Shown: positions 1 to 64,000 of the stretch, one piece after another
Layout: every line of letters begins with the position of its first letter
Numbering within the stretch: position 1 is the stretch's first letter
Notes under the pieces: model-generated
Told to the model about the DNA's origin: nothing
The model's database searches: none
What the model saw: only the letters and a program-made list of their open reading frames with translations
From: a bacterium
GTDB taxonomy: Bacteria > Electryoneota > Electryoneia > Electryoneales > Electryoneaceae
Length of the DNA stretch: 64,000 nt
Direction of reading: 5' to 3'
Assembly (NCBI GenBank): GCA_019912845.1
Contig: JAIOHU010000137.1
Coordinates: forward strand, 20,765 to 84,764
Made by a program: the position numbers and the translations under genes

Positions 1-87
1 GCACGCATGGCGACCAAAAATGGACGTAAGGTGCTGAAAAGAAGGCGTGCAAAGGGCAGAAAAAGACTGACTGTTTCGGATGCCTGA
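1..87 (+). CDS. rpmH: 50S ribosomal protein L34, 3' part (5' end outside window)
   Basis: Manual translation [28 protein letters not shown]; lies directly upstream of rnpA-yidD-yidC. Confidence 0.97.
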   Translation, partial: ARMATKNGRKVLKRRRAKGRKRLTVSDA

Positions 88-453
88 GTTACCTCAAACC
101 TTGCATAAGGAGGAAATCCTCCGTTCCGGTACTGCCATTCAAAAATTGTTTCGTGATGGTAACAGGGTGTCCGTGTTCGGTATCACCCTTTTTTTTTACC
201 ATCTCGGTTGCGAAGATTTGCAGTAGTTGTACCAAAAGCTGTTGCTGCCAATGCCGTCAGAAGAAATTATGCAAGAAGACGTATTCGTGAGTATTTCCGC
301 AGGAATAAAATTAAATTCCCCGCTGAAACTGATATGCTTTTGAAAATTTACAAGTATCCGAAAGACTGGAATCGGTTTTTTTCCTCCCTTGAAACTCTTC
401 TTCACCAGGTTGAGCACAGGGCGATGGAAAATAAACGTTCCGAAACAAGATGA
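80..453 (+). CDS. rnpA: Ribonuclease P protein component, frameshifted at the T9 run 189-197
   Basis: ATG at 80 gives [30 protein letters not shown]..; the RNR motif ([13 protein letters not shown]) is in another frame (208-453); one extra T joins them into 124 aa. Confidence 0.9.
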
Positions 454-725
454 TGGTAGCTGAAATCTCCAGTAAATTGAATAGACTGGCTGTCGTTCTG
501 GTAGCACTGCCTCTGTTGAGGCTATACCATTTTATTGGGTCGCCATTTTTTACATTTATCGGTAGTCGTTGCCGGTTTTACCCAAGTTGCAGCCATTATT
601 CCGAAGAGGCATTTCGTATTCATGGATTTATACGCGGTTTGTATCTGTCTACAATACGTGTTGCCAAGTGTAATCCTCTTCACCCCGGCGGCATTGACCC
701 AGTTCCTGGCAGCAATGAGAACTAA
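450..725 (+). CDS. yidD: Membrane protein insertion efficiency factor YidD
   Basis: [25 protein letters not shown] motif; synteny. Confidence 0.96.
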
Positions 726-772
726 AACATATATACGCAGGTGCGAATACCTGAATATGGTACGGTAAAATA

Positions 773-2548
773 ATGGATCGTAATTCAATTCTCGGCTTTA
801 TCCTGATTGGCGTTATTCTGTTGACAATGCCATATTATTTAAAATTACTCGCTCCCCCCGAGGAACCCGGTGTTGCTGATACAACAAGGGTTCAAGCTCC
901 GATTGACCCTACAAAACAGTTTGACGCTGCTGTAGGAAACCCTTCGCAGGATCAATTTTCTACTGGATTCAAAGAGCAGGCTCAAGCTGTCAAATCAGAT
1001 AGCAACCAAGCCAAGGTAAAAACTGTAATCATTGAGACTCCACTGTACTCTGCGGAATTCAGTACACTCGGCGCTTCTGTTCAATCCTGGATCATCAAGC
1101 CGACAAAACCTTATCTGCAATCCTCAGAACAGATGATACGTGCACGTTATGCAAACCGTAATCTGGTCTTGCTCGCTAGAGGGGGAACTGGCTTACTTCG
1201 TACTGAGGAGAAAGTCTTTGAACCTTCTGCACTTCAAGTGGCTCTTAAAAAAGGTGACCGACCGAAAAAGTTAACTTTCACGTTACCACTGGAGAATGGG
1301 GGGTATTATAAGGAAACCTACACCATTTATCCTGATCTGTATAAAATGGATATTGAAATTGAAAGCCGTGGACTTGGCGATTTAACAGGTGCGGTCAGTG
1401 CCCTCTTTACGTGGGGAGGGGCTCTGGAGGCAACAGAGAAAGATTCCTCCCAGGATCTTTTCTATACCGAAGCTTCATACCAGATGAACCGTTCCATGGA
1501 AAAGTTCAAACCAAAAGGAAAGAAGTATGAGGAAGAGGTACCTATCGGTCCAACTGATTGGGTAGCTCAACGTGTTAAGTATTTTGTTATGGCACTCGAT
1601 CCCGAAACGCCTGCCGATGGTGCTCGACTCTCTTCCTGGCCGGATACCCTCTATCAGGGTCAACATACACCAAAGCTGATAGAAACAGGATTGCTTTTTT
1701 CACTAAAGAATGGCGAATTAGATCATAAAATCACATTGTACCTCGGACCTTTGGACAAACAGTTGATTTCCGCTGTTGATCCCTCTCTGCAGCAGACCAT
1801 GTCCTGGGGATGGCCAATCATTAAACCATTTTCTATAGCGGTACTCTGGACATTAGAGTTTCTGCATAGATTTATCCCGAATTATGGTCTCGTATTGATC
1901 ATTTTCTCCATTCTTATTAAGATAATTGTCTGGCCCCTGACCCATAAATCTCATGAATCCATGAAGCGGATGCAGTTACTTCAGCCGAAGATTAAGGAGA
2001 TTCAGGAAAAGCATAAGAATAACCCTCAGCATGCCCAAAAAGAGATTATGGCGATGTACAAGGAGCATAAGGTTAATCCCATGGGTGGGTGCTGGCCTGT
2101 AGCTCTACAGATGCCGTTGCTTTATTCTCTCTTTATAATCTTTCGCTCTACAATAGAGTTACGTGGTGCATCATTCGTTCTTTGGATCAAAGACCTATCG
2201 ATGCCCGATGTTTTATTTGAATTACCTTTTTCAATACCTCTATATGGTGATCATGTCGCATTGTTGCCTTTTATTATGTCTGCAAGTACCTATATGCAGT
2301 CAAAACAAACAATGACAGAACCATCGCAGAAACCAATGTTATACATGATGCCAATCATGTTTATCTTTCTGTTTAATAATTTTCCAAGTGGATTAACCTT
2401 GTATTATACATTGTTTAATCTACTTAGCTGGGCACAACAGCACTATATGAAGGTTAAAGCTCCTGATATCGACAAAGAGCTTAATGAAGTAAAGATGTCT
2501 AAGGCTAGAGCAGAGAGTAAAAAGGGTAAAAAACAACTTAAAAAATAA
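773..2548 (+). CDS. yidC: Membrane protein insertase YidC
   Basis: N-terminal TM, periplasmic domain, NYGLVLIIFSILIKI, KVNPMGGCWP, FPSGLTLYY motifs. Confidence 0.97.
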   Translation: MDRNSILGFILIGVILLTMPYYLKLLAPPEEPGVADTTRVQAPIDPTKQFDAAVGNPSQDQFSTGFKEQAQAVKSDSNQAKVKTVIIETPLYSAEFSTLGASVQSWIIKPTKPYLQSSEQMIRARYANRNLVLLARGGTGLLRTEEKVFEPSALQVALKKGDRPKKLTFTLPLENGGYYKETYTIYPDLYKMDIEIESRGLGDLTGAVSALFTWGGALEATEKDSSQDLFYTEASYQMNRSMEKFKPKGKKYEEEVPIGPTDWVAQRVKYFVMALDPETPADGARLSSWPDTLYQGQHTPKLIETGLLFSLKNGELDHKITLYLGPLDKQLISAVDPSLQQTMSWGWPIIKPFSIAVLWTLEFLHRFIPNYGLVLIIFSILIKIIVWPLTHKSHESMKRMQLLQPKIKEIQEKHKNNPQHAQKEIMAMYKEHKVNPMGGCWPVALQMPLLYSLFIIFRSTIELRGASFVLWIKDLSMPDVLFELPFSIPLYGDHVALLPFIMSASTYMQSKQTMTEPSQKPMLYMMPIMFIFLFNNFPSGLTLYYTLFNLLSWAQQHYMKVKAPDIDKELNEVKMSKARAESKKGKKQLKK

Positions 2549-2579
2549 ACATACGCTTTTGATTGAGTAATATGAGTTA

Positions 2580-3920
2580 ATGAACAGTTTTAATGATACA
2601 ATTGCAGCTATTGCAACCCCTGATGGCACAGGAGCCTTGGGGGTTGTCCGTTTGACCGGAGCTCAATCCCTGAACATTGCATCGCAAATGGTAGCTCCTT
2701 CCGGAAAAATGCTTCCTATTAAACCACAATTTGCAAGTTTGTTCGGAATCATTGATGGAGATGGCGACCTCATTGACCAAGCGGTTGTTTTATATTGGAA
2801 GTCTCCCAGATCGTTTACCGGCGAGGATATGGTCGAGTTTTCATGTCACGGGGGAAGAGAGGTGCTTCGTGCAGTCTATACTAGACTTCTCGAGTTAGGT
2901 GCAAGAGCTGCAGAAGCTGGCGAATTTACCCGGCGAGCTTTCCTTAATGGTAAAATGAGCCTCGATCAGACTGAAGCGGTAGCAGCATTAATAGAATCTC
3001 GAACAAGATCGGCTGTTAAGGTCTCGGCACGGATACTTGATGGCGGTTTACGCAGTAAAATCGAAGCGATACGTCAAGAGTTGATTGATATAATCTCACG
3101 TATTGAATTAGCACTTGATTTTGTTGAAGAAGAGTTGGACCATGAGTTTGCAAAGGTGACCTTACCTGGATTAGAGGAGCTCAATAAAACAGTCGATGAA
3201 TACATTCGGCAGTACGAGTCTGGAAAATTTCTCCGAAATGGTGCGAATGTGGTTATAGCTGGTCCTCCGAATGCTGGAAAGTCCACCCTGATGAATACGC
3301 TTGCTGGTTTTGAACGTGCGATTGTCAGTGATACACCTGGTACAACACGCGATTTTATTGATGTAACCCTGGACTGGAATGGAATTCCAATACGTCTATA
3401 TGATACCGCTGGTTTACGTGAGGCGATTGATGAAATTGAAAAAGTAGGCACTCTTAAAACTCGACAATTATTTGAGCACGCTGATGTTGTTGTCTGGTTG
3501 ATGTCACCACCAGGATTTGAAAAGCCTGACCACGAATTAGGAAAATTCAACAATTTGATAACTGTAGCAAATAAGAGCGACCTTTTCGAGGACATACTAA
3601 TAGACCCTGTTGCTGACCTTACTATCAGCGCTAAATATCATGATGGCGTGGAGGAGTTGCAGAATCTTGTAACACGTTTTTTATTAAAAGATTACGATCC
3701 TGGTGATCTCCTTGTTCTGGAACAACGGCAAGCCTCTCTACTACAACAGGCTAGTGATTTGATTCGCTCTGGTTCAATCAACCTCGAGACGAACCTGGGC
3801 TTGGAACTTGTTGTTACGGATTTACGTTCAGCGTTAAATTTAATCGGCGAAATCACAGGAGCTGTAAGCAGTCAGGATATTTTACACGCTATTTTCAGCC
3901 GTTTCTGTATCGGAAAATAA
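2580..3920 (+). CDS. mnmE: tRNA modification GTPase MnmE
   Basis: DTIAAIATP, GPPNAGKS, PGTTRD, DTAG, C-terminal FCIGK. Confidence 0.98.
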   Translation: MNSFNDTIAAIATPDGTGALGVVRLTGAQSLNIASQMVAPSGKMLPIKPQFASLFGIIDGDGDLIDQAVVLYWKSPRSFTGEDMVEFSCHGGREVLRAVYTRLLELGARAAEAGEFTRRAFLNGKMSLDQTEAVAALIESRTRSAVKVSARILDGGLRSKIEAIRQELIDIISRIELALDFVEEELDHEFAKVTLPGLEELNKTVDEYIRQYESGKFLRNGANVVIAGPPNAGKSTLMNTLAGFERAIVSDTPGTTRDFIDVTLDWNGIPIRLYDTAGLREAIDEIEKVGTLKTRQLFEHADVVVWLMSPPGFEKPDHELGKFNNLITVANKSDLFEDILIDPVADLTISAKYHDGVEELQNLVTRFLLKDYDPGDLLVLEQRQASLLQQASDLIRSGSINLETNLGLELVVTDLRSALNLIGEITGAVSSQDILHAIFSRFCIGK

Positions 3921-3922
3921 TT

Positions 3923-3938
3923 TGTTCCACGTGAAACA
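3923..3938. promoter_or_regulatory. parS centromere site 1
   Basis: TGTTCCACGTGAAACA, one mismatch to the palindromic parS consensus TGTTTCACGTGAAACA. Confidence 0.92.
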
Positions 3939-3960
3939 CCTGCTCATTCCAGCACCCAGA

Positions 3961-3976
3961 TGTTCCACGTGAAACA
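3961..3976. promoter_or_regulatory. parS centromere site 2
   Basis: Identical TGTTCCACGTGAAACA starting 38 bp after site 1. Confidence 0.92.
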
Positions 3977-3999
3977 CGCTTTCAGGAATATTCTCAGTT

Positions 4000-5868
4000 A
4001 TGTATGATTTACTCATTATTGGTGGGGGACATGCAGGCGTAGAAGCTGCAACCGCTGCAGCTCGTGTAGGCGTGAAGGTCGGTCTCATCACACGTGAACG
4101 TGTGGCACTGGCGCGTCTCTCATGCAACCCTGCCATGGGCGGAACTGCGAAGGGACAACTCGTTAAGGAACTGGATGCTTTAGGCGGCATTATGCCAATT
4201 GCAACAGACCTCTCCGCAATACAGTACAGAATGCTAAATAAATCTAAAGGTCCCGCTGTCTGGTCACCAAGAGCACAAGTTGACAGGGATACATACACGC
4301 AATCAATAGATGCCATTATTAGTGAACGTTATCCTGATATCGATATTATTGAAAACGAAGCTGTTGGGATAGCTACGAATGCCAGTGGTGTAGCAGGCGT
4401 GATGGTTAAAGGGGGAGAAGGGGCAATTCCCTGTAAGGCTGTCGTTATTTGCAGTGGTACCTTTTTACGGGGATTGGTACATGTAGGTGCTGAAAACTGG
4501 GAATCCGGTCGCTATAAAGAAGAACCTTCCAACCACCTTTCAGCAAATCTATCCGCACTAGGGTTTCCCCTGCTTCGTTTCAAAACAGGTACACCCCCCA
4601 GAATAATAAAGGAAACAGTTAACTTATCCATAATGGAACAACAGGATAGCGATGAAAATATCTGGTTCTTCAGTCACGAAACAAACAAACGCCACCTAAA
4701 CCAATATCCCTGTTTTCGTACCCACACCAATCAAACTACTCATGAAATAATCGGAGACAAAATTTCACTTTCACCCATGTTCAACGGTACAATTAAGTCA
4801 GTTGGTCCGCGATATTGTCCTTCGATTGAAGATAAGGTTCATCGTTTTCCAGATAGAAATAGTCATCCCCTGATATTTGAACCAGAGGGCATTGACCATC
4901 CCTGGTTATATATCAACGGATTTTCTTCGAGTCTTCCAGAAGAAGTACAACTACAGGCACTTCGTACAATTGATGGATGCGAGGAAGCTGTTATCGGGCG
5001 ACCGGGATATGCGGTAGAATATGATGTTGTACCACCACGTGAACTACGTAACACTCTGGAAACAAGACGAATCCCCGGGCTCTACCTGGCTGGACAACTT
5101 TCAGGTACATCGGGATATGAAGAAGCAGCGGTTCAAGGTTTGATAGCAGGCGCGAATGCAGCTCTGAAAATACTCAATCGAAATCCTCTTGTTCCAGGAA
5201 GAAACGATGCCTATATCGGCGTACTCATTGACGACTTAATAACTCTCGATCCTGACGAACCCTATAGAATGTTCACCAGCCGTGCAGAATATCGTCTGCT
5301 TCTCAGGCAGGATAACGCGGAAGAACGCCTCTCTGAAATGGCGTTTTCTGCGGGATTGATAGGCGAAGAGAGAATCGAAAATATCAGGGAGAGGATGGCT
5401 TCTGCCAAGTCCTGGGTCGAACGCCTGCATTCTGTAAAAACTCGAAGAGATACGGTTGTTAAAAACGATAAGGAACCAGAAAAGGTTGAAAGTGCGGCTC
5501 AACTATTGAAACGTCCTGAAGTAACACTTGATATGCTTATCGAATCTCTCGATGGTAAACTTAATCACGGTCTCAATATGTCGAAACAGACCAGGGACGC
5601 TGCTGAAATTGAAGTTGTTTACGAAGGATATATCAATCGTCAGAAAAGAGAGGTAGAGCGTCTGAAAAAGCAGGAAGAACGTGCAATCCCAGAAAACTTT
5701 GATTATACTATGTTGAAGGGACTTTCTGCTGAATCAAAATTAAAACTTGAAAATCACAGACCCTCTACAATTGGTCAGGCATCCAGGTTGTCAGGTGTAA
5801 CCCCTTCAGACCTTGCCATTTTAACGGTCTATATTAAACGTCACCAAACTCTTTCTCAGGATTCATGA
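4000..5868 (+). CDS. mnmG: tRNA uridine-5-carboxymethylaminomethyl synthesis enzyme MnmG (GidA)
   Basis: [43 protein letters not shown]. Confidence 0.98.
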
Positions 5869-6647
5869 ACAAAGGACCTTATAAATCAAGCTCCGCGAGC
5901 AAACGTCACAAAGACAGTGACTCTCGTAAACCATCAGGCACCCCCAAGCGAAGTCGATATAAGAAAATCAAAACGTCGCCCCCTCCAATAATCGATCCTA
6001 CGCATGTAGTCCCAATCTCTTCGGCAAATGTTCAGAAAGAACTTGATAAACTCGAACATAAATTTTCTGACGAACAATTTTCTCTATTTGTTGATTATCT
6101 CATCTTAGTCCGTGAATTGAATGGGGAGATAAACCTGGTCTCCCGTAAAAACGCCGAGGAAGTGCTACTTAGTTCACTTTATGAAAGTCTTGCTCCAATA
6201 AAAAATGATAGCTGGAAGGGTGGGAGCAGCCTGCTGGATATTGGCACAGGTGGAGGGTTTCCGGGGATACCACTTGCCATTGCAATGCCGGATGTACAGT
6301 TCACACTCCTGGATTCACGACGTGCAAAAATTATCGCTTTGAAAAAAATAATATCTGAAATATCGCTTGATAATGTTGAAGTATTGCATGATCGCGCGGA
6401 AATTCTGGCGGATCACTCAGAGAACCGTTATGATATAGCAACGGTGCGGGCTGTGGGTGCTCTTCGGGAAGTGACCCCATGGGTTGGCGGGCTATTGAAC
6501 CCCGGCGGAAAGCTCCTCGCCTGGAAAGGTCCTGAAGGGATGCGCGAAAAAAATGAAATGGATAAGACAAGATGGGAGCTTATTAAGCGAATATCTATTC
6601 AAAAGCATAGATATGTAATGGTATTTAAGTATGTTGTTCCAGATTAA
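5865..6647 (+). CDS. rsmG: 16S rRNA m7G527 methyltransferase RsmG (GidB) with basic N-terminal extension
   Basis: [27 protein letters not shown]; overlaps the mnmG stop. Confidence 0.93.
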
Positions 6648-6681
6648 TTGGGTTTATTCTTGTATAATACGCTCTTCATCG

Positions 6682-6690
6682 TGTGGATAA
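6682..6690 (-). promoter_or_regulatory. Isolated perfect DnaA box
   Basis: TGTGGATAA (TTATCCACA on -) in the AT-rich intergenic DNA after rsmG. Confidence 0.5.
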
Positions 6691-6720
6691 TAAACATTAT
6701 ACGGTTTTTCTAATAATTGT

Positions 6721-6755
6721 GCAATTATTGTAGCCGCAAACGCAACAATAATTGC
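6721..6755. terminator. Probable bidirectional terminator hairpin between convergent rsmG and methyltransferase
   Basis: GCAATTATTGT...ACAATAATTGC 11-bp inverted repeat. Confidence 0.55.
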
Positions 6756-6824
6756 TGATATAAAAACAATTATCATTTGTTTTGTACTTCTTTTTATTTT
6801 TCGTTTCCTGTTTCTTGACATTTA

Positions 6825-7670
6825 CTATCCCGTACTTGCAATTCGTCTCTTTGCCCATGTTTCCAAGGTAGGGGAAAAGATATATCGATTGCCACTCATT
6901 TGCTCTACTTTTGATGAAAACAAACCGAACGACCTCTTTGTATATTCGACCCATTTACCTTTCTTTCCGACACCGTATGCATCCCCACTCGTAAGTGCTC
7001 CACCCATTATCTGGAATTCGAGGTTATTTTTGGCGAACAGTTTTTTCATCGTTGCAGTTTCATAATTAAAAGGGTGAAATACTGCCGGGTTCTTAAAACC
7101 TGTTTGAGTGCCAGCAATTTTCCAAAACTCATCAATCTTTCTTACAACCTTGTGGTTTCGTACCCTTAAAAAAAGCAAACCATCATCCAAAAGCAAATCT
7201 GCCGCCCGTTGTATCTCATCAAGTGGATTTTCAACCAGCATCAACACGTCCCAGTAGGTGATCAAATCAAATCTGCTACTTGTTTTTTTCTGCGTCGATA
7301 GAACCCCTGATTTGACGGAATGTCCTCTGCTGTTTGCTATCTCGACCAGTTGTTCTACCGGCTCAATTCCAAATGTTTCCCATCCACGATCTTTTGCTAT
7401 ATCTAAAAATCCTCCAACTCCGCATCCTATGTCCAACACGCTGCCTGGTTTGGATAAGTATTTCTCTGCCTTTCGCAGAACAGCTTGATATAGTTCCTGC
7501 TTACTTTGGTTGATGGCATAGGTCGGGTTTACCGATTCATAATATCCAGTTGAATCTTCGTGTGGTGGATCACGCCAGAGTAGGTTGCAAATTAAACACT
7601 TTCGATACAGAGATTCACCATGCTCTTCGATCTCATTGGATTCTACATTGCAAATAGGACAAGTTTTCAC
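6825..7670 (-). CDS. Class I SAM-dependent methyltransferase with N-terminal CxxC..CxxC
   Basis: CPIC..CLIC, VLDIGCGVGGFL, FDLITYWDVL; type common in polysaccharide loci. Confidence 0.88.
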   Translation of the reverse strand: MKTCPICNVESNEIEEHGESLYRKCLICNLLWRDPPHEDSTGYYESVNPTYAINQSKQELYQAVLRKAEKYLSKPGSVLDIGCGVGGFLDIAKDRGWETFGIEPVEQLVEIANSRGHSVKSGVLSTQKKTSSRFDLITYWDVLMLVENPLDEIQRAADLLLDDGLLFLRVRNHKVVRKIDEFWKIAGTQTGFKNPAVFHPFNYETATMKKLFAKNNLEFQIMGGALTSGDAYGVGKKGKWVEYTKRSFGLFSSKVEQMSGNRYIFSPTLETWAKRRIASTG

Positions 7671-9166
7671 AATTTACCCCCATACGAAGAGAATTCTGCT
7701 TTTTGTTGTTGTTTTATAAAACGCTCGATGGAGTTAATGTCTTGGTCGATTTCCTCTTCCTCCAGAAAACCTGGGAGCACGATGACCATAGCCGTGAGAA
7801 ACCAGAAGGGCTCCATCACACGGACGATAATAAAAGTATTCGCACCGACAGCATGTGTTAGTAACCCAAAAAAGCTGGCTATAAACCCAGCAACAATACC
7901 ATAGTATTGTGGAAACCTTTTCTCATTAATTTTTTTCAAACTTTTCCTTGCATTCACAAAAACGCTTGCGAGTACCCAGGCAAACAGGCTGAATCCCACA
8001 ACACCAGTTTCTACTAGAACACGGAAATATTGTGCATCCTTAAAGCCTGCACCAGTAACTCCATAACCAAATATTGGACGTTTTGTCCATTGCTCCAGCG
8101 TACTTGTCCACGATTGAATTCGGAGAGAGGTAGAAGGATCCAGGCTTGTATCACCCAAATCAACAACATCGGTTCTAAGCGTGTTTTCATCAGAAAAAGT
8201 ATATTCTACACGTTCGATTACCGCTTCAGGAATAAAAGCTGGTGAAGCGAGGACAGTAACAGCCAGCACTGCGATGATATATTTTCGTTTGGGTGAAAAT
8301 GCGATCATGACCAGAATAGAAGGAAAGAATGAAATCCATGAAGAGCGTGACAGGGTGTAGGCGAAAGGAAGCATCATCAACAGTAAAAAAGCCCCTAAAC
8401 CAACCATTGCATTGATTTTTTTTGTGCCTGTCATGATTCCAATGACAATGAACATGATAATTATCAGATACCCGCCAAGTGTGTTAGCTTCACCCGCTTT
8501 CCCTTCAAATGGTGCGGAGACTCGTACCCCGGAAGGAATTTGAATAATTGCATAGACTGACACGATAAATGCGGTCACAAGCAACAGTGTAATATAACGA
8601 TTAAATGTTTTTATGTTTCTAATATGCGAAGAAACCATGAAGTAGATCATGAAATATTGAAAATATTTAACGTTATACAGAATTCCAACCAGTGGTTTGA
8701 CGTCGTTGGTAAATATCCCGAGGATGGTGGAAAACAAGCTGGCGAGAATATAGGCGAAGATCGGTTTGTTCAGCGGGGTTTTGATAAAAATACCGATATC
8801 TTTATTCAGGGCTGTTTTTGCAAGCCAGGAAAGCGTAATGATGCCCAGCAAGACATCATCCACACGAATCACGACATCCCTTTGCGCTGCCATGCTGCCT
8901 TCGGCAGCACCACTACCAGATCCAAATTCAGGTGACAACAACATGGAGAGAATCAGCATGGAAAGAGCAAAGTCGGTGTTCACGAAAGCGAAGAGAAAAA
9001 TTACCACACCAGCAAGGAGGTAAATGGCGAGAGATTCGTTCGCGCCTACAAGCTGGCTGATCCCCAGGGCGGATATAATTATTACAAAAGCTGCCAGGAC
9101 GGAGAAAACTTTAGAGTTAGAGTTAAAAAACGTATCAGAGAGAAAGTTTGCCATCACCAACCTCAC
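7667..9166 (-). CDS. O-antigen ligase / Wzy-like polymerase family membrane protein
   Basis: About 12 hydrophobic segments, EANTLGGYL, TLSRSSW, R..W..RPIFGYG, LVETGVVG. Confidence 0.88.
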   Translation of the reverse strand: MRLVMANFLSDTFFNSNSKVFSVLAAFVIIISALGISQLVGANESLAIYLLAGVVIFLFAFVNTDFALSMLILSMLLSPEFGSGSGAAEGSMAAQRDVVIRVDDVLLGIITLSWLAKTALNKDIGIFIKTPLNKPIFAYILASLFSTILGIFTNDVKPLVGILYNVKYFQYFMIYFMVSSHIRNIKTFNRYITLLLVTAFIVSVYAIIQIPSGVRVSAPFEGKAGEANTLGGYLIIIMFIVIGIMTGTKKINAMVGLGAFLLLMMLPFAYTLSRSSWISFFPSILVMIAFSPKRKYIIAVLAVTVLASPAFIPEAVIERVEYTFSDENTLRTDVVDLGDTSLDPSTSLRIQSWTSTLEQWTKRPIFGYGVTGAGFKDAQYFRVLVETGVVGFSLFAWVLASVFVNARKSLKKINEKRFPQYYGIVAGFIASFFGLLTHAVGANTFIIVRVMEPFWFLTAMVIVLPGFLEEEEIDQDINSIERFIKQQQKAEFSSYGGKL

Positions 9167-11499
9167 TTCTCTTTCTTACTGAACATGGAGGTTGTCTCCT
9201 TGATTCTCTCCCCGATTTTTCGGATAAAACCGTTCTTCTCTTCCGCTTTCATTGTGGTTTGTGTTTTTTGGTCTGGTCTGCCATAATAACGCCCATAATA
9301 GTAATGTGAGCCAGCATAACCAGCGATATCCGCCTTCAGGTCGTTCAGTACCACTCCAAGAACATTTGCACCTACAGACTCTATCTGCACTTTCGCACGT
9401 TTCAGGGCTGCACGTGGAACTTTACCGGTACGATAAATCAACAGCGTTGCATCTGCACGATTTGACAGAATGGCAGCGTCTGTAACGGGTAGAATCGGAG
9501 GAACATCAAATAACACGATATCGAATTCTTGAGATGCTTCTTCCATAAATTGTTTCATTTTAGCGGATGCAAGCATTTCTGAAGGATTGGGCGGTACACC
9601 ACCGCTAGTGATGATATGCAGGTTCTCCATACCGGGGGTCATTAAAATGGATTCCATGCCCATCTCGCCCATAATAATATCGGTAACGGTACGGATCGTT
9701 TCCTGCCATTTTTTTCTACCCAGTACGATATCTGTTACCCCGGGTTCCTGTTCAAGTCCAAAAATTCGATACAGGGTGGGACGCCTCAGGTTGCATCCTA
9801 CGAGCAATGTTCTGGTACCACTCTGAGCCAAAGTGATCGCAAGATTAACAAGGGTGGTTGATTTACCTTCCTGCAAAGAAGCTGAAGTAGCTACCAAGGT
9901 TCGGATTTGGCGTGAAATAGACCTGAATTGAAGATTTGTTCGCAATGAACGGTATGCCTCTGCCACAGGGTCTTTGGGTGCAAAATGGGTAACCAGGCGT
10001 GCTGATGAAGCCAGGTTGGGATTGTTCTCCAGCATCGGATTCTGTTCGACCAATCGATCAGAAACCGCTTCAATGTCAATGTGGGGGATAACCCCCATAA
10101 CGGGTACCTGTAAATACTCCTCAACATCCTCAATTGTCCCGATAGATGTATCAAAAGTTTCGAAAAGAAAGGCAAGGACAAGCCCCAGCATCAATCCGAT
10201 GACGATACCAACGCTTATGGTTCGGAACATATTGATATTAATAGGAGAAGAGTTCAACATCGCAGGACGAACAACCATCACCTCATCTGCTTGATCTGCT
10301 TCACGTATCAACGCTTCCTGATGTTTCTCGGTAAGGAAAGCATATTGATTTTCGCGTAAACTTACTTCTCTAAGCAGTTGTGAATATAGGCGTTGCGTAC
10401 GTGGAACACTATCCAAAATCGCACTGATATTATTGATATATGCTGAAAGCGAATCCTTCTTTTGTTCCATCAGCGACAAATTGCCGCTGACTTCAGAGAC
10501 CAATTCGCGGATCAAATCCTTAATTTGAGACTCAAGATCTACGATCTTGGGATAAGTGGGGCGGTAATCTTTCAGTAATTCGCTTTTCTGAACCTCTAAT
10601 GAAACCAATCGTTCATTTAACAAACCAAGTGGACCGGAACCTTCTTCTGAGCTGATCCAATCAATGTCATATTCTTGTGAAAGCTCTTCTTCACCCGAAT
10701 AACTTATCGACCCATCCGCAAGGATAGTTGGATTTCTCAGCCCGCTCCCATTTGTTTTTGGCTGAATACGTTCCTGTAGTTGATCGCGCTGGAGCCGAAG
10801 TTCTTTTATACGTTCAGCTAAATTTCTCTTTTGTTGTTCAATGTTTATCAACTCTTCGATGCGAATTTTGATGTGATCATCAAGAACCGGGTAAGGGTTT
10901 TGCTCACGATAATTCTGCATCTGCTCTTCGGCGGCATTCAATGCTGCCTTGGAAAAGCGTAACTGCTCCTCAATAAATTCCCTGGTTTCACGATCCTGTC
11001 GCGTTCTCTGTTCGAGGTGTTCCTCAGAAAAAACTTCGGCAAGGTTCTGGGAGATTTCCCGTGCTTCATAGGGATCATCTGAGGTGACATATATATCTAT
11101 GATATTGGTTCTACCATTTCGTTCGGTAGAAACCTTGGAAATCATATTATTGATCAGGGCGGATAGCTTGGTATCCTGACGAATTTCTCGTGCTGACATA
11201 GCGTTGTCGATCAAACCCATCCGTTTGGCAACTTTTTCCATCACAGGAAAGCTTTGTATCAATTCCTGGGCGGTGGCAATGTTGTCCCAACGTGTATAGG
11301 TAAGCTTTTGCAGCAGCAAGCCTGCGACGGTATTCGTTTCTTCAATCTTTACAGAAGAATAAGTCTGATAGAGAGGGAGTCGCGAGCGACCGAAAAAATA
11401 GCTGAATACAGCCACCAGAAGCGTAGCAAATAACACTACTTTCCAGCGTCTGCGGAAAATTCGTTGATAATCACGTAAATTCAGGTCGTATTGCGCCAT
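9163..11499 (-). CDS. wzc: Polysaccharide co-polymerase / BY-kinase (Wzc-like)
   Basis: Wzz-like N-terminus with 2 TMs, coiled coil, AEAYRSLRTNL, Walker A QEGKST, FDVPP, C-terminal Tyr cluster YAGSHYYYGRYY. Confidence 0.92.
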   Translation of the reverse strand: MAQYDLNLRDYQRIFRRRWKVVLFATLLVAVFSYFFGRSRLPLYQTYSSVKIEETNTVAGLLLQKLTYTRWDNIATAQELIQSFPVMEKVAKRMGLIDNAMSAREIRQDTKLSALINNMISKVSTERNGRTNIIDIYVTSDDPYEAREISQNLAEVFSEEHLEQRTRQDRETREFIEEQLRFSKAALNAAEEQMQNYREQNPYPVLDDHIKIRIEELINIEQQKRNLAERIKELRLQRDQLQERIQPKTNGSGLRNPTILADGSISYSGEEELSQEYDIDWISSEEGSGPLGLLNERLVSLEVQKSELLKDYRPTYPKIVDLESQIKDLIRELVSEVSGNLSLMEQKKDSLSAYINNISAILDSVPRTQRLYSQLLREVSLRENQYAFLTEKHQEALIREADQADEVMVVRPAMLNSSPININMFRTISVGIVIGLMLGLVLAFLFETFDTSIGTIEDVEEYLQVPVMGVIPHIDIEAVSDRLVEQNPMLENNPNLASSARLVTHFAPKDPVAEAYRSLRTNLQFRSISRQIRTLVATSASLQEGKSTTLVNLAITLAQSGTRTLLVGCNLRRPTLYRIFGLEQEPGVTDIVLGRKKWQETIRTVTDIIMGEMGMESILMTPGMENLHIITSGGVPPNPSEMLASAKMKQFMEEASQEFDIVLFDVPPILPVTDAAILSNRADATLLIYRTGKVPRAALKRAKVQIESVGANVLGVVLNDLKADIAGYAGSHYYYGRYYGRPDQKTQTTMKAEEKNGFIRKIGERIKETTSMFSKKEK

Positions 11500-11521
11500 G
11501 AACCCTGTTCCACAATTGCTT

Positions 11522-12226
11522 TTATATCACAACAAGTAAGATTACAATTTGCAGACCGATTGAAACAGCCTGTAGATATCTATTAACTGTCACAATCCAT
11601 TTTTCCTCTTTAACCGGAACAAAGACTCTGTCACCAGGCTGTAACAGGATGTTTTGTGACGTATCGCCAAATTCGAAAAATGCGTTAAGATCAATAAGAA
11701 TAAGGTCTCCATTTGATCTTAAAATAGTGATCTGTTCAAGATTTGCACCGGGTTGGACTCCACCATACCTCGCAATAAAATTGGCAAGCCGCATCCCCGG
11801 AGGTAAACTGTATTCACCCTGGGAAATAACAGATCCGAGAAGAGATACTTTCTGGCCTAGAAATTCCAGAACTTCAATTCGTAATACTGGATTTACCACA
11901 TACTTCTGCATTTTATTTCGCAACAATCCCTCCGCCTGTTTCAGCGTGAGCCCGGTAACTGCAACCTCGCCAACCAACGGAAAATAAATTGTGCCATCAT
12001 TCTGGATTACCAGGTCAACCTTTTTCCCCTCGTCATCAAGGCTACGTTGACCAAAGTAGGTTATTCGGAGACGATCCCCCACCCCCAGCAGATATCCTTC
12101 AGGAACCTTCATCGCTGGTGCGCTCTCTTCAACAGGGTTCATCTGTGCGAAAGAATTCGTATAAATTCCCGCAGTAATGCATAAGATTAATATTAGTATC
12201 TGCCGTATCAACGTATTATCCTTCAC
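11522..12226 (-). CDS. wza: Polysaccharide export protein (Poly_export + SLBB, Wza-like)
   Basis: Signal peptide, YLLGVGDRL, DGTIYFPLVGEV, GLTL, LQPGDRVFVP. Confidence 0.88.
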   Translation of the reverse strand: MKDNTLIRQILILILCITAGIYTNSFAQMNPVEESAPAMKVPEGYLLGVGDRLRITYFGQRSLDDEGKKVDLVIQNDGTIYFPLVGEVAVTGLTLKQAEGLLRNKMQKYVVNPVLRIEVLEFLGQKVSLLGSVISQGEYSLPPGMRLANFIARYGGVQPGANLEQITILRSNGDLILIDLNAFFEFGDTSQNILLQPGDRVFVPVKEEKWIVTVNRYLQAVSIGLQIVILLVVI

Positions 12227-12590
12227 TCGAAATCATACGCGCAAGAACGCTTGTTTCAAGATAATCAAGATCAATTGGCTTTACGACAAAATCGGACGCC
12301 CCCATACTCGGAGCTTCAATGCCGATATTTCTGTCATGAACGCCAGTCACCATGATAATACCAATATCCGCATTCAGTTTTTTTATTTTCTTGAGCAAAT
12401 CCAGACCATTTGTTTCTGGGATCAAGATGTCCAGGAGAATTATGGTGGGAAAATTCTGAATAATCTTCTGCATCGCACGTTCAGGGGAAGTGGCATAATC
12501 GGCAGCATACCCTTTAGAGAGGAAGAAGTCGACAAGAATTTTACATACTTCGACTTCATCATCGATAACCAGGATGCTATTTTTTATCAT
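12216..12590 (-). CDS. Single-domain response regulator (receiver only)
   Basis: ILVIDDE, LLDILIP..NG, MVTG, DFVVKP; ATG at 12590 follows GGAG. Confidence 0.9.
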   Translation of the reverse strand: MIKNSILVIDDEVEVCKILVDFFLSKGYAADYATSPERAMQKIIQNFPTIILLDILIPETNGLDLLKKIKKLNADIGIIMVTGVHDRNIGIEAPSMGASDFVVKPIDLDYLETSVLARMISSEG

Positions 12591-12626
12591 CCGATACTCC
12601 TGCCCCAAAATACCAACTTTGGATAT

Positions 12627-13541
12627 TCAGTTTGAAAGTGAACCTGTTGATTTGTAAACAGTCCTTGCGATGCTGGCGGCCGTATCAATATCTGCCTCCA
12701 TTTGCACAGGAACGCGTTGCAGTAGCTCTGAGAGCATTTGAAGAGTTGATGCGGCTATGTTATCAAAATAAGTCAGTGACAGCAATTTCATAATCAATTT
12801 TGCCTGTCGATTGTCTGTCATATCAATGGAATCATCCAGCAGGATAATTCGTTTCAGTGTTGCAGATTGTGACCAGGGAACATGATCTGGAGACAATCTT
12901 CTTTTCCCACTTGGCTCCAACTGATTCGCCTGCCATTGCGGAAAGCGAGTCCATACGTCTTGAAATGCGCGTGGACCATCCCCCATTCCATAAATAATGT
13001 GTGAATCGCCATCTCTGCTGAGGAAGACCATATCATCTGCGATCAGTTTTCCACCTTCTGCTACTAACTGAAGTGCGCAGGATGTTTTTCCCGACCCCGT
13101 TTCACCGGCGAACATAATGCCCATACCGTTCATCTCAACAGCGCTGGCATGGATTCCACGCATGCCTCTCGCAGCAAATGGGGGCAACAGTGCGGGCAGG
13201 ATAATTTGGTCCATAATGTCGGTTGCCCGGTTCCACGCCCACTGGGGCAAAAAAATACTCCCTGTTCCCGCTCTTGGATGAACTTCGATGAAGGTTCCCA
13301 TTTGTGGGTGAGTCCAAACCAGCCGCGTCTTATCACCGTACGCCCTGGTGTTTCCTCTTTGCAGACTGGTTTCTGTGTCGGGAGGAACCACCTTCAGTAC
13401 CCCCACCCCAACATTAAAATGAATGTCAGGGTCAGTCTGGTTTTCACTGGCAATCGGAAATCCTGCCGGAAAGTTTATATTTGGAACCCCGGTTTCAATG
13501 GTAAATCCGACTCGTATATCACCAAACTTTCTAACGATCAA
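12627..13541 (-). CDS. HPr kinase-like P-loop kinase (putative peptide Ser/Thr kinase)
   Basis: IHASAV, Walker A GETGSGKT, IADD motif; lacks a canonical HprK N-domain; directly after PqqD gene. Confidence 0.85.
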   Translation of the reverse strand: MIVRKFGDIRVGFTIETGVPNINFPAGFPIASENQTDPDIHFNVGVGVLKVVPPDTETSLQRGNTRAYGDKTRLVWTHPQMGTFIEVHPRAGTGSIFLPQWAWNRATDIMDQIILPALLPPFAARGMRGIHASAVEMNGMGIMFAGETGSGKTSCALQLVAEGGKLIADDMVFLSRDGDSHIIYGMGDGPRAFQDVWTRFPQWQANQLEPSGKRRLSPDHVPWSQSATLKRIILLDDSIDMTDNRQAKLIMKLLSLTYFDNIAASTLQMLSELLQRVPVQMEADIDTAASIARTVYKSTGSLSN

Positions 13542-13544
13542 CGT

Positions 13545-13814
13545 CTATGCCTTTGTAAATCCTGATTCTCTTAGCTTGACAAGAAACTTTTCTACCAGCG
13601 GTTCAATCTCTGTCCGCGATGGAGCATTCTTCATTCTAGTCAATTCTACTTCTATTTCATCCACATTCTGTGCATTGGAAAGCGCACGCCAGACCGTCGC
13701 ACCGGTATGGTTCAATACTAGATATTCACCATTCTCTTTTAGAAGTAGTAAGCCTTCATCCACGTCCTGCTCAACAACACCATCTACCGGACGCGGGAGA
13801 TCACTATCCCACAT
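13545..13814 (-). CDS. PqqD family RiPP recognition element (stand-alone RRE)
   Basis: 89 aa, YLVLNHTGATVWRAL, VEKFLVKLRESGF. Confidence 0.92.
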   Translation of the reverse strand: MWDSDLPRPVDGVVEQDVDEGLLLLKENGEYLVLNHTGATVWRALSNAQNVDEIEVELTRMKNAPSRTEIEPLVEKFLVKLRESGFTKA

Positions 13815-14006
13815 AACATTTTCCCTAAAGCTGAATCAGATTCGTCGAATCGCTTATATTGTGAGAAATAAAATTTCTAAAAATATGAATATCTCATTCC
13901 AACATAAACAAGAAGTCCACACCGGACTGCCATTCTATCTTCTTCTTGCTGCTTTACTATAATTTAGTAAGATACTTCAACTACAATGAAATACGCAACC
14001 AGAATA

Positions 14007-15185
14007 TCATGTAAAGTAAGACTTTTTCGGTTCCTGCCTATTTATTCCAAACCCTCTGCTCAACCGATTGAGAACATATTGAACCAATGATATTTCAGGA
14101 TCATCAAACTCACGTAACAACGCTTTCGGAGGAAATAAAAGCCGTTTGAGGTAACCGAACGCTTCACTGCGGCTGTCCTGTAGGTCAATTAATCCCGTGA
14201 GACGTCGCAGGTTGCGAGGAGAGACATCTTTACCTCGCATGATTAACGAGGGAGGTCTACGGTTTAATGTTCTTTGTATTTCGACTATTGACGTATCAAC
14301 CGCTAAATTCTTCGGTCTAAATCTGAATATCTTTTGTGTCAGTGCGATGCTGGTGTTGACCGCTTTTGAAATTCTCCAGTCTTTTGTTCGTTTTCTGAAT
14401 AACTCCTCGTCCAGTTCAATCTCGTTTGAGTTCAACAAGCAATAAATATCATAGAACCAGGTTATCTTAAAGTAAGCATGGCGTACACTGTGAAGTGCAA
14501 GTATGGCAAGGTGATCTTCGACCGATGGCGCAGAGACAGCGAGATTTTTATCAATGGATAAATATCGCTTACATTTTAACAAATCTGAAGAAGGAATCCA
14601 GAAAGGCTCAGTGCGATCAACTACTGCCCGATGTAAATCCAGGGTAATTGGAATTTCTGGATGGCGTAACACAAGAGCAAAACCGTATTGTTCAGCAATT
14701 TTCTTTTCTCGTTTCCAGTGGACACTTTTCTGAAGCGTCCAGCCATTGTCGCAAAAAACTTCAACAACATCATCAAACTGATCAATCTGAACCAAAATAT
14801 CCAAGTCACCTGGATGACGATTTTGAGGATTTGGATGGTAGAATGCTGCGAGCAACCCTTTGAAATAGATGTAATTATATCCTGATAGTAGTGCGATAGT
14901 GTCCTTCAAGGCTGTTTTAGCCAGACGGTTCCTGGCGATTGCCTGATGTTTTGCGATCTTTAATTTATCAATTTCTCCCTGGTTCAATAGTTCCTGCCAT
15001 CCATAAATTTCCACTACGGTTTCATACGCCCTGGCTGAAAGCTCGTTATGGTTTAAGAATGGAATCAGGTCATGCGGAATGGAGGTAATTTTTCCTGGGG
15101 GTACTTTGGTCAGCAGTTTAACAACAACATCTAAATAAAGACGAGGATCGACCATTAGATTCTGCTTTTCAGGGCTTCCATCCAA
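14007..15185 (-). CDS. Nucleotidyltransferase family protein (NTP_transf_5-like)
   Basis: FKG..Y..R..DLDILV catalytic motif, LDLH, LALHSVRH..WFYDI. Confidence 0.88.
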   Translation of the reverse strand: MDGSPEKQNLMVDPRLYLDVVVKLLTKVPPGKITSIPHDLIPFLNHNELSARAYETVVEIYGWQELLNQGEIDKLKIAKHQAIARNRLAKTALKDTIALLSGYNYIYFKGLLAAFYHPNPQNRHPGDLDILVQIDQFDDVVEVFCDNGWTLQKSVHWKREKKIAEQYGFALVLRHPEIPITLDLHRAVVDRTEPFWIPSSDLLKCKRYLSIDKNLAVSAPSVEDHLAILALHSVRHAYFKITWFYDIYCLLNSNEIELDEELFRKRTKDWRISKAVNTSIALTQKIFRFRPKNLAVDTSIVEIQRTLNRRPPSLIMRGKDVSPRNLRRLTGLIDLQDSRSEAFGYLKRLLFPPKALLREFDDPEISLVQYVLNRLSRGFGINRQEPKKSYFT

Positions 15186-15571
15186 TTTCTTATCCGCCAG
15201 AGTAATGGAATTTCCATTGGGTGAATAATTCCAGATCGTTTCACGTGTGTGATCATACCGATCAAATGTTCGCGGCTAAAGGGATGAACGATTCTCGAAT
15301 GATCACCACTTTCAAAAAGAAATTTATCACCGATTCCCACCAGTCGATGGACAACGGTGTTTTGATTTCCCGGATTTAAACGAAACACCAGCATACCGCA
15401 TTGCAGTAGCTGGTGTTCAACACTTTTCAGAGGTACTACCCGGACAAAGTCCCCGTCAACCAATGTGGGACGCATTGACCCCCCTCTCACTTGTATCCAG
15501 AAGGGTGTCTCAAGTTTTTTCAGGTGCTTCAGGCCGTTTGGCTCAGGGACCCCAAGGATCGGGTTCGTCAC
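15155..15571 (-). CDS. Soluble S24/S26 family peptidase (Ser-His type); start uncertain
   Basis: GGSMRPTL..GD, VVHRL, ESGD; no TM anchor. In-frame GTG at 15571 preferred over ATG 15652, which lies deep inside the precursor ORF. Confidence 0.82.
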   Translation of the reverse strand: MTNPILGVPEPNGLKHLKKLETPFWIQVRGGSMRPTLVDGDFVRVVPLKSVEHQLLQCGMLVFRLNPGNQNTVVHRLVGIGDKFLFESGDHSRIVHPFSREHLIGMITHVKRSGIIHPMEIPLLWRIRNWMEALKSRI

Positions 15572-15671
15572 TGAAGAGCCGTGCTTCAACTTTTCCTGTT
15601 TCAAGAATCTCGGGATCTTCCCAAACTTGTTCTTGCGAATGGTGCTCTTCATCTTTTCGTGATTCCATCAT
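15543..15671 (-). CDS. Putative RiPP precursor peptide, 42 aa (absent from ORF track)
   Basis: MMESRKDEEHHSQEQVWEDPEILETGKVEARLFSDEPDPWGP*; AGGTGG SD-like sequence upstream; W-x-x-P-x-I-x-x-x-G leader; first gene of an RRE-containing cluster. Confidence 0.8.
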   Translation of the reverse strand: MMESRKDEEHHSQEQVWEDPEILETGKVEARLFSDEPDPWGP

Positions 15672-15720
15672 CCACCTGCTTGATTAAAAGATCATTTAGC
15701 GATTAATTCCTGACGTTATA

Positions 15721-15749
15721 AAAGTGATTCAAAGAGGCTCTCCTGTCAA
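15721..15749 (-). promoter_or_regulatory. Candidate sigma70-type promoter for the precursor operon
   Basis: TTGACA-17bp-CACTTT (weak -10; TATAAC follows immediately), about 50 bp upstream of the precursor start. Confidence 0.35.
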
Positions 15750-16150
15750 GACTCCAGGGACAATGAAAAAAATCCAATTACTCATAGGAGAAAAATAAAA
15801 ATTATAGATTCAAGTCTCACGAAAGACTCTACTCACCTCAAAAATCGCTCACTCAACAATTACTCAAAGCACTACAAAGAGAGACAACTATTCAACGCCC
15901 CAAAGGGGGCTGTAAATTTTCTTCAAGAAACACTTTAACTAATTTGTTCAAAATAGAAAAGACTGTTCCTTGCCAAACGTGGGGAGAAATTCAAGATTCT
16001 CAGTGCAGAACTTCAGTATCTAGAAGTGTCTGGTTGTGCCGAACTTTACTATTTTATAACGTCTTCTGAAGACTTGGCAAACATAGGAATTCAAAGCTTA
16101 ACAAACAACTCTTCCTACCAAATCTCCAAAGTTATTTTCTTGTGATCCAT

Positions 16151-18621
<2,471 letters not shown>

Positions 18622-18635
18622 TTCCAGAAAGAGAT

Positions 18636-18663
18636 CAGGCGGGACAGTCTACTCTCCCGCCTG
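18636..18663 (-). terminator. Hairpin after dnaN
   Basis: CAGGCGGGA..TCCCGCCTG 9-bp stem, weak U tail on -. Confidence 0.5.
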
Positions 18664-18688
18664 GAAAGGACATCATTTATTTCCAGAA

Positions 18689-19801
18689 TCAGTTTAAACG
18701 TACCGGCATGATTAACATCAGGAAATCTTCACCTTCAGCAGGTTCAGTGGGTTTAATAATTGCCGCTTGTGTCGTACCACCTACATCCATGCGAAGTTCA
18801 TCTGTTTCTATCTGTTTTAGAATTTCGAGGATATAATTGGCATTGTAGCCAATCTCTTTAGGACTGCCATTATAACTGGCAACAATTACTTCCTTACCCT
18901 GTCCACCCAGCTCGATATCTTCGGCAGTTATTTCAAGTTTTTCAGCCTCAACTTTGAAAATAACTTGTCTGCTGATTGGATTTGAAAATATTGCAGCTCG
19001 TTTTACCGCACGAATCAAATCTTCAGTTCCTACGATCAATCTATCTTCAATATTCTGTGGAATAACACTCTCGTAATGGGGATATTTTCCTTCGATCAAA
19101 CGACTAAAAAGTGTAGCGTCTTCCAGTTTAATCATCACCTGATTTGCACCAATGTTGATTTCAACATCTCCCTCTTCAGGTAGATTCCGTCTAACCATTT
19201 CCAGTGCCTTGACTGGAAAGATTAATTCACGTGGATCCCCATCATATTGGAATGATTGGTCAACAATACGTACCAGACGGTGACCATCTGTGGCAACACC
19301 ACGAATTTCATTTGGACGCAACTGGAAAAACACACCAGTTAAAGCTGGACGTAATTCATCTTTCGAAACCGCGAAAGTAAGACGACGTATGAAACCATCC
19401 ATTTTATCAGTTGAGAGTGTAACTTTTGCCGATTCTTCTATTTCAGGAAGATTTGGAAATTCCAATGCAGAAATCCCGGGAACTTTATAACTACCCGCCC
19501 CAGCATTCATCAGCAAATGGTTATTTTCATCCATCCAGCACTCAAGATCAAGTCCTTCCAACTCTCTTGAAATATCACCAATCTTTTTCGCCGGTACAGA
19601 CAATGCACCATCTTCTTGACCATGGACTTCAATCTCAGTTAGAACTGATACTTCTAAATCAGTAGCAACCATCCGCAAACGGTTACCTTCCAACTGCAAC
19701 AAGATGTTTGATAAAATGGGAAGCGTTGATTTGCTGGGTACCGCAGGTGCAATGCGGTTAAACGCTTCAATAAAATTTGACTGGGATGTTGAAAATCTCA
19801 T
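18689..19801 (-). CDS. dnaN: DNA polymerase III beta sliding clamp
   Basis: LPILSNILL, ATDLE, ATDGHRL, SRLIEGKYP, LIMPVR. Confidence 0.98.
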   Translation of the reverse strand: MRFSTSQSNFIEAFNRIAPAVPSKSTLPILSNILLQLEGNRLRMVATDLEVSVLTEIEVHGQEDGALSVPAKKIGDISRELEGLDLECWMDENNHLLMNAGAGSYKVPGISALEFPNLPEIEESAKVTLSTDKMDGFIRRLTFAVSKDELRPALTGVFFQLRPNEIRGVATDGHRLVRIVDQSFQYDGDPRELIFPVKALEMVRRNLPEEGDVEINIGANQVMIKLEDATLFSRLIEGKYPHYESVIPQNIEDRLIVGTEDLIRAVKRAAIFSNPISRQVIFKVEAEKLEITAEDIELGGQGKEVIVASYNGSPKEIGYNANYILEILKQIETDELRMDVGGTTQAAIIKPTEPAEGEDFLMLIMPVRLN

Positions 19802-20308
19802 TGTCTTCCCGAATTAGATGTATGAAAGCCTTATCCTTTAAAACTCAGATTATTTAGTTTGTACACACAGGGTTTTAATAAGTTCAAATAGTTTTAATAC
19901 TATTGTTCTTGTTATTTGGTTTGTGGATAGAGTGGATAAAATAGAATTATGCCATTTTTATTCAATTATACCAAGAATCCTGCCATTCACATGCATCATT
20001 TTTCAGAGGGGATAATCTAATACTTATCCACAAGTTTATCCTCAGGAGTGAGTAATTATAACCATGAAAGTTATTTTCCACCGCCAATTCACTCCTTCTA
20101 TTCCAAATGTGGAATAACAATGTGGATAAGTCGAATCTAAAGAACAATCCCAAAAAATTATATGACCCGGAAATATAAGAATTTAATGAATTAAAATGCA
20201 AGTAAGAAATAGAGGTTTGTTAAAGATAAACCAATTTAATTATTATTCTTATTCATTGATTTTTAAGAGTTTATGAAGCAATACCGATTTTGTTGAGATA
20301 AACAGTTT
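19802..20308. other. Replication origin oriC (dnaA-dnaN intergenic)
   Basis: Perfect DnaA boxes at 20024-20032 and 20121-20129; one-mismatch boxes at 19922-19930, 19931-19939, 20036-20044; AT-rich flanks. Confidence 0.88.
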
Positions 20309-21724
20309 TTAAAGCGAATCTTCTTGAATACGTCTACTCAAACGATCCAGTTCGTTTGCAAAGACTGAATCCTCATTTTCCCACTTCAATATTGTCTGTT
20401 TAGCATGTAATACTGTAGTATGATCACGGTTACCAAATTGTCTACCAATTTGTTTCAAAGAATGCCCGGTCATACGAACGGAGAGAGCCATTGCAATCAT
20501 TCTGGCACGGGCAATTGGTTGGGTTCGTACCTTTGCGCTGAGCAAATCATGGGAAACCTTGAAGTGATCAGCCGTGCATTTTTTTATATTATCAACTGAA
20601 ACACGTCGATCACGTGTTTCACAAAGGTCTTGAAGGGCACGTTTAGCTAATTCGAGGGTTATATCTACACCATTGAGATTTGCTTGAGCAAAAAGACGTA
20701 TCAATGCACCCTGTAGTTCACGAACATTTTTTGTTATATGTTGTGCCAGATAATGGCAGACATCAGTTCCTAGTTCTGAATATTCTTCTTCGGCAAGCCT
20801 TTGTATAATTGCCAGACGGGTATCATAGTCTGGAGGTCCGATATCACATACCAAACCCCATCCGATTCGACTAACAAGACGTTCATCCAAACCACCAAGT
20901 TCACGAGGGGGTTTATCTGAAGTCAGAACAATTTGTTTGCCAGCCTGATGAAGTGCATTAAACGTGTGGAAAAATTCCATCATCGTCCGTTCTCTATCTA
21001 TCAGAAACTGTATATCATCCAGAAGTAAAATATCCACCTGGCGGTACTCTGCAGAAAATTGTAATGCCCGGTTTTTGCTGATTGCTTCCACAAAATCCTG
21101 AGTAAATCTTTCGCTGGAAATATACTTTATGCGGAGATCCGGATATATACGTAAACTCTCATTACCTATTGCCTGTAATAAATGAGTTTTCCCAAGTCCT
21201 ACACCACCATACAGTAGAAGAGGATTATAAGAAGTCTTACCTGGCTTCTGGCTGACTGCAGTACACGCGGCACGGGCAAAACTATTTCCAGGACCCTCGA
21301 CAAAATTCGAAAAACAATATCTTGGATTGAGATCAACCGACTTATAAGTTGGAGAAGCAACTACCTCTGGTAAGGGTGCATATGTAGTAGGTTTGGCTGA
21401 GGGAGGTTCAGGGAGTTCATCACCATCTTTCTGAGAAACAGAATAAACCAATTTCCCTGATTTTCCCAGGGTATCCTCAAGGGCGTTCTCAATATTCGCG
21501 GCATAATGACCTTCGATCCACTCATAATAAAAACGGCTGGGTACTTCCACGGTCAAGGTAAATTCTTCAAAACTCAAAGGTTTAATTGGTTGAAACCAGG
21601 TTTTGAATGCCTTTGTTGGAAGATCGTCACCGATCTTTTCGCAGATATGGTGCCAAGCCTCATCAGCAGCTTGAACACTACCATTCTGAGGTGAATTTAA
21701 TATTAAGGGTCTGCTGTTTGTCAT
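20309..21724 (-). CDS. dnaA: Chromosomal replication initiator DnaA
   Basis: YNPLLLYGGVGLGKTHL, LLDDIQF, NVRELQGAL, GNRDHTTV. Confidence 0.98.
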   Translation of the reverse strand: MTNSRPLILNSPQNGSVQAADEAWHHICEKIGDDLPTKAFKTWFQPIKPLSFEEFTLTVEVPSRFYYEWIEGHYAANIENALEDTLGKSGKLVYSVSQKDGDELPEPPSAKPTTYAPLPEVVASPTYKSVDLNPRYCFSNFVEGPGNSFARAACTAVSQKPGKTSYNPLLLYGGVGLGKTHLLQAIGNESLRIYPDLRIKYISSERFTQDFVEAISKNRALQFSAEYRQVDILLLDDIQFLIDRERTMMEFFHTFNALHQAGKQIVLTSDKPPRELGGLDERLVSRIGWGLVCDIGPPDYDTRLAIIQRLAEEEYSELGTDVCHYLAQHITKNVRELQGALIRLFAQANLNGVDITLELAKRALQDLCETRDRRVSVDNIKKCTADHFKVSHDLLSAKVRTQPIARARMIAMALSVRMTGHSLKQIGRQFGNRDHTTVLHAKQTILKWENEDSVFANELDRLSRRIQEDSL

Positions 21725-21759
21725 TATCTCATCATGAATACAAATTGTGAACAGATGAT

Positions 21760-21835
21760 AGTGGATAAGTGTTAATAACTAAATTGAAGTCTTTTGTTTT
21801 CAAGGTGTAAGGCAGTACATTTTAGATGTGGATAA
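21760..21835 (-). promoter_or_regulatory. DnaA boxes in the dnaA leader (autoregulation or second origin cluster)
   Basis: TGTGGATAA 21827-21835 (perfect), AGTGGATAA 21760-21768, TGTTAATAA 21770-21778. Confidence 0.75.
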
Positions 21836-21892
21836 GTCCTTGAAAAGCAATGCCAACAAGAATTACAAGGGATGCAACTCCCGTCGAGTGAG

Positions 21893-21921
21893 AATATAGA
21901 TGAGTGTTTTCTACCTGTCAA
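21893..21921 (-). promoter_or_regulatory. sigma70-type dnaA promoter
   Basis: TTGACA-17bp-TATATT on - strand, upstream of the leader DnaA boxes. Confidence 0.7.
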
Positions 21922-22474
21922 GGATAAATTTCTTCTCATTTGGCAATGATGGAATTCTAACCGTTTTCAAACATTCAATGCGAAGAAATTTCAGAGCTAA
22001 GTGCATAATCTACGAGCTGAATTCCTTTTCAGTTCTGGCTCGAGAGGCGGGTAAATTTTAGAATCAGAAATGGTGGTGCACTGTGATAAAACTCACAACA
22101 ACAAACCAAATTTTAGTGCAGTTTACAAAGTCAATTTGTACACAAGTTCTCTCGATTAATTTTAGATTTGGTTGTTACTATTTAAATGTTGATATTTTAT
22201 TGCTACCTTTCGTATTGTTGATAGTTCATCAAAAAACAACGATAAAAAGTAGATGTGGGATTGAATTCGTTTTTTAATACATGATAAAGATGGAAAATAT
22301 ATGTTCGTAATTGAACGAGTGAAGCGGTACAGCAAGCATTTTTTGTGGAATTTGAAGAAACATAAAATTAAATGATCGAGTTAGAACGGAAAGAAAAAAT
22401 ATTTAGCAAAGCTAGAGAGCAATCTAGTACCCACACAAATTCACATGTCGCAACCATGTTGAAAGGAAGAGCAA

Positions 22475-24046
22475 ATGGCTACAAAAAAGAAGAAAGCTCC
22501 TGTCATTGAAAACGAGCTTCTGACAGGATTCACCGATCTACTTGATGGTGTCGGTGAAGATGAAGATCTGGATACAAAAATTCTTGATCTTTTAAAAGAA
22601 CAATTCGGCGGTGATCATGGCATGCTGCTTGAGCCTGAAGTTACCACAGGCAACTTACGCGAAGTAGCAAAGTTTGGCGAAATTGAAGAAATGCTGAACC
22701 AGGATATGAGGAATTTTACTCAATTTACCATGGATCATCCTGAGGATCCAGATTTTGTCGTCGTAGCACCAGATGCAAAAAAAGTACAAAAACTCGCCGC
22801 ACGCAAAAGTGTACGAAGAGATATGACCAAGCAGGTGTTAATCTTCCCGTTGACCGCAGGTGATGAGGCGATGGGAGTCGTTTATCTTGGTTCAAAAGAT
22901 GGAAAATCGCTCAAGGTTGATGGTCTGACGCAGGAATCAGTTCTGGAGTTTGGTAAAACATTCGGAAAGATTCTTAAAATTGACCGTGCCATTCAACGTG
23001 TCGCTCTCCAAAATCAATCATTACAACGTACAGTAAGTGGTGAAGCGGTTTACCAGAACCTGGTAGGATCCAGTGAATCTGTAGAACGGATTAAACGTGC
23101 GCTGGCATTAGTTGAAGCGACTGATATCCCTGTAACCCTGGTTGGCGAAACAGGAACAGGGAAAGCAATGTTGGCACAAATATTACATAACAACAGCGGT
23201 CGTAAAAAGAAACCGTTCATCCATCTGCAAATCAATGAAATTCCTGAAAAACTGCTGGAAATCACAATTTTCGGACGTGCTTCAAGATCAAGCAACAAGG
23301 CAGTGCGCGGTGCATTACGTGATGCAAAAGGCGGAACCCTGTTTATCCAGGACGTCGATAAACTGCCACTGCGTCTACAAGCACAATTACAGCAAGCCAT
23401 CGAAAATGGTGAAGCATTCCCATTACAAGGCGATAATGAATATCCAGTAGATGTACGATTGGTCGCCTCAACCGAATCAAATCTCGCGACACTCTTTGAA
23501 GAAAATAAAATTCGTGAGGATTTGTACCAACGTCTAAGCATTTTCCCGATTCTGATACCACCATTGCGTGATCGTACCGAAGACCTGCCCGTGCTGGTGC
23601 CTCACTTTATCGACGAAGCTGCGGCAGCATTTGGAAAAGCTGTGTCTGGTGTTAACAGTGAAGTTTACGACTACCTGGGCACCTATGATTGGCCAGGAAA
23701 TATCACTGAACTGGAAAAGGAAATCCGTCAAGCGGTGTTACGTGCGCCGGATCGTGGTGGAGTGTTAACTCCAAGCTCGCTCAGTAAGCATTTGATCAGC
23801 AAACGCGAACCAGCAATTTCTCTTCCAAAAGAAGGTACCTTGAAGCAGAGAATCGCTGGAATCGAAAAACGGTTGATCATGGAAGCGTTGGAGCAATACA
23901 AACACAATCAATCCACAACGGCAGATCGTCTCGGATTAAGCAGACAGGCACTAATTAACAAACTGCACCGTTATGGTATTGAGACAGGAAGAAAATATAA
24001 GAGACGTCTTCGTGAAATTGAAGCGAAAGCTGAGATTACCGAATAA
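22475..24046 (+). CDS. Atypical NtrC/Fis-family AAA+ transcriptional regulator (GAF-like + AAA + HTH) with degenerate motifs
   Basis: GETGTGK, VDVRLVAST, IREDLYQRL, YDWPGNITEL, Fis HTH TADRLGLSRQALINKL; no GAFTGA. Confidence 0.88.
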   Translation: MATKKKKAPVIENELLTGFTDLLDGVGEDEDLDTKILDLLKEQFGGDHGMLLEPEVTTGNLREVAKFGEIEEMLNQDMRNFTQFTMDHPEDPDFVVVAPDAKKVQKLAARKSVRRDMTKQVLIFPLTAGDEAMGVVYLGSKDGKSLKVDGLTQESVLEFGKTFGKILKIDRAIQRVALQNQSLQRTVSGEAVYQNLVGSSESVERIKRALALVEATDIPVTLVGETGTGKAMLAQILHNNSGRKKKPFIHLQINEIPEKLLEITIFGRASRSSNKAVRGALRDAKGGTLFIQDVDKLPLRLQAQLQQAIENGEAFPLQGDNEYPVDVRLVASTESNLATLFEENKIREDLYQRLSIFPILIPPLRDRTEDLPVLVPHFIDEAAAAFGKAVSGVNSEVYDYLGTYDWPGNITELEKEIRQAVLRAPDRGGVLTPSSLSKHLISKREPAISLPKEGTLKQRIAGIEKRLIMEALEQYKHNQSTTADRLGLSRQALINKLHRYGIETGRKYKRRLREIEAKAEITE

Positions 24047-24077
24047 CACCGAGTCTCTAGTATCATTAGATTGAATC

Positions 24078-24107
24078 ACAAACGCCCTCATCACAGAGGG
24101 CGTTTGT
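24078..24107. terminator. Intrinsic terminator between convergent genes
   Basis: ACAAACGCCCTC-ATCACA-GAGGGCGTTTGT 12-bp perfect stem. Confidence 0.8.
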
Positions 24108-24215
24108 ATTATACTGATTCTTGGAATTATTGTCTTATGCTGAACTGCAATATGTTTGTGTTGTTCGGATTACCGCTTTCCAATCAGTCCTAAAATCAAT
24201 AATATTACTACTTTC

Positions 24216-24248
24216 CTGGATGCCAGCTAACCCCACGCTGGCATGACG
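24216..24248. repeat. REP-like palindrome, family A (CGTCAT...ATCCAG)
   Basis: Stem ATGCCAGC/GCTGGCAT; its reverse complement shares both ends with 31896-31929. Confidence 0.5.
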
Positions 24249-24284
24249 AGATCAAACAATATTTTCGAGCATCGCTCTAATTGA

Positions 24285-26249
24285 CTATTTCCCAACACCA
24301 AAGAACACTCCCAGCAAAAGGGGAAGCAAGATCAGGAAAATTCCCATCAAACTTTCGCCTGCGATCAAGCCAGATGCCACTGGAACAGTAAAGGTTTTGT
24401 CAGTGGCTGATGATTTTTTGCTGATTATCCAGGCAATCAATCCACCGAGAAACATTGAAAGCGAATACCAGAAGTGGAAGGTGAATGCCAGACCGATTCC
24501 CATAGGTGAGGGTACCCATTTTTTAGCTTTATCCGGCAACCACATGGGCAACAGAACGAGCAAAATTCCCACCAGACCACCAATCACCAAAGCCATCTGG
24601 GCTGTCGGGTGCAATGATTCAAAGCCATTTGCAAGTAATTTGGCAACAGAAGCCCAAACTTGTGCTGCAGGCGCAGGCCACTGATCTGTACCCAGTGCTG
24701 AGGCATCAGGAACCAATAGATAAAATGCTGGCACTGTAACCGCGGTACCGATAAATATTCCACTAAATTGAGCCAGAAACTGCTTTCGTGGATTCGCACC
24801 GAGCACATACCCACTTTTCAGATCGATCAAAAGGTCGGAAGCACTATCCGCAACTCCTGCAGTAATACAGGCAGCCATGAGATTTGTATTCGTCTGTTTT
24901 GGAGCAATCGCACCATAAGCTAGCTGGGTAACTTTTCCCATCGCTCCAACAGGTGTGGTATCCGTTTCGCCTGTTGTACGACAAGCGACTAAAGCCAGGA
25001 AAAACGACATCACAACTGCCAGCATCGCCATCCAGAGTGCCATCCCAAATGCAGCATGGGCAACCCAGACCACGCCAATCCCACCAGCAATAGCACCGGT
25101 TGCAAACCACGATCCGGGCACTTCGACTTTATCCATCGCCAGAAGTTCGTCAGATTTCTGTGTAGGAGCGTTTTTGGAAAAAATGGCAGTCACACCACTG
25201 AATGCCCGTAAAATGGTTCGCCATTGTAGTCCAAATGCCAGCAGACCGCTGGTGACCATACAGGATGCACCTCCCCACAATGACCAGGAAACCATAGTAC
25301 GATAGTCCAGTGATTCAATGACTCCCATATTGTGCATAATCGGCACCAGAATCACCCAGTTGATAATTGCTCCCAGCAGGACAGAGGTTGCGACACGTAT
25401 CCCCATCAAGGCTCCGCCAGCCATCAGCAATACACTACCTTCCACCCCAACGGTATATTCAAGGGCACGTTTGCCAAAGAGTGGATAAACCTCATGGATG
25501 ATATGAAACGGTTTCTTCAGCAATCCGATTTCGGATAACATCACAAAACCATCACGTAAGAACGCGACCAAAGCACCAAGTCCACCAGCAAGGAATAGGG
25601 CTTTTGCGCTTTTTTCACCCTGCTCTTCGCTAAGAATAGCATCTTCAAAATCTTCTTCTTTTTCAGCGGCACTTTTTTCATCCATCCCGACATCTGCAAC
25701 AGGCCCTTCGGTAGCTGGAGAATGTTCATAGTCCGCGTGTAAAGATCTGAGTGTCATTGCTGCAGCAATACCTGATGGAAAACGGAGACGTTCGATATTG
25801 ATCATCTGACGTTTCATGGGAATTGCCAGGGTAACACCAAGTACAGCGAGGAAAAATATCCAGAGGGTAAGTTGACCATAAGGAATGTGATGACCGTTTA
25901 TGAGCAGAAATGCGGCTATCGCTGAAACCAATGTTCCACCAGTCGAATAACCAGCAGAAGAAGCCGTAGACTGCATGGAGTTATTTTCGAGAACGGTCAT
26001 CTCGGATCTGGCAAAGCCCAGCTTTTTGAATGTTTTCCAGATCGCAAAACTAAGCACACAAGAGGTAATCGCAACCCCGAAGCCCCAACCGGTTTTCAAG
26101 CCGATGTACAAATTGGAAAGGGACATAATCGCGCCGAGGAAGGAACCCATCAATACAGCTCGCAGGGTCAGTTGTTTCATCTCGCCACGGTAATGCTGGT
26201 GGAACCATTGTAATTCCAGTTCTTCCGGGGTGGGTCTTTTCGCTGCCAT
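24285..26249 (-). CDS. OPT/YSL family oligopeptide transporter
   Basis: QLTLRAV, YIGLKTG, ENNSMQSTASSA, LRFPSGIAAA, DLKSGYVLGANPRKQF, ASGLIAGESL. Confidence 0.93.
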   Translation of the reverse strand: MAAKRPTPEELELQWFHQHYRGEMKQLTLRAVLMGSFLGAIMSLSNLYIGLKTGWGFGVAITSCVLSFAIWKTFKKLGFARSEMTVLENNSMQSTASSAGYSTGGTLVSAIAAFLLINGHHIPYGQLTLWIFFLAVLGVTLAIPMKRQMINIERLRFPSGIAAAMTLRSLHADYEHSPATEGPVADVGMDEKSAAEKEEDFEDAILSEEQGEKSAKALFLAGGLGALVAFLRDGFVMLSEIGLLKKPFHIIHEVYPLFGKRALEYTVGVEGSVLLMAGGALMGIRVATSVLLGAIINWVILVPIMHNMGVIESLDYRTMVSWSLWGGASCMVTSGLLAFGLQWRTILRAFSGVTAIFSKNAPTQKSDELLAMDKVEVPGSWFATGAIAGGIGVVWVAHAAFGMALWMAMLAVVMSFFLALVACRTTGETDTTPVGAMGKVTQLAYGAIAPKQTNTNLMAACITAGVADSASDLLIDLKSGYVLGANPRKQFLAQFSGIFIGTAVTVPAFYLLVPDASALGTDQWPAPAAQVWASVAKLLANGFESLHPTAQMALVIGGLVGILLVLLPMWLPDKAKKWVPSPMGIGLAFTFHFWYSLSMFLGGLIAWIISKKSSATDKTFTVPVASGLIAGESLMGIFLILLPLLLGVFFGVGK

Positions 26250-26526
26250 GCGTGATCTCCCAAGTCAAATAGAGGTAAGTGGTTTTGAGCACTGCAAATA
26301 TAGGGGAAATCAAGGGAGCGTGAAAGGAAAAGTGGGATGAGTTACAAATTACGAATCAAGAGTCAATAATCAAGGATTTAATCCGAACCCAAAACTTAGT
26401 TTGATCATTGCCAACCCTACGTCAGCACAAATTCGGTTTGATCCCTGATTCCAAATTTCTAATTGAGACAATTCCCTTATGGCAGGAAAGTACTATAAAG
26501 CAAACTGTCTCCCGTCTAGGTGAGCA

Positions 26527-26949
26527 TTATTGCCAGGGTATACGGTCTAGCGTCCAGTGTATACCGTCAAGGTAGACCATTTCGGTATGGTCATCATCTA
26601 AGAATTTATATCCACGAACATAACTAGTGTCGTGCACCTCATGGATAATAAAATCCTGCCAACAGTAACTACGACCCTTGAAAGATAAGGGTTGTACTGT
26701 GAAAGTTGTATCAGTAAGCTCTATGCATCCAAACTCTTTTAGGGTCTTCTGGCATCCATCCTCATAAGTATCTACTGCGAATTTATTCTCATAAAAAAAG
26801 AAAAAATTCCCTGAAAAGCCGCGAACTTCCCAAGCTGTATTCACCAATTCTTCAGGTACGGTTACCTCAATTACCGATGTCGCCCTTACCGGTTCGCTAT
26901 CTTCAGAGCATCCCAAGAATAGCAGTAAAAGCAGTATAAAGTATTTCAT
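26527..26949 (-). CDS. Lipoprotein of unknown function (paralog 1)
   Basis: Lipobox FLGC; N-terminal 38 aa nearly identical to 27649-28074. Confidence 0.8.
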   Translation of the reverse strand: MKYFILLLLLFLGCSEDSEPVRATSVIEVTVPEELVNTAWEVRGFSGNFFFFYENKFAVDTYEDGCQKTLKEFGCIELTDTTFTVQPLSFKGRSYCWQDFIIHEVHDTSYVRGYKFLDDDHTEMVYLDGIHWTLDRIPWQ

Positions 26950-27024
26950 GTAATTTTCTCGTTTTCATAATCGACCAAGATTCCCTAAATTACCATACTT
27001 AAGCAATGAAAACCAAAGGATACA

Positions 27025-27573
27025 ATGAAAAGAGCTATATTTCTGTTGCTACTTATAAGTAGTGCTGCAAGCGCAAAAGAAGTTGCCATTCGATTGTCAC
27101 CAATTTTCAATAAAGTCGAATTTGGAGATTCGGATTTTGCACTCGGTGTTTTCGGGGGTGTTGATATTTCCTTCCGCGATAGCTTGTTCTTTTCATTTTA
27201 TATCACCCATTTATCAATCAGCGAGAATACAAAGTTCGACCAATTGAACCAATCATACAACATCGGCTTCAATATTGCAGAGTTTGGTATAAACGCTAAT
27301 GCGATTACGACACCCCATATCCGCACAAAAATTGGTGGTGTTTTGGGGATTGCCAAAGGATATATTAATCAAAGTGACAAACAAGTGCACTCATCTACAG
27401 GACTTTCTGCTAGAATATTTTATGATATTGAGGGTAACCTCGCACCAGAAGTAAATCCATTTCTGACAGTCTCTTTCAGATATGCCAAACTGGGTGAATT
27501 TCGGAATGAACCTATTTATAATTTTTCTGGAGTTGTTTTTATGGTTGGACTAAGGCTTAGGCTGAGGACATAG
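27025..27573 (+). CDS. Putative small outer-membrane beta-barrel protein
   Basis: Signal peptide (ASA), alternating hydrophobic strands, C-terminal VGLRLRL. Confidence 0.6.
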   Translation: MKRAIFLLLLISSAASAKEVAIRLSPIFNKVEFGDSDFALGVFGGVDISFRDSLFFSFYITHLSISENTKFDQLNQSYNIGFNIAEFGINANAITTPHIRTKIGGVLGIAKGYINQSDKQVHSSTGLSARIFYDIEGNLAPEVNPFLTVSFRYAKLGEFRNEPIYNFSGVVFMVGLRLRLRT

Positions 27574-27648
27574 CGACTCTCCCGTTTTTGCAATTTCGAT
27601 TCCTCAATCCTTTATACCATATTCCAGGATCGGTGGGAATAAATAGCT

Positions 27649-28074
27649 TCAATTCCAAGGGATACGGGTAAGGTGAATGACTATATTTGGAATATGCCAG
27701 AAGTCTAACTCTGTCGAGTCCGGTTCTGTATATTTGTAATACTGGATCGAGGGGGCACTGTCTCCAATTTCCGAATACTCAAAATCATTTACGCAGTTTG
27801 CACGATGCTTGTTGGATTCAATTTTTAGCGTAAAGGATGTATCGCTAACCTCTTCGCATAAATAAATTGATTCCGACATTAGGCAGTATTCGTTTTCAGT
27901 GGTAATGATGAACTCGGTCTCCGAAAAAATCATCTCTTCCCCGAAGTTGCTAGACCACCGCGTATTGACTAATTCTTCGGGCACAGTGATCTCAATTACC
28001 GATGTCGCCCTGACCGGTTCGCTATCTTCAGAGCATCCTATGAAAAGCAGTAAAAGAATTATCAGATATCTCAT
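27649..28074 (-). CDS. Lipoprotein of unknown function (paralog 2)
   Basis: Lipobox FIGC; shares SEDSEPVRATSVIE.TVPEELVNT and a RIPW C-terminus with paralog 1. Confidence 0.8.
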   Translation of the reverse strand: MRYLIILLLLFIGCSEDSEPVRATSVIEITVPEELVNTRWSSNFGEEMIFSETEFIITTENEYCLMSESIYLCEEVSDTSFTLKIESNKHRANCVNDFEYSEIGDSAPSIQYYKYTEPDSTELDFWHIPNIVIHLTRIPWN

Positions 28075-28250
28075 GGTTTATCTTTGAGTTTAAAAATTTC
28101 GTTGTTTTTTTGTAGCTTGATAATCTGATCAAGCCTATATTTTACTCCGAACACGGCAAAAGGAAGTATAGTCCAAAGGACTACTATCACGACAGTTGTA
28201 ACCCCAAGCAACCCATAAATCGCCCCAAGTGCTCCCAAACTTGTAACCAT
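28071..28250 (-). CDS. Small membrane protein, 59 aa (absent from ORF track)
   Basis: MVTSLGALGAIYGLLGVTTVVIVVLWTILPFAVFGVKYRLDQIIKLQKNNEIFKLKDKP*; GAGG SD; TGA overlaps the lipoprotein ATG (ATGA). Confidence 0.7.
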   Translation of the reverse strand: MVTSLGALGAIYGLLGVTTVVIVVLWTILPFAVFGVKYRLDQIIKLQKNNEIFKLKDKP

Positions 28251-28306
28251 AAAACCTCATATGTAGACGATAAAAGGTTTAACTCCTCATTCCTGATTAG
28301 TCAAGT

Positions 28307-28978
28307 TCAGGGAAGTTGATCGAGATGATCCAGCCAAAATTCCGGCTTCTCCAATTTCATTTTTTGATGATCGCCAAAGCCATAGGAGACAGCCGCCGCA
28401 TGACAACCGGCAGCGTGGGCAGCTTGAATGTCCGCAGGGGTATCACCAATGACCAGGGTTTCGGAAGGAGTGGCATCCAGACGTTCGAGGGCAAGATGAA
28501 TTACGAAGGGATCGGGTTTAACTGGTTTATCCTCATCAGTCCCACAGATTTTATCGACTGAATCATGCAGCCCGATACCCTCCATCACAAACTGTGCCGC
28601 CTCCTCGAACTTGGTCGTTGCCACGGCGATATTTGCACCACAATGACGTATTCTCGCGAGGCATTCTCTAACTCCAGGATAAAGTACCACTCCTGAAGGA
28701 AAATGGGCATCATGCCCGCGACGATAAGCGGTCACCAGACGATCAAACAACACGTTATCCATTTCATCAAAGATACCGTTCTCTCGCATATAGTAAGGAA
28801 AAATTTCAGAGAGAGGACGTCCAATCCATCTGGCAACATCATCGATGGTAACACCATTGATATTCATTTCGGCGAGTGCAGTTATCACACCTTCACCGAT
28901 TGCAATACGAGAATCTGTCAAGGTTCCATCGAGGTCGAAGATATAATGTTTGTAACGGCAGGGAGCTTTAGGGGTCAC
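28307..28978 (-). CDS. HAD family hydrolase (phosphoglycolate phosphatase-like)
   Basis: FDLDGTLTDS, ATTK, KPDP, IGDTPADI. Confidence 0.92.
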   Translation of the reverse strand: MTPKAPCRYKHYIFDLDGTLTDSRIAIGEGVITALAEMNINGVTIDDVARWIGRPLSEIFPYYMRENGIFDEMDNVLFDRLVTAYRRGHDAHFPSGVVLYPGVRECLARIRHCGANIAVATTKFEEAAQFVMEGIGLHDSVDKICGTDEDKPVKPDPFVIHLALERLDATPSETLVIGDTPADIQAAHAAGCHAAAVSYGFGDHQKMKLEKPEFWLDHLDQLP

Positions 28979-29385
28979 TATGTTTTGTCCACTGTAGCAT
29001 TTGTTTGTTTGCGGTGCAGGAGCATCATGGGAATGGGTTTCGGTTTAAGTGTGATCAAGGTATCCAGCCCGCCAACGATTTTACCAATGATGTTGACAGG
29101 TGTTGCAGGACGAATTTCACCATTCTGCGATATGGGTGTCGGACCCCAGAAAATACAGAAGGCATTTCCCAGTGGCCAGTAGGCGAGTGTACCGGGTTCA
29201 GTGATGGTGGAGACAGGCTTGTCCTCTCCGACATAGACCGGTATCGAACCATACAACTCTTCGCCCCAATAGTCGCCAGCAAACTCTAAAGGCAGTTTCT
29301 TAATAATGGCACGGGCAGTAAGGGTGTTGTTCAGTTCAGCGGTAAGCGTCAAATCACCAACTACAATTTTTATTGGAAAGTTCAC
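28978..29385 (-). CDS. Cyclophilin-like fold protein
   Basis: TARAIIKKLP, WGEELY, GTLAYWPLGNAFCIFWGPTP; GTG start after GAGGAG. Confidence 0.85.
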   Translation of the reverse strand: MNFPIKIVVGDLTLTAELNNTLTARAIIKKLPLEFAGDYWGEELYGSIPVYVGEDKPVSTITEPGTLAYWPLGNAFCIFWGPTPISQNGEIRPATPVNIIGKIVGGLDTLITLKPKPIPMMLLHRKQTNATVDKT

Positions 29386-29604
29386 ATCGCTCCTCGCACT
29401 CCTCAGGACAACATATGTACTTCCATGAATAGCTGAAAGGTATGCAGCGAATGAAAAGCACCTCAAGTAAAAAACAAAAGAATTTTAATTCATTTTGCGT
29501 AAATCCTGGAGACTGGAGCCACATCACAGGTGGAAGCCAAACCACCCATCGTGATATATTCGTCCACACTTCAAAATAGATCAAATATAAACTGGGAGAT
29601 GAAA

Positions 29605-30915
29605 ATGTTTCGCATAGGGATACGAAGGGAAGATAAGACAGATCAGGAACGTCGTGCACCACTGGCACCGCATCATGTAAGGCAATTAATAAAAGACAAC
29701 GTTGTCGAAATTTACGTCGAACGAGCCGAGCAACGTGTTTACTCCCACGATGAATATGAAAATGCTGGAGCAAAAGTGGTGGATGATTTGCCCGAATGTG
29801 ATCTTATTATGGGGGTAAAAGAAATTCCAGTGAGCCGTCTGCATGCAGGAAAACCGCACCTCTTCTTCTCCCACACCATCAAGGGTCAGGAATATAATAT
29901 GCCGTTATTGCAATCCATTCTTGACCAGAATTGCACCTTGATGGACTATGAGGTGGTTACAGATGAACAAAATCGACGATTGGTCTTTTTTGGTGTACAG
30001 GCGGGTCAGGCTGGAATGCTGAACAGCCTATGGAGTTTGGGACAACGTTATCAGAATCTTGGGATCGAAACTCCTTTCAAACATTTACGTCAAGCAAAAA
30101 CCTACCCTTCGTTGGATGAAGCCAGAGAAGCTGTAAGTGCTGTGGGGGAGATGATTCGACGCGAAGGGTTACCAAAACAGATAACACCGTTTATTTGCGG
30201 GATTACTGGATATGGGAAGGTCTCACAGGGTGCACAGGAAATCTACGATCTACTCAAGCCAGAAACAGTTCATCCCGAAGAGCTGTCAAAAATGCGTGAT
30301 GGGACACTGTTTTCCTCTGCCAACAGGGTCTACAAAACAGTATTTAAGGAAGAACACTTTGTTAAGCGAATCGACAATACTGAACCATTCAATCTGCAAG
30401 AATATTTTTCCACTCCAGAACTGTACACCTCCTCCTTTGCACAACACTTTCCCTACCTGAACTGTTTGATAAATGCAATATACTGGGATGATCGTTATCC
30501 TCGTCTTATAACATGGGAAGACCTCACTACAATACTCGAAAAGAACTATCCTCTTGCTGTCGTCGGGGATATCACCTGCGATATCGATGGTTCGATCCAG
30601 TTTACGGTCGAAGCTACTGAGCCGAATAATCCGGTTTACGTGATTAATCCAGATTCACGAAAGCCGCAATATGGTTTTGAGGGTGACGGCATTCAGATGA
30701 TGACAGTGGATATTCTTCCAACCGCAATCCCACGCGATTCGACGAATGCCTTTGGCGATATGCTGGTTCCATTCATTCCAGGATTGGCGAAAACCGATTT
30801 TACGTTACCTTTCGACAAGCTGAATTGTCCACCAGAATTCAAACGTGCGATTATTGCACACCAGGGAAAACTGACTCCTGAATTTACTGGACTGGAAGAG
30901 TTTCTGAAAAAATGA
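29605..30915 (+). CDS. Lysine-ketoglutarate reductase / saccharopine dehydrogenase (AlaDH/PNT fold)
   Basis: IGIRREDK..ERRAPLAP, GVKE, FFSHTIKGQEYNM, DITCD..GSI, VDILP. Confidence 0.88.
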   Translation: MFRIGIRREDKTDQERRAPLAPHHVRQLIKDNVVEIYVERAEQRVYSHDEYENAGAKVVDDLPECDLIMGVKEIPVSRLHAGKPHLFFSHTIKGQEYNMPLLQSILDQNCTLMDYEVVTDEQNRRLVFFGVQAGQAGMLNSLWSLGQRYQNLGIETPFKHLRQAKTYPSLDEAREAVSAVGEMIRREGLPKQITPFICGITGYGKVSQGAQEIYDLLKPETVHPEELSKMRDGTLFSSANRVYKTVFKEEHFVKRIDNTEPFNLQEYFSTPELYTSSFAQHFPYLNCLINAIYWDDRYPRLITWEDLTTILEKNYPLAVVGDITCDIDGSIQFTVEATEPNNPVYVINPDSRKPQYGFEGDGIQMMTVDILPTAIPRDSTNAFGDMLVPFIPGLAKTDFTLPFDKLNCPPEFKRAIIAHQGKLTPEFTGLEEFLKK

Positions 30916-31098
30916 GCGTGAACATTCCAGACTCCAAGATATATGCTTTAGAAAATATCCAGGGAGATAGCTGTTTGCTGTCTCCCTTCTTTTTGCGAAA
31001 TTTTCCACAAGGTTTGTTATAAGTGATTGAAATTTGTTTAATTTCATGAAATGAAATTGTATCGGGAAGATCACGATAGATGCTTTGGAGGAGAAAGG

Positions 31099-31848
31099 AT
31101 GAGTGAAGTCTCACAAAATCCACAAGAGTACCAGGAAAACCCATCTTTATGGGTGTCACTTGCCGCCCAGATAGCAAAAAACAATGAAAGTCCACCCTTG
31201 GAATTGGTGGAAGCGCTGAAAATATCCGAACACCCGGTTATTAAAGACCCTTATGCAGCTCAACCCTATCTCTGGGAGCTGTTTGGAGTACCTCATCGAG
31301 ACAAGGGATTGAGATGGCTTGATTCGCACGGATTGCTTGCAGAGATACTTCCAGCATGGGGAGGCAACGCTGTACGTAGGTCATTGCGTCTAAACGCCAC
31401 CGAAAATGTCCACCTCGAAAAATGGCGCGAAGGGCTTGACGACGGCGTATTCAGGTTGATCTGCGATATTCATGATGTGGTTATTGATGGGCGATTAAAT
31501 CGTTGGGCATGGACTGCTGTTGCGACCCTCCTGGCAGGCGGTGATACAGAAAATGCTATCCAATGGATGAAGTTTATCCGACGTGATCTCTACAAAGTAG
31601 GTGCAACAGAAGCGGAGATTATCTGGGTAGAGCGTGTGCTCACCAGTTTTAATCGCGGCCTGATGTTCATTCGTGGCGATGCGAAAGAGAGTGCCATGAC
31701 TCCGGCTGTGGCGGTGGCTTGTTTGAGCACATTGCATGCGTTGAAGGAAGGTCTAACGGAAACAGACTTCAAAGCAGCAGCCGAACGAATAAATGTAGCT
31801 CTTGCTGATCAGGTCAATCCACTGGATAACGATGATGTTGAAAAGTAA
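31099..31848 (+). CDS. Hypothetical protein, weakly resembling the helical body of CCA-adding/poly(A) polymerases
   Basis: GGAGG SD; GLRWLDSHGLLAEILP segment; no catalytic motifs visible. Confidence 0.6.
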   Translation: MSEVSQNPQEYQENPSLWVSLAAQIAKNNESPPLELVEALKISEHPVIKDPYAAQPYLWELFGVPHRDKGLRWLDSHGLLAEILPAWGGNAVRRSLRLNATENVHLEKWREGLDDGVFRLICDIHDVVIDGRLNRWAWTAVATLLAGGDTENAIQWMKFIRRDLYKVGATEAEIIWVERVLTSFNRGLMFIRGDAKESAMTPAVAVACLSTLHALKEGLTETDFKAAAERINVALADQVNPLDNDDVEK

Positions 31849-31895
31849 AGAAATCAATCGATTTTATTACGGTTCTCGAAAATAAGATCCACTCG

Positions 31896-31929
31896 CGTCA
31901 TCCCGGTGATGAGTTGGGCCGAGATCCAG
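31896..31929. repeat. REP-like palindrome, family A (degenerate copy)
   Basis: CGTCATCCCGGT...GCCGAGATCCAG. Confidence 0.45.
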
Positions 31930-32067
31930 TAAGGAATTAATATTCTTCATTATAGGATAGAAGGGAATGTAAGAAATCCAGGCAATCCGAACACTTAGCA
32001 GTTTTAAGATGAGACAATAATTCCAAGAATCAGTATGTATCCAGCCCTAAAAATCAGCGCATCTATC

Positions 32068-32091
32068 CCGCAATATCTTCGGATATTGCGG
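32068..32091. repeat. Perfect hairpin with UUCG tetraloop (REP-like family B or terminator)
   Basis: CCGCAATATC-TTCG-GATATTGCGG; related copy at 36697-36716. Confidence 0.6.
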
Positions 32092-32242
32092 AACGTAAAT
32101 GCAGGAATTCTTACCTCTAGTGCATCAACTCACATTTTTTGATAACTGGCTTTGGACTTGTCCAAAGTTTAATAATTCTCGTGTTCGTTTTATTAAACCT
32201 TGGATAAATCCAAGGCCAATCAATCAGTCCATTAGAATCGAA

Positions 32243-32563
32243 CTACTTATCCAGAATGTCTTCCACCCAGGTCATGTTTGCCATGGATGCCGGAAAACCG
32301 AGTGTGGGGATACCAAGCAATGCAACCTGACGTATTTCCTCATCAGTCAAGCCGATCTCCAGTGCCTTCCGGGTTTGTGAGTGGACTCCACCTTCAAGCC
32401 GCGCGCCCATAGCCAGCCCCAGTTTAACCAGCGCACGCGATCGTTCATCCAGCGGTCCATGTTCGTGGATTTTTTCGCCCATTTTACGGTAAGCTGCGGC
32501 GATCTCAGGATACGTTTTACAGAATTCGGTGTAGGTTTTTGGCAGGTTCATCTGTACCCCCAT
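32243..32563 (-). CDS. Carboxymuconolactone decarboxylase (AhpD-like) family protein
   Basis: GPLDERSRALVKLGLA, VHSQTRKALEIGLTDEEIRQ, PTLGFP. Confidence 0.9.
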   Translation of the reverse strand: MGVQMNLPKTYTEFCKTYPEIAAAYRKMGEKIHEHGPLDERSRALVKLGLAMGARLEGGVHSQTRKALEIGLTDEEIRQVALLGIPTLGFPASMANMTWVEDILDK

Positions 32564-32586
32564 TTGGTTGTTCTTTTGTTATAATT

Positions 32587-33654
32587 TTATTCTTGATGAA
32601 ACGGATAGACACCACTCCAGAATCGTTGCCATCCAGATTCGCTAGTTTCAGAGCCTTTCTCAGGCTCACTCATATCATCATCATGAACGACGACTTCATC
32701 TTCGCTTTTCTTTTTTCCACCAGGGAAAACCCTGCCGAAAGTATTTCGTTTCAGAAGGTCAGCAACATCACGCGCCCAACGTTCAAGTTTGCTTCGGTAT
32801 TTTCTGGCAGCTTCTTCTGATGACCAGGGACGGTAGCTTCGGCAACGGTCAACAGCAGCATGACCTGCAACCGAAGTTAGCAAGCCACTGAACAACCCTT
32901 CCGAAAAAGGTTCACCATATCGTCCAACCAGGGGAATATGTCGCCCCAAACCAATCCAGAGATTATCCATATTACCAAGCAGGTTCACCGCAGCGACCAC
33001 ACGTGCGATATCATAAAAGATCGACCATGTTTCACGTACTGAAGGACGGCTCCGGTAGACACGAATTATTTGGTTGATCATACGAAAGTTTCGGTTCAAT
33101 ACGATGTACATATCAATGCTGCGATAGGGCGAAAGCGTAGTACCGAGTGAAACAATACCAACATTGTCAGCGATGATCTCTTCGGCTCTTTTATCCAGGA
33201 TGGTAAGCAGGGGAGCCATGTTTTCTGTTTCGATTGCCTGCACTTCCTGCTGAAACTCGCCGGCGTTCCCAAGTGGTGAACCGAGCTTCTCAACTCGATT
33301 ACGGAAAGTGGTCAAACGTTGCGGGGTTTTCTCTTTCAACAGTGGGTTCGCTTCAAAACGCTCGACCAGCATGAGCAGATATTTACGAAAACGTATCGCA
33401 TCACGAACCGAAACATCACCCTCTGTGGGTAAGGGTGGTGCTTTGGGCACCTTCCCAAAACTGAAAATCCCACGTACCTGCCAGACAAGGTATCCCAACA
33501 GGAGAGCAATCAGAACAAGAAAAGCATACCCGGCATAAGGATGAACCTCTTTCAAGGTTACATAAGCACGCAATACTTCCATGATTGCGAAGATGGAGAA
33601 CAAAATACCAACAGCAACCAGAGCACGTTCGATATTATTCAGTAGGGGTTTCAT
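32587..33654 (-). CDS. YcjF/DUF697 family membrane protein
   Basis: Two N-terminal TMs, TTLSPYRSIDM, RMINQIIRVY..RP; start taken at MKPLL. Confidence 0.75.
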   Translation of the reverse strand: MKPLLNNIERALVAVGILFSIFAIMEVLRAYVTLKEVHPYAGYAFLVLIALLLGYLVWQVRGIFSFGKVPKAPPLPTEGDVSVRDAIRFRKYLLMLVERFEANPLLKEKTPQRLTTFRNRVEKLGSPLGNAGEFQQEVQAIETENMAPLLTILDKRAEEIIADNVGIVSLGTTLSPYRSIDMYIVLNRNFRMINQIIRVYRSRPSVRETWSIFYDIARVVAAVNLLGNMDNLWIGLGRHIPLVGRYGEPFSEGLFSGLLTSVAGHAAVDRCRSYRPWSSEEAARKYRSKLERWARDVADLLKRNTFGRVFPGGKKKSEDEVVVHDDDMSEPEKGSETSESGWQRFWSGVYPFHQE

Positions 33655-33861
33655 CCTGTTAAGGTAGCTCGAAAAGGAGGTATTCTCAAAACTCAAGCAT
33701 AATTGGCATTGGACTTGTCCAATGTTTAATAACGCTGGTAGTAGATTCATTAGACCCTGGATAAACTGGGGTCAATTAGGTATTTCAGGTGACTGAACTC
33801 ACCAGATAATCGAAACAATAATCCTTTGATAAACCCACACATGAGTTTACCAAAAGGAGGA

Positions 33862-34971
33862 TTACTCTGGTTCGGGCGAGGAAAGTACGCCAAGAACAGT
33901 GTTTGCGACCAGTTCGTGACCCAATTTATTCCAGTGGTTATCGTACGGGGTCTCAAAGCGTTGTTTATGTTTAGCATAGTGAGTTTTGAATATCGGGGTC
34001 ATATCAATAAATTCGCAATCTCGTGAAGCGCAGATTTCACTCATTAACATGTGCAAAAACATGAGCTTGCTATTCTTGAAACTGTTATTGTATATCTCTT
34101 CTCGCAATCCATCCATGATAAAGATGACTCGCTTGTCCGAATTTTCCTTCAGGATAGTTTCGATGAGATAGGTGATACCGGATTTTATGTCCTCCAGACG
34201 CTCAAACATCGCATCAACATTGATGTTCATGTTGTATTCCGGAGCGTCACCACCCATCGTTAATCGGTTTATAAATCCCTGAAGAACTTCCTTAGCATGC
34301 AAATTGATGTACAGGTAACGAACGAGTGCGCTTTTGCGAATCATCCGGATTGTATTGTTGGGTCGATATGCTTTTGGTGGAATTTCATTGATTCCATGTG
34401 CGCTGTCCTCGATCTGCATAAATAACGGATTCCGAATCATATCCGTATGACTCTCATCAAAATCATTGTGAATGACAACAAAAACCAGGATATCGGGATC
34501 GAAATTTGTGTTCACATAACGTGAAACATGCAAATACTGCGAAAAAGGTGCACCTGCCATCCCGAAACTGTAAACACGCATGCTATCCTGCAATGAATCC
34601 GCCACCAGCGAGCTCATTTTCTGGTCAACATCCAGTTGCAGCCCATCCACATAAGAATCGCCGATGATCGCCACCAACGGCTTTGTGGACGAACGATCAT
34701 AATCAAATGGACTATTCCAGCCATAGTTGTTGATATGCCATCTGCCACGTTGCTGAGCGAAGTTACCAATGGTAAACAACCCATCACTATTCAGGGAAGC
34801 GTTGTAATTCATCACATTTCCATTGGGGTCAGTTTGATGGTATGGCGGGAAACTTGCCGGGATGATAAAACGAAAGGTCAGTTCTGCGAATGCCAGCAAA
34901 AGAATTATTGTTGGAACAGTCACCAGCAAAAAGTTACGCAATATTGCCCTGAATTTATTCACTTTTTCCAC
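33862..34971 (-). CDS. SGNH/GDSL hydrolase-fold protein, membrane anchored
   Basis: INNYGW, IIGDS, FGMAG, HND, DNHWNKLGH (DxH). Confidence 0.82.
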   Translation of the reverse strand: MEKVNKFRAILRNFLLVTVPTIILLLAFAELTFRFIIPASFPPYHQTDPNGNVMNYNASLNSDGLFTIGNFAQQRGRWHINNYGWNSPFDYDRSSTKPLVAIIGDSYVDGLQLDVDQKMSSLVADSLQDSMRVYSFGMAGAPFSQYLHVSRYVNTNFDPDILVFVVIHNDFDESHTDMIRNPLFMQIEDSAHGINEIPPKAYRPNNTIRMIRKSALVRYLYINLHAKEVLQGFINRLTMGGDAPEYNMNINVDAMFERLEDIKSGITYLIETILKENSDKRVIFIMDGLREEIYNNSFKNSKLMFLHMLMSEICASRDCEFIDMTPIFKTHYAKHKQRFETPYDNHWNKLGHELVANTVLGVLSSPEPE

Positions 34972-35060
34972 TCAGCAGAAACGACCATCAGTGATTTTTT
35001 GATTGGTGGAAGGTAAAAGATGCTCCTCGTACTAGCAAGGTTGGGAATTTACTGATAGCC

Positions 35061-36616
35061 CTATTTTACATAAAAGATTCGTACGCTCTGACTCTGTTGC
35101 GAAGATCGAAGTGTCAGGTAATATACCCCTGCTGCCATGTTCTCGGAGGCAACCCATGAGAGTTGGTGGTTACCGGGAGATAAGGTATAAGATTTACGTG
35201 ATATTTGCCGTCCCAGGATATCATGCACAAAGAACGTATACGGCTGAGGTTTTGGGATTTCAACAGATAGGGTAATCTGTGAATTAAAGGGATTCGGATA
35301 CACAGAATTCAACTGAAAAAGGGATGGATTTGATGTCTGGCGAGGAGTCAGAACAGCGTTTTGATTGAAGTAGTGAATGCCTATGTCTACAAGACCACCA
35401 TCAGGATCAGAGAGCGAATCAATTAATCCTGCTTCGGTTGTCCCTGCATCAATACACGGGGAAATTTCTAATGGATGGAAGTTATTATTGGCTGGATCAA
35501 TTAGCTGAGGATTTAGAAAAATATTTTCATATAAATCGCAGACCTCTCCATTTGCGTTTTCAGAATCCAAATGCCCAAAATTTTCTGAGTAATGCGAATC
35601 TTCCGCAAAAGTGACGTTGTTTCCGTTTTCAAAATACAAGCTATTGTAACTTCCAAGTAATCCATCTCTAGTATAAATAGCTTCAGTACCGTTATTTTGA
35701 AAGATTATGGTATTGATGATAAATGTTGGATATCCAAAATAGACTGATCCCGAATCGGCAGTATTATCAAAAAACACTGAATTTGTAATATTGACTGCGG
35801 CAAACCGTGATCCAGAATAGATGGCTCCACCTTTGATTTCAGCCGTATTTGATTTGAACAGTGATCTGTCAATCCTTACATAACCTGTTGAATACAAAGC
35901 AGCTCCAACCAATGCTGAATTATAACTAAATTCGCAACTATCAATTTCTATACCGGATGACCATTCCTTAATGGCTGAATTTTCATTGTTTATAAAATTG
36001 GACAGTGATAATGTTAAGTATCCGTAATTTGAATAAATTCCATTGTTAGTATTACGTGCGAATACACAAGAGATGATAGTGTTTGAATCCAAATCACTAT
36101 AAAAGCCGATCCCACGATTTTCACTTATTGAACTATACATTATGGTATCCAAACCCAATGTGTGACTATGAATCCCAGCGCCACGTCACCCTGCACTGTG
36201 TTGTGTGAAATACGGCTGTGACGTAAAGTCATTGTTGACATAGGTGAAACAGATATTCCAGAATCATCGCTACCGGTTACAACGATATAGTTGAGTTTAG
36301 TGCGATAATTAGTCGTTTCCAGGTTGATACCCCGCCATGGAATTCCTTCTTCAAATGATTCAAAACGAATGCTGTCTCCCTCTGCACCCATTGCATAGAG
36401 GGCACCATGATTGGTACATCGCACTCCCTCATAAAAGCGTAGGACTACTCCGGGACGCAAATACCATAGGGTATGGGATTCTACCCAGATATCATCTTCT
36501 ACGATATATTCACCCGCATCGAGCGTATCAGACTGTGCACCGGAGAGATATATTTGCGAAAAACAGAGCGTGGAAAGCATTATGAAAATGAGTATCAGCA
36601 GGAATAGTCTTCGCAT
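35061..36616 (-). pseudogene. Secreted right-handed beta-helix protein with PNPFN C-terminal sorting domain, split by a frameshift near 36186
   Basis: Signal peptide in 36140-36616; GGAI/F..N repeats, SPCIDAG and YPNPFN in 35061-36158; one added base joins them into about 518 aa. Confidence 0.75.
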
Positions 36617-36696
36617 GGGTTACCTGACATTTTTTCAGGTTAAGAGGGATGCGTTCACTGGGAACAGGAGTAAGTTACGTGAGATTGTTTACTTCT

Positions 36697-36716
36697 GCAA
36701 CATCTACGGATGTTGC
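36697..36716. repeat. Hairpin, REP-like family B
   Basis: GCAACATC-TACG-GATGTTGC. Confidence 0.5.
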
Positions 36717-36788
36717 GAAACTTTCGGCATGGACTTGGATAAGATCAACAGCTAATAAAATCAGGATGTAAAATTGTTCATCGCTTTA

Positions 36789-36888
36789 CCACCACAGCGT
36801 GGTGGAATTTGGGTAGCCCCGCGGTGCAGCGAAGCGGAACCCGGGGAGCACCGAAGCACGCCAAATAAAAGCCTTGTATGGGCGGGAC
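36789..36888. repeat. Three-hairpin REP-like element, family C
   Basis: CCACCACAGCGTGGTGG; CCCCGCGG..GCGAAGC..CCCGGGG; AGCCTTGTATGGGCG matches the reverse complement of 50896-50910 at 13/15. Confidence 0.55.
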
Positions 36889-36894
36889 GACCTT

Positions 36895-38604
36895 TTACTT
36901 CATCAATACCAGCTTTTCCGAAGCAACTGTTCTGCCATTTGAATGCACTTGCACAATGTAAATCCCGCTGCTCAAACCCTTACCCTTGATTGTAAATTCC
37001 TTGAAGCCCGATTCAAGGCCTTCATCCTGGAGACGTACAACTTCTCTTCCCAACAAATCAAAAAGCACCAGATCAAATGCTGCCGGGTTTGATAGTTCAA
37101 CCTTGATACGTGTTTGCTGATTAAAGGGATTTGGGTAAATCGAAGCAATCCTGAAATCTTGAGGAGTGCTATTTTCAAATTTTTGTGAAGGCACATCCAA
37201 CTGCGCAAGCTCCAGCGCGGCCTGGGCGTTCACACGTCCATAACCGAGCAAGCCAGCATACTGAGGGTTAATCTGATCGACATTGTCGCATGAGGCGTTC
37301 AGCATGGCTGTTATCTGAGCACGGCTGAAATCAGGATTATAACCCAACATCAACCCGGCAACCGCAGCAACGAAGGGTGAGGACATACTCGTACCATTCC
37401 AGAGGGCATAAGAATACTCATGGTACTGGTTGAATGATATGGTGCTGCCAATATCCACACCAGGCGCACTAATCGACACCCATTCGCCATAGCTGGAAAA
37501 ATCAGCTTTTACATCCGAAGAATTCAAGGCGGCAACAGCGATTACATTATCATACGCCGCTGGATAATTGTAGCTGTCATCATTTGAATTGCCTGCAGAA
37601 GCGAGCACCAGCACATCCAGTTCTTCGGCATAGTTCAGCGCAATTTCCCAGATCATACGCGGCTCAGTATCCCCAAACGACATGTTTATTATGTCTACAT
37701 TCATATCCACTGCATATTGAATCGCAGGTGCAGCATCATCGAGATAGGCGATGGAGTTCATTACCCCCTCTTCCTGCCAATATGCGAACATCACTCGGAG
37801 TGGTAGATGTTTTACATTCCACGAAGCGGAGGCAATACCAACAGCATTATCCGTAACCCCAGCAGCGATGCCCGCAACATGAGTTCCATGACCGTAAAAA
37901 TCAGGATAAACTGTGTTGTCGCGAGGACCAACATCCTCGCCAGACACCAGTGAGAGCCAGTCGGGGAGTTCTGCTTCAGGTACAGAGACAAAATCATAAC
38001 CGGTGAAATCATCAATGAACCCATTGTTATCATCATCAACGCCATTCAGTTCATTAATATCCCAGTTTCCATTGTGGTTCAAATCCTCCCCGGGATTCAC
38101 ATACTGATTGGCAGCCAGGTCTTCATGGTGAATATCACAGCCAGTATCAATTGTAGCGATCAAAATATCCGAAGTGCCATAATGCACATCCCAGGCGGAG
38201 GGAAGCCCCATCTTTTCCAGCCCCCAGAGATCAAAATTAGTGTAATCATTCGGGAGACGGTGGCTTAGTTGCATCGGAGGTTGAAGGTCGATGGCTGTGA
38301 CACCTTCGACACCTTCCAGACTGGTGGCGGTAGTATAGGGATCAGTACTCAACTCGACACGGAACCAGCGATGCAGTCCGTGACGATACCATGATTGCAG
38401 GTTTTCCGTTTTGCTGGGCAGATAGAAAACAGGCACCAGCTTTATTTCGCCAAGAAGCGAAGTTTCGAGAGTAAACTGTTCTACATTCCAGAGTGAACGA
38501 GCGGTGTTGTCATTCAGTTCGACCAGAACACGAGGGGGATACTCGCTGGAATACCCGGAAACAGTCAAGGCAACAAGCAGAAGTGTGAGTATAGTCAGGC
38601 GCAT
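36895..38604 (-). CDS. S8 subtilisin-family serine peptidase with PNPFN C-terminal sorting domain
   Basis: Triad IDTG, HGTHVAG, GTSMSSP; signal peptide; YPNPFN..LSSGIY. Confidence 0.93.
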   Translation of the reverse strand: MRLTILTLLLVALTVSGYSSEYPPRVLVELNDNTARSLWNVEQFTLETSLLGEIKLVPVFYLPSKTENLQSWYRHGLHRWFRVELSTDPYTTATSLEGVEGVTAIDLQPPMQLSHRLPNDYTNFDLWGLEKMGLPSAWDVHYGTSDILIATIDTGCDIHHEDLAANQYVNPGEDLNHNGNWDINELNGVDDDNNGFIDDFTGYDFVSVPEAELPDWLSLVSGEDVGPRDNTVYPDFYGHGTHVAGIAAGVTDNAVGIASASWNVKHLPLRVMFAYWQEEGVMNSIAYLDDAAPAIQYAVDMNVDIINMSFGDTEPRMIWEIALNYAEELDVLVLASAGNSNDDSYNYPAAYDNVIAVAALNSSDVKADFSSYGEWVSISAPGVDIGSTISFNQYHEYSYALWNGTSMSSPFVAAVAGLMLGYNPDFSRAQITAMLNASCDNVDQINPQYAGLLGYGRVNAQAALELAQLDVPSQKFENSTPQDFRIASIYPNPFNQQTRIKVELSNPAAFDLVLFDLLGREVVRLQDEGLESGFKEFTIKGKGLSSGIYIVQVHSNGRTVASEKLVLMK

Positions 38605-38902
38605 ATTTTTTCCAGGCAGAAAAATGAGTTCTCGATATTAAGGTAGCAAATCATGGCAGCATTTAAAACTCTACCTGTTAAATACTTCCACTCTCAATTT
38701 AGTGTAATTTGAATTTAAAGAGGGTGATATGTGGCACATTTTTGAGTAGAGTGAAAAATTGTCATAGTAAAGAAGCAAAAATGAAAAATATTTCGGGCTG
38801 AGTAGTTTATTGACGATCTTCACTGAACTATATTCCTCAATCGTCTTCTTATAATGTTGATCGAGTATAACCAATAATTTCACACCTGAAAACGGTGGTA
38901 CC

Positions 38903-40087
38903 ATGAGCAGGGAGATCACACACCGTTTCCGTGAATTTCAATCAGAAATCCAGCAGATGTTGGATGGGTTTCGTGAGGCACGGATCGCTCGTATCTTTAT
39001 TATCATCCTGATCCTGATGATCGCGGGTGGGATGACGCTCTGGGCGATTGAGGGACGTAAGACTTTCGCGACCCCATTCGATGCTTTCTGGTGGGCATTA
39101 GTGACCATGACGACTGTGGGGTATGGCGATATCACTCCGCATGGTGTCAGTGGACGTATTGCTGCAATGGTGTTGATGATACTTGGGATGTCTATTGTAA
39201 GTTTGTTTACGGCATCGGTTTCTTCGGTATTGGTAGCGATAAAAATCCGGGAGGGAAAGGGTTTGCGAGACATATCTTATATTAACCACCTGGTGATATG
39301 CGGCTGGCATGATGGCGGCGAGGAAGTGATCAGCAGTTTAAAATCTCTCAGTAAAGAGAAAATGAAACTGGTGCTTATCAATGATCTGTCTTCCGGGAAG
39401 TCCGAAGAACTGCTTGAACGCTTCAAGGACCTGAACCCCAAGTTTGTAAGAGGCGACTATCACCTCGACTCCATTTTGAGACGTGCTGCCGTTGATAAGG
39501 CAGCTGCTGTGCTTATCCTTCCCGAAATAAAAGACGACCTCGCAGCTTCTCATGTAGACCAGCATACCATTCTGGCAGCTCTGGCGATTAAAGAGATCAA
39601 TCCACGTGTGAAGGTATACGCGCATGCTTTGGATAGAAACTCCGTTCCTCACATGAGACGGGGTGGGGTAGATCGTGTGGTACTGCGTGACGCCCATATC
39701 GGTTTTCTGTTGGCAGCTCACGCCCTCGCCCCTGGAATTCCCGAAGTTGTGGATGAATTGCTTACTTACGAATCGAACAATAGGATAGAACGCGTAACGA
39801 TGCCGAAAGAGCTTGTTGGCAAAACTTTCCGTGACGCTCAACTCTGGGCTGTTCATGAACTGGATGGTATGCTGATTGGGCTTGTGTCGGAGGAGCAGGT
39901 GCTTGGGGTTACCGATATTCTTTCTGACGACATTTCATCGATTGATCAGTTTATAATGAAAAAATTCGAAGAAGCGGGACGATCTGCTGAAGAACTCGCA
40001 AGCACTCAAATAACCATCAACCCTTCACCAGAACGTCAAATCGGACCGCGGGATGTTGCTGTTGTAATTCGACGGGTTGGCGAATAA
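38903..40087 (+). CDS. Potassium channel with RCK/TrkA-N domain
   Basis: Selectivity filter TMTTVGYGD, HLVICGW. Confidence 0.93.
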   Translation: MSREITHRFREFQSEIQQMLDGFREARIARIFIIILILMIAGGMTLWAIEGRKTFATPFDAFWWALVTMTTVGYGDITPHGVSGRIAAMVLMILGMSIVSLFTASVSSVLVAIKIREGKGLRDISYINHLVICGWHDGGEEVISSLKSLSKEKMKLVLINDLSSGKSEELLERFKDLNPKFVRGDYHLDSILRRAAVDKAAAVLILPEIKDDLAASHVDQHTILAALAIKEINPRVKVYAHALDRNSVPHMRRGGVDRVVLRDAHIGFLLAAHALAPGIPEVVDELLTYESNNRIERVTMPKELVGKTFRDAQLWAVHELDGMLIGLVSEEQVLGVTDILSDDISSIDQFIMKKFEEAGRSAEELASTQITINPSPERQIGPRDVAVVIRRVGE

Positions 40088-40254
40088 AATCAGCAGGGTT
40101 TAAAATGATATCAGTGCTGTATTGAATTCTGTTTTGCAGCCGGTGTTACCCTGCGTCCTGCCAGCATGGTATTGGTTGGCATCCAGGAGGGTTAATCGTG
40201 AATAAACGGTTTTTAAAAAGGTACTAGAAAAAATATATTGAAAAAGGATAATCC

Positions 40255-40791
40255 ATGAGCAGGAGCAAAGCTGGCAACTCAACCATCAGCGTCGATCTGT
40301 TGCTCGAATATCCACTTTTTCGTGATATGTCTCATACGCAGGTTGCAGCAGCAGCCAATCACATCGAAAAGCTAGGCTACGAAAGCGGGACAAACATCTT
40401 CAAAGAGGGGGAGCAGGGTGATGATGTGTTTATTCTGCTCGAAGGTGAAATCTCGATTACCCAAAGACTCACCCTGTTTACCTCACGTGATGAAAAACAG
40501 GAACGCGATAAATCCTTAATCCACCTTAATGCGAGCATGCGTCCGGTTATCGGCGAAATTGCTCTCTGCGCAAACACCCCACGTTCCGCTTCAGTTACTG
40601 CCAGGAGTGATGTAGTAATTGGTGGTTTCAGTGCGGACGATCTCAAACTGGTTATCGACCAGGACCCACACTTCGGCTATCTCTTCTATAGAAATCTCTC
40701 GTCCATTATCTCGCAACGTCTGATCACTGCAAACGAAAATGTTCTCAAGCTGACAACGGCTTTCTCTCTGGCACTCCAACGCAAAGTCTAA
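40255..40791 (+). CDS. Cyclic nucleotide-binding domain protein (no HTH)
   Basis: IFKEGEQGDDVFILLEGEI, IGEIAL..PRSASV. Confidence 0.88.
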   Translation: MSRSKAGNSTISVDLLLEYPLFRDMSHTQVAAAANHIEKLGYESGTNIFKEGEQGDDVFILLEGEISITQRLTLFTSRDEKQERDKSLIHLNASMRPVIGEIALCANTPRSASVTARSDVVIGGFSADDLKLVIDQDPHFGYLFYRNLSSIISQRLITANENVLKLTTAFSLALQRKV

Positions 40792-40799
40792 CTACTTCT

Positions 40800-40916
40800 A
40801 ACCACAGAGACGCACCAATGAACCACAGAGACACACCAATGAACCACAGAGGCACAGAGACGCAGAGACACAGAGGTAAAACTTGAACCACAGAGATCAC
40901 AGAGAACACAGAGAAA
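40800..40916 (+). repeat. CACAGAG low-complexity array; left arm of GxxExxY element
   Basis: Two 21-bp tandem units AACCACAGAGAC(G/A)CACCAATG, then CACAGAG repeats; 40886-40916 is the 31-bp left inverted repeat. Confidence 0.85.
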
Positions 40917-40924
40917 AGATTAAA

Positions 40925-41296
40925 ATGAATAAAGATGAGCTTACCGGAAAAATTATTGAAGCTGCAATTGAGGTGCATAAAACATTAGGTCCCGGATTGC
41001 TGGAAAATACGTATGAAATTTGTCTGCACTGGGAACTGACAAATAGAGGGATAAAATCAGAACGTCAGGTGGAATTACCAGTTATATATAAAGGGGTAAA
41101 AATTGAAACAGCATATCGACTAGATATTTTAGTTGAGAGCAAAGTCATAGTTGAGGTAAAGGCAGTGCAGGAACTAAACGCAGTGCATGATGCCCAATTG
41201 ATGACTTACCTGAAATTGAGCAAGCTTAAAACTGGTCTGCTTATTAACTTCAGTAACAAGCTGCTGAAGAATAATATCAAAAGAATATCAATGTAG
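40925..41296 (+). CDS. GxxExxY protein (PD-(D/E)XK nuclease-like)
   Basis: VHKTLGPGLLENTYE, YRLDILVESKVIVEVKA, AQLMTYL, GLLINF. Confidence 0.93.
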   Translation: MNKDELTGKIIEAAIEVHKTLGPGLLENTYEICLHWELTNRGIKSERQVELPVIYKGVKIETAYRLDILVESKVIVEVKAVQELNAVHDAQLMTYLKLSKLKTGLLINFSNKLLKNNIKRISM

Positions 41297-41450
41297 TCCT
41301 GTAGTAATAATCTTTTCGGTAATCCAGATAACTGACCTCGCTGGTTAATGCGGAGAATTCTGTGGACGCCTGTCTCTTGTTATCCAGCAACCGCAAGCTA
41401 CCGTATCCTATCTATTAAACTGTTCTCGTTCAGTGTATTCCAGATAAGAA

Positions 41451-41510
41451 TTTCTCTGTGTTCTCTGTGATCTCTGTGGTTAAATTTCTTATACTCTGTG
41501 TCTCTGTGGT
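41451..41510 (-). repeat. Right arm of GxxExxY element
   Basis: 41451-41481 is the exact reverse complement of 40886-40916; a further CTCTGTGTCTCTGTGGT at 41494-41510. Confidence 0.88.
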
Positions 41511-41541
41511 AAAATTTTAATATTCACTTGCGAGGAAATAA

Positions 41542-44328
41542 ATGGACATCCCGAAAACCTACGATCCGAACAAAGTAGAAGCAAAATACGCCAAATGGTG
41601 GCAGGAAAAAGGTTTTTTCAAAACAGCCCCCGACCCGGATAAAGAACCATTCACCATCATGATGCCCCCTCCGAATGTGACTGGTGTGCTGCACATGGGG
41701 CATGCGTTACAGGATACCATACAGGATACCTTGATACGGTATCACCGTATGCAGGGTTTTGAAGCTCACTGGCAGGCAGGAAAGGATCACGCCGGCATTG
41801 CTACCCAGACGGTTGTCGAAAAAGAGCTGAAGAAAAATCGTCAACCGGATCGTCGGACACTGGGACGTGATAAGTTCATAGAAGAGGTGTGGAAGGTTGT
41901 TGAACGTAACCAGAATGTGATTACGCGCCAGAAAATGGCGATGGGGGACAGTGCGGACTGGTCACGTGAACGTTTTACTCTTGATGAAGGGTTGAGTCGT
42001 GCGGTACGAGAGGTATTCGTCAGACTGTATGAGGACGGCTTGATCTATCGCGGACCATATATCGTAAACTGGTCACCGGCGCTTGGTTCTGCGATCAGTG
42101 ATGAGGAGGTCGACCACAGGGATGAAGAGGGTCATCTCTGGCATATCCGTTACCCGGGAGTCAATGGTGGAGAAGGCGCAGTAGTAGCTACCACTCGTCC
42201 CGAAACCATGCTCGGCGATACTGCGGTCATGGTGCATCCAGAGGATGAACGTTATCAGCACTTGATCGGTAAAGAGGTGGAGCTGCCTTTGACCGGTCGT
42301 CGAATTCCAGTCATCGCTGATGATTATGTCGACCGTGAGTTCGGAACTGGTACCGTAAAAGTTACCCCTGCACATGACCCCAATGATTTTGAGGTAGGCA
42401 AACGTCACAATCTCCCGATGCCGGTCATTATGGACACTCATGCCCAGATTCAGGCACCGGCACCGGAAAAATATATCGGGATGGACAGGTTCAAAGCACG
42501 AGATGCGATTATAAAAGACCTTGAGGAGCAGGGATTGCTGGTGAAAGTAGAAAAACATCAGCATGCTGTTGGCTACTGTCATCGCACCAAAGTTCCTATC
42601 GAACCCTATCTGTCGACCCAATGGTTTTTGAAGATGAAACCACTAGCCGATCCGGCGATTGAAGCGGTGCGTAACGGTGAGATTCAGTTCGTTCCCAACC
42701 GTTGGGAAAAGGTTTATTTCCAATGGCTTGAAAATATCAGGGATTGGTGCATATCTCGTCAGCTATGGTGGGGACATAGAATTCCGGCGTGGTATTGCGA
42801 CAATTGCGACGAGATGACAGTAAGTCGTGAAGACCCGGGTGAATGCTCAGCCTGCGGATCAAAAAACATTCGACAGGATGAAGATGTGCTGGATACATGG
42901 TTCTCCAGTTGGATATGGCCCTTCTCTACACTTGGTTGGCCGGACGAAACAGATGAAATCGGATATTACCACCCGACAGACGTTCTGGTGAGTGGGTATG
43001 ATATCATCTTTTTCTGGATCGCACGCATGATTATGGCGGATCTCTATTTCACCGGACACATTCCCTATAAAACGGTTTATATCACAGGGATGATCAAAGA
43101 TAAACAGGGACGCTGGATGTCGAAATCCCTCGGGAACGGCATTGATCCCCTGGAAATGATCGAGCAGTATGGCGCGGATGCCGTGCGTTACAGTTTGACT
43201 GTGCTGACTACAGAAGGGCAGGATATCAATCTCGATCCCACACGCTTTGAAATGGGACGCAACTTCACCAATAAACTCTGGAATGCTTTCCGTTTTGTTG
43301 CAAGCCAGGCTTCAGAACTTCTACCTCAGCAACTTGAGGAGATGCATAATACAGCCAGGTCTATGCCCGATCCGCTCAGTCCTGCTGGTTTCCCGACACC
43401 TCAGGGACCAACAGAAGAAGCGAACTTAAGGCGTCTGATTACCGAGGCTATCGAAGCATCCGGACCGAGCGCACTAGAGGATCGTTGGATTCGTGCTCGT
43501 TATGTGGAAACTGTTCACGAGGTGGAAGATCGCCTCTCTCGTTACAAGATGAATGAAGCCTTACTGGCAATTTATCGGTTTACCTGGAACGAGTTCTGCG
43601 ATTGGTATATCGAATCGATCAAACCACGGATTTCTTATGATGCAAATGCCAATGAAGCGGCAGCGACCTTACGTTTCGCATGCAATATTCTCGAAGACCT
43701 GGTCTGTATGCTGCATCCATTTATGCCTTTCATAACCGAAGAGATTTATCAACTGCTGGGTCAGATTGAAGGTCGTTTTCTACCTTCAGATCGTTCCGAA
43801 ACTGTTTCCCTGGCACGCTGGCACAATGCTGATGTGCAAAAAACCGACGACAAGGCGATTGAAGAGTACAGTTATGTGCAGGAACTAGTGAGTGCGGTGA
43901 GGAATGTGCGGGGTGAGCTTCTGGTCGCACCATCGAAAAATGTGAAAATCGCGTTGCACGAGAAGGATCCTCGTATTAAGCTGATTAAACGTGAGTGGAG
44001 TACAATCCAGCGTCTCGCAAAACTTGAGGATGACGGTCTCCTGCTGGTCAAGGAAAAACCAGCCCTCTCTGCAACGACGCTGGTCGAAGGAAGGCAATTG
44101 TTTGTTCCGCTGGAAGGTTTGATTGATATTGATGCTGAAAAAGCACGTGTCGAAAAGGAAGTCGGCAAGCTGGATGGGCTGCTGATGGGTGTGCAAAAGA
44201 AGCTGGAAAACAAGAAATTTGTCGATAATGCTCCAGGTGATGTGGTCAAAAAGGAACGTGACAAACTGAATGACTACGAAGAGAAAAAAGCGAAACTGGT
44301 GAAACACCTTGAGGATTTGCTGGGGTAG
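41542..44328 (+). CDS. valS: Valine--tRNA ligase
   Basis: PPPNVTGVLHMGH, ATTRPET, DWCISRQLWWGHRIP, WMSKS, C-terminal coiled coil. Confidence 0.98.
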   Translation: MDIPKTYDPNKVEAKYAKWWQEKGFFKTAPDPDKEPFTIMMPPPNVTGVLHMGHALQDTIQDTLIRYHRMQGFEAHWQAGKDHAGIATQTVVEKELKKNRQPDRRTLGRDKFIEEVWKVVERNQNVITRQKMAMGDSADWSRERFTLDEGLSRAVREVFVRLYEDGLIYRGPYIVNWSPALGSAISDEEVDHRDEEGHLWHIRYPGVNGGEGAVVATTRPETMLGDTAVMVHPEDERYQHLIGKEVELPLTGRRIPVIADDYVDREFGTGTVKVTPAHDPNDFEVGKRHNLPMPVIMDTHAQIQAPAPEKYIGMDRFKARDAIIKDLEEQGLLVKVEKHQHAVGYCHRTKVPIEPYLSTQWFLKMKPLADPAIEAVRNGEIQFVPNRWEKVYFQWLENIRDWCISRQLWWGHRIPAWYCDNCDEMTVSREDPGECSACGSKNIRQDEDVLDTWFSSWIWPFSTLGWPDETDEIGYYHPTDVLVSGYDIIFFWIARMIMADLYFTGHIPYKTVYITGMIKDKQGRWMSKSLGNGIDPLEMIEQYGADAVRYSLTVLTTEGQDINLDPTRFEMGRNFTNKLWNAFRFVASQASELLPQQLEEMHNTARSMPDPLSPAGFPTPQGPTEEANLRRLITEAIEASGPSALEDRWIRARYVETVHEVEDRLSRYKMNEALLAIYRFTWNEFCDWYIESIKPRISYDANANEAAATLRFACNILEDLVCMLHPFMPFITEEIYQLLGQIEGRFLPSDRSETVSLARWHNADVQKTDDKAIEEYSYVQELVSAVRNVRGELLVAPSKNVKIALHEKDPRIKLIKREWSTIQRLAKLEDDGLLLVKEKPALSATTLVEGRQLFVPLEGLIDIDAEKARVEKEVGKLDGLLMGVQKKLENKKFVDNAPGDVVKKERDKLNDYEEKKAKLVKHLEDLLG

Positions 44329-44380
44329 GTTTTGTGAGCAACTGTAGAAACATTCACCAGATGTTAAGGGAGATGTGATA

Positions 44381-45763
44381 ATGAATATTCCACATATAAT
44401 TAAAAAACATTCATTTCAAATATCAATAGTCATCTTTTTTCTTTTAGTTTTTGGAACAGTAGCACCTTCCACAGCATCAGACTCAAAAGATATTATGATC
44501 ACAGTTTATAATGATAATCTGGGTCTGGTGAGAGAGGTACGTACCCTCGACCTGCAGAAAGGGATTGTTGAATATTCTTATGATGGTGTTGCTGCGCAGA
44601 TCGACCCAACCTCTGTTCATTTCAAAGCGCCGGACGCATCGGTATTAGAACAGAATTACGAATACGACCTGGTGGATCGTCGTGTACTGCTTGGCAAATA
44701 CATCGGCGAAGAGGTGCAGATTGAACTGGAATCAGGGGTGATCGAGGGTAAACTGCTCTCCGCCGATTTTGGTATTGCATTGGAGAAAAACAACGGGCAG
44801 GTGCAGTATATACGCGAGGATGTTATTCAAAGCGTACATTTTCCCAAGTTGCCTGATGGACTGGTCTTGAAACCAACCTTACGTTGGATGTTGAACTCGA
44901 AAACAAAGGGTTCAACAGAAGGTGTACTCACCTATATGACTCGTGGCATCTCCTGGGAAGCCAGTTATGTTGCGGTTGTAAACAAAGACGACAACGCTGT
45001 CGATTTTTCTGGATGGGTGCAAATAGACAACACCAGCGGTGCCACCTATGCCGATGCCACCTTGAAACTGATGGCTGGTGATGTTGCCATAGAACAGCCG
45101 CAGTATGCGCGAAATGGTTATGGCAAAGAACGAATGATGACTGCCATGGCGGAGATGGACCAGGGATTCGAGGAGAAATCCTTCTTTGAATATCACCTGT
45201 ATACCTTACCGCGAAAAGTTTCACTTCAAGATAAACAAACCAAGCAGATAAGCCTCTTTCCTTCTGCAACAGCACAGGTAAAGAAGATTTTTACCTATGA
45301 CCATTGGAGAGACGCTAAAAAAGTGGACGTCTCCATCGAATTTTCCAACGAAGAGAAATACAACCTCGGTTTGCCACTTCCCAAAGGCAAGGTACGTGTC
45401 TTCAAGGCGGATGATGACGGCAGCTTGCAGTTCATAGGCGAAGATCGTATTGACCACACCCCGAAAAATGAAAAAGTGAGGGTATCGACTGGCAAAGCAT
45501 TTGATATCGTTGTCGAACGCTCCCAAAAGGACTACAATACTCAGGGGCGAAATTTCCGTGAAGAGGAATACGAGGTTGAAATCCGTAACCAGAAGGAAGA
45601 AAATGTCGAAGTGTTGGTTATAGAACACTTTCGCGGAAACTGGGAATTGATTTCACAGAGCCATAGCGGAGAAAAAACAAGTGCTTTTCAGTATGAATGG
45701 ACAATTCCTGTTCCGGCTGAGGATAAAGTTACGCTGACTTACCGTGTTAAATACAGCAGGTAG
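44381..45763 (+). CDS. DUF4139 domain secreted protein
   Basis: Signal peptide, ITVYNDNLGLVREVR, EQNYEYDL, FFEYHLY, LPKGKVRVF, GEDRIDHTP. Confidence 0.85.
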   Translation: MNIPHIIKKHSFQISIVIFFLLVFGTVAPSTASDSKDIMITVYNDNLGLVREVRTLDLQKGIVEYSYDGVAAQIDPTSVHFKAPDASVLEQNYEYDLVDRRVLLGKYIGEEVQIELESGVIEGKLLSADFGIALEKNNGQVQYIREDVIQSVHFPKLPDGLVLKPTLRWMLNSKTKGSTEGVLTYMTRGISWEASYVAVVNKDDNAVDFSGWVQIDNTSGATYADATLKLMAGDVAIEQPQYARNGYGKERMMTAMAEMDQGFEEKSFFEYHLYTLPRKVSLQDKQTKQISLFPSATAQVKKIFTYDHWRDAKKVDVSIEFSNEEKYNLGLPLPKGKVRVFKADDDGSLQFIGEDRIDHTPKNEKVRVSTGKAFDIVVERSQKDYNTQGRNFREEEYEVEIRNQKEENVEVLVIEHFRGNWELISQSHSGEKTSAFQYEWTIPVPAEDKVTLTYRVKYSR

Positions 45764-45773
45764 CGAAGAAATT

Positions 45774-47894
45774 ATGCCACGAAACCCACCACCACTCGAT
45801 TTACCCGTTGAATATGTACGCGGGATTGGTCCGAAACGGGCTGCTGCGTTCAAAAAGGTGGGAGTACGTTCGCTTCGTGATTTACTCTTTTATGCCCCAC
45901 GCCGTTACCTCGATCGCAGCACTGCTATCCCCATACGCGAACTTCATGGACCATCGGAAGAGGAGGTCACTGTCGTAGGAACAGTGATTGATACACGCGA
46001 GACAAAAATGCGCAAAGGGGGCACTCGTTATGAGGCACTCCTCGACGATGGACTCTCATCGTTAACCCTTGTCTGGTTCAAACATACCAGTGGTATCAGA
46101 AAATGGATCACCACAGGCTATTCCGCTGCTTTTTCTGGAAAAGTTGTCGAATTTAACCGTTTTCTGCAAATGGTTCACCCTGATGTAACCGAATTATCCA
46201 AAGGTGAAGTTTCGGATTTGCTCGCGGGTAAGGGGCGATGGGTAGCTATTTATCCAGGAAACAAGGAACTGGATAAAGCTGGCTTGGATATGCGCGGATT
46301 ACGCACCCTGATGGATCGAATCGTTGGTGAATATCTGCCAGATATCGAAGATTTCTGGACAGAAGAGGATCGCATCAAATTCGAGATTCCCGAGCTGGAA
46401 AAAGCACTGATGGCAGTACACCGTCCTCGTTCAGCAGAAGATCACTTGATGGGTTGGAACCGTCTCAAGCTGGATGAGCTGGTGATGTTGCAGCTCACGT
46501 GGGTGTATGCGAAGGAACACAGACGTCAACGTGCACGCGGAATATCTTACCCGGAAGTTGGTAAAACCACACGTGCGATGATTGAAAAACTCCCCTTCAA
46601 GTTAACAGAGACGCAACGTAAAATCCTGCGTGAAATCTGGAGTGATATGACCTCACCCCATGCGATGAGCCGTTTGTTGCAGGGGGATGTCGGCTCAGGC
46701 AAAACAGTGGTGGCACTGATCGCCATGACCATTGCTGTGGAAAATGGCTACCAGGCGGCATTGATGGTACCCACGGAAATTCTCGCAGAACAGCACTATC
46801 TCACCAGCCGTAAATTTCTGAAGGGGTTGGGAGTACATGTTGAGTTGCTGCTGGGGGGATCAAAGACCAAAGCCAAACAAGAGCAACTCGATAGAATCGC
46901 ATCTGGAAAACCATGCATTGTAATTGGCACACACGCCCTCATTCAGGATGCCGTAAACTTCAGTCGGTTGGGGTTTGTGGTTATCGATGAACAGCACCGT
47001 TTTGGAGTAACCCAACGTATGAAGTTGATGGACCCCGGAATGGAGCAACGTCCCGATGTTCTGGTTATGACCGCAACACCGATTCCCCGTTCGCTCGGGT
47101 TAACCCTCTATGGCGATCTGGATGTCAGCCGTCTTGATGAAATGCCTCCCGGTCGAGGTAAAATCAGTACCATTGCGATAAACGGTAAAACCGGTCGTGC
47201 GGAAATGTATGCCGAGGTTCGCAAGCAGGTTGAAAATGGTGGGCAGGCGTATATTGTCTTCCCGCTCGTAGAGGAGTCAGAGAAGCTCGACCTGCAAGCG
47301 GCTGTTGAAAGCAAAGCGGATCTGGAACAGACCTACCTGAAGGGATTGCCCCTGGGTTTGCTTCATGGACGGATGAAACTTACTGAAAAAGAAGAGGCAA
47401 TGGCAAAGTTTGTGCGAGGTGAAACTAAGATTTTAGTATCTACAACAGTGATTGAAGTAGGTGTGGATGTAGAAAATGCGACTGAGATGGTCGTAGAACA
47501 TGCGGAACGTTTCGGGCTTGCACAATTGCACCAACTTCGGGGACGTGTGGGAAGAGGTGGCAGAGACTCGCGTTGTTATCTCGTGGGGTATCCCGAAATT
47601 ACCGAAACAGCGAGAGCGCGTATACGAACACTTGTAAGAACCAATGACGGTTTCGAGGTTGCTGAAGAGGATTTACGTATACGAGGTGCAGGTGATTTCT
47701 TTGGTGTCAGACAGCATGGTTTACCAGAGCTGCGTTATGCCGATATCGTTGCTGACCAGGGTCTGCTGATTAAAGCACGAAACATCGCAGATCAAATCAT
47801 TGAAGATGATCCAACTTTGAAGAAGCGTCCCAAACTGAAAGCGGAATTCTCCCGAACTGCAGCAAAAAAAGTTACCTGGTTGGAAATCGCCTGA
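45774..47894 (+). CDS. recG: ATP-dependent DNA helicase RecG
   Basis: RLLQGDVGSGKT, DEQHRFG, MTATPIPR, QLHQLRGRVGRG. Confidence 0.97.
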   Translation: MPRNPPPLDLPVEYVRGIGPKRAAAFKKVGVRSLRDLLFYAPRRYLDRSTAIPIRELHGPSEEEVTVVGTVIDTRETKMRKGGTRYEALLDDGLSSLTLVWFKHTSGIRKWITTGYSAAFSGKVVEFNRFLQMVHPDVTELSKGEVSDLLAGKGRWVAIYPGNKELDKAGLDMRGLRTLMDRIVGEYLPDIEDFWTEEDRIKFEIPELEKALMAVHRPRSAEDHLMGWNRLKLDELVMLQLTWVYAKEHRRQRARGISYPEVGKTTRAMIEKLPFKLTETQRKILREIWSDMTSPHAMSRLLQGDVGSGKTVVALIAMTIAVENGYQAALMVPTEILAEQHYLTSRKFLKGLGVHVELLLGGSKTKAKQEQLDRIASGKPCIVIGTHALIQDAVNFSRLGFVVIDEQHRFGVTQRMKLMDPGMEQRPDVLVMTATPIPRSLGLTLYGDLDVSRLDEMPPGRGKISTIAINGKTGRAEMYAEVRKQVENGGQAYIVFPLVEESEKLDLQAAVESKADLEQTYLKGLPLGLLHGRMKLTEKEEAMAKFVRGETKILVSTTVIEVGVDVENATEMVVEHAERFGLAQLHQLRGRVGRGGRDSRCYLVGYPEITETARARIRTLVRTNDGFEVAEEDLRIRGAGDFFGVRQHGLPELRYADIVADQGLLIKARNIADQIIEDDPTLKKRPKLKAEFSRTAAKKVTWLEIA

Positions 47895-48092
47895 TATTGA
47901 GATAGAGGGTACATTCGCTTCATTGAACAATGGTCTCTCTGTCGTGGAACATAAGTAGTAGAGATGCCCTCAAACGAGTTGCTCTTTTTTTTGCCCAATT
48001 CCCCTCAATTTGCTATATTAAACCAGCAAAACCTCAAAATGTTCGTTTGATAGAACTTCCCTTATGAATTGTGAAATAAGTAGCGATCCTTT

Positions 48093-48899
48093 ATGATAGA
48101 AAATCCTCAACTGAATGCAACCTTGGTAAGCCGAACTAATATCAGTGAATGGCACACCATCTTCCGTGTTGAACTGGATAACGGTCCGCTGGAGTTCATC
48201 CCGGGGCAGTGGACAGAAATGGGATTACCTCGTGCTGATCGTGAAAAAGGGATCGAAGGTCCGGACAGTGTCGATTTTGTGAAGGATGGGATCGTACGTA
48301 GAGCCTACTCAATCGCCAGTACACCAGGTGCTGAGTACCTGGAATTTGTTTTCAACTTTGTGGAAACAGGACATTTGACTCACTGGCTCTGGAAATTACA
48401 GCCGGGAGACAAACTGTTTGTCGAGCCAGAGGCGAGGGGTGGGTTTACGATTTCAGATATATCTCCGGATAAAATTTTAATCATGGTGGCTACGGGAACT
48501 GGTGTTGCGCCATTCATATCCATGCTACGTGCCTTTCACGGTCGGAAGCAGTGGGAAAAATTTGTTCTGATCGAAGGGGCGAGGAGCAAAAGCCAACTTC
48601 CCTACTATGATGAAATCCTGGAATTGGTGAAAAAAGACCCAAGCATCGTCTACCTTCCAACCTTGACCCGAGAGGAAAGCAAGGACTGGAAGGGGTTACG
48701 GGGGCGTGTTCAGGAACTGTTTCGAGGAAACACCTTGGAAAAGCTGGCTGATATCTGTTTTGCGCCTGATTGTTGCAATTCGTTTCTATGTGGTAATTCG
48801 GATATGATTGCATCGGTGGAAAGTCTGCTGATTAAAAAAGGATTCACACCACGTTGGCAGGATGCCACCGGTGAAGTACATACAGAATTTTATTATTGA
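48093..48899 (+). CDS. Ferredoxin--NADP+ reductase family
   Basis: FIPGQW, RRAYSIAS, MVATGTGVAPFISM, FLCGN..MI. Confidence 0.9.
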   Translation: MIENPQLNATLVSRTNISEWHTIFRVELDNGPLEFIPGQWTEMGLPRADREKGIEGPDSVDFVKDGIVRRAYSIASTPGAEYLEFVFNFVETGHLTHWLWKLQPGDKLFVEPEARGGFTISDISPDKILIMVATGTGVAPFISMLRAFHGRKQWEKFVLIEGARSKSQLPYYDEILELVKKDPSIVYLPTLTREESKDWKGLRGRVQELFRGNTLEKLADICFAPDCCNSFLCGNSDMIASVESLLIKKGFTPRWQDATGEVHTEFYY

Positions 48900-48939
48900 T
48901 AAAGGTAGATAATACACTCATAAAGAAAAGGACTCCATC

Positions 48940-50115
48940 ATGAAACGTGCAGTAATTTTATCCGCATCTCGTACCCCAATTGGCAGTTTTAATGGTGCCC
49001 TGGCAAATATCCCTGCGGTGCAGCTCGGGGGAGCCGCGATTAAAAACGCCATCACAAAGGCGAATATCGAAGCTACCGACGTAGATGAAGTTATCATGGG
49101 AATGGTTTTGCAGGCTGGTGTCGGACAGGCTCCCGCACGTCAGGCAGCTAAAAAAGCAGGTGTTCCAGATGATAAATCCGCATGGACAGTCAACAAGGTC
49201 TGTTCTTCAGGGTTGAAGGCTGTTATGGAAGCAGCCGGATCGATCATGCTCGACGAAAACAAGGTTGTCGCAGCAGGTGGCATGGAAAATATGAGCCTGG
49301 CTCCTTACGCCCTTCCCAATGGACGAAATGGTTATCGTTATGGGCACGGTCAGGTAGTCGACCTGATGATGCACGATGGTCTCTGGGATCCTTACTCTGA
49401 TCAACACATGGGTTCATGCGCAGAACTTTGCGCAGCAGAACACAATATCACACGCGAAGAACAAGACAATTTCTCCATCGAATCATACAATCGAGCGATG
49501 CAGGCGATTGAAGCTGGCAAATTCAAGGAAGAAATTGTACCGATCGTTATCCCCTCGAAAAAGGGCGATATCATCGTTGATACCGATGAAGAACCGGGAC
49601 GTGGGAACACCGCAAAAATGCCAAAACTCCGTCCAGCATTCAAAAAAGATGGTACAGTAACCGCAGCAAACGCCAGCTCCATCAATGATGGTGGTGCAGC
49701 CCTAATCATCGCCGATCCAGATTGGGCAAAGGAACACAACCTCACACCCATCGCAGAAATCAGCGGTTGGGCAACCTACAGCCATGCACCGGAATGGTTT
49801 ACAACTGCTCCCGAAGGAGCTGTCAAACGTCTCCTCGAAAAGCTGAGCTGGAATATCAGTGACGTCGACTATTTCGAATTGAACGAGGCCTTTGCTGTGG
49901 TAAGTCTATATAACAACCGGGCACTGGGTCTCGATGGTTCAAATGTAAATGTACGCGGCGGTGCGGTGGCATTAGGTCATCCAATTGGAGCGTCCGGGGC
50001 ACGTATTCTGGTTAGCCTTCTCCATACCCTGAAGCAGGAAGGCAAAAAACGTGGTATCGCCAGTCTTTGCAACGGCGGTGGCGAAGCGACAGCGTTGGCA
50101 GTGGAGATGATGTAA
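48940..50115 (+). CDS. Acetyl-CoA acetyltransferase (thiolase)
   Basis: NKVCSSG, NEAFA, GHPIGASG, SLCNGGG. Confidence 0.96.
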   Translation: MKRAVILSASRTPIGSFNGALANIPAVQLGGAAIKNAITKANIEATDVDEVIMGMVLQAGVGQAPARQAAKKAGVPDDKSAWTVNKVCSSGLKAVMEAAGSIMLDENKVVAAGGMENMSLAPYALPNGRNGYRYGHGQVVDLMMHDGLWDPYSDQHMGSCAELCAAEHNITREEQDNFSIESYNRAMQAIEAGKFKEEIVPIVIPSKKGDIIVDTDEEPGRGNTAKMPKLRPAFKKDGTVTAANASSINDGGAALIIADPDWAKEHNLTPIAEISGWATYSHAPEWFTTAPEGAVKRLLEKLSWNISDVDYFELNEAFAVVSLYNNRALGLDGSNVNVRGGAVALGHPIGASGARILVSLLHTLKQEGKKRGIASLCNGGGEATALAVEMM

Positions 50116-50169
50116 CTTTGATTATTTCTGAATTCAACCGGGTAGACTTATCTGCCCGGTGGAATATAA

Positions 50170-50503
50170 ATGTCGTTCAAATTGAGATTGATCGTGACTC
50201 CAGAAAGGAACTCATCTTATCTACAAAGTCTTGTACGGGAATTGTGCGCTCTTCCGTATGAGACCGAGTGGGTAGAGTTCAAGTTGAATGACAATAACCC
50301 TGAGATGATTGGTGAATACATCTCTGCTCTTTCGAACGCGGCAACACTTGTGGGAAAGGCATTCGCTTATATCGTATGGGGCGTTGACGATAGATTCGAT
50401 TACATCCCGTTTAATCAAGGAAGCATAAACCGCTGGTAAGATCAGGCAACTAGACCCGGGTGCTGCACCAAGAATGATGAGATACCTTCCATGGTGGATA
50501 TAA
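50170..50503 (+). pseudogene. Internally deleted AlbA_2/Schlafen-domain ATP-binding regulator remnant
   Basis: N-part ETEWVEFK..IGEYISALSNAA..YIVWGVDD joined, in another frame, to a C-terminus-like SRLIKEA*TAGKIRQLDPGAAPRMMRYLPWWI*. Confidence 0.7.
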
Positions 50504-50679
50504 GATTTTACTTGATGGGAACTTGATCGATTGGGTAAAATTCGACAATAAATCGTGGATTAAACATCAGTAATTCTATTATTATCAAGAAGTTAAAAAG
50601 TACATATTTTGCTTTATTTTACTTCATGAGAACTTGATCGATTGGATCATCCAATTGGAGCATATGGTGCACGTTTTCT

Positions 50680-50880
50680 CGTCAGCTTCTGTTTCATGTC
50701 GTATTTACAACAGAAAGGCGCGAAGTCTCACTAAAAAGAGAGGTACGTGAAGAGCTGTACCGATTGATTGACTATATTAAAAATCAGGTAGAACATCACT
50801 GGAAAACAAGTTTTGCAGAAGAACATCGTCTCTTATTAAAGGAGGCAGGAGTCAATTAGGATGACCGATATTTGCCTTAA
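50680..50880 (+). mobile_element. IS200/RAYT-type Y1 transposase remnant, internally deleted
   Basis: Manual translation RQLLFHVVFTTERR..REELY joined to YIKNQVEHH..SFAEE..GVN*DDRYLP*; HUH motif missing. Confidence 0.75.
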
Positions 50881-50895
50881 TTATTGCGCTTGTGT

Positions 50896-50981
50896 CGCCC
50901 CTACAGGGCTACTCCAAAAGGCAGAGCATTATTGTCCCGTGGCTTACGCCACGCGTTATGCACATCTTGCCCCTACGGGTC
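50896..50981. repeat. Three-hairpin REP-like element, family C, flanking the transposase remnant
   Basis: CGCCCCTACAGGGCT; CGTGGCTTACGCCACG; GCCCCTACGGGTC. Confidence 0.7.
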
Positions 50982-51082
50982 TTAGTCGGATAACACATAA
51001 ATATTATGAGCGGATAATTTTGAAAAGTTGAGATCAAACATATCAAATTAAGTGAACAGGGCTTATACAAAGGGAGGGTAAA

Positions 51083-51967
51083 ATGGCTATACAGAAATTC
51101 GCAGTGATCGGTACGGGCACCATGGGTAATGGAATTGCTCAGGTTGCAGCTCAGACTGGTTTGGATGTATTCGCAATTGATATCAAGCAGGAGTTCCTTG
51201 ACCGTGCAAAAGCTACCGTCGAAAAGAATCTGGGACGAATGGTCAAGAAAGAAAAAATCACCCAGGCAGACGCGGATGCAACTGTAGGTCGTATTACATT
51301 CACAACAGATATGAATGTGATAAAGGAAGCTGACTTTGTTGTTGAAGCTGCGACAGAAAACACAGACCTCAAGTTTAAAATTTTCAAGCAACTCGATGAA
51401 CTGGCAAAACCAGATGTGATCCTGGCATCTAACACCTCTACCATCTCAATCACTGAAATTGCCGCAAACACAAACCGTGCGGACAAGGTGATCGGCATGC
51501 ATTTCATGAATCCAGTGCCGATGATGAAGCTGGTGGAAGTGATCAACGGTCTGGCGACTTCAGATGAAACCTATGCTGTTGTAAAAGAGCTTTCAGAAAA
51601 GATGGGGAAGACTCCTATCCTGGTGAATGACTATCCCGGTTTCGTAGCCAACCGTATCTTAATGCCCATGATTAACGAAGCGGTTTATGCGTTGATGGAA
51701 GGGGTCGGTGGTGTTGCGGAGATTGACGGCGTCATGAAGCTTGGTATGGCACACCCCATGGGGCCATTACGTCTCGCCGATCTGATCGGTAATGATGTTT
51801 GTCTTGCGATTATGGAAGTATTGCATGACGGTTTGGGTGATTCTAAATATCGTCCATGTCCACTGTTGCGGAAGATGGTAGCAGCAGGCTTCCTCGGAAA
51901 CAAGACAGGCAAGGGATTCTATGATTACAGCGAGGACCCGAGAAATCCGACTCCGTTGTCTTTTTAA
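51083..51967 (+). CDS. hbd: 3-hydroxybutyryl-CoA dehydrogenase
   Basis: [38 protein letters not shown]. Confidence 0.94.
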
Positions 51968-52082
51968 GAAAGAATTGAGAAGTTAAAGTTGTTTTTTTGC
52001 TGATTGCTGGACGGAAAACATTCTGTCCAGCAATCGTGTTCATCTTTTGCATAGTACCAACAGAGACAGATTCTGAGGGTCT

Positions 52083-52583
52083 ATGAAAGCGAAACTTGGT
52101 ATATGTCTGCTGTTCGTTGTGGTGGCTTGGTTAATAAGTTGTGACCGCAACTCGGTTACTCCTGATGATTATCCACAGGATTCACCACCCGGCGAGGAGC
52201 ACCCGGATAGCTCAAACTTCGCCCAGAGCCTACCGGGATCATACTGGGCTGAACCTATGCAACGGTTTCAGCGACGGTATTATTTTCGTGACGAACACGA
52301 GGGTGAGTTGCATTATTTCGGTGCTCACGAAGGCTATATTATTTCTGTGCATGAACATAGATGGAATGCTGTTGGAGATTCGATAATTTTCTTCACTCCA
52401 TTTTCAGGCAGAATACGGACTGATGATGGCGATAATTGGCAGGATATTGCGGAGGACCAGATGGATGAGCCCTACTGGTACGACACAAAATTTTCTGTGA
52501 ATGGCGACACGATGTACTTTTGGAATGATTATCTTGAGGAGAACGAAGAATTTATCAGGCAGGATTATATTCTTGATCCATGA
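52083..52583 (+). CDS. Lipoprotein of unknown function
   Basis: Lipobox LISC, Pro/Asp-rich linker, beta-rich acidic domain. Confidence 0.75.
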   Translation: MKAKLGICLLFVVVAWLISCDRNSVTPDDYPQDSPPGEEHPDSSNFAQSLPGSYWAEPMQRFQRRYYFRDEHEGELHYFGAHEGYIISVHEHRWNAVGDSIIFFTPFSGRIRTDDGDNWQDIAEDQMDEPYWYDTKFSVNGDTMYFWNDYLEENEEFIRQDYILDP

Positions 52584-52770
52584 ACAAAAAATGCTCAGCA
52601 AGTTCAGGGTTGATTTAGGGTATGACAGGTGATGACTGACTGAATGATTAGATATTGATAATACTAATGTCAATTATCCGTCTCGCATGGCGACGAGGAC
52701 ACACGACATGAATCAAGAAACGCAACAACACGATTACAACTGAAATTAAACTTTTAGATTGAGGACAGAC

Positions 52771-53916
52771 ATGGACTTCCGTTTGACCGAAGAGCAAGAG
52801 ATGGTACGCCAGATGGCGCGTGATTTTGCTGAAAAGGAATTGGCGCCTGGTGTTGCGGAACGTGATGAGAAATGCGAATATCCGCGTGAAGAAGTAAAAA
52901 AATTAGCGGAACTCGGTTTCTTTGGCATGGTGATACCAGAAGAGCTGGGGGGCGCAGGTTTTGATACTGTTGCCTATGTTGCAGCTCTGGAAGAATTGGC
53001 GAGGATAGATGCGTCAACGGAGATTATTATCTCGGTTCACAACAGTCTGGTCAGCTATCCTCTGGTCAAATTCGGAAGCGATTATATAAAACAGGAATTC
53101 CTTTCCAAGCTGGCAAGTGGTGAATGGCTGGGTGCATTCGCTTTAACAGAACCTGGTTCTGGTTCTGATGCTGGTGCGATGAAAACACGCGCGGTCAGGG
53201 ACGGTGATGATTGGATTTTGAATGGCTCAAAAAACTTTATCACCAGCGGTGAGAATTGTGATTGTTATTTACTGATGGCGGTTACTGATCCCCAACAGGG
53301 AACCAAGGGAACCAGCGCATTTGTTATTCCCAAGAACACACCGGGAATCATTCCTGGAAAACACGAAGAGAAAATGGGAATTCGTGCTACCGACACCATT
53401 TCCCTCACCTTACAAGATGCAAGAATTTCAGATAAAAATCTTGTTGGCAAACATGGCGATGGCTTTAAAATCGCATTGACCGCACTTGATAGTGGACGGT
53501 TAGGTGTTGCAGCTCAAGCAGTTGGAATTGCACAAGCCTGCATAGAAGAATCAATAAAGTATTCGCAGGAACGTCATCAATTTGGCAAACCAATCGGATC
53601 ATTCCAGGCGATCAGAAATAAACTCGCGGATATGACCATGAAGCTAAACGCCAGCCGTTGGTTGCTTTATCATGCTGCATGGAAAAAAGATCAGGGTGAA
53701 CGTTATACTCAGCAAGCAGCAATGGCTAAAGTATTCTGCAGCGAGACAGCAACATTCTGTGCATTGGAAGCCATACAGATTCACGGTGGATACGGATATG
53801 TCAAAGAGTATCCAGTGGAACGTTTCCTCAGGGATGCAAAAATCACTGAGATTTACGAAGGCACCAATGAAGTGCAGAGGATTGTCATCGGACGTGCTCT
53901 TTTCGATGAAATGTAA
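52771..53916 (+). CDS. Acyl-CoA dehydrogenase (butyryl-CoA dehydrogenase-like)
   Basis: FALTEPGSGSDA, QIHGGYGY, RDAKITEIYEGTNEVQR. Confidence 0.95.
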   Translation: MDFRLTEEQEMVRQMARDFAEKELAPGVAERDEKCEYPREEVKKLAELGFFGMVIPEELGGAGFDTVAYVAALEELARIDASTEIIISVHNSLVSYPLVKFGSDYIKQEFLSKLASGEWLGAFALTEPGSGSDAGAMKTRAVRDGDDWILNGSKNFITSGENCDCYLLMAVTDPQQGTKGTSAFVIPKNTPGIIPGKHEEKMGIRATDTISLTLQDARISDKNLVGKHGDGFKIALTALDSGRLGVAAQAVGIAQACIEESIKYSQERHQFGKPIGSFQAIRNKLADMTMKLNASRWLLYHAAWKKDQGERYTQQAAMAKVFCSETATFCALEAIQIHGGYGYVKEYPVERFLRDAKITEIYEGTNEVQRIVIGRALFDEM

Positions 53917-53943
53917 ATTTTCAGTTGTGATTGGAAAGTACAG

Positions 53944-54504
53944 ATGCCGTTGATCTATCTGGCGCGTCATGGAGAATCAGAAGCGAACCTTGGCAGTTGG
54001 ATTTCCAGTTGGACTGATGTATCCTTAACATTGAAGGGTCAGGAAGACGCGGCCCTGCTGGCAGAAGACCTGAAGAAGAATCATTTCGAGGGAATTTTAT
54101 CCAGCGACCTGAAACGCGCAAAAGAAACAGCGGCGATTATCGCAGCCAGGTTGAACCTTGAGCATCAAACAACCAGCGGTTTGCGGGAAAGAAATTTTGG
54201 CATTTACACGGGTCGAACCTTCAAACAGATGGAACAGAAACACAGCAGGGAGTGGCGCAGGATATTTGAGGATAAAGACGCTGCACCTGAAGGGGGCGAG
54301 AGCCTTGAACAGCTTCAAAATCGTGCAGTGGAGGCTTTGAACAGCTATTCCCGTCATTGGAAAAAATGTTATCTGGTGATTTCACACTTTTGTACGATTG
54401 GTAGTCTTCTAGGATATCTGGATGGCAAGGTCTATAATAAGGAACTAGTACCTTACAAAACGAAAGATTTCCTTACGATCGACTGGAAGGTGCGGGACGA
54501 GTGA
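53944..54504 (+). CDS. Histidine phosphatase family protein
   Basis: LARHGES, SSDLKRAKETA, LRERNFG, GGES, ISH. Confidence 0.92.
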   Translation: MPLIYLARHGESEANLGSWISSWTDVSLTLKGQEDAALLAEDLKKNHFEGILSSDLKRAKETAAIIAARLNLEHQTTSGLRERNFGIYTGRTFKQMEQKHSREWRRIFEDKDAAPEGGESLEQLQNRAVEALNSYSRHWKKCYLVISHFCTIGSLLGYLDGKVYNKELVPYKTKDFLTIDWKVRDE

Positions 54505-54584
54505 TGAGTCTCAGCAAAATGATTAGTTTGGATATATGTTTCTTAAGCAATAGATACTAACGATAAAGCGTAACGGGAGGTAAC

Positions 54585-55517
54585 ATGGGTTTTGATGGCA
54601 GCGGAAAGATATGGATGTCCGGCAAATTGGTGGACTGGAACGATGCTACGGTTCATGTTGGTTCACATGTTTTACATTACGGCAGCAGTATTTTTGAAGG
54701 AATAAGGATGTATGACACACCGAAAGGGAGTGCCATTTTTCGTCTCAAAGAGCACATTCAACGTCTCTTCAACTCTGCTAAAATTTACCGTATGGAAATC
54801 CCATATACATTTGACCAGATTTTGGATGCCTGTCTTGAAACACTGAAAGCGAACGGTGATCATGACGCATATCTACGTCCAATTGTCTATCGTGGATATA
54901 AGGCATTGGCAGTTGATCCTCGTCCCTGCCCGGTAGAAGTGTCGATCATGACCTGGCGTTGGGGAAAGTATCTCGGGGATGATGCCTTGGAAAAAGGCGT
55001 TGATGTTTGTGTTTCCACCTGGACACGTATGGCTCCAAACACATTCCCTGCTCTGGCGAAATGTGGTGCAAACTATATGAACAGCCAGTTGATCAAGCAG
55101 GAAGCGATTGCCAATGGTTATGTGGAAGGCATTGCGCTCGACGCAACCGGATATGTGTCTGAAGGATCCGGAGAAAACCTGTTTGTAGTATGGGATGATA
55201 AACTACTGACCCCACCCCTGGGAAACAGTGTGCTGCCGGGTATTACACGTGACACAATCATTAAGCTCGCACGAGACATGGGCATCGAAGTTGTTGAACA
55301 GATGATCCCACGTGAGATGTTGTACATCGCTCAGGAAGTATTTTTCACTGGCAGTGCGGCAGAAGTGAGTCCAATTCGCTCTGTTGACAAGATCGTTGTT
55401 GGGGAGGGCAAACGCGGCCCTATCACTCAAAAGTTGCAGGAACGGTATTTCGAGGTGATAAACGGCGAGTGTGAAGACAAGTATAACTGGCTAACACCAG
55501 TCAAATTCCAGGATTAA
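54585..55517 (+). CDS. ilvE: Branched-chain amino acid aminotransferase
   Basis: HVLHYGSSIFEGIR, AKCGANY, EGSGENLF, LPGITR. Confidence 0.96.
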   Translation: MGFDGSGKIWMSGKLVDWNDATVHVGSHVLHYGSSIFEGIRMYDTPKGSAIFRLKEHIQRLFNSAKIYRMEIPYTFDQILDACLETLKANGDHDAYLRPIVYRGYKALAVDPRPCPVEVSIMTWRWGKYLGDDALEKGVDVCVSTWTRMAPNTFPALAKCGANYMNSQLIKQEAIANGYVEGIALDATGYVSEGSGENLFVVWDDKLLTPPLGNSVLPGITRDTIIKLARDMGIEVVEQMIPREMLYIAQEVFFTGSAAEVSPIRSVDKIVVGEGKRGPITQKLQERYFEVINGECEDKYNWLTPVKFQD

Positions 55518-55530
55518 ATCACATAATTTT

Positions 55531-55637
55531 ACGGGACCGACCTGGGCACCATCTACTTTCACAATTTTCAATGCAGAATTGCATTGATCTGTTTGTGGGA
55601 GTAAAATAAGAAGAATCAAGGTCGGTTCCGTTTTTTT
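55531..55637 (+). ncRNA. Candidate structured RNA or attenuator upstream of nusB
   Basis: Three nested stems (13, 11 and 8 bp) with G-U pairs that work only on +, followed by a T run. Confidence 0.45.
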
Positions 55638-55657
55638 ATTTTAACAGGGAGAATAAC

Positions 55658-56554
55658 ATGCAGGTTGGCGGTGCAAACAGCCGTCATGAGGGACGAATTC
55701 GTGCCCTGCAAGTGCTCTATGCAATTGAGGTTGGTGAACATCCAGCATTGGAAGCCTTTGACTCTCTGTTCTCTCTTGATTTTCGTGCGGACGATATCCG
55801 CAACTGGCAGAAGTACGTAAAAAAACTCTTTCAAGACAGTCAACTTGAAAAGGCGAATCCAGCACAACGAATCTGGTCTTCCTTTGGGGATGCACTGAAA
55901 GCTGATTTGGAAGCTTCGTTGACTGAGGAATCGTTTCCAAAAGAGTTGAAAGAAGTTCTCCTTGACCATTTTAATGATCTGCTCTGCAAACGGACGTTTT
56001 ATTCCTCCGCGCATTGGGATTCAACCAAAATCCCTGCGGAAACAAAACCATTGCTCGAACAGGGAATGCAAAGGTTGTCCGAACAGGGGGTAAAACGTGC
56101 GAATCGAGCATTAATCGAATGCGCACATCCTCAGCACATACTGAAATGTCATTATGATTTTGTAAGAGCTCTCGTGATTGAAACTGACCGTCATCGTGAG
56201 GAATTGGACGGTTTGATTGAGAGTAAGTCACAACGCTGGGATTTACGACGCATCGCACTCATGGATCATCTGATCCTGCGAGCGGCAATCTGTGAGTTTT
56301 TTCATCTGCCGGATGTGCCACCGAAGGTTACGATCAACGAAGCGATTGAAGTGTCAAAGGCATTCAGCACCGATCAGTCAGGTGGTTTCATTAACGGAAT
56401 ACTCGATTCGATCTATATACAAAATGAAGCGGATATCCGTCGCTTGAAGAATAATCAGGGAAATACTCCAGTTTCTAATTCAAAGGCTTCAGAGAAGCAT
56501 AAAGGCAAAAGAGCGGGAAAATCCCACGAGAGTACTAAATCAAATCCTGAATAA
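55658..56554 (+). CDS. nusB: Transcription antitermination factor NusB with ~120-aa insertion
   Basis: SRHEGRIRALQVLY; WDLRRIALMDHLILR, VPPKVTINEAIE, FINGILD. Confidence 0.9.
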   Translation: MQVGGANSRHEGRIRALQVLYAIEVGEHPALEAFDSLFSLDFRADDIRNWQKYVKKLFQDSQLEKANPAQRIWSSFGDALKADLEASLTEESFPKELKEVLLDHFNDLLCKRTFYSSAHWDSTKIPAETKPLLEQGMQRLSEQGVKRANRALIECAHPQHILKCHYDFVRALVIETDRHREELDGLIESKSQRWDLRRIALMDHLILRAAICEFFHLPDVPPKVTINEAIEVSKAFSTDQSGGFINGILDSIYIQNEADIRRLKNNQGNTPVSNSKASEKHKGKRAGKSHESTKSNPE

Positions 56555-56556
56555 AA

Positions 56557-57252
56557 TTGTTTAACGCGGAGCCTGTTTTGAAATACGCTTTTATCTCAGA
56601 CATTCACGGAAATCTGCACGCGTTAACCACAGTTCTTGAACATATAGAGAACGAAAATGTTGACCAGATCGTATGCCTCGGAGACCTGGTGGGATATGGC
56701 GCATTCCCCAATGAGGTGATTGAAGCAGTTAAAAGTGTTACAGACATTGTAATTGCAGGCAACCACGATCATGCTGCATTGGGGTTAACAGATATCAGAG
56801 CTTTTAACCAGTATGCATTTCAAGCAGCTCTCTGGACAAGAAAAACATTAACAGAAGAAAACCGTCAGTACCTCTTGAACCTCCCGCTAAGCCACCAGGA
56901 AAAAGACCTGTACTTTGTTCATGCCAGTCCAGTCCAACCGGAACAGTGGTTCTACATTTTTTCTGATTACGATGCCGAGCATGCCATGCGTTACGCACCC
57001 ACGAGCACAGTATTTGTCGGGCACACTCATGTGCCGCGAGACCATCGTACCCGCCGTGGCAGATTAATTAATGTCGGTTCGGTTGGTCAGCCTCGAGATG
57101 GTAACCCAGAAGCAGCCTATACACTATTTGACTCTGAAAGTGGCGAGAGACGGTTGATGAGAGTTGAGTATGATGTTCATGCTGCAGGCAAAGCGATACT
57201 GGAGGCGGGATTGCCTCAATTTCTCGCAGAAAGAATTCTAGCGGGACGTTAG
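56557..57252 (+). CDS. Metallophosphoesterase (YfcE-like); start may be TTG 56578
   Basis: SDIHGN, GDLVGYG, GNHD, GHTH, NVGSVGQPRD. Confidence 0.93.
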   Translation: MFNAEPVLKYAFISDIHGNLHALTTVLEHIENENVDQIVCLGDLVGYGAFPNEVIEAVKSVTDIVIAGNHDHAALGLTDIRAFNQYAFQAALWTRKTLTEENRQYLLNLPLSHQEKDLYFVHASPVQPEQWFYIFSDYDAEHAMRYAPTSTVFVGHTHVPRDHRTRRGRLINVGSVGQPRDGNPEAAYTLFDSESGERRLMRVEYDVHAAGKAILEAGLPQFLAERILAGR

Positions 57253-57255
57253 GGG

Positions 57256-58125
57256 TTAGCTATTTGTTTCCTTCACTGGCTCCTCCGATTCTGCAGCCAC
57301 TACGGGCATTGGAAGCACATTACGACCACTGTCGTGCAACTGCTGTCTGAGGTCACGAATGGCATCTATCATTCTATCTGAAATCGCTTGATACACCGCT
57401 CGACTTTCCTCTTTTTCGTATAAATCGGACATATCAACAGGATCGCCCACTATGAACGCAACTTTTTTCCCAATATGTAAACGATGTGTACCGATGGGTA
57501 AGAGTTGCTGCGATCCCTCATGATAACAGGGGATCACTTTCACTTTGGTCTGATATGCCAGCCTGCCAACACCAGCTTTTCCACGGTTAATATCACCAGT
57601 ACGTGAACGAGTACCTTCTGGATAAATATGTACGATAGCTTTCCCCTGGAGAAGCTGAGCGAGACGTCTCATTCCAGGCTGAAAAACACCATGCCCTCTG
57701 GTAAGAGGAACACACTGTGCCTTTTTCATTATGAATGTAAAAAATGGTCCAAGGAAAAAATTCTGTTCTTCAGGAGCGTGCCAGGGAAAATATCTGAGTT
57801 TTGTAAAGCCAATAGGCAGAAAAAGAAGTGCCCCCATGAACATATCATCGAACATGGTTAAATGGTTGGAAACAAAGAGATAAGGCAAAGAATTTTCTTT
57901 CAGTTTTTCTCTGCCGTATACACGAACCTTATTAAAAAATTTCAAGTAAAACATGGTGGGTATAGCAAGGATTGAAACTTGTACAATCCAAGACAAAACT
58001 TTATTGACGGGACCGCTTGTCCAGGATGCAATCTCTTCAATACGTTTCTGAGCCTCTTCCGGGCTACGGACAGCGGGCGGTCGTTTACCCAGTTTTTGTA
58101 GATCCGAAAAATGTAACAGTTTCAT
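57256..58125 (-). CDS. Lysophospholipid acyltransferase (PlsC/tafazzin-like)
   Basis: NHLTMFD (NHx4D), YPEGTRS, KAGVGRL. Confidence 0.9.
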   Translation of the reverse strand: MKLLHFSDLQKLGKRPPAVRSPEEAQKRIEEIASWTSGPVNKVLSWIVQVSILAIPTMFYLKFFNKVRVYGREKLKENSLPYLFVSNHLTMFDDMFMGALLFLPIGFTKLRYFPWHAPEEQNFFLGPFFTFIMKKAQCVPLTRGHGVFQPGMRRLAQLLQGKAIVHIYPEGTRSRTGDINRGKAGVGRLAYQTKVKVIPCYHEGSQQLLPIGTHRLHIGKKVAFIVGDPVDMSDLYEKEESRAVYQAISDRMIDAIRDLRQQLHDSGRNVLPMPVVAAESEEPVKETNS

Positions 58126-58237
58126 AAGTTCAGTAAAAGTGATGTTAGATTAAATGCCATTGTTCAACAAATAGAATGAGTCAAGACATTGTTGACCCAA
58201 ACAAATTTCAGCTACAACTACGACAGTTGTATCTCGA

Positions 58238-59803
58238 TCAACCCCTCTGAATTTCACACCCGGGATAGTAGTGCAATAAAATATCTTTCCAATCCCAGCC
58301 TTCTTCCGCCAAAGCGTTTGCGCCTAACTGACACATCCCAACTCCATGACCCCAACCGAGACCTTTGAACACAAAATCTGAGCCCTCTTTCTGGACGACA
58401 AAGGCACTACTGGGAAGATGAGTTTCAGAGAGCAGACGTCTGATTTTCAGCTCTTTTCCCAAAGAAAATGTTTTATGCTCAGCGTGTATCCTGATAAAAA
58501 TGATACGACCGGACTTCCCCCTTTTCAAGGGTTCAATCTGCTCGATCTTCCCGACTTTCAGACCAATACGATTTTGGATCAACTCCTGAATTTCATTCTG
58601 TGTCAGTCGTTCCTCCCAGACAAACAAGCCTTCCATCTCTTTGGACGAGGCAGGGTATGGATGCGTGAATGGATTGCAGGCAGCAGTAACCGAAGGGGCA
58701 TTCTGGTACTTTACGAATTGTTCGTCAGTTTGAAGATCAAAATGATGATTTTCAGTTGAATCGGCAATGGAACCTGAATGAACACATGGAACAGGCACCA
58801 TATAAGGAATTTTCCAATCTTCCCATGCCACAGCGTAATTGTCGCTCATCCCACCGCAGGTTTTTGCATAGCGTGTATCCGCCAGCGAGTTGCCAAAAGT
58901 CATGAAGGAATATTCTGTAAGCGTAAGCGCTTTCCAGGCAAGTGAGCTCTCACGGCTTTTTCCACGATAACATTGACAGTGATCATCGTGACAAAGGTCA
59001 AAGCCTTCAGCGTGGTGATGACGACCTCTCGTTGCCAAAATTGTCGAATGAGCGGCGACAGCCTGCGCAGCTAGAGCGTGCAAATGCCAGTCGGGACGCA
59101 TTTCGCTACCAAGTAATGATGCAAGATAGAAGGGAATTTCGATTTCATTAACAGCAGTCAGCAGGTTACCGTCAACAAAAACATTAAGCGCACCACGGAA
59201 GGGAATAGATTCCCTGTGGTCCCAATGGAAATCAATCCCGATCTGGATATCATCTATTCGGAAAACATCCTCTCTTGAGGAAGGTTCAAGGTAGAAGGGG
59301 GATGGCAACACTGAAGTTTCACCGGTATCCATATCCGTTAAGACGATCTCCCCACCTGCTGGTGGTTCAAAACGGATTGGATCAGGAAACAGAAATTCAT
59401 CAGAATATTTTTTCAAGCCTGCGACATCAGGTAATTCGTCCAGAAAATCAGACCCCAGGGTTAGTACATCGGCTCTTGTGTTCCAGTTTCCAGCCGCGAC
59501 TGTCCAGACATCGCTGGTTAACTTACGGTAGGATTTGCCTAACCGGAGAATCTCTGTCTCTAGTCCGGTTTCGTTCAGAGAATGTTGATAGATAGTGGCG
59601 TTTTTGACATCCTGAAATGAGCGTAGACGTAACCCCCAGCGTGCACCTGTTGAAGGTGAAGCCACACGTAACTCGTACGTCCGACCCGGGAAAACAGGAA
59701 ACGATCCTGTATACTTACCTTCAACCTGGAAACGCACAAACTCAGCATGCTGGCTGACACTTGTGCTTATGTGTTCGCTGTTTATGGGAACGCTGGCTTC
59801 CAT
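58238..59803 (-). CDS. SpoIID/LytB domain lytic transglycosylase
   Basis: LGSEM..ALAAQAVA, DLCHDDHCQCYRG, GWGHGVGMCQLGA, ILLHYYPG. Confidence 0.9.
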   Translation of the reverse strand: MEASVPINSEHISTSVSQHAEFVRFQVEGKYTGSFPVFPGRTYELRVASPSTGARWGLRLRSFQDVKNATIYQHSLNETGLETEILRLGKSYRKLTSDVWTVAAGNWNTRADVLTLGSDFLDELPDVAGLKKYSDEFLFPDPIRFEPPAGGEIVLTDMDTGETSVLPSPFYLEPSSREDVFRIDDIQIGIDFHWDHRESIPFRGALNVFVDGNLLTAVNEIEIPFYLASLLGSEMRPDWHLHALAAQAVAAHSTILATRGRHHHAEGFDLCHDDHCQCYRGKSRESSLAWKALTLTEYSFMTFGNSLADTRYAKTCGGMSDNYAVAWEDWKIPYMVPVPCVHSGSIADSTENHHFDLQTDEQFVKYQNAPSVTAACNPFTHPYPASSKEMEGLFVWEERLTQNEIQELIQNRIGLKVGKIEQIEPLKRGKSGRIIFIRIHAEHKTFSLGKELKIRRLLSETHLPSSAFVVQKEGSDFVFKGLGWGHGVGMCQLGANALAEEGWDWKDILLHYYPGCEIQRG

Positions 59804-59805
59804 GA

Positions 59806-60816
59806 TTACGCCGTAGTGTTAATATTGGTGCCGGAATCACCGCTTGGTCCATGACCACCCAGACCATCACGCTCGGCATTTTCAAATAGACGTTTCAGGC
59901 TGAAATATAAGACAACCCCTGCGATAACCAACCACCAGGGTGCAATATGCCCTTTGAAAACATACCACTCTGGATCGGTGGTGCCGTATTTATTCGTTAG
60001 CAAAAGCCCTAAAGTGTTGTTCACTGCATGAATAACAACTGAGGGTAGAATGGATTCAACTCGCCAGGCGACAGCGCCGAGAATTGTTGCCAGAATCAGA
60101 ATTGGCAATAGAAAATACATGTTGGCATGTACAAAAGCGAAGATTGCACTTGTAGCCAGTACCCCCGAAGTTACGCCCCGGTTTCGTTCAAACCAACGTT
60201 GCGTTAAGCCACGAAAAATAGCTTCTTCAGTGAAGGGCGCAATAACGCAGATCGTTAGAAACAATACCAGAAATTCTTGAAAGTTAGAATAGGAAAGCAT
60301 TTTTGCCATCTGCTCGCCCATTGCGTCGGGAATGGGTTGAATCAAATCAACGATTCTAGTTAATTCATCGCCAATAACAGCAATCGACAGTCCGATAAAT
60401 GCCCCGTAAACCAGATAGGAGGGCTGAACTGGTCGAATCCTTAAATGGATAAAAGCCGGAAGCCGTCTTGTTCTCAAGAATAGTAACGCGGGGAATAGAA
60501 TAATAAGCTGATTCATCATCCACAGGAGTTGCATATATAATGGCCACGCTCCAACTCCCGCACTGATTTTATCCAGCATCAAATTTATCAGATGATCTTG
60601 ATTATCCAGAATTACCTGCGGGTCAGGGACACTTCCATACTCATCAATCACAGTTTCAAATAGTGCTGCGAAATAAAAGGTGGACGACATAAGCACAAAG
60701 GCAATCAAGGTCAAAAGAAGCACGAAAAACAGTGATCGTCCACTAAATTCAGCTAAGGGACTATTAGACGGTTGATTGTTGTTGCTTTGATTTGAATTGT
60801 TATCTGGTGTTTGCAT
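59806..60816 (-). CDS. CPBP/Abi family intramembrane metalloprotease
   Basis: APFTEEAIFRG, FAFVH, HAVNN. Confidence 0.9.
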   Translation of the reverse strand: MQTPDNNSNQSNNNQPSNSPLAEFSGRSLFFVLLLTLIAFVLMSSTFYFAALFETVIDEYGSVPDPQVILDNQDHLINLMLDKISAGVGAWPLYMQLLWMMNQLIILFPALLFLRTRRLPAFIHLRIRPVQPSYLVYGAFIGLSIAVIGDELTRIVDLIQPIPDAMGEQMAKMLSYSNFQEFLVLFLTICVIAPFTEEAIFRGLTQRWFERNRGVTSGVLATSAIFAFVHANMYFLLPILILATILGAVAWRVESILPSVVIHAVNNTLGLLLTNKYGTTDPEWYVFKGHIAPWWLVIAGVVLYFSLKRLFENAERDGLGGHGPSGDSGTNINTTA

Positions 60817-60829
60817 AAGGGAGAAGGCT

Positions 60830-61753
60830 TCACGATCGTTGTAGTCGGTCTAAAAGTACGGTGCCTGCCATGGCTACATTAAGGGAATCTACCAGTCCAA
60901 CTCTCGGGATTGCAAGCATTAAATCAGCGAGAGAGTCAATTTCATTGTTTACTCCATGCGCTTCATTCCCAAGGACAAGTACTGCACCTTTTGGAGGTGA
61001 AGCAGAGTGCCGGGAACTCAGCGTGGAGCCAAGAGTTTGCCAGGGTGCAGGCGATACGCCATTTTCTACATTGGATGCCAGGATTAAAAAATTTTCCATT
61101 TTTGCTTCGTTCAATAGCGCAACCAAATCGATATCCTGATGTAAGTTAACGATCAGGTGACAACCCATCGCAGCTCGAATTACCTTCGGATTATACAAAT
61201 CAACACAACCTTTACCCAGCCATATCTGTTCAACCCCATAAAATGCGGCTGCTCTGATTAATGAACCGACATTTCCGGGATCAGACACATTGTCGAGAGA
61301 TAAAACTAACCCATTAAGCTCAGAAAGCTCAGGCAGAGGACGTTCTTTCTTATGAACAAGAGCAATTACAGGCGGCGGGGTGGTAAGATCACTCAGCAGT
61401 TGAAGATCTTTTTGATCAAATTTTTCAACTCGAATTCCACGTGCTCTACTCTCTTCAAGTAATAGAGTATCCTGCTTACGATTTTCAACACGCTCATCAT
61501 AAACAATCGCTACGACGGGAGCGGAATAACCAATGGCATCACGAATCGCAGCGTTCCCCTCGATGAGGTACATTTCCCACTGATCACGATACTTTTTCTG
61601 ACTCAGCTTGTGAAGATTTACCTTATTTAGACGAAATTGGATAAATGACTCCAATATAGCATGCTTGTCATTTCGGTTTATGGTTTTATCGCATCCTGAA
61701 TAGCTTTGGTGACCGAACGTATATCCGGCGCCATTGCCAGGGTAGCACGGCAT
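60830..61753 (-). CDS. TrmH/SpoU family RNA methyltransferase; true start probably downstream of 61678
   Basis: DPGNVGSLIRAA, YNPKVIRAAMG, LGNEAHGV, DSLNVAMA. Confidence 0.88.
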   Translation of the reverse strand: MPCYPGNGAGYTFGHQSYSGCDKTINRNDKHAILESFIQFRLNKVNLHKLSQKKYRDQWEMYLIEGNAAIRDAIGYSAPVVAIVYDERVENRKQDTLLLEESRARGIRVEKFDQKDLQLLSDLTTPPPVIALVHKKERPLPELSELNGLVLSLDNVSDPGNVGSLIRAAAFYGVEQIWLGKGCVDLYNPKVIRAAMGCHLIVNLHQDIDLVALLNEAKMENFLILASNVENGVSPAPWQTLGSTLSSRHSASPPKGAVLVLGNEAHGVNNEIDSLADLMLAIPRVGLVDSLNVAMAGTVLLDRLQRS

Positions 61754-62250
61754 GTTGGATCATCAGCGCAACGACCTATCTCTGCGAGCAATTTTATCTG
61801 TGCGTCCTCTTCCTCTTCAGGGGTCAGCAACATAAAGATCATCGTAGCTGGCTTGCAGTCCACACAATCCCATTCTATTCCATGGGGTGCACGGGCAAAT
61901 AAAACCAATGACCTGCCGAGATTTACAAATCGAGCATGAGGTATGGCAAAGCCATGCACCAATCCTGTAGACATCTCTGATTCACGTGTGACCAACCCCT
62001 TGTAAATTGTATCTTCATCGGGATATCTGAGCACAGTTGACGCGATCCTGGCAAGCTCACGGATTGCTTTGGAACGAGTCCTCGATTCAAGATGATAAAC
62101 GTCGGGACCACCAGTCATTGCTGTGGTGAGCCTGGACACTGTGTTAACCTTATGATTGAGTTTACGAGAGAACCAAATGGCTACAATGAGCAGTATAGAC
62201 AAAGCTATAAGACTGATCATCATGGTTGGAGATAGCATTTGGGGTTGCAC
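61678..62250 (-). CDS. PTS EIIA (Ntr/fructose type) domain with N-terminal TM helix
   Basis: RESEMSTG..FAIPHAR phospho-His motif; hydrophobic N-terminus. Confidence 0.85.
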   Translation of the reverse strand: MQPQMLSPTMMISLIALSILLIVAIWFSRKLNHKVNTVSRLTTAMTGGPDVYHLESRTRSKAIRELARIASTVLRYPDEDTIYKGLVTRESEMSTGLVHGFAIPHARFVNLGRSLVLFARAPHGIEWDCVDCKPATMIFMLLTPEEEEDAQIKLLAEIGRCADDPTCRATLAMAPDIRSVTKAIQDAIKP

Positions 62251-62459
62251 TCTTACACTCCCTCTAAAGGAATTTCAATATCCGGGACACGTGAAATATA
62301 ATCATAAATTGATGTTTTGTATTTAAGTTAACCTTCAAAAGTGATTCGTCTCAGATGTGCTGACTGTTGGCGTTGGAATTATCCAAAATCTAAAAATTTA
62401 GAAGTACAATGTACGGGATAACTCTAAAGCCAATCTCCACTTCCTATTATATCGTTCCA

Positions 62460-63395
62460 CTAATTCTGGTGTTCCACAGCAACTGTTCCCTTGCCTTTAT
62501 CATTTTGGGTAAGATTCACATACATAGGCGGAGCGTTGTTTGCCTTATCCTCACCAAAATATATAGTAGAATGCGGGAATGGAATTTCGATGTTTTCAGC
62601 GTCAAAGCGTTCTTTGATACGTATCCTGAAATCACGTGCGATTGCCCATTGCTCAAGTGGTTTGGTGTGAAAACGGACACGGAATTTCAGATCAGAATCG
62701 CCGAAATCATCTATTCCAAAGACCTCAGGTTCTTCAATAATACGTTCGCTGTAAGCGGGGTCGGCTTTCAATTTCTGAGCCTCTTCCATCAGAACAGTCA
62801 TCACCTGCTTAGCATCCTCACGATATGCAGTACCCACATGAATGACCGCACGCGAGAATTCCTTGCTCATATTTGTAACCACGCTAATTTCGCTGTGAGG
62901 GATAACATGAACATTCCCACTGAAGTCACGCAGGGTTACAATACGAAGGGAAATACTTTCAACCAGACCAGCCTTCCCACCAGCTTCAACAACATCTCCG
63001 ACACGTATCTGACCCTCAACGAGGATGAAGAAGCCTGTGATAATATCTTCAACAAGAGATTGTGCTCCAAAACCAACCGCAAGACCCAGAACACCTACTG
63101 CAGCAATAATAGGTCCAATTGCAATACCGAGTTCATCCATTATTAACATCAGACCAAGTGCCCATATGGCAACATTCAAGGCATTGAAGAGAACAGCTTT
63201 AACCGTTTCTATCTGCTGTCTTGCGGACTCAGAACGCAAACTCGCTTTATTGGCTATTTTTGTGCCAATCGCTTTTACTATTTTCCCAAGAACAAAAAGA
63301 CCAATTATAATAATTAGAATTCGCAAAATTTGCGGCCACATGGAAATTATCCATGTTTGTAAAGCATCAATGGAAAGACTAGACATAAAGTCCAT
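62460..63395 (-). CDS. Small-conductance mechanosensitive channel (MscS/YbiO-like)
   Basis: GLAVGFGAQSLVEDIITG, RVGDVV, IEIPFP. Confidence 0.93.
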   Translation of the reverse strand: MDFMSSLSIDALQTWIISMWPQILRILIIIIGLFVLGKIVKAIGTKIANKASLRSESARQQIETVKAVLFNALNVAIWALGLMLIMDELGIAIGPIIAAVGVLGLAVGFGAQSLVEDIITGFFILVEGQIRVGDVVEAGGKAGLVESISLRIVTLRDFSGNVHVIPHSEISVVTNMSKEFSRAVIHVGTAYREDAKQVMTVLMEEAQKLKADPAYSERIIEEPEVFGIDDFGDSDLKFRVRFHTKPLEQWAIARDFRIRIKERFDAENIEIPFPHSTIYFGEDKANNAPPMYVNLTQNDKGKGTVAVEHQN

Positions 63396-63489
63396 TTAGA
63401 ACCCCTGTAATCAGTAAACAACTCGACTTAGTTCATATAATAATTTTCAGCAATAGTATGGATGAAGCAAACAGAGAAAAACCATGAGC

Positions 63490-63999
63490 TTAAATCAAAA
63501 TAAACGTCAACCCCAGCGACAATGTTTCTCTGAATCTACCACCCAGATCAACTTCCTTGTCATAAAGAAGCTGTGTATACAAGTTAACCATCAGAACCTT
63601 GGTAATACTTGCGGTAAAGATATTTTCGAAATTGATATCAACCGATTTCCAGTAATTAGAACGTGCGCCTGTCAATTCTCCGCTTTCCGAATAATATAAC
63701 GCTTGAAAAACAGTCAACTTTGAGTCGAGAGTTATTGCGTTGTCAAAAAGTGGTACTGTGAGTTCGTTGACCAGTTCCAACCCGCCGTCTTGGGTGTTAT
63801 TGCTGCCTCGTTCCAGGGTGAGGGTGTCCAGCAAAGCGTTACGATCAAAATGTTGACGTAAGCCAACACCAAAACGCACCAACCAGTCATTTTCTTCACT
63901 ACTCCTGAGTTGTTTTGCAATACCGGCAGACTCAGTAATTGTCATGGGATTAAAGGTGGTTCCCTCACCACGAGCATCGTAAAACTGACTGATCAAACG
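63490..63999 (-). CDS. Putative outer-membrane beta-barrel (DUF3078-like), 3' part
   Basis: Frame open to the window edge; amphipathic strands, LLYDKEVD..ETLSLGLTF C-terminus. Confidence 0.6.
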   Translation of the reverse strand, partial: RLISQFYDARGEGTTFNPMTITESAGIAKQLRSSEENDWLVRFGVGLRQHFDRNALLDTLTLERGSNNTQDGGLELVNELTVPLFDNAITLDSKLTVFQALYYSESGELTGARSNYWKSVDINFENIFTASITKVLMVNLYTQLLYDKEVDLGGRFRETLSLGLTFILI

Positions 64000-64000
64000 G

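What the first reader, a model, noticed from the sequence alone, without database searches (positions are those of the whole stretch)
6825..15671. Candidate new RiPP-like system: precursor, RRE, kinase, nucleotidyltransferase and S26 peptidase joined to Wza/Wzc/ligase export genes, with no lasso cyclase
Seen: ten co-oriented genes (precursor, S24/S26 peptidase, NTP_transf_5, PqqD, HprK-like kinase, receiver, Wza, Wzc, O-antigen ligase/Wzy, methyltransferase). All junctions are overlaps or gaps of 36 bp or less, except one 192-bp gap. Established: PqqD/RRE domains bind RiPP leaders, and paeninodin/pseudomycoidin-type lasso clusters encode HprK-like kinases that phosphorylate a precursor Ser, often with a nucleotidyltransferase gene. 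This cluster lacks the asparagine-synthetase-like cyclase, transglutaminase-like B2 protease, radical SAM enzyme and ABC exporter. It also has no glycosyltransferase, flippase or priming transferase. Inference: a short linear peptide is phosphorylated, then nucleotidylated or sugar-phosphorylated, trimmed by the S26 peptidase, and serves as acceptor/primer for a surface polysaccharide or as a signal controlling it. Similar PqqD/kinase/NTase cassettes near EPS genes occur in annotations, but I know of no characterised product.
Basis: partly seen in the sequence, partly recalled or inferred. Interest (0 to 1): 0.9.

Follow-up and report, generated by a model that had tools for sequence, protein, structure and literature searches.

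The report
Phosphopeptide pathway fused to polysaccharide export
An uncultured bacterium carries one operon that joins a small, extremely conserved peptide and the enzymes predicted to phosphorylate, decorate and trim it to three sugar-polymer export genes, which extends a peptide family described in 2026 to a new phylum and ties it closely to surface polysaccharide.

Summary
Ten co-oriented minus-strand genes at 6825-15671 have the stated domains and tight junctions. The cluster contains no cyclase, B2 protease, radical SAM enzyme, ABC exporter or glycosyltransferase.

The 42-aa precursor is a real gene. Its C-terminus (LFSDEPDPWG) is nearly invariant in 22 distinct DNA versions, while all ten third-codon positions vary.

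The system is no longer unprecedented. [quoted passage not shown]

This version differs from LPP in five ways:
- It lies in the diderm candidate phylum Electryoneota.
- It has no MsbA-like exporter.
- Its core is only about 11 residues and is invariant.
- Its RRE resembles lasso B1 proteins more than LppB.
- It forms one unit with Wza-Wzc-Wzy_C.

Among 79 genomes of the phylum, the precursor and the cassette-type NTase occur in the same 14. The Wzy_C orthologue occurs in 13 of those 14 and in no other genome. The gene order cassette-RR-Wza-Wzc-Wzy_C recurs in a second class.

No chemistry was tested, so product and role are inferred. Verdict: a new variant of a known kind, with good evidence that the peptide works with the polysaccharide machine.

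The parts
15543..15671 (-). Precursor peptide, 42 aa (MMESRKDEEHHSQEQVWEDPEILETGKVEARLFSDEPDPWGP). It has a variable acidic N-terminus, the leader motif W17xxP20xI22L23, and an invariant block L32-G41 holding the only conserved hydroxyl residue, Ser34.
   Evidence: ORF. Homologues in 13 loci from genomes and 18 from metagenomes. Alignment A6 has invariant P20, L32, F33, S34, D35, E36, P37, P39 and G41. In 22 distinct DNA versions of the 10-codon core, variable sites at codon positions 1/2/3 number 2/1/10. The gene is present without an adjacent peptidase gene in L025, L031 and L037, so its conservation is not a by-product of the overlap. An AGGTGG lies just upstream of the ATG.
15155..15571 (-). 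Soluble S24/S26 (signal-peptidase-I-like) leader peptidase of 138 aa. It has Ser32, His75 and Asp90, with His where bacterial SPase I has the catalytic Lys. The longest ORF reaches 15652.
   Evidence: Pfam and NCBIfam hits below cut-off. SpsB alignment: the GGSMRPTL motif aligns with the catalytic Ser and VVHRL with the VKR Lys. In A3, G30, S32, M33, P35, H75, R76 and D90 are invariant in 11 homologues. Start inferred. LppS catalytic residues are S29, H68 and D93 (PMC13381572). No hydrophobic stretch long enough for a membrane span is seen on reading the sequence.
14007..15185 (-). NTP_transf_5 nucleotidyltransferase-fold enzyme (LppN/PsmN-like). Probable start at ATG 15155, overlapping the peptidase stop (TAATG).
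   Evidence: PF14907, 106 bits. It is the only copy in the genome. In A4, G110, D127, D129 and D183 are invariant in 13 homologues. No relative with a solved structure was found by sequence.
13545..13814 (-). Discrete RRE (PqqD-family peptide chaperone), 89 aa.
   Evidence: PF05402, 35.5 bits. lasso_PqqD models hit below cut-off. Profile search against the PDB: TbiB1 8.5e-12, PbaB1 1.4e-7, TfuB1 5.3e-7, LppB 0.0095. Predicted complex with the precursor: weak support only.
12627..13541 (-). HprK-like serine kinase, 304 aa: an N-terminal domain of unknown family plus a P-loop kinase domain.
   Evidence: PF07475, 44 bits. HprK/P structures 2qmh and 1jb1 hit at E 8e-7 over residues 127-182. In A2, H131, G151, K152, D170 and K213 are invariant and D169 is present in at least 90% of 11 homologues. 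This matches the His-Lys-Asp-Asp motif of lasso-tailoring kinases (PMC9266682).
12216..12608 (-). Receiver-only response regulator, 130 aa. Accessory: present in the window and in 3 of 8 relatives' loci. A homologous receiver-only gene also sits before the Wza gene in the second clade.
   Evidence: PF00072, 80.9 bits. Found in L024, L025 and L028. L062:4484-4867 is 37% identical.
11522..12226 (-). Wza-type outer-membrane polysaccharide export protein (Poly_export + SLBB), 234 aa.
   Evidence: Orthologues in 8 of 8 loci. In the second clade it is fused to FG-GAP and OmpA domains.
9163..11499 (-). Wzc-type co-polymerase/tyrosine autokinase, 778 aa (Wzz, GNVR, P-loop, C-terminal Tyr cluster).
   Evidence: 60-66% identical orthologues in 8 of 8 loci. 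41-43% identical in the second clade, next to the cassette. Absent as an orthologue from the 5 family members that lack the cassette.
7667..9166 (-). Wzy_C (O-antigen ligase/polymerase-like) polytopic membrane protein, 499 aa.
   Evidence: PF04932, 48 bits. Weak NCBIfam hits to IctB, PEP_O_lig_1 and TfpM. Found in 13 of 79 genomes of the phylum at E<=1e-10, all of them precursor carriers.
6825..7670 (-). Class I SAM methyltransferase with an N-terminal Cys-pair motif, 281 aa. Accessory: present only here and in L029.
   Evidence: PF13489, 73 bits. The only tblastn hit among 8 loci is L029.
15672..16150 (-). 479-bp non-coding region between gyrB and the precursor; the presumed promoter region of the operon.
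   Evidence: Sequence. No Rfam match. The consensus promoter scan gave no more sites than shuffled sequence (17 found; mean 20.5).

Best explanation
This is an LPP-type (linear polyphosphorylated peptide) RiPP pathway that has become one genetic unit with a Wza-Wzc-Wzy_C polysaccharide apparatus.

Proposed steps, all inferred by homology and none tested here:
1. The 89-aa RRE binds the W/YxxPx[IV][LV] leader of the 42-aa precursor.
2. The HprK-like kinase phosphorylates Ser34, possibly several times. Ser34 is the only conserved hydroxyl residue.
3. The NTP_transf_5 enzyme adds a sugar or nucleotide to that phosphate.
4. The soluble Ser/His/Asp signal-peptidase-like enzyme, guided by the RRE, cuts between A30 and F33. 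This releases an invariant peptide of about 10-11 residues (LFSDEPDPWGP or one residue shorter).

There is no ABC exporter. The core is frozen across two classes, and the Wzy_C and Wzc orthologues occur only in genomes that hold the peptide. I therefore infer that the product does not act as a diffusible antibiotic. It more likely acts with the polysaccharide machine. I lean towards a cytoplasmic-face ligand or switch of Wzc/Wzy_C, working with the receiver proteins. The alternative is a phospho-sugar-bearing substrate or acceptor.
For: Gene content and catalytic residues:
- All four enzyme families of the published LPP core are present: peptidase, RRE, kinase and NTase.
- The peptidase keeps S32/H75/D90, compared with LppS S29/H68/D93.
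- The kinase keeps H131/K152/D169-D170.
- The NTase keeps G110 and D127xD129.

Precursor:
- The leader aligns with the LPP logo YxxPxVLxHQxIxFETxxS. Window W17, P20, I22, L23 and V28 correspond to LPP positions -16, -13, -11, -10 and -5. The Ser lies 17 residues after W, against 18 after Y in LppA.
- The core codons show 10 of 10 variable third positions, with variable sites at only 2 first and 1 second positions.

Link between peptide and cassette:
- In 79 genomes of the phylum, strong precursor hits (E<=1.9e-15) occur in 14.
- Cassette-type NTase hits (E<=2.4e-54; next best hit 1.8e-31) occur in the same 14.
- This includes genomes where the two are not adjacent: G018, G023, G028 and the split G002.

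Link between cassette and export genes:
- The order is the same in 8 of 8 relatives' loci and in 5 metagenome contigs (L082, L083, L086, L087 and the Wzc-truncated L089; L086 and L087 gave identical hit coordinates and may be one sequence filed twice).
- The Wzy_C orthologue is in 13 of the 14 carriers and in 0 of 65 others.
- The 5 family members without the cassette also lack the Wzc orthologue.
- In the second clade, contig G018:C64 reads MerR-ParA, peptidase, NTase, PqqD, kinase, AAA_22, RR-HD-GYP, RR, Wza fusion, Wzc, Wzy_C.

Other points:
- No ORF is left over for an exporter between gyrB and rsmG in any of these loci.
- Precedent: LppK phosphorylates core Ser3 and LppS needs LppB. PsmN-dependent hexose is added on phosphoserine. 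LPP clusters sit in capsule loci of Bacilli.
- Predicted RRE-precursor complex: score 0.56, best of 3 controls 0.01, verdict 'weak support'. The mark was reached by 58 of 80 solved complexes and 2 of 110 mismatched pairs. At 0.60 or under it was reached by only 7 of those 80 solved complexes and by both mismatches that passed. The runs agree in at least 90% of contacts, and the partner pLDDT is at least 56. RRE-leader complexes have been solved, so the pass may be from memory.
Against: - No chemistry was measured.
- The RRE profile matches LppB only at E 0.0095, but lasso TbiB1 at 8.5e-12. The system may therefore have been assembled independently of Bacillota LPP.
- The Ser lies one residue closer to the W than in LppA, and the residues before the predicted cut (A-R-L) do not match F-E-T. 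The cut site is a guess.
- In the second clade the [VI]EA stretch is replaced by [KE][IV]E.
- Three loci (L025, L031, L037/L030) have no peptidase gene next to the precursor.
- LppN gave no product in the published work, so the NTase step has support only from PsmN.
- In the second clade the precursor genes sit beside T9SS-cargo genes, not beside the cassette. This could mean a different or additional partner.
- Genomic linkage, however strong, does not show that the peptide touches the export proteins.
- Related genomes are not independent. The co-occurrence amounts to roughly three lineages plus two losses.
- No glycosyltransferase or flippase is linked, so what polymer the Wza-Wzc-Wzy_C set handles is unknown.
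Confidence: 0.6

Rival explanations
1. Primer or acceptor model. The Ser-(poly)phosphate-sugar on the 11-mer mimics an undecaprenyl-diphosphate-sugar. It serves as the primer on which a glycan is built, or as the acceptor to which the Wzy_C-family protein ligates it. Wzc/Wza then export a peptide-capped polysaccharide.
For: - Wzy_C-family proteins include ligases and O-oligosaccharyltransferases. There are weak NCBIfam hits to TfpM (1.1e-4) and PEP_O_lig_1 (9.5e-6).
- The Wzy_C orthologue is confined to peptide carriers.
- PsmN-dependent hexose on phosphoserine is published.
- There is no separate peptide exporter.
Against: - The peptide has no signal sequence, and Wzy_C-family enzymes act at the periplasmic face (my knowledge, not tested here).
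- No priming transferase, glycosyltransferase or flippase is linked.
- Nothing shows that the peptide leaves the cytoplasm.
Confidence: 0.13
2. Independent neighbours. The peptide cassette makes an LPP-like product with a role of its own, such as competition or signalling, and is released by an unlinked transporter. Wza-Wzc-Wzy_C is an ordinary polysaccharide export set that merely shares an old operon.
For: - LPP and paeninodin clusters in Bacilli also merely co-localise with capsule loci, with no shown link.
- In G002 the cluster is split, and both parts are kept.
- In the second clade the precursors lie elsewhere.
- Other kinase/NTase cassettes of this phylum do have ABC exporters (L077, L079).
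Against: - The G002 break falls inside the peptide half (precursor-peptidase-NTase | PqqD-kinase-Wza-Wzc-Wzy_C), not between the halves.
- Wzy_C and Wzc orthologues are absent wherever the cassette is absent.
- The order is kept across two classes at only 22-44% identity.
- The invariant core is unlike the variable cores of conflict-type RiPPs.
Confidence: 0.17
3. A lasso peptide whose cyclase and B2 protease lie elsewhere in the genome, with kinase and NTase as tailoring enzymes as in paeninodin and pseudomycoidin.
For: - The RRE is most like lasso B1 proteins.
- The leader motif is the lasso one.
- Four Asn-synthase homologues exist in the genome.
Against: - No Transglut_core3 (B2) match in the 92%-complete genome.
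- All four Asn-synthase homologues pass the asparagine synthase cut-off (350-446 bits against 267). None passes a lasso cyclase cut-off (171-266 bits against 525).
- A core of 10-11 residues leaves at most four residues after a ring of seven.
- A dedicated serine leader peptidase is present.
Confidence: 0.03
4. The small ORF is not a modified peptide. It is a small regulatory or adaptor protein, and the cassette acts on another substrate.
For: - The peptide was not found in a collection of 5.8 billion protein clusters, so no annotation supports it.
- In the second clade it pairs with T9SS-cargo genes.
Against: - It co-occurs perfectly with the cassette.
- It has a lasso/LPP-type RRE-binding motif at the right distance from a conserved Ser.
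- It holds the first position of the operon and overlaps the peptidase gene.
Confidence: 0.05

Closest known systems
Linear polyphosphorylated peptides (LPP), lpp cluster of Paenibacillus alginolyticus and other Bacillota (Popov et al., Nat Commun 2026, PMC13381572)
   Same: - Precursor with a [Y/W]xxPx[VI]L leader.
- Discrete RRE.
- HprK-like kinase acting on a Ser just after the cut site.
- Archaeal-type (Ser/His/Asp) signal-peptidase-like leader peptidase.
- Uncharacterised NTP transferase.
- No macrolactam cyclase.
- Neighbourhood of polysaccharide genes.
   Different: - No MsbA-like exporter.
- The core is about 11 residues and invariant, whereas LPP precursors are 35-200 aa with variable C-termini.
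- The host is a diderm FCB-group candidate phylum, although the authors call LPP restricted to Bacillota.
- The RRE is closer to lasso B1 than to LppB.
- The Ser is one residue nearer the motif, and there is no F-E-T before the cut.
- It is fused in one operon, and co-inherited, with Wza-Wzc-Wzy_C rather than merely sitting in a capsule locus.
Paeninodin/pseudomycoidin-type phosphorylated lasso peptides (PadeK, ThcoK, PsmK, PsmN)
   Same: An HprK-like kinase with the His-Lys-Asp-Asp motif, an NTP_transf_5-type enzyme, a lasso-type RRE and a lasso-type leader motif.
   Different: - No cyclase, B2 protease or ABC exporter.
- The Ser is internal, near the N-terminus of the core, not C-terminal.
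- Leader removal is by a serine peptidase.
NCBIfam 'HPr-rel-A system' (TIGR04352 HprK-related kinase A, TIGR04353 PqqD family chaperone), HprK-related kinase B (TIGR04355) and the SynChlorMet cassette (ScmC/ScmD). These are annotation-only families. That they lie near exopolysaccharide loci is my recollection and comes from no call.
   Same: Pairing of a PqqD-family protein with an HprK-related kinase.
   Different: - The window's proteins score far below the family cut-offs: 23.4 and 35.2 bits against 200; ScmC 19.7 against 125. TIGR04353 did not hit the window's PqqD at all at E<=0.01.
- No paper in the searched library names these families.
Wzx/Wzy-dependent (group 1 capsule-like) polysaccharide export: Wza, Wzc, Wzy/WaaL-family proteins
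   Same: A Wza (Poly_export + SLBB), a Wzc with a Tyr cluster, and a Wzy_C-family membrane protein, in that order.
   Different: - No flippase, priming transferase, glycosyltransferase or Wzb phosphatase is linked.
- The Wzc segment after Walker A reads VGCNLRRP in the window and in the 6 orthologues printed.
- The set occurs only together with the peptide cassette in this phylum.

Membership tests
LPP (linear polyphosphorylated peptide) RiPP clusters | Archaeal-type signal-peptidase-I-like leader peptidase with a Ser/His/Asp catalytic set | tested here: met
   S32, H75 and D90 are invariant in 11 homologues. His aligns with the catalytic Lys of SpsB. LppS has S29/H68/D93. Direct homology to LppS could not be scored, because no LppS sequence was at hand.
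LPP (linear polyphosphorylated peptide) RiPP clusters | Discrete RRE belonging to the LppB clade | tested here: inconclusive
   A discrete PqqD-family RRE is present. Its profile hits LppB (9x8z_B) only at E 0.0095, against TbiB1 at 8.5e-12. No tree was built with the paper's set, because supplements are closed.
LPP (linear polyphosphorylated peptide) RiPP clusters | HprK-like kinase and NTP transferase as core genes | tested here: met
   PF07475 and PF14907. Catalytic residues are conserved.
LPP (linear polyphosphorylated peptide) RiPP clusters | MsbA-like ABC exporter in the core cluster | tested here: not met
   No ABC domain in the ten proteins. No unassigned large ORF between gyrB and rsmG in the window or in 8 relatives' loci.
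LPP (linear polyphosphorylated peptide) RiPP clusters | Precursor leader YxxPxVLxHQxIxFET followed by xxS; variable C-terminus | tested here: inconclusive
   [W/Y]xxPx[IV][LV] and a hydrophobic residue at +11 are present. The HQ and FET residues are absent. The Ser lies at +17, not +18. The C-terminus is invariant, not variable.
LPP (linear polyphosphorylated peptide) RiPP clusters | Polyphosphorylation of the core Ser, and RRE-dependent leader cleavage | not testable with these tools
   Needs expression and mass spectrometry.
Lasso peptides | Asn-synthetase-like macrolactam cyclase (C) and transglutaminase-like B2 protease | tested here: not met
   No PF13471 match in the genome, which is 92.4% complete. 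The four PF00733 proteins pass the asparagine synthase cut-off and fail both lasso cyclase cut-offs.
NCBIfam HPr-rel-A system / HprK-related kinase B / SynChlorMet cassette | Score above the family's curated cut-off | tested here: not met
   TIGR04352 23.4 bits against 200; TIGR04355 35.2 against 200; TIGR04249 19.7 against 125; TIGR04248 16.8 against 100.
Wzx/Wzy-dependent polysaccharide assembly locus | Wza, Wzc and a Wzy/ligase-family protein together with a flippase, a priming transferase and glycosyltransferases | tested here: not met
   Only the first three are present. The ten further window ORFs scanned are housekeeping or unrelated. About 30 other window ORFs listed were not scanned.

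The most novel reading that the evidence does not exclude
The matured 11-residue peptide carries a Ser-linked (poly)phosphate-sugar. This group acts like a peptide version of undecaprenyl-diphosphate-sugar. The Wzy_C-family protein, found only in genomes that encode the peptide, builds or ligates a glycan on it, and Wzc/Wza export a ribosomal-peptide-capped polysaccharide. That would make LPP-type peptides primers or anchors of surface polymers rather than free natural products. It would also explain why such clusters sit in capsule loci in Bacilli.
Probability: 0.12. Interest if true: 0.9.

Novelty: new variant of a known kind. Interest (0 to 1): 0.62.

Why it matters
The biological role of LPP-type peptides, and of phosphorylated lasso peptides, is unknown. 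Their discoverers could only note that the clusters often lie in capsule loci of Bacilli.

Here a very distant lineage has turned that loose neighbourhood into one co-inherited operon with Wza-Wzc-Wzy_C. It has dropped the exporter and frozen the core to about 11 residues. This has three consequences:
- It gives independent, cross-phylum support for a functional tie between these peptides and surface polysaccharide.
- It contradicts the stated restriction of the family to Bacillota.
- It offers a minimal substrate: one Ser and a core short enough to synthesise. On such a substrate the unknown NTP-transferase step and the final product may be easier to find.

It also shows that gene callers miss the precursor. 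It was not found in a collection of 5.8 billion protein clusters.

Tried and rejected
Things tried that led nowhere or were set aside:
- The long precursor/peptidase overlap as a real feature, or as a frameshift fusion. Rejected: it is an artefact of ORF extension.
- A GTG start formed by the Ser-Asp codons as the universal peptidase start. Rejected: only the window and L038 (plus the metagenome versions L083 and L096) use AGT for Ser, and the rest use AGC.
- The signal-peptidase 'AxA' rule, with a cut after [VI]EA. Considered, but the second clade has [KE][IV]E there, so it is not adopted.
- Exosortase/PEP-CTERM context. No PF09721 match in the genome.
- A riboswitch or other known RNA in or before the operon. 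No Rfam match at E<=0.1.
- The sigma-70 promoter and terminator scan gave no more sites than shuffled sequence.
- Expression. Three metatranscriptome runs from one study were laid as contigs. One run gave two contigs of 153-156 nt with no differences, at 12752-12907 and 13786-13938. The other two gave none. The tool warns that this does not show transcription, so I do not count it as evidence for or against an operon transcript.
- The about 720-aa T9SS-cargo partner of the second clade's precursors. Pfam finds only the C-terminal sorting domain. The atlas's best score was 0.76, below its lead threshold. The AlphaFold model from 6 sequences had mean pLDDT 43, so no fold search was run.
- The precursor in the protein-cluster collection: no candidate. 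Only lengths of 23-74 aa were searched.
- The RRE-Finder paper and the 2025 RRE paper have no occurrence of the terms kinase, nucleotidyltransferase or polysaccharide.
- Papers with PqqD + 'HPr kinase' + exopolysaccharide: 0.
- Papers with HPr-rel-A, the TIGR numbers, PF14907 or NTP_transf_5: 2 hold a term and 1 is listed. It is about phosphonates.
- Not done: a tree joining these RREs and peptidases to the LPP set, because the paper's supplementary data are closed; Pfam scans of about 30 further window ORFs; and a survey outside this phylum for cassettes with Wzy_C, because the single genome-contig scan and the single metagenome scan were both spent on the precursor pattern LFSDEPDP, which cannot find diverged cores.

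Full report
**What is there.**
The window lies at a replication-origin region. The order is yidC, mnmE, mnmG, rsmG (plus strand), then the cluster on the minus strand, then gyrB, a DUF721 gene, dnaN and dnaA.

Between rsmG and gyrB lie ten co-oriented genes at 6825-15671. Pfam and NCBIfam give the following:
- a 42-aa ORF with no family
- an S24/S26 peptidase (hits below cut-off)
- NTP_transf_5
- PqqD
- an HprK-like kinase
- a receiver-only response regulator
- Wza
- Wzc
- a Wzy_C-family membrane protein
- a class I methyltransferase

All junctions are overlaps or gaps of 22 bp or less, except the 192-bp NTase/PqqD gap. No cyclase, B2 protease, radical SAM enzyme, ABC exporter or glycosyltransferase domain is present.

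**The precursor is a real gene.**
tblastn found it in 6 of 8 loci fetched around kinase homologues of the same family. The two misses are explained. In one genome the cluster is split. In the other a contig ends, and the gene sits on another contig.

The scan of 185,579 species genomes with the pattern LFSDEPDP gave 51 pattern matches and 13 confirmed loci. The metagenome scan gave 85 matches and 18 confirmed loci.

In the alignment of 14 sequences the N-terminus is free to vary. A [W/Y]xxPx[IV][LV] motif follows, and L32-F-S-D-E-P-x-P-x-G is invariant. In 22 distinct DNA versions of those ten codons every third position varies, but only 2 first and 1 second positions do. This is the signature of selection on the protein.

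The gene also occurs where no peptidase gene overlaps it (L025, L031, L037). There it is followed by a stem-loop. It was not found in a collection of 5.8 billion protein clusters, so gene callers miss it.

**The enzymes look active.**
- Peptidase: G30, S32, M33, P35, H75, R76 and D90 are invariant in 11 homologues. Against S. aureus SpsB, the Ser aligns with the catalytic Ser, and His75 aligns with the catalytic Lys. This makes it a Ser/His type, as in archaeal/ER-type signal peptidases. I see no membrane span in its sequence. Its true start is at or just after the precursor's end: GTG 15571 here, an ATG 1 nt after the stop in L024, and an ATG 22 nt after the stop in L026.
- Kinase: H131, K152, D169/D170 and K213 are kept. 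This matches the His-Lys-Asp-Asp motif reported for lasso-tailoring kinases (PMC9266682, passages).
- NTase: G110, D127xD129 and D183 are kept.

**What it corresponds to.**
A full-text search for HprK plus RiPP led to Popov et al., Nat Commun 2026 (PMC13381572). I read the outline, sections 6, 9, 11, 12 and 35, and passages found by term search. I could not see the supplements.

They define linear polyphosphorylated peptides (LPP). [quoted passage not shown] The precursors are 35-200 aa, with the leader logo YxxPxVLxHQxIxFETxxS and variable C-termini.

Their experimental results are:
- LppK puts up to four phosphates on core Ser3.
- LppS cuts after T-1 only when LppB is present.
- LppN gave no detectable product.

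They state that LPP clusters are embedded in capsule loci of Bacilli, that the family is restricted to Bacillota, and that its role is unknown. In pseudomycoidin, the homologous PsmN is required for hexose on the phosphoserine (PMC6993621, passages).

The window's four enzymes and its leader fit this scheme. W17, P20, I22, L23 and V28 fall on LPP positions -16, -13, -11, -10 and -5. The single conserved Ser lies 17 residues after W, against 18 after Y in LppA. By LppA spacing the cut would follow L32 (core FSDEPDPWGP, Ser2). By the Ser3 register it would follow R31 (core LFSDEPDPWGP), which is exactly where invariance begins. I cannot decide between the two.

**How it differs.**
1. Host. The named records among the 13 loci are Candidatus Electryonea clarkiae and Candidatus Tariuqbacter arcticus. 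These are two classes of the FCB-group candidate phylum Electryoneota. All records are uncultured MAGs.
2. No exporter. There is no unassigned large ORF in the window or in 8 relatives' loci.
3. Core. It is about 11 residues and invariant across both classes.
4. RRE. Its profile matches lasso TbiB1 (8.5e-12), PbaB1 (1.4e-7) and TfuB1 (5.3e-7) better than LppB (0.0095). Common descent with Bacillota LPP is therefore open.
5. Union with Wza-Wzc-Wzy_C (next section).

**Linkage evidence.**
I searched all 79 genomes held for the phylum.
- The precursor profile gave strong hits (E<=1.9e-15) in 14 genomes. One weak hit (0.0014, inside a 178-aa frame) I take for chance.
- The NTase profile gave 28 genomes at E<=1e-5. 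The top tier (E<=2.4e-54; the next best hit is 1.8e-31) is exactly the same 14.
- The Wzy_C protein gave 13 genomes at E<=1e-10. All are among the 14, and the missing one is 77% complete.
- The five members of the window's own family that lack the cassette have gyrB. They have only 27-31% identical Wzc paralogues or none. In the two looked at (G013, G004), nothing of the cluster follows gyrB.

In the second clade (G018, G023, G028) the cassette is only 22-30% identical, but it keeps the order peptidase-NTase-PqqD-kinase. On contig G018:C64 it is preceded by a MerR-ParA gene. It is followed by an AAA_22 ATPase, an RR-HD-GYP protein, a receiver-only RR, a FG-GAP/OmpA/Wza fusion, a Wzc orthologue (43% identity) and a Wzy_C orthologue (41% identity) at the contig end. 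G023:C134 has Wzc followed by Wzy_C.

In G002 (the E. clarkiae genome) the cluster is split. Precursor-peptidase-NTase is on one contig, and PqqD-kinase-Wza-Wzc-Wzy_C-MT is on another. The break falls inside the peptide half.

Related genomes are not independent. The pattern amounts to about three carrier lineages and two losses. Even so, no genome breaks it.

**Alternative partners checked.**
- The 92.4%-complete genome has no B2-type protease and no exosortase.
- Its four Asn-synthase homologues pass the asparagine synthase cut-off and fail the lasso cyclase cut-offs.
- A second PqqD gene lies next to an ATP-grasp gene on another contig, in a separate system.

**Mechanism, with status.**
- Shown by sequence: the gene set, the conserved catalytic residues, the leader motif, the invariant core with one Ser, and the absence of an exporter, cyclase and glycosyltransferases.
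- Shown by comparison: co-inheritance of peptide, cassette, Wzc and Wzy_C.
- Inferred by homology to published experiments: RRE binding, Ser phosphorylation, RRE-dependent serine-peptidase cleavage, and addition of sugar to the phosphate.
- Weakly supported by modelling: the RRE-precursor complex scored 0.56 against a best control of 0.01. The tool rates this as weak support. Similar complexes have been solved, so the result may come from memory.
- Pure inference: the product acts on or with the Wza-Wzc-Wzy_C machine.

I lean towards a cytoplasmic-face ligand or switch, for three reasons. The core is invariant. Receiver, HD-GYP and ATPase genes travel with the cassette. And the peptide has no route to the periplasm. 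The primer/acceptor idea stays open at about one in eight.

**Verdict.**
This is a new variant of a known kind. Its value is the cross-phylum evidence that ties LPP-type peptides to polysaccharide export, together with a minimal, invariant substrate.

Noticed in passing
L042:2513-2641, L043:279-413 and 3052-3180, L044:3749-3892; L090-L097: In the second clade (Tariuqbacter-like) the precursor genes are not next to the cassette. Each lies beside a member of one family of about 720-735-aa proteins with a T9SS C-terminal sorting domain. The members are 39-66% identical to each other. Pairs are tandemly duplicated in L043 and L094/L095. In L044 an acyl-CoA dehydrogenase gene lies in between. These cores end in an extra Cys (…WGPCGP, …WGCGP). 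The partner's fold is unknown (Pfam finds the CTD only; the model has pLDDT 43).
   Followed up: partly
L077:6036-7658 (G013:C2), also G010, G014, G015: The genus of the window's family that lacks the cluster has a 541-550-aa fusion of an S26-like N-terminus with NTP_transf_5. It lies near two T9SS-cargo genes, an HprK-like gene (340 aa) and an ABC exporter. This gene fusion supports the idea that peptidase and NTase work together.
   Followed up: partly
L078:538-6001 (G032:C93) and L080:7067-12478 (G035:C173): Another family of the phylum has two radical SAM genes followed by an HprK-like kinase, an S26-like peptidase and NTP_transf_5. In L078, where Pfam was run, one of the radical SAM genes carries a SPASM domain. 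This is a SynChlorMet-like variant using the same three-enzyme module.
   Followed up: partly
L079:2224-10569 (G003:C12): G003 holds a second system: a second Wza-Wzc pair, an HprK-like gene (382 aa), NTP_transf_5, an ABC exporter and a 50-aa ORF with a WEKPQLV leader motif and a Cys-rich tail (10417-10569, minus strand). This is again a kinase/NTase peptide system beside Wza-Wzc.
   Followed up: partly
G000:C196 (L002:1336-2654): The window's genome has a second PqqD-family gene. It scores 35.1 bits against TIGR04353, whose cut-off is 35. It overlaps an ATP-grasp gene, so it is probably another RiPP-like system.
   Followed up: partly
window 9163-11499 (Wzc), about residues 567-574: After Walker A, where I recall BY-kinases having a DxD-type Walker A' motif (recollection, from no call), the window and the 6 orthologues printed read VGCNLRRP. 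This may mean altered kinase chemistry.
   Followed up: no
L025, L031, L037, just after the precursor stop: In loci without a peptidase gene the precursor is followed by a GC-rich stem-loop, with a T run in L031 and L037. This looks like the attenuating terminator often found after RiPP precursor genes.
   Followed up: no
window 6825-7670: The methyltransferase has two N-terminal CxxC-like pairs (CPICN…CLICN). Among relatives it occurs only in L029 (E. clarkiae), so it is a lineage-specific addition.
   Followed up: no
window 22475-26249 and 35061-38604: Beyond dnaA lie a sigma-54 activator and an OPT oligopeptide transporter. Further on are two T9SS-cargo genes, one of them a subtilase. None is conserved next to the cluster in relatives.
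   Followed up: no

What the first reader, a model, noticed from the sequence alone, without database searches (positions are those of the whole stretch)
15543..15671. Hidden 42-aa precursor with lasso-register leader and a 9-residue Ser-first core (SDEPDPWGP)
Seen: the - strand reads MMESRKDEEHHSQEQVWEDPEILETGKVEARLFSDEPDPWGP* after an AGGTGG SD-like sequence. It is below the ORF cutoff and masked by the over-extended 15155-15652 call in another frame. Established: lasso leaders follow [YW]xxPxLxxxGxxxxxT at -17/-14/-12/-8/-2. Inference: W17, P20, I22 and G26 fit that spacing and put core residue 1 at Ser34, the only Ser/Thr after the leader Gly and so a natural kinase target. The -2 Thr is replaced by Leu, consistent with no B2 protease, and 9 residues is too short for a threaded lasso. 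An alternative signal-peptidase-like cut after V-E-A would release RLFSDEPDPWGP.
Basis: partly seen in the sequence, partly recalled or inferred. Interest (0 to 1): 0.88.

Follow-up and report, generated by a model that had tools for sequence, protein, structure and literature searches.

The report
Precursor peptide of phosphorylated linear RiPP
The 42-codon reading frame is a real, strongly conserved small gene that most likely encodes the substrate peptide of a recently described kind of phosphorylated ribosomal peptide pathway, here found in an uncultured phylum at the head of a polysaccharide-export operon.

Summary
The ORF at 15543-15671(-) exists as described. It is under clear purifying selection in its own frame. 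Over 14 homologues, codon-position entropy is 0.59/0.43/1.34 bits, and 0.16/0.17/1.10 over the last 11 codons. The C-terminus LFSDEPDP[WF]G is almost invariant.

The peptide was found in 14 of 79 genomes of the phylum. These are the same 14 that carry the orthologue of the neighbouring nucleotidyltransferase (cut-off chosen after seeing the data).

The gene set is peptide, Ser/His/Asp signal-peptidase-like protease, NTP_transf_5, PqqD-type RRE and HprK-like kinase. It has no lasso cyclase or B2 protease, and it lies inside a Wza/Wzc/Wzy locus. This matches the "linear polyphosphorylated peptide" (LPP) family described in Bacillota in 2026 (PMC13381572).

The preferred "Ser-first 9-residue core" does not.

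It differs from published LPPs in three ways: no exporter, a 12-residue invariant core, and a different phylum.

Verdict: a new member of a known kind, of moderate interest.

The parts
15543..15671 (-). 42-aa precursor peptide gene (stop TGA at 15543-15545)
   Evidence: Sequence and ORF. Conservation and codon-position pattern. No Pfam or NCBIfam model matches it.
15603..15623 (-). Leader motif W17-E-D-P20-E-I22-L23, the presumed RRE-binding motif ([Y/W]xxPx[L/V/I])
   Evidence: W or Y in 14 of 14, P in 14 of 14, I in 13 of 14 copies. The motif is described for lasso and LPP leaders in PMC13381572. The complex prediction with the PqqD gave weak support.
15582..15590 (-). V28-E29-A30, the proposed -3/-2/-1 positions of the leader cleavage site
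   Evidence: [VI]-E-A occurs in all 10 copies of the gyrB-linked type in A1. It matches F-E-T(-1) of LppA and aligns with the A|R-G-[WY]-S junction of paralogous precursors. This is an inference.
15546..15581 (-). Proposed 12-residue core RLFSDEPDPWGP. Ser34 (15570-15572) is the proposed phospho-acceptor.
   Evidence: LFSDEPDP[WF]G is invariant or nearly so. By precedent, the HprK-like kinases LppK and BsfK phosphorylate core Ser3. This is an inference.
15155..15652 (-). Signal-peptidase-I-like (S26/S24) Ser-His-Asp leader peptidase. The longest ORF is shown; the real start is probably GTG at 15569-15571, or TTG at 15589 or 15604.
   Evidence: Weak hits, below the curated cut-offs, to Peptidase_S26, Peptidase_S24, sigpep_I_arch and sigpep_I_bact, starting at residue 46-53. 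GxSMxP, V-H-R and a later Asp are kept in 11 of 11 orthologues. The alignment to SpsB puts His where SpsB has its Lys. A GTG start would place Ser/His/Asp at 32/75/90, against LppS 29/68/93.
14007..15185 (-). NTP_transf_5 nucleotidyltransferase (counterpart of LppN/PsmN)
   Evidence: Pfam PF14907, 106 bits, E 2.7e-30. It is the only copy in the genome. Its orthologue co-occurs with the peptide in 14 of 79 genomes.
13545..13814 (-). Discrete PqqD-type RRE
   Evidence: Pfam PqqD, 35.5 bits. Closest NCBIfam model is lasso_PqqD_Strm, E 5e-8, below its cut-off. Closest solved chains are the lasso RREs TbiB1 (E 1.4e-9) and 9x90_B (E 1.3e-7).
12627..13541 (-). HprK-like P-loop kinase
   Evidence: Pfam Hpr_kinase_C, 44 bits. 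The His, the P-loop Lys and (D/E)-D are invariant in 12 orthologues. This corresponds to the His-Lys-Asp-Asp motif of lasso-tailoring kinases (review PMC9266682).
12216..12608 (-). Single-domain response regulator
   Evidence: Pfam Response_reg. Kept at this position in L041, L042, L043, L079 and L082.
7667..12226 (-). Polysaccharide export genes directly downstream: Wza-like (11522-12226), Wzc-like tyrosine autokinase (9163-11499), Wzy_C/O-antigen-ligase-like (7667-9166)
   Evidence: Synteny is kept in the family.

Best explanation
The ORF encodes the precursor (A peptide) of an LPP-type pathway, a linear cousin of the phosphorylated lasso peptides.

Proposed steps:
1. The discrete PqqD-type RRE (13545-13814) binds the leader motif W17xxPxIL.
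2. The RRE presents the peptide to the HprK-like kinase (12627-13541), which phosphorylates Ser34, perhaps several times.
3. The soluble signal-peptidase-like Ser/His/Asp enzyme (about 15155-15571) removes the leader. The most likely cut is after V28-E29-A30, releasing RLF(pS)DEPDPWGP.
4. The NTP_transf_5 enzyme (14007-15185) may add a further group, such as a hexose, to the phosphate.

Shown here: the gene is real and selected; its leader motif and core are conserved; it co-occurs and is syntenic with these four enzymes; catalytic motifs are intact.

Inferred from characterised relatives: RRE binding, the phospho-site, the cut site and any glycosylation.

Unknown: the final product and its role. 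The role probably relates to the Wza/Wzc/Wzy polysaccharide machinery that follows in the same direction.
For: 1. The gene is real and selected in its own frame.

2. Synteny gyrB-peptide-(peptidase)-NTP_transf_5-PqqD-HprK-(RR)-Wza-Wzc holds in the same family. The peptide is 45-85% identical, while the adjacent NTP_transf_5 is only 31-37% identical.

3. Phyletic co-occurrence. The peptide is in 14 of 79 phylum genomes. NTP_transf_5 hits with E<=1e-9 are in the same 14. The 6 other genomes with hits have only weak ones, E 1.5e-7 to 1e-3. In G018 the peptidase-NTP-PqqD-HprK quartet lies on another contig than the peptide.

4. Enzymes look active. The peptidase keeps GxSMxP, His and Asp in 11 of 11. 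The kinase keeps His, the P-loop Lys and (D/E)D in 12 of 12. The NTase has G-D-L-D.

5. Paralogous clusters in the phylum (L093, L096, L098, L099) encode precursor-PqqD-P-loop kinase-S24/S26 peptidase-(ABC transporter)-NTP_transf_5. Their precursors share [YF]ExPx[LI]...A[RKQ]G[WY]S and align with this peptide.

6. Precedent. [quoted passage not shown] They lack a cyclase and lie in capsular polysaccharide loci. The leader is YxxPxVLxHQxIxFET, core Ser3 is polyphosphorylated by LppK, and the leader is cut by LppS only with the RRE present (PMC13381572, sections 6, 11, 12 and passages of 7-10). BsfK phosphorylates core Ser3 and is stimulated by the RRE (PMC10368454). PsmN is needed to add hexose to the phospho-Ser (PMC6993621).

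7. Complex prediction of PqqD with the peptide: score 0.56, best of 3 controls 0.02, verdict 'weak support'. The mark was reached by 58 of 80 solved complexes and 2 of 110 mismatched pairs. At 0.60 or under, only 7 of those 80 solved complexes reached it, and so did both mismatches that passed. The runs agree in at least 91% of contacts, and the partner's pLDDT is at least 57. RRE-leader complexes have been solved, so the pass may reflect likeness only.
Against: - No biochemical, proteomic or RNA evidence exists for this organism.
- No exporter lies in the cluster, whereas LPP clusters carry an MsbA-like pump.
- LPP precursors have variable C-termini. Here the C-terminus is the most conserved part, which is unusual for a natural-product core.
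- The distance from the aromatic residue to the proposed cut is 2 residues shorter than in LppA and the paralogues (W at -14, not -16). Ser would be +4, not +3.
- In the second type of copy the -1 residue is Val or Ile, not Ala.
- The peptidase is missing from 2 of 9 syntenic loci that extend far enough (L036, L043).
- Peptidase, RRE and kinase all score below NCBIfam cut-offs, and the peptidase is also below Pfam's.
- Copies in other families of the phylum lie next to T9SS-tailed proteins or B12 radical-SAM genes rather than next to these enzymes.
- The 1e-9 cut-off in the co-occurrence count was chosen after seeing the data, and related genomes are not independent.
Confidence: 0.72

Rival explanations
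1. A conserved micro-protein that is not modified by the neighbouring enzymes. It would act through its acidic Pro/Trp tail, for example as a partner or regulator of the polysaccharide machinery, or of the T9SS-tailed proteins that follow it in other lineages.
For: The C-terminus is invariant, like a binding motif. In families f4 and f7 and in metagenome contigs the gene sits directly upstream of T9SS-tailed proteins. Peptide subtypes (WGCGP, or EPNPWGP) pair with protein subtypes. There is no exporter in the window cluster.
Against: The peptide carries a lasso/LPP-type leader motif. It co-occurs with the enzyme set even where unlinked. Paralogous clusters have the same leader directly upstream of the PqqD gene.
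Confidence: 0.12
2. A cis-acting regulatory leader or ribosome-arrest peptide. Its conserved Pro-rich end (PDPWGP-stop) would stall ribosomes and so control the downstream gene.
For: Selection acts on amino acids at the very C-terminus, which ends in Pro-stop in most copies. The peptide lies immediately upstream of, or overlapping, different downstream genes.
Against: The C-terminus after WG varies: P, GP, none, PCGP, CGP(W), GCGP. The last codon and the stop codon vary too. Distance to the next gene runs from overlap to about 110 nt or more. Related precursors have long, different C-termini. Co-occurrence with unlinked enzymes is not explained. There is no hydrophobic segment for force sensing.
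Confidence: 0.06
3. A true (threaded) lasso peptide precursor.
For: The leader motif is in lasso register (W at -17 relative to Ser34). The RRE is closest to lasso B1 proteins. Language-model neighbours include lasso leader families, but at low scores of 0.77-0.79.
Against: No Transglut_core3 (B2) was found in the 92% complete genome. There is no asparagine-synthetase-like cyclase among the cluster ORFs. There is no Thr at -2. There is no acidic residue at position 7-9 of a Ser34-first core.
Confidence: 0.01
4. Not a gene. The conservation would belong to the N-terminus of the peptidase, read from ATG 15652.
For: That frame is open in the window and in most syntenic loci, and tblastn aligns it from residue 2-5 in several.
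Against: Variation falls on the third positions of the peptide frame. Identity is 0.67 against 0.36, and there are stops in the peptidase frame in 3 of 14 copies. The peptide occurs without any peptidase downstream. Orthologous peptidases start after the peptide stop in some loci.
Confidence: 0.02

Closest known systems
Linear polyphosphorylated peptides (LPP; lppA-K-B-S-D-N of Paenibacillus alginolyticus), Popov et al., Nat Commun 2026, PMC13381572
   Same: [quoted passage not shown]
- There is no cyclase.
- The cluster is embedded in a polysaccharide locus with a tyrosine autokinase.
- The leader has [Y/W]xxPx[V/I]L, then hydrophobic-Glu-small residue before the cut.
- A Ser lies a few residues into the core.
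   Different: - The phylum differs. The paper's discussion calls LPPs restricted to Bacillota. Its supplementary lists could not be seen.
- There is no MsbA-like pump in this cluster.
- The core has only about 12 residues and is invariant, whereas LPP cores are variable and up to about 170 residues.
- The aromatic residue is Trp at -14, not Tyr at -16.
- Ser is at +4, not +3.
- The RRE profile is closer to the lasso RRE TbiB1 (E 1.4e-9) than to 9x8z_B, 'PqqD family protein' (E 0.25). I did not verify which entry is LppB.
Bsf-type and paeninodin/pseudomycoidin-type phosphorylated lasso peptides (BsfK/BsfB1/BsfN; PadeK; PsmK/PsmN)
   Same: - An HprK-like kinase acts on the linear precursor.
- BsfK is stimulated by the RRE and targets core Ser3.
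- The YxxPxL leader is shared.
- A non-Thr residue at -2 is tolerated.
- An NTP-transferase homologue adds hexose to the phospho-Ser (PMC10368454; PMC6993621; review PMC9266682).
   Different: Those clusters have a macrolactam cyclase and a B2 cysteine protease and make lariat peptides. Here neither was found.
Bacillus subtilis SipW and archaeal/ER-type signal peptidase I
   Same: A Ser-His(-Asp) catalytic set replaces Ser-Lys. The LppS relationship to SipW is stated in PMC13381572.
   Different: There is no N-terminal membrane anchor in the window protein. The presumed substrate is a cytoplasmic leader, not a signal peptide.
NCBIfam HprK-related kinase A/B (TIGR04352, TIGR04355)
   Same: Distant HprK-like P-loop kinases. 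From recall only, not from any call, these occur with a PqqD homologue near exopolysaccharide genes of Proteobacteria.
   Different: Scores are 23 and 35 bits against cut-offs of 200, so it is not a member.

Membership tests
LPP (linear polyphosphorylated peptide) RiPP clusters | Archaeal-type (SipW-like, Ser-His-Asp) signal peptidase I as leader peptidase | tested here: met
   GxSMxP, V-H-R and a later Asp are kept in 11 of 11 orthologues. His aligns with the catalytic Lys of SpsB. Hits to sigpep_I_arch, sigpep_I_bact, Peptidase_S26 and Peptidase_S24 are all below the curated cut-offs.
LPP (linear polyphosphorylated peptide) RiPP clusters | Discrete RRE (PqqD-like) | tested here: met
   Pfam PqqD, 35.5 bits against a cut-off of 23.4. 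Best solved relatives are lasso RREs.
LPP (linear polyphosphorylated peptide) RiPP clusters | HprK-like kinase | tested here: met
   Hpr_kinase_C, 44 bits against a cut-off of 33.3. The His, the P-loop Lys and (D/E)D are invariant in 12 sequences.
LPP (linear polyphosphorylated peptide) RiPP clusters | Uncharacterised NTP transferase | tested here: met
   PF14907, 106 bits. That LppN and PsmN belong to PF14907 is assumed from their description as 'uncharacterised NTP transferase'. It was not tested.
LPP (linear polyphosphorylated peptide) RiPP clusters | MsbA-like ABC exporter in the core set | tested here: not met
   No ABC domain was found among the nine cluster ORFs scanned with Pfam, which run from 7667 to 15671. 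Paralogous clusters L093 (Pfam ABC_tran) and L096 (596-aa ORF at the same position, not scanned) do have one.
LPP (linear polyphosphorylated peptide) RiPP clusters | No macrolactam cyclase or B2 protease needed | tested here: met
   No Transglut_core3 in the genome. No Asn-synthase-like ORF among the cluster ORFs scanned.
LPP (linear polyphosphorylated peptide) RiPP clusters | Precursor motif YxxPxVLxHQxIxFETxxS (Y-16, P-13, L-10, F-3, E-2, T-1, S+3) | tested here: inconclusive
   WxxPxIL and V-E-A are present, but the spacer is 2 residues shorter, Ser is at +4, and there is no H-Q. Paralogous precursors fit Y-16/P-13 if they are cut after Ala.
LPP (linear polyphosphorylated peptide) RiPP clusters | (Poly)phosphorylation of the core Ser, and RRE-dependent leader cleavage | not testable with these tools
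   Needs expression and mass spectrometry.
Lasso peptides | Asn-synthetase-like cyclase, B2 cysteine protease, Thr at -2, and an acidic residue at core position 7-9 | tested here: not met
   Position -2 is Leu, and a Ser34-first core has no Asp or Glu at 7-9.
NCBIfam HprK_rel_A / HprK_rel_B system | Score above the curated cut-off (200 bits) | tested here: not met
   23.4 and 35.2 bits.

The most novel reading that the evidence does not exclude
The invariant 12-residue phospho- or phosphoglyco-peptide is not an exported natural product. It would be a dedicated component of the Wza/Wzc/Wzy polysaccharide machinery, acting as primer, anchor or regulator.

This would explain three things:
- why the core is frozen across families;
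- why this cluster has no exporter;
- why LPP-type clusters sit next to tyrosine-autokinase polysaccharide loci in two unrelated phyla (Bacillota and this FCB-group candidate phylum).

The extra copies beside T9SS-tailed FG-GAP proteins and B12 radical-SAM genes would then mark further uses of the same scaffold.
Probability: 0.2. Interest if true: 0.8.

Novelty: new member of a known kind. Interest (0 to 1): 0.5.

Why it matters
LPPs were described only in 2026. Their final product and their role are unknown, and the authors call them restricted to Bacillota.

This locus shows the same enzyme logic in an uncultured phylum; two related records are titled Ca. Electryonea clarkiae and Ca. Tariuqbacter arcticus. 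Again it sits beside a tyrosine-autokinase polysaccharide operon. That makes the link to polysaccharide export look functional rather than accidental.

The very short, invariant core (RLFSDEPDPWGP) is a simpler substrate than the 45-residue LppA core. It should be easier to use for finding out what the nucleotidyltransferase adds.

It is also a practical warning. The precursor overlaps the over-extended start of the peptidase gene, so gene callers easily miss it.

Tried and rejected
- **Programmed +1 frameshift joining peptide and peptidase.** Rejected. The last sense codon is CCC, CCG, CCA, CCT, GGA or TGG, and the stop is TGA, TAA or TAG. The peptidase is absent from some loci.
- **Covariation "Ser present only where a kinase is present".** Rejected. 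The 299-324-aa proteins of L096 and L098 have no Pfam hit but keep the His, the P-loop and DDE in an alignment.
- **The search for homologous proteins with the peptide.** No candidate shared enough 5-residue words. This reflects the word index, because the HMM search later found 9 called proteins. A tenth hit, P0007, is a 1115-aa tandem-repeat protein matched 20 times by a weak stretch. It is an artefact.
- **Pfam and NCBIfam on all 14 peptides at E up to 10.** Only two single chance hits.
- **Protein atlas.** The best neighbours are unnamed clusters at 0.88. Lasso-leader families appear at 0.77-0.79, which is a lead only.
- **PDB profile search with the peptide.** Only a non-significant chance match (E 0.56) to a short LYSDEPDP stretch.
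- **Intergenic region 15672-16150.** No Rfam match at E up to 1. Promoter- and terminator-like sites are at shuffle level.
- **Sequencing runs.** No RNA holder is listed. The five holders are DNA runs labelled bioreactor metagenome, three of them with small shares that I did not lay.
- **Supplementary files.** Not opened. Supplementary Data 1-2 and Fig. 1 of PMC13381572 may list non-Bacillota members and bear on the novelty claim.
- **Genome-wide search for an Asn-synthase-type cyclase.** Not run. Only the cluster ORFs were scanned.
Full report
**Observation.** The minus strand at 15671..15543 reads MMESRKDEEHHSQEQVWEDPEILETGKVEARLFSDEPDPWGP*. It is listed as a 42-aa ATG ORF. It overlaps by 110 nt the longest ORF of the next gene, 15155..15652, which lies in another frame.

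**Context.** The gene order on the minus strand is:
- gyrB (16151-18175)
- a 480-nt spacer
- the peptide
- an S26/S24-like peptidase
- NTP_transf_5 (14007-15185)
- PqqD (13545-13814)
- an HprK-like kinase (12627-13541)
- a receiver-only response regulator
- Wza-like, Wzc-like and Wzy_C-like genes

The peptidase domain hits begin at residue 46-53 of the 165-aa ORF and lie below the curated cut-offs. The spacer has no Rfam match and only background promoter- and terminator-like sites.

**Is it a gene?**
- A six-frame search of 41 genomes (40 relatives plus the window's own) found clear homologues (E 4e-7 or better) in 13 besides the window's own: 10 of 15 in the same family, and 3 in two other families of the phylum.
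- A profile search of all 79 held genomes of the phylum gave 14 with the peptide.
- In the alignment of 14 copies (A1), P20, L32, F33, S34, D35, E36, P37, P39 and G41 are invariant. I22, E29, D38, W40 and P42 are nearly so.
- Nucleotide variation lies at third positions of this frame: 0.59/0.43/1.34 bits, and 0.16/0.17/1.10 over the last 11 codons.
- In those 11 codons, 415 differing codon pairs are synonymous and 95 are not. Amino-acid identity is 0.67 in this frame and 0.36 in both others, at 0.66 nucleotide identity. The peptidase frame carries stops in 3 of 14 copies.
- The peptide is better conserved (45-85% identity) than the adjacent NTP_transf_5 (31-37%).

The peptide frame is therefore the coding frame, and the long peptidase ORF is over-extended.

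**Where the peptidase starts.** This varies between loci. One locus has an ATG 2 nt after the peptide stop. Others have only starts inside the peptide's 3' end. In the window, GTG 15569-15571 would put Ser/His/Asp at 32/75/90, close to LppS S29/H68/D93. A conserved +1 frameshift site was looked for and not found.

**Distribution.**
- A scan of one genome per species (185,579 species) for LFSDEPDP gave 51 pattern matches, of which 13 encode a relative. All are MAGs. Two record titles name Ca. Electryonea clarkiae and Ca. Tariuqbacter arcticus.
- The metagenome scan gave 85 pattern matches and 18 tblastn passes. Of these, 17 are family members, several of them duplicates, and one (L091) is an unrelated 80-aa ORF.
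- An HMM search of 1.84 billion representative proteins found 9 called members of 42-54 aa and one repeat artefact.
- No Pfam or NCBIfam model matches.

**Linkage to the enzymes.**
- In the window's family, the order dnaN-DUF721-gyrB-peptide-(peptidase)-NTP-PqqD-HprK-(RR)-Wza-Wzc is kept.
- The peptidase is missing in 2 of the 9 species-representative loci that extend far enough (L036, L043).
- In one genome the set is split by a rearrangement. Peptide-peptidase-NTP lie on one contig, and PqqD-HprK-Wza-Wzc-Wzy on another.
- Across the 79 genomes, NTP_transf_5 hits at E<=1e-9 occur in exactly the 14 genomes with the peptide. Six other genomes have only weaker paralogues. I chose that cut-off after seeing the data, and relatives are not independent.
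- In G018 (another family) the quartet peptidase-NTP-PqqD-HprK lies on a contig without the peptide, and the peptide is on another contig.

**Enzyme features.**
- The peptidase keeps G-x-S-M-x-P, V-H-R and a later Asp in 11 of 11 sequences. In the alignment with S. aureus SpsB, its His stands where SpsB has the catalytic Lys. This is the archaeal/SipW type.
- The kinase keeps a His, the P-loop Lys and (D/E)-D in 12 of 12. This corresponds to the His-Lys-Asp-Asp motif reported for lasso kinases (review PMC9266682, passages).
- The RRE profile is closest to the solved lasso RREs TbiB1 (E 1.4e-9) and 9x90_B (E 1.3e-7).
- The genome (92% complete) has no Transglut_core3 (B2) match, only one NTP_transf_5 and two PqqD genes.
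- A complex prediction of the RRE with the peptide scored 0.56 against 0.02 for the best of 3 controls, with the verdict 'weak support'. In calibration the mark was reached by 58 of 80 solved and 2 of 110 mismatched pairs. At 0.60 or under, only 7 of those 80 solved complexes reached it, and so did both mismatches that passed. Contact agreement is at least 91% and the partner's pLDDT at least 57. Solved RRE-leader complexes exist, so this may show likeness only.

**Paralogous clusters.** Other loci of the phylum (L093, L096, L098, L099) encode a small ORF, then PqqD, then a 299-324-aa P-loop kinase (no Pfam hit, but His, P-loop and DDE kept). An S24/S26-like peptidase follows, then an ABC transporter in L093 (Pfam) and probably in L096, and then NTP_transf_5.

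Their small ORFs read, for example...DYEPPELIEIDLLDESARGWSEPPPP... and ...EYEKPELEEIELLDETAKGYSPEPDPP.... MAFFT aligns A-[RKQ]-G-[WY]-S with A-R-L-F-S of the window peptide, with a 2-residue gap in the latter. If these are cut after the Ala, their Tyr is at -16 and their Pro at -13.

**Comparison with the literature.** Popov et al. 2026 (PMC13381572; I read the outline, sections 6, 11 and 12, and passages of 4 and 7-10; no supplements) describe LPPs.
- There is no cyclase, and the clusters often lie in capsular polysaccharide loci.
- Precursors carry YxxPxVLxHQxIxFETxxS.
- LppK polyphosphorylates core Ser3.
- LppS (S29/H68/D93) cuts after T-1 only with the RRE present.
- Y-16 and P-13 are needed for binding; F-3, E-2, T-1 and L-10 are needed for cleavage.
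- The final product and the role are unknown.
- The authors call LPPs restricted to Bacillota.

BsfK of a Bradymonas lasso cluster phosphorylates core Ser3 and is stimulated by the RRE (PMC10368454, section 25 and passages). PsmN is required to add one or two hexoses to the phospho-Ser (PMC6993621, passages). A search for 'linear polyphosphorylated peptide' found only the 2026 paper.

**Reading.** The window cluster has four of the five LPP core genes, lacks cyclase and B2, and lies in a polysaccharide locus. Its peptide has the RRE motif, a hydrophobic-Glu-small triplet (V-E-A) and a Ser shortly after. I therefore read it as an LPP-type precursor.

The cut site is not settled:
- A30|R31 is favoured by the F-E-T analogy and by the paralogue alignment.
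- L32|F33 would keep the -16 register.

The differences from published LPPs are the lack of an exporter, a 12-residue invariant core, Trp instead of Tyr in most copies of this type, and the phylum.

**Unexplained.** In other families and in metagenome contigs, the peptide lies directly upstream of large T9SS-tailed proteins. Pfam confirmed Por_Secre_tail on the three that were scanned, one of which also has FG-GAP repeats. Other copies lie between B12 radical-SAM genes, of which one was scanned. Some of these copies end in WGCGP, WGCGPW, WGGCGP or WGPCGP.

FG-GAP/T9SS proteins also flank the paralogous clusters. Their relation to the peptides is open.

**Verdict.** The precursor reading is supported, with the alternative cut site preferred. 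This is a new member of a kind known since 2026, of moderate interest, mainly because it carries the LPP-polysaccharide link into a second, unrelated phylum.

Noticed in passing
L029:2516-5356; L030:186-5307; L031:2060-5698; L087:2176-7297; L089:3-2458; L083:195-2245: In other families of the phylum and in metagenome contigs, the peptide gene lies directly upstream of 720-895-aa proteins with a T9SS C-terminal sorting domain. Three were scanned, and one of them has FG-GAP repeats. Copies ending in WGCGP(W) pair with a 734-735-aa type, and EPNPWGP copies pair with a 721-722-aa type.
   Followed up: partly
L032:447-1931; L084:747-1370; L086:3-2137: Some peptide copies sit immediately before a B12-binding radical-SAM gene, and in L084 and L086 also after another radical-SAM-like gene. 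The L032 copy has Asn for the conserved Ser and no start codon after an in-frame stop, so it may be decayed.
   Followed up: partly
L093:220-10994; L096:148-8839; L098:4435-7684; L099:1724-6001: These are paralogous LPP-like clusters: precursor, PqqD, divergent P-loop kinase, S24/S26 peptidase, sometimes an ABC transporter, and NTP_transf_5. Their longer Pro/Gly/Asp-rich precursors share the YExPE[LI] leader. L093 has two precursor-PqqD pairs flanking a 1581-aa FG-GAP T9SS protein. L099 has a radical-SAM/SPASM gene upstream and a Cys-rich precursor.
   Followed up: partly
L092 (G000:C196) 1336-4005: The genome's only other PqqD gene is followed by a 354-aa ORF that looks like an ATP-grasp enzyme, and a 481-aa ORF that looks like a PLP-dependent Orn/DAP/Arg decarboxylase. 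I judged both by eye from the translations, with no family scan. This may be another RRE-dependent pathway.
   Followed up: no
window 15672-16150: The spacer between gyrB and the peptide is 480 nt here, but only about 25-250 nt in the relatives' loci. It has no Rfam match and no ORF of note.
   Followed up: partly
L071 and L073 (G002): In one relative the cluster is split. PqqD-HprK-Wza-Wzc-Wzy lie next to an inverted dnaN-DUF721-gyrB block, while peptide-peptidase-NTP_transf_5 lie on another contig.
   Followed up: no
window 15155-15185 / 14007-15185: The peptidase gene's 3' end overlaps the longest ORF of the NTP_transf_5 gene by 31 nt, which starts at TTG 15185. The Pfam domain begins at residue 39, so that start may also be over-extended.
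   Followed up: no
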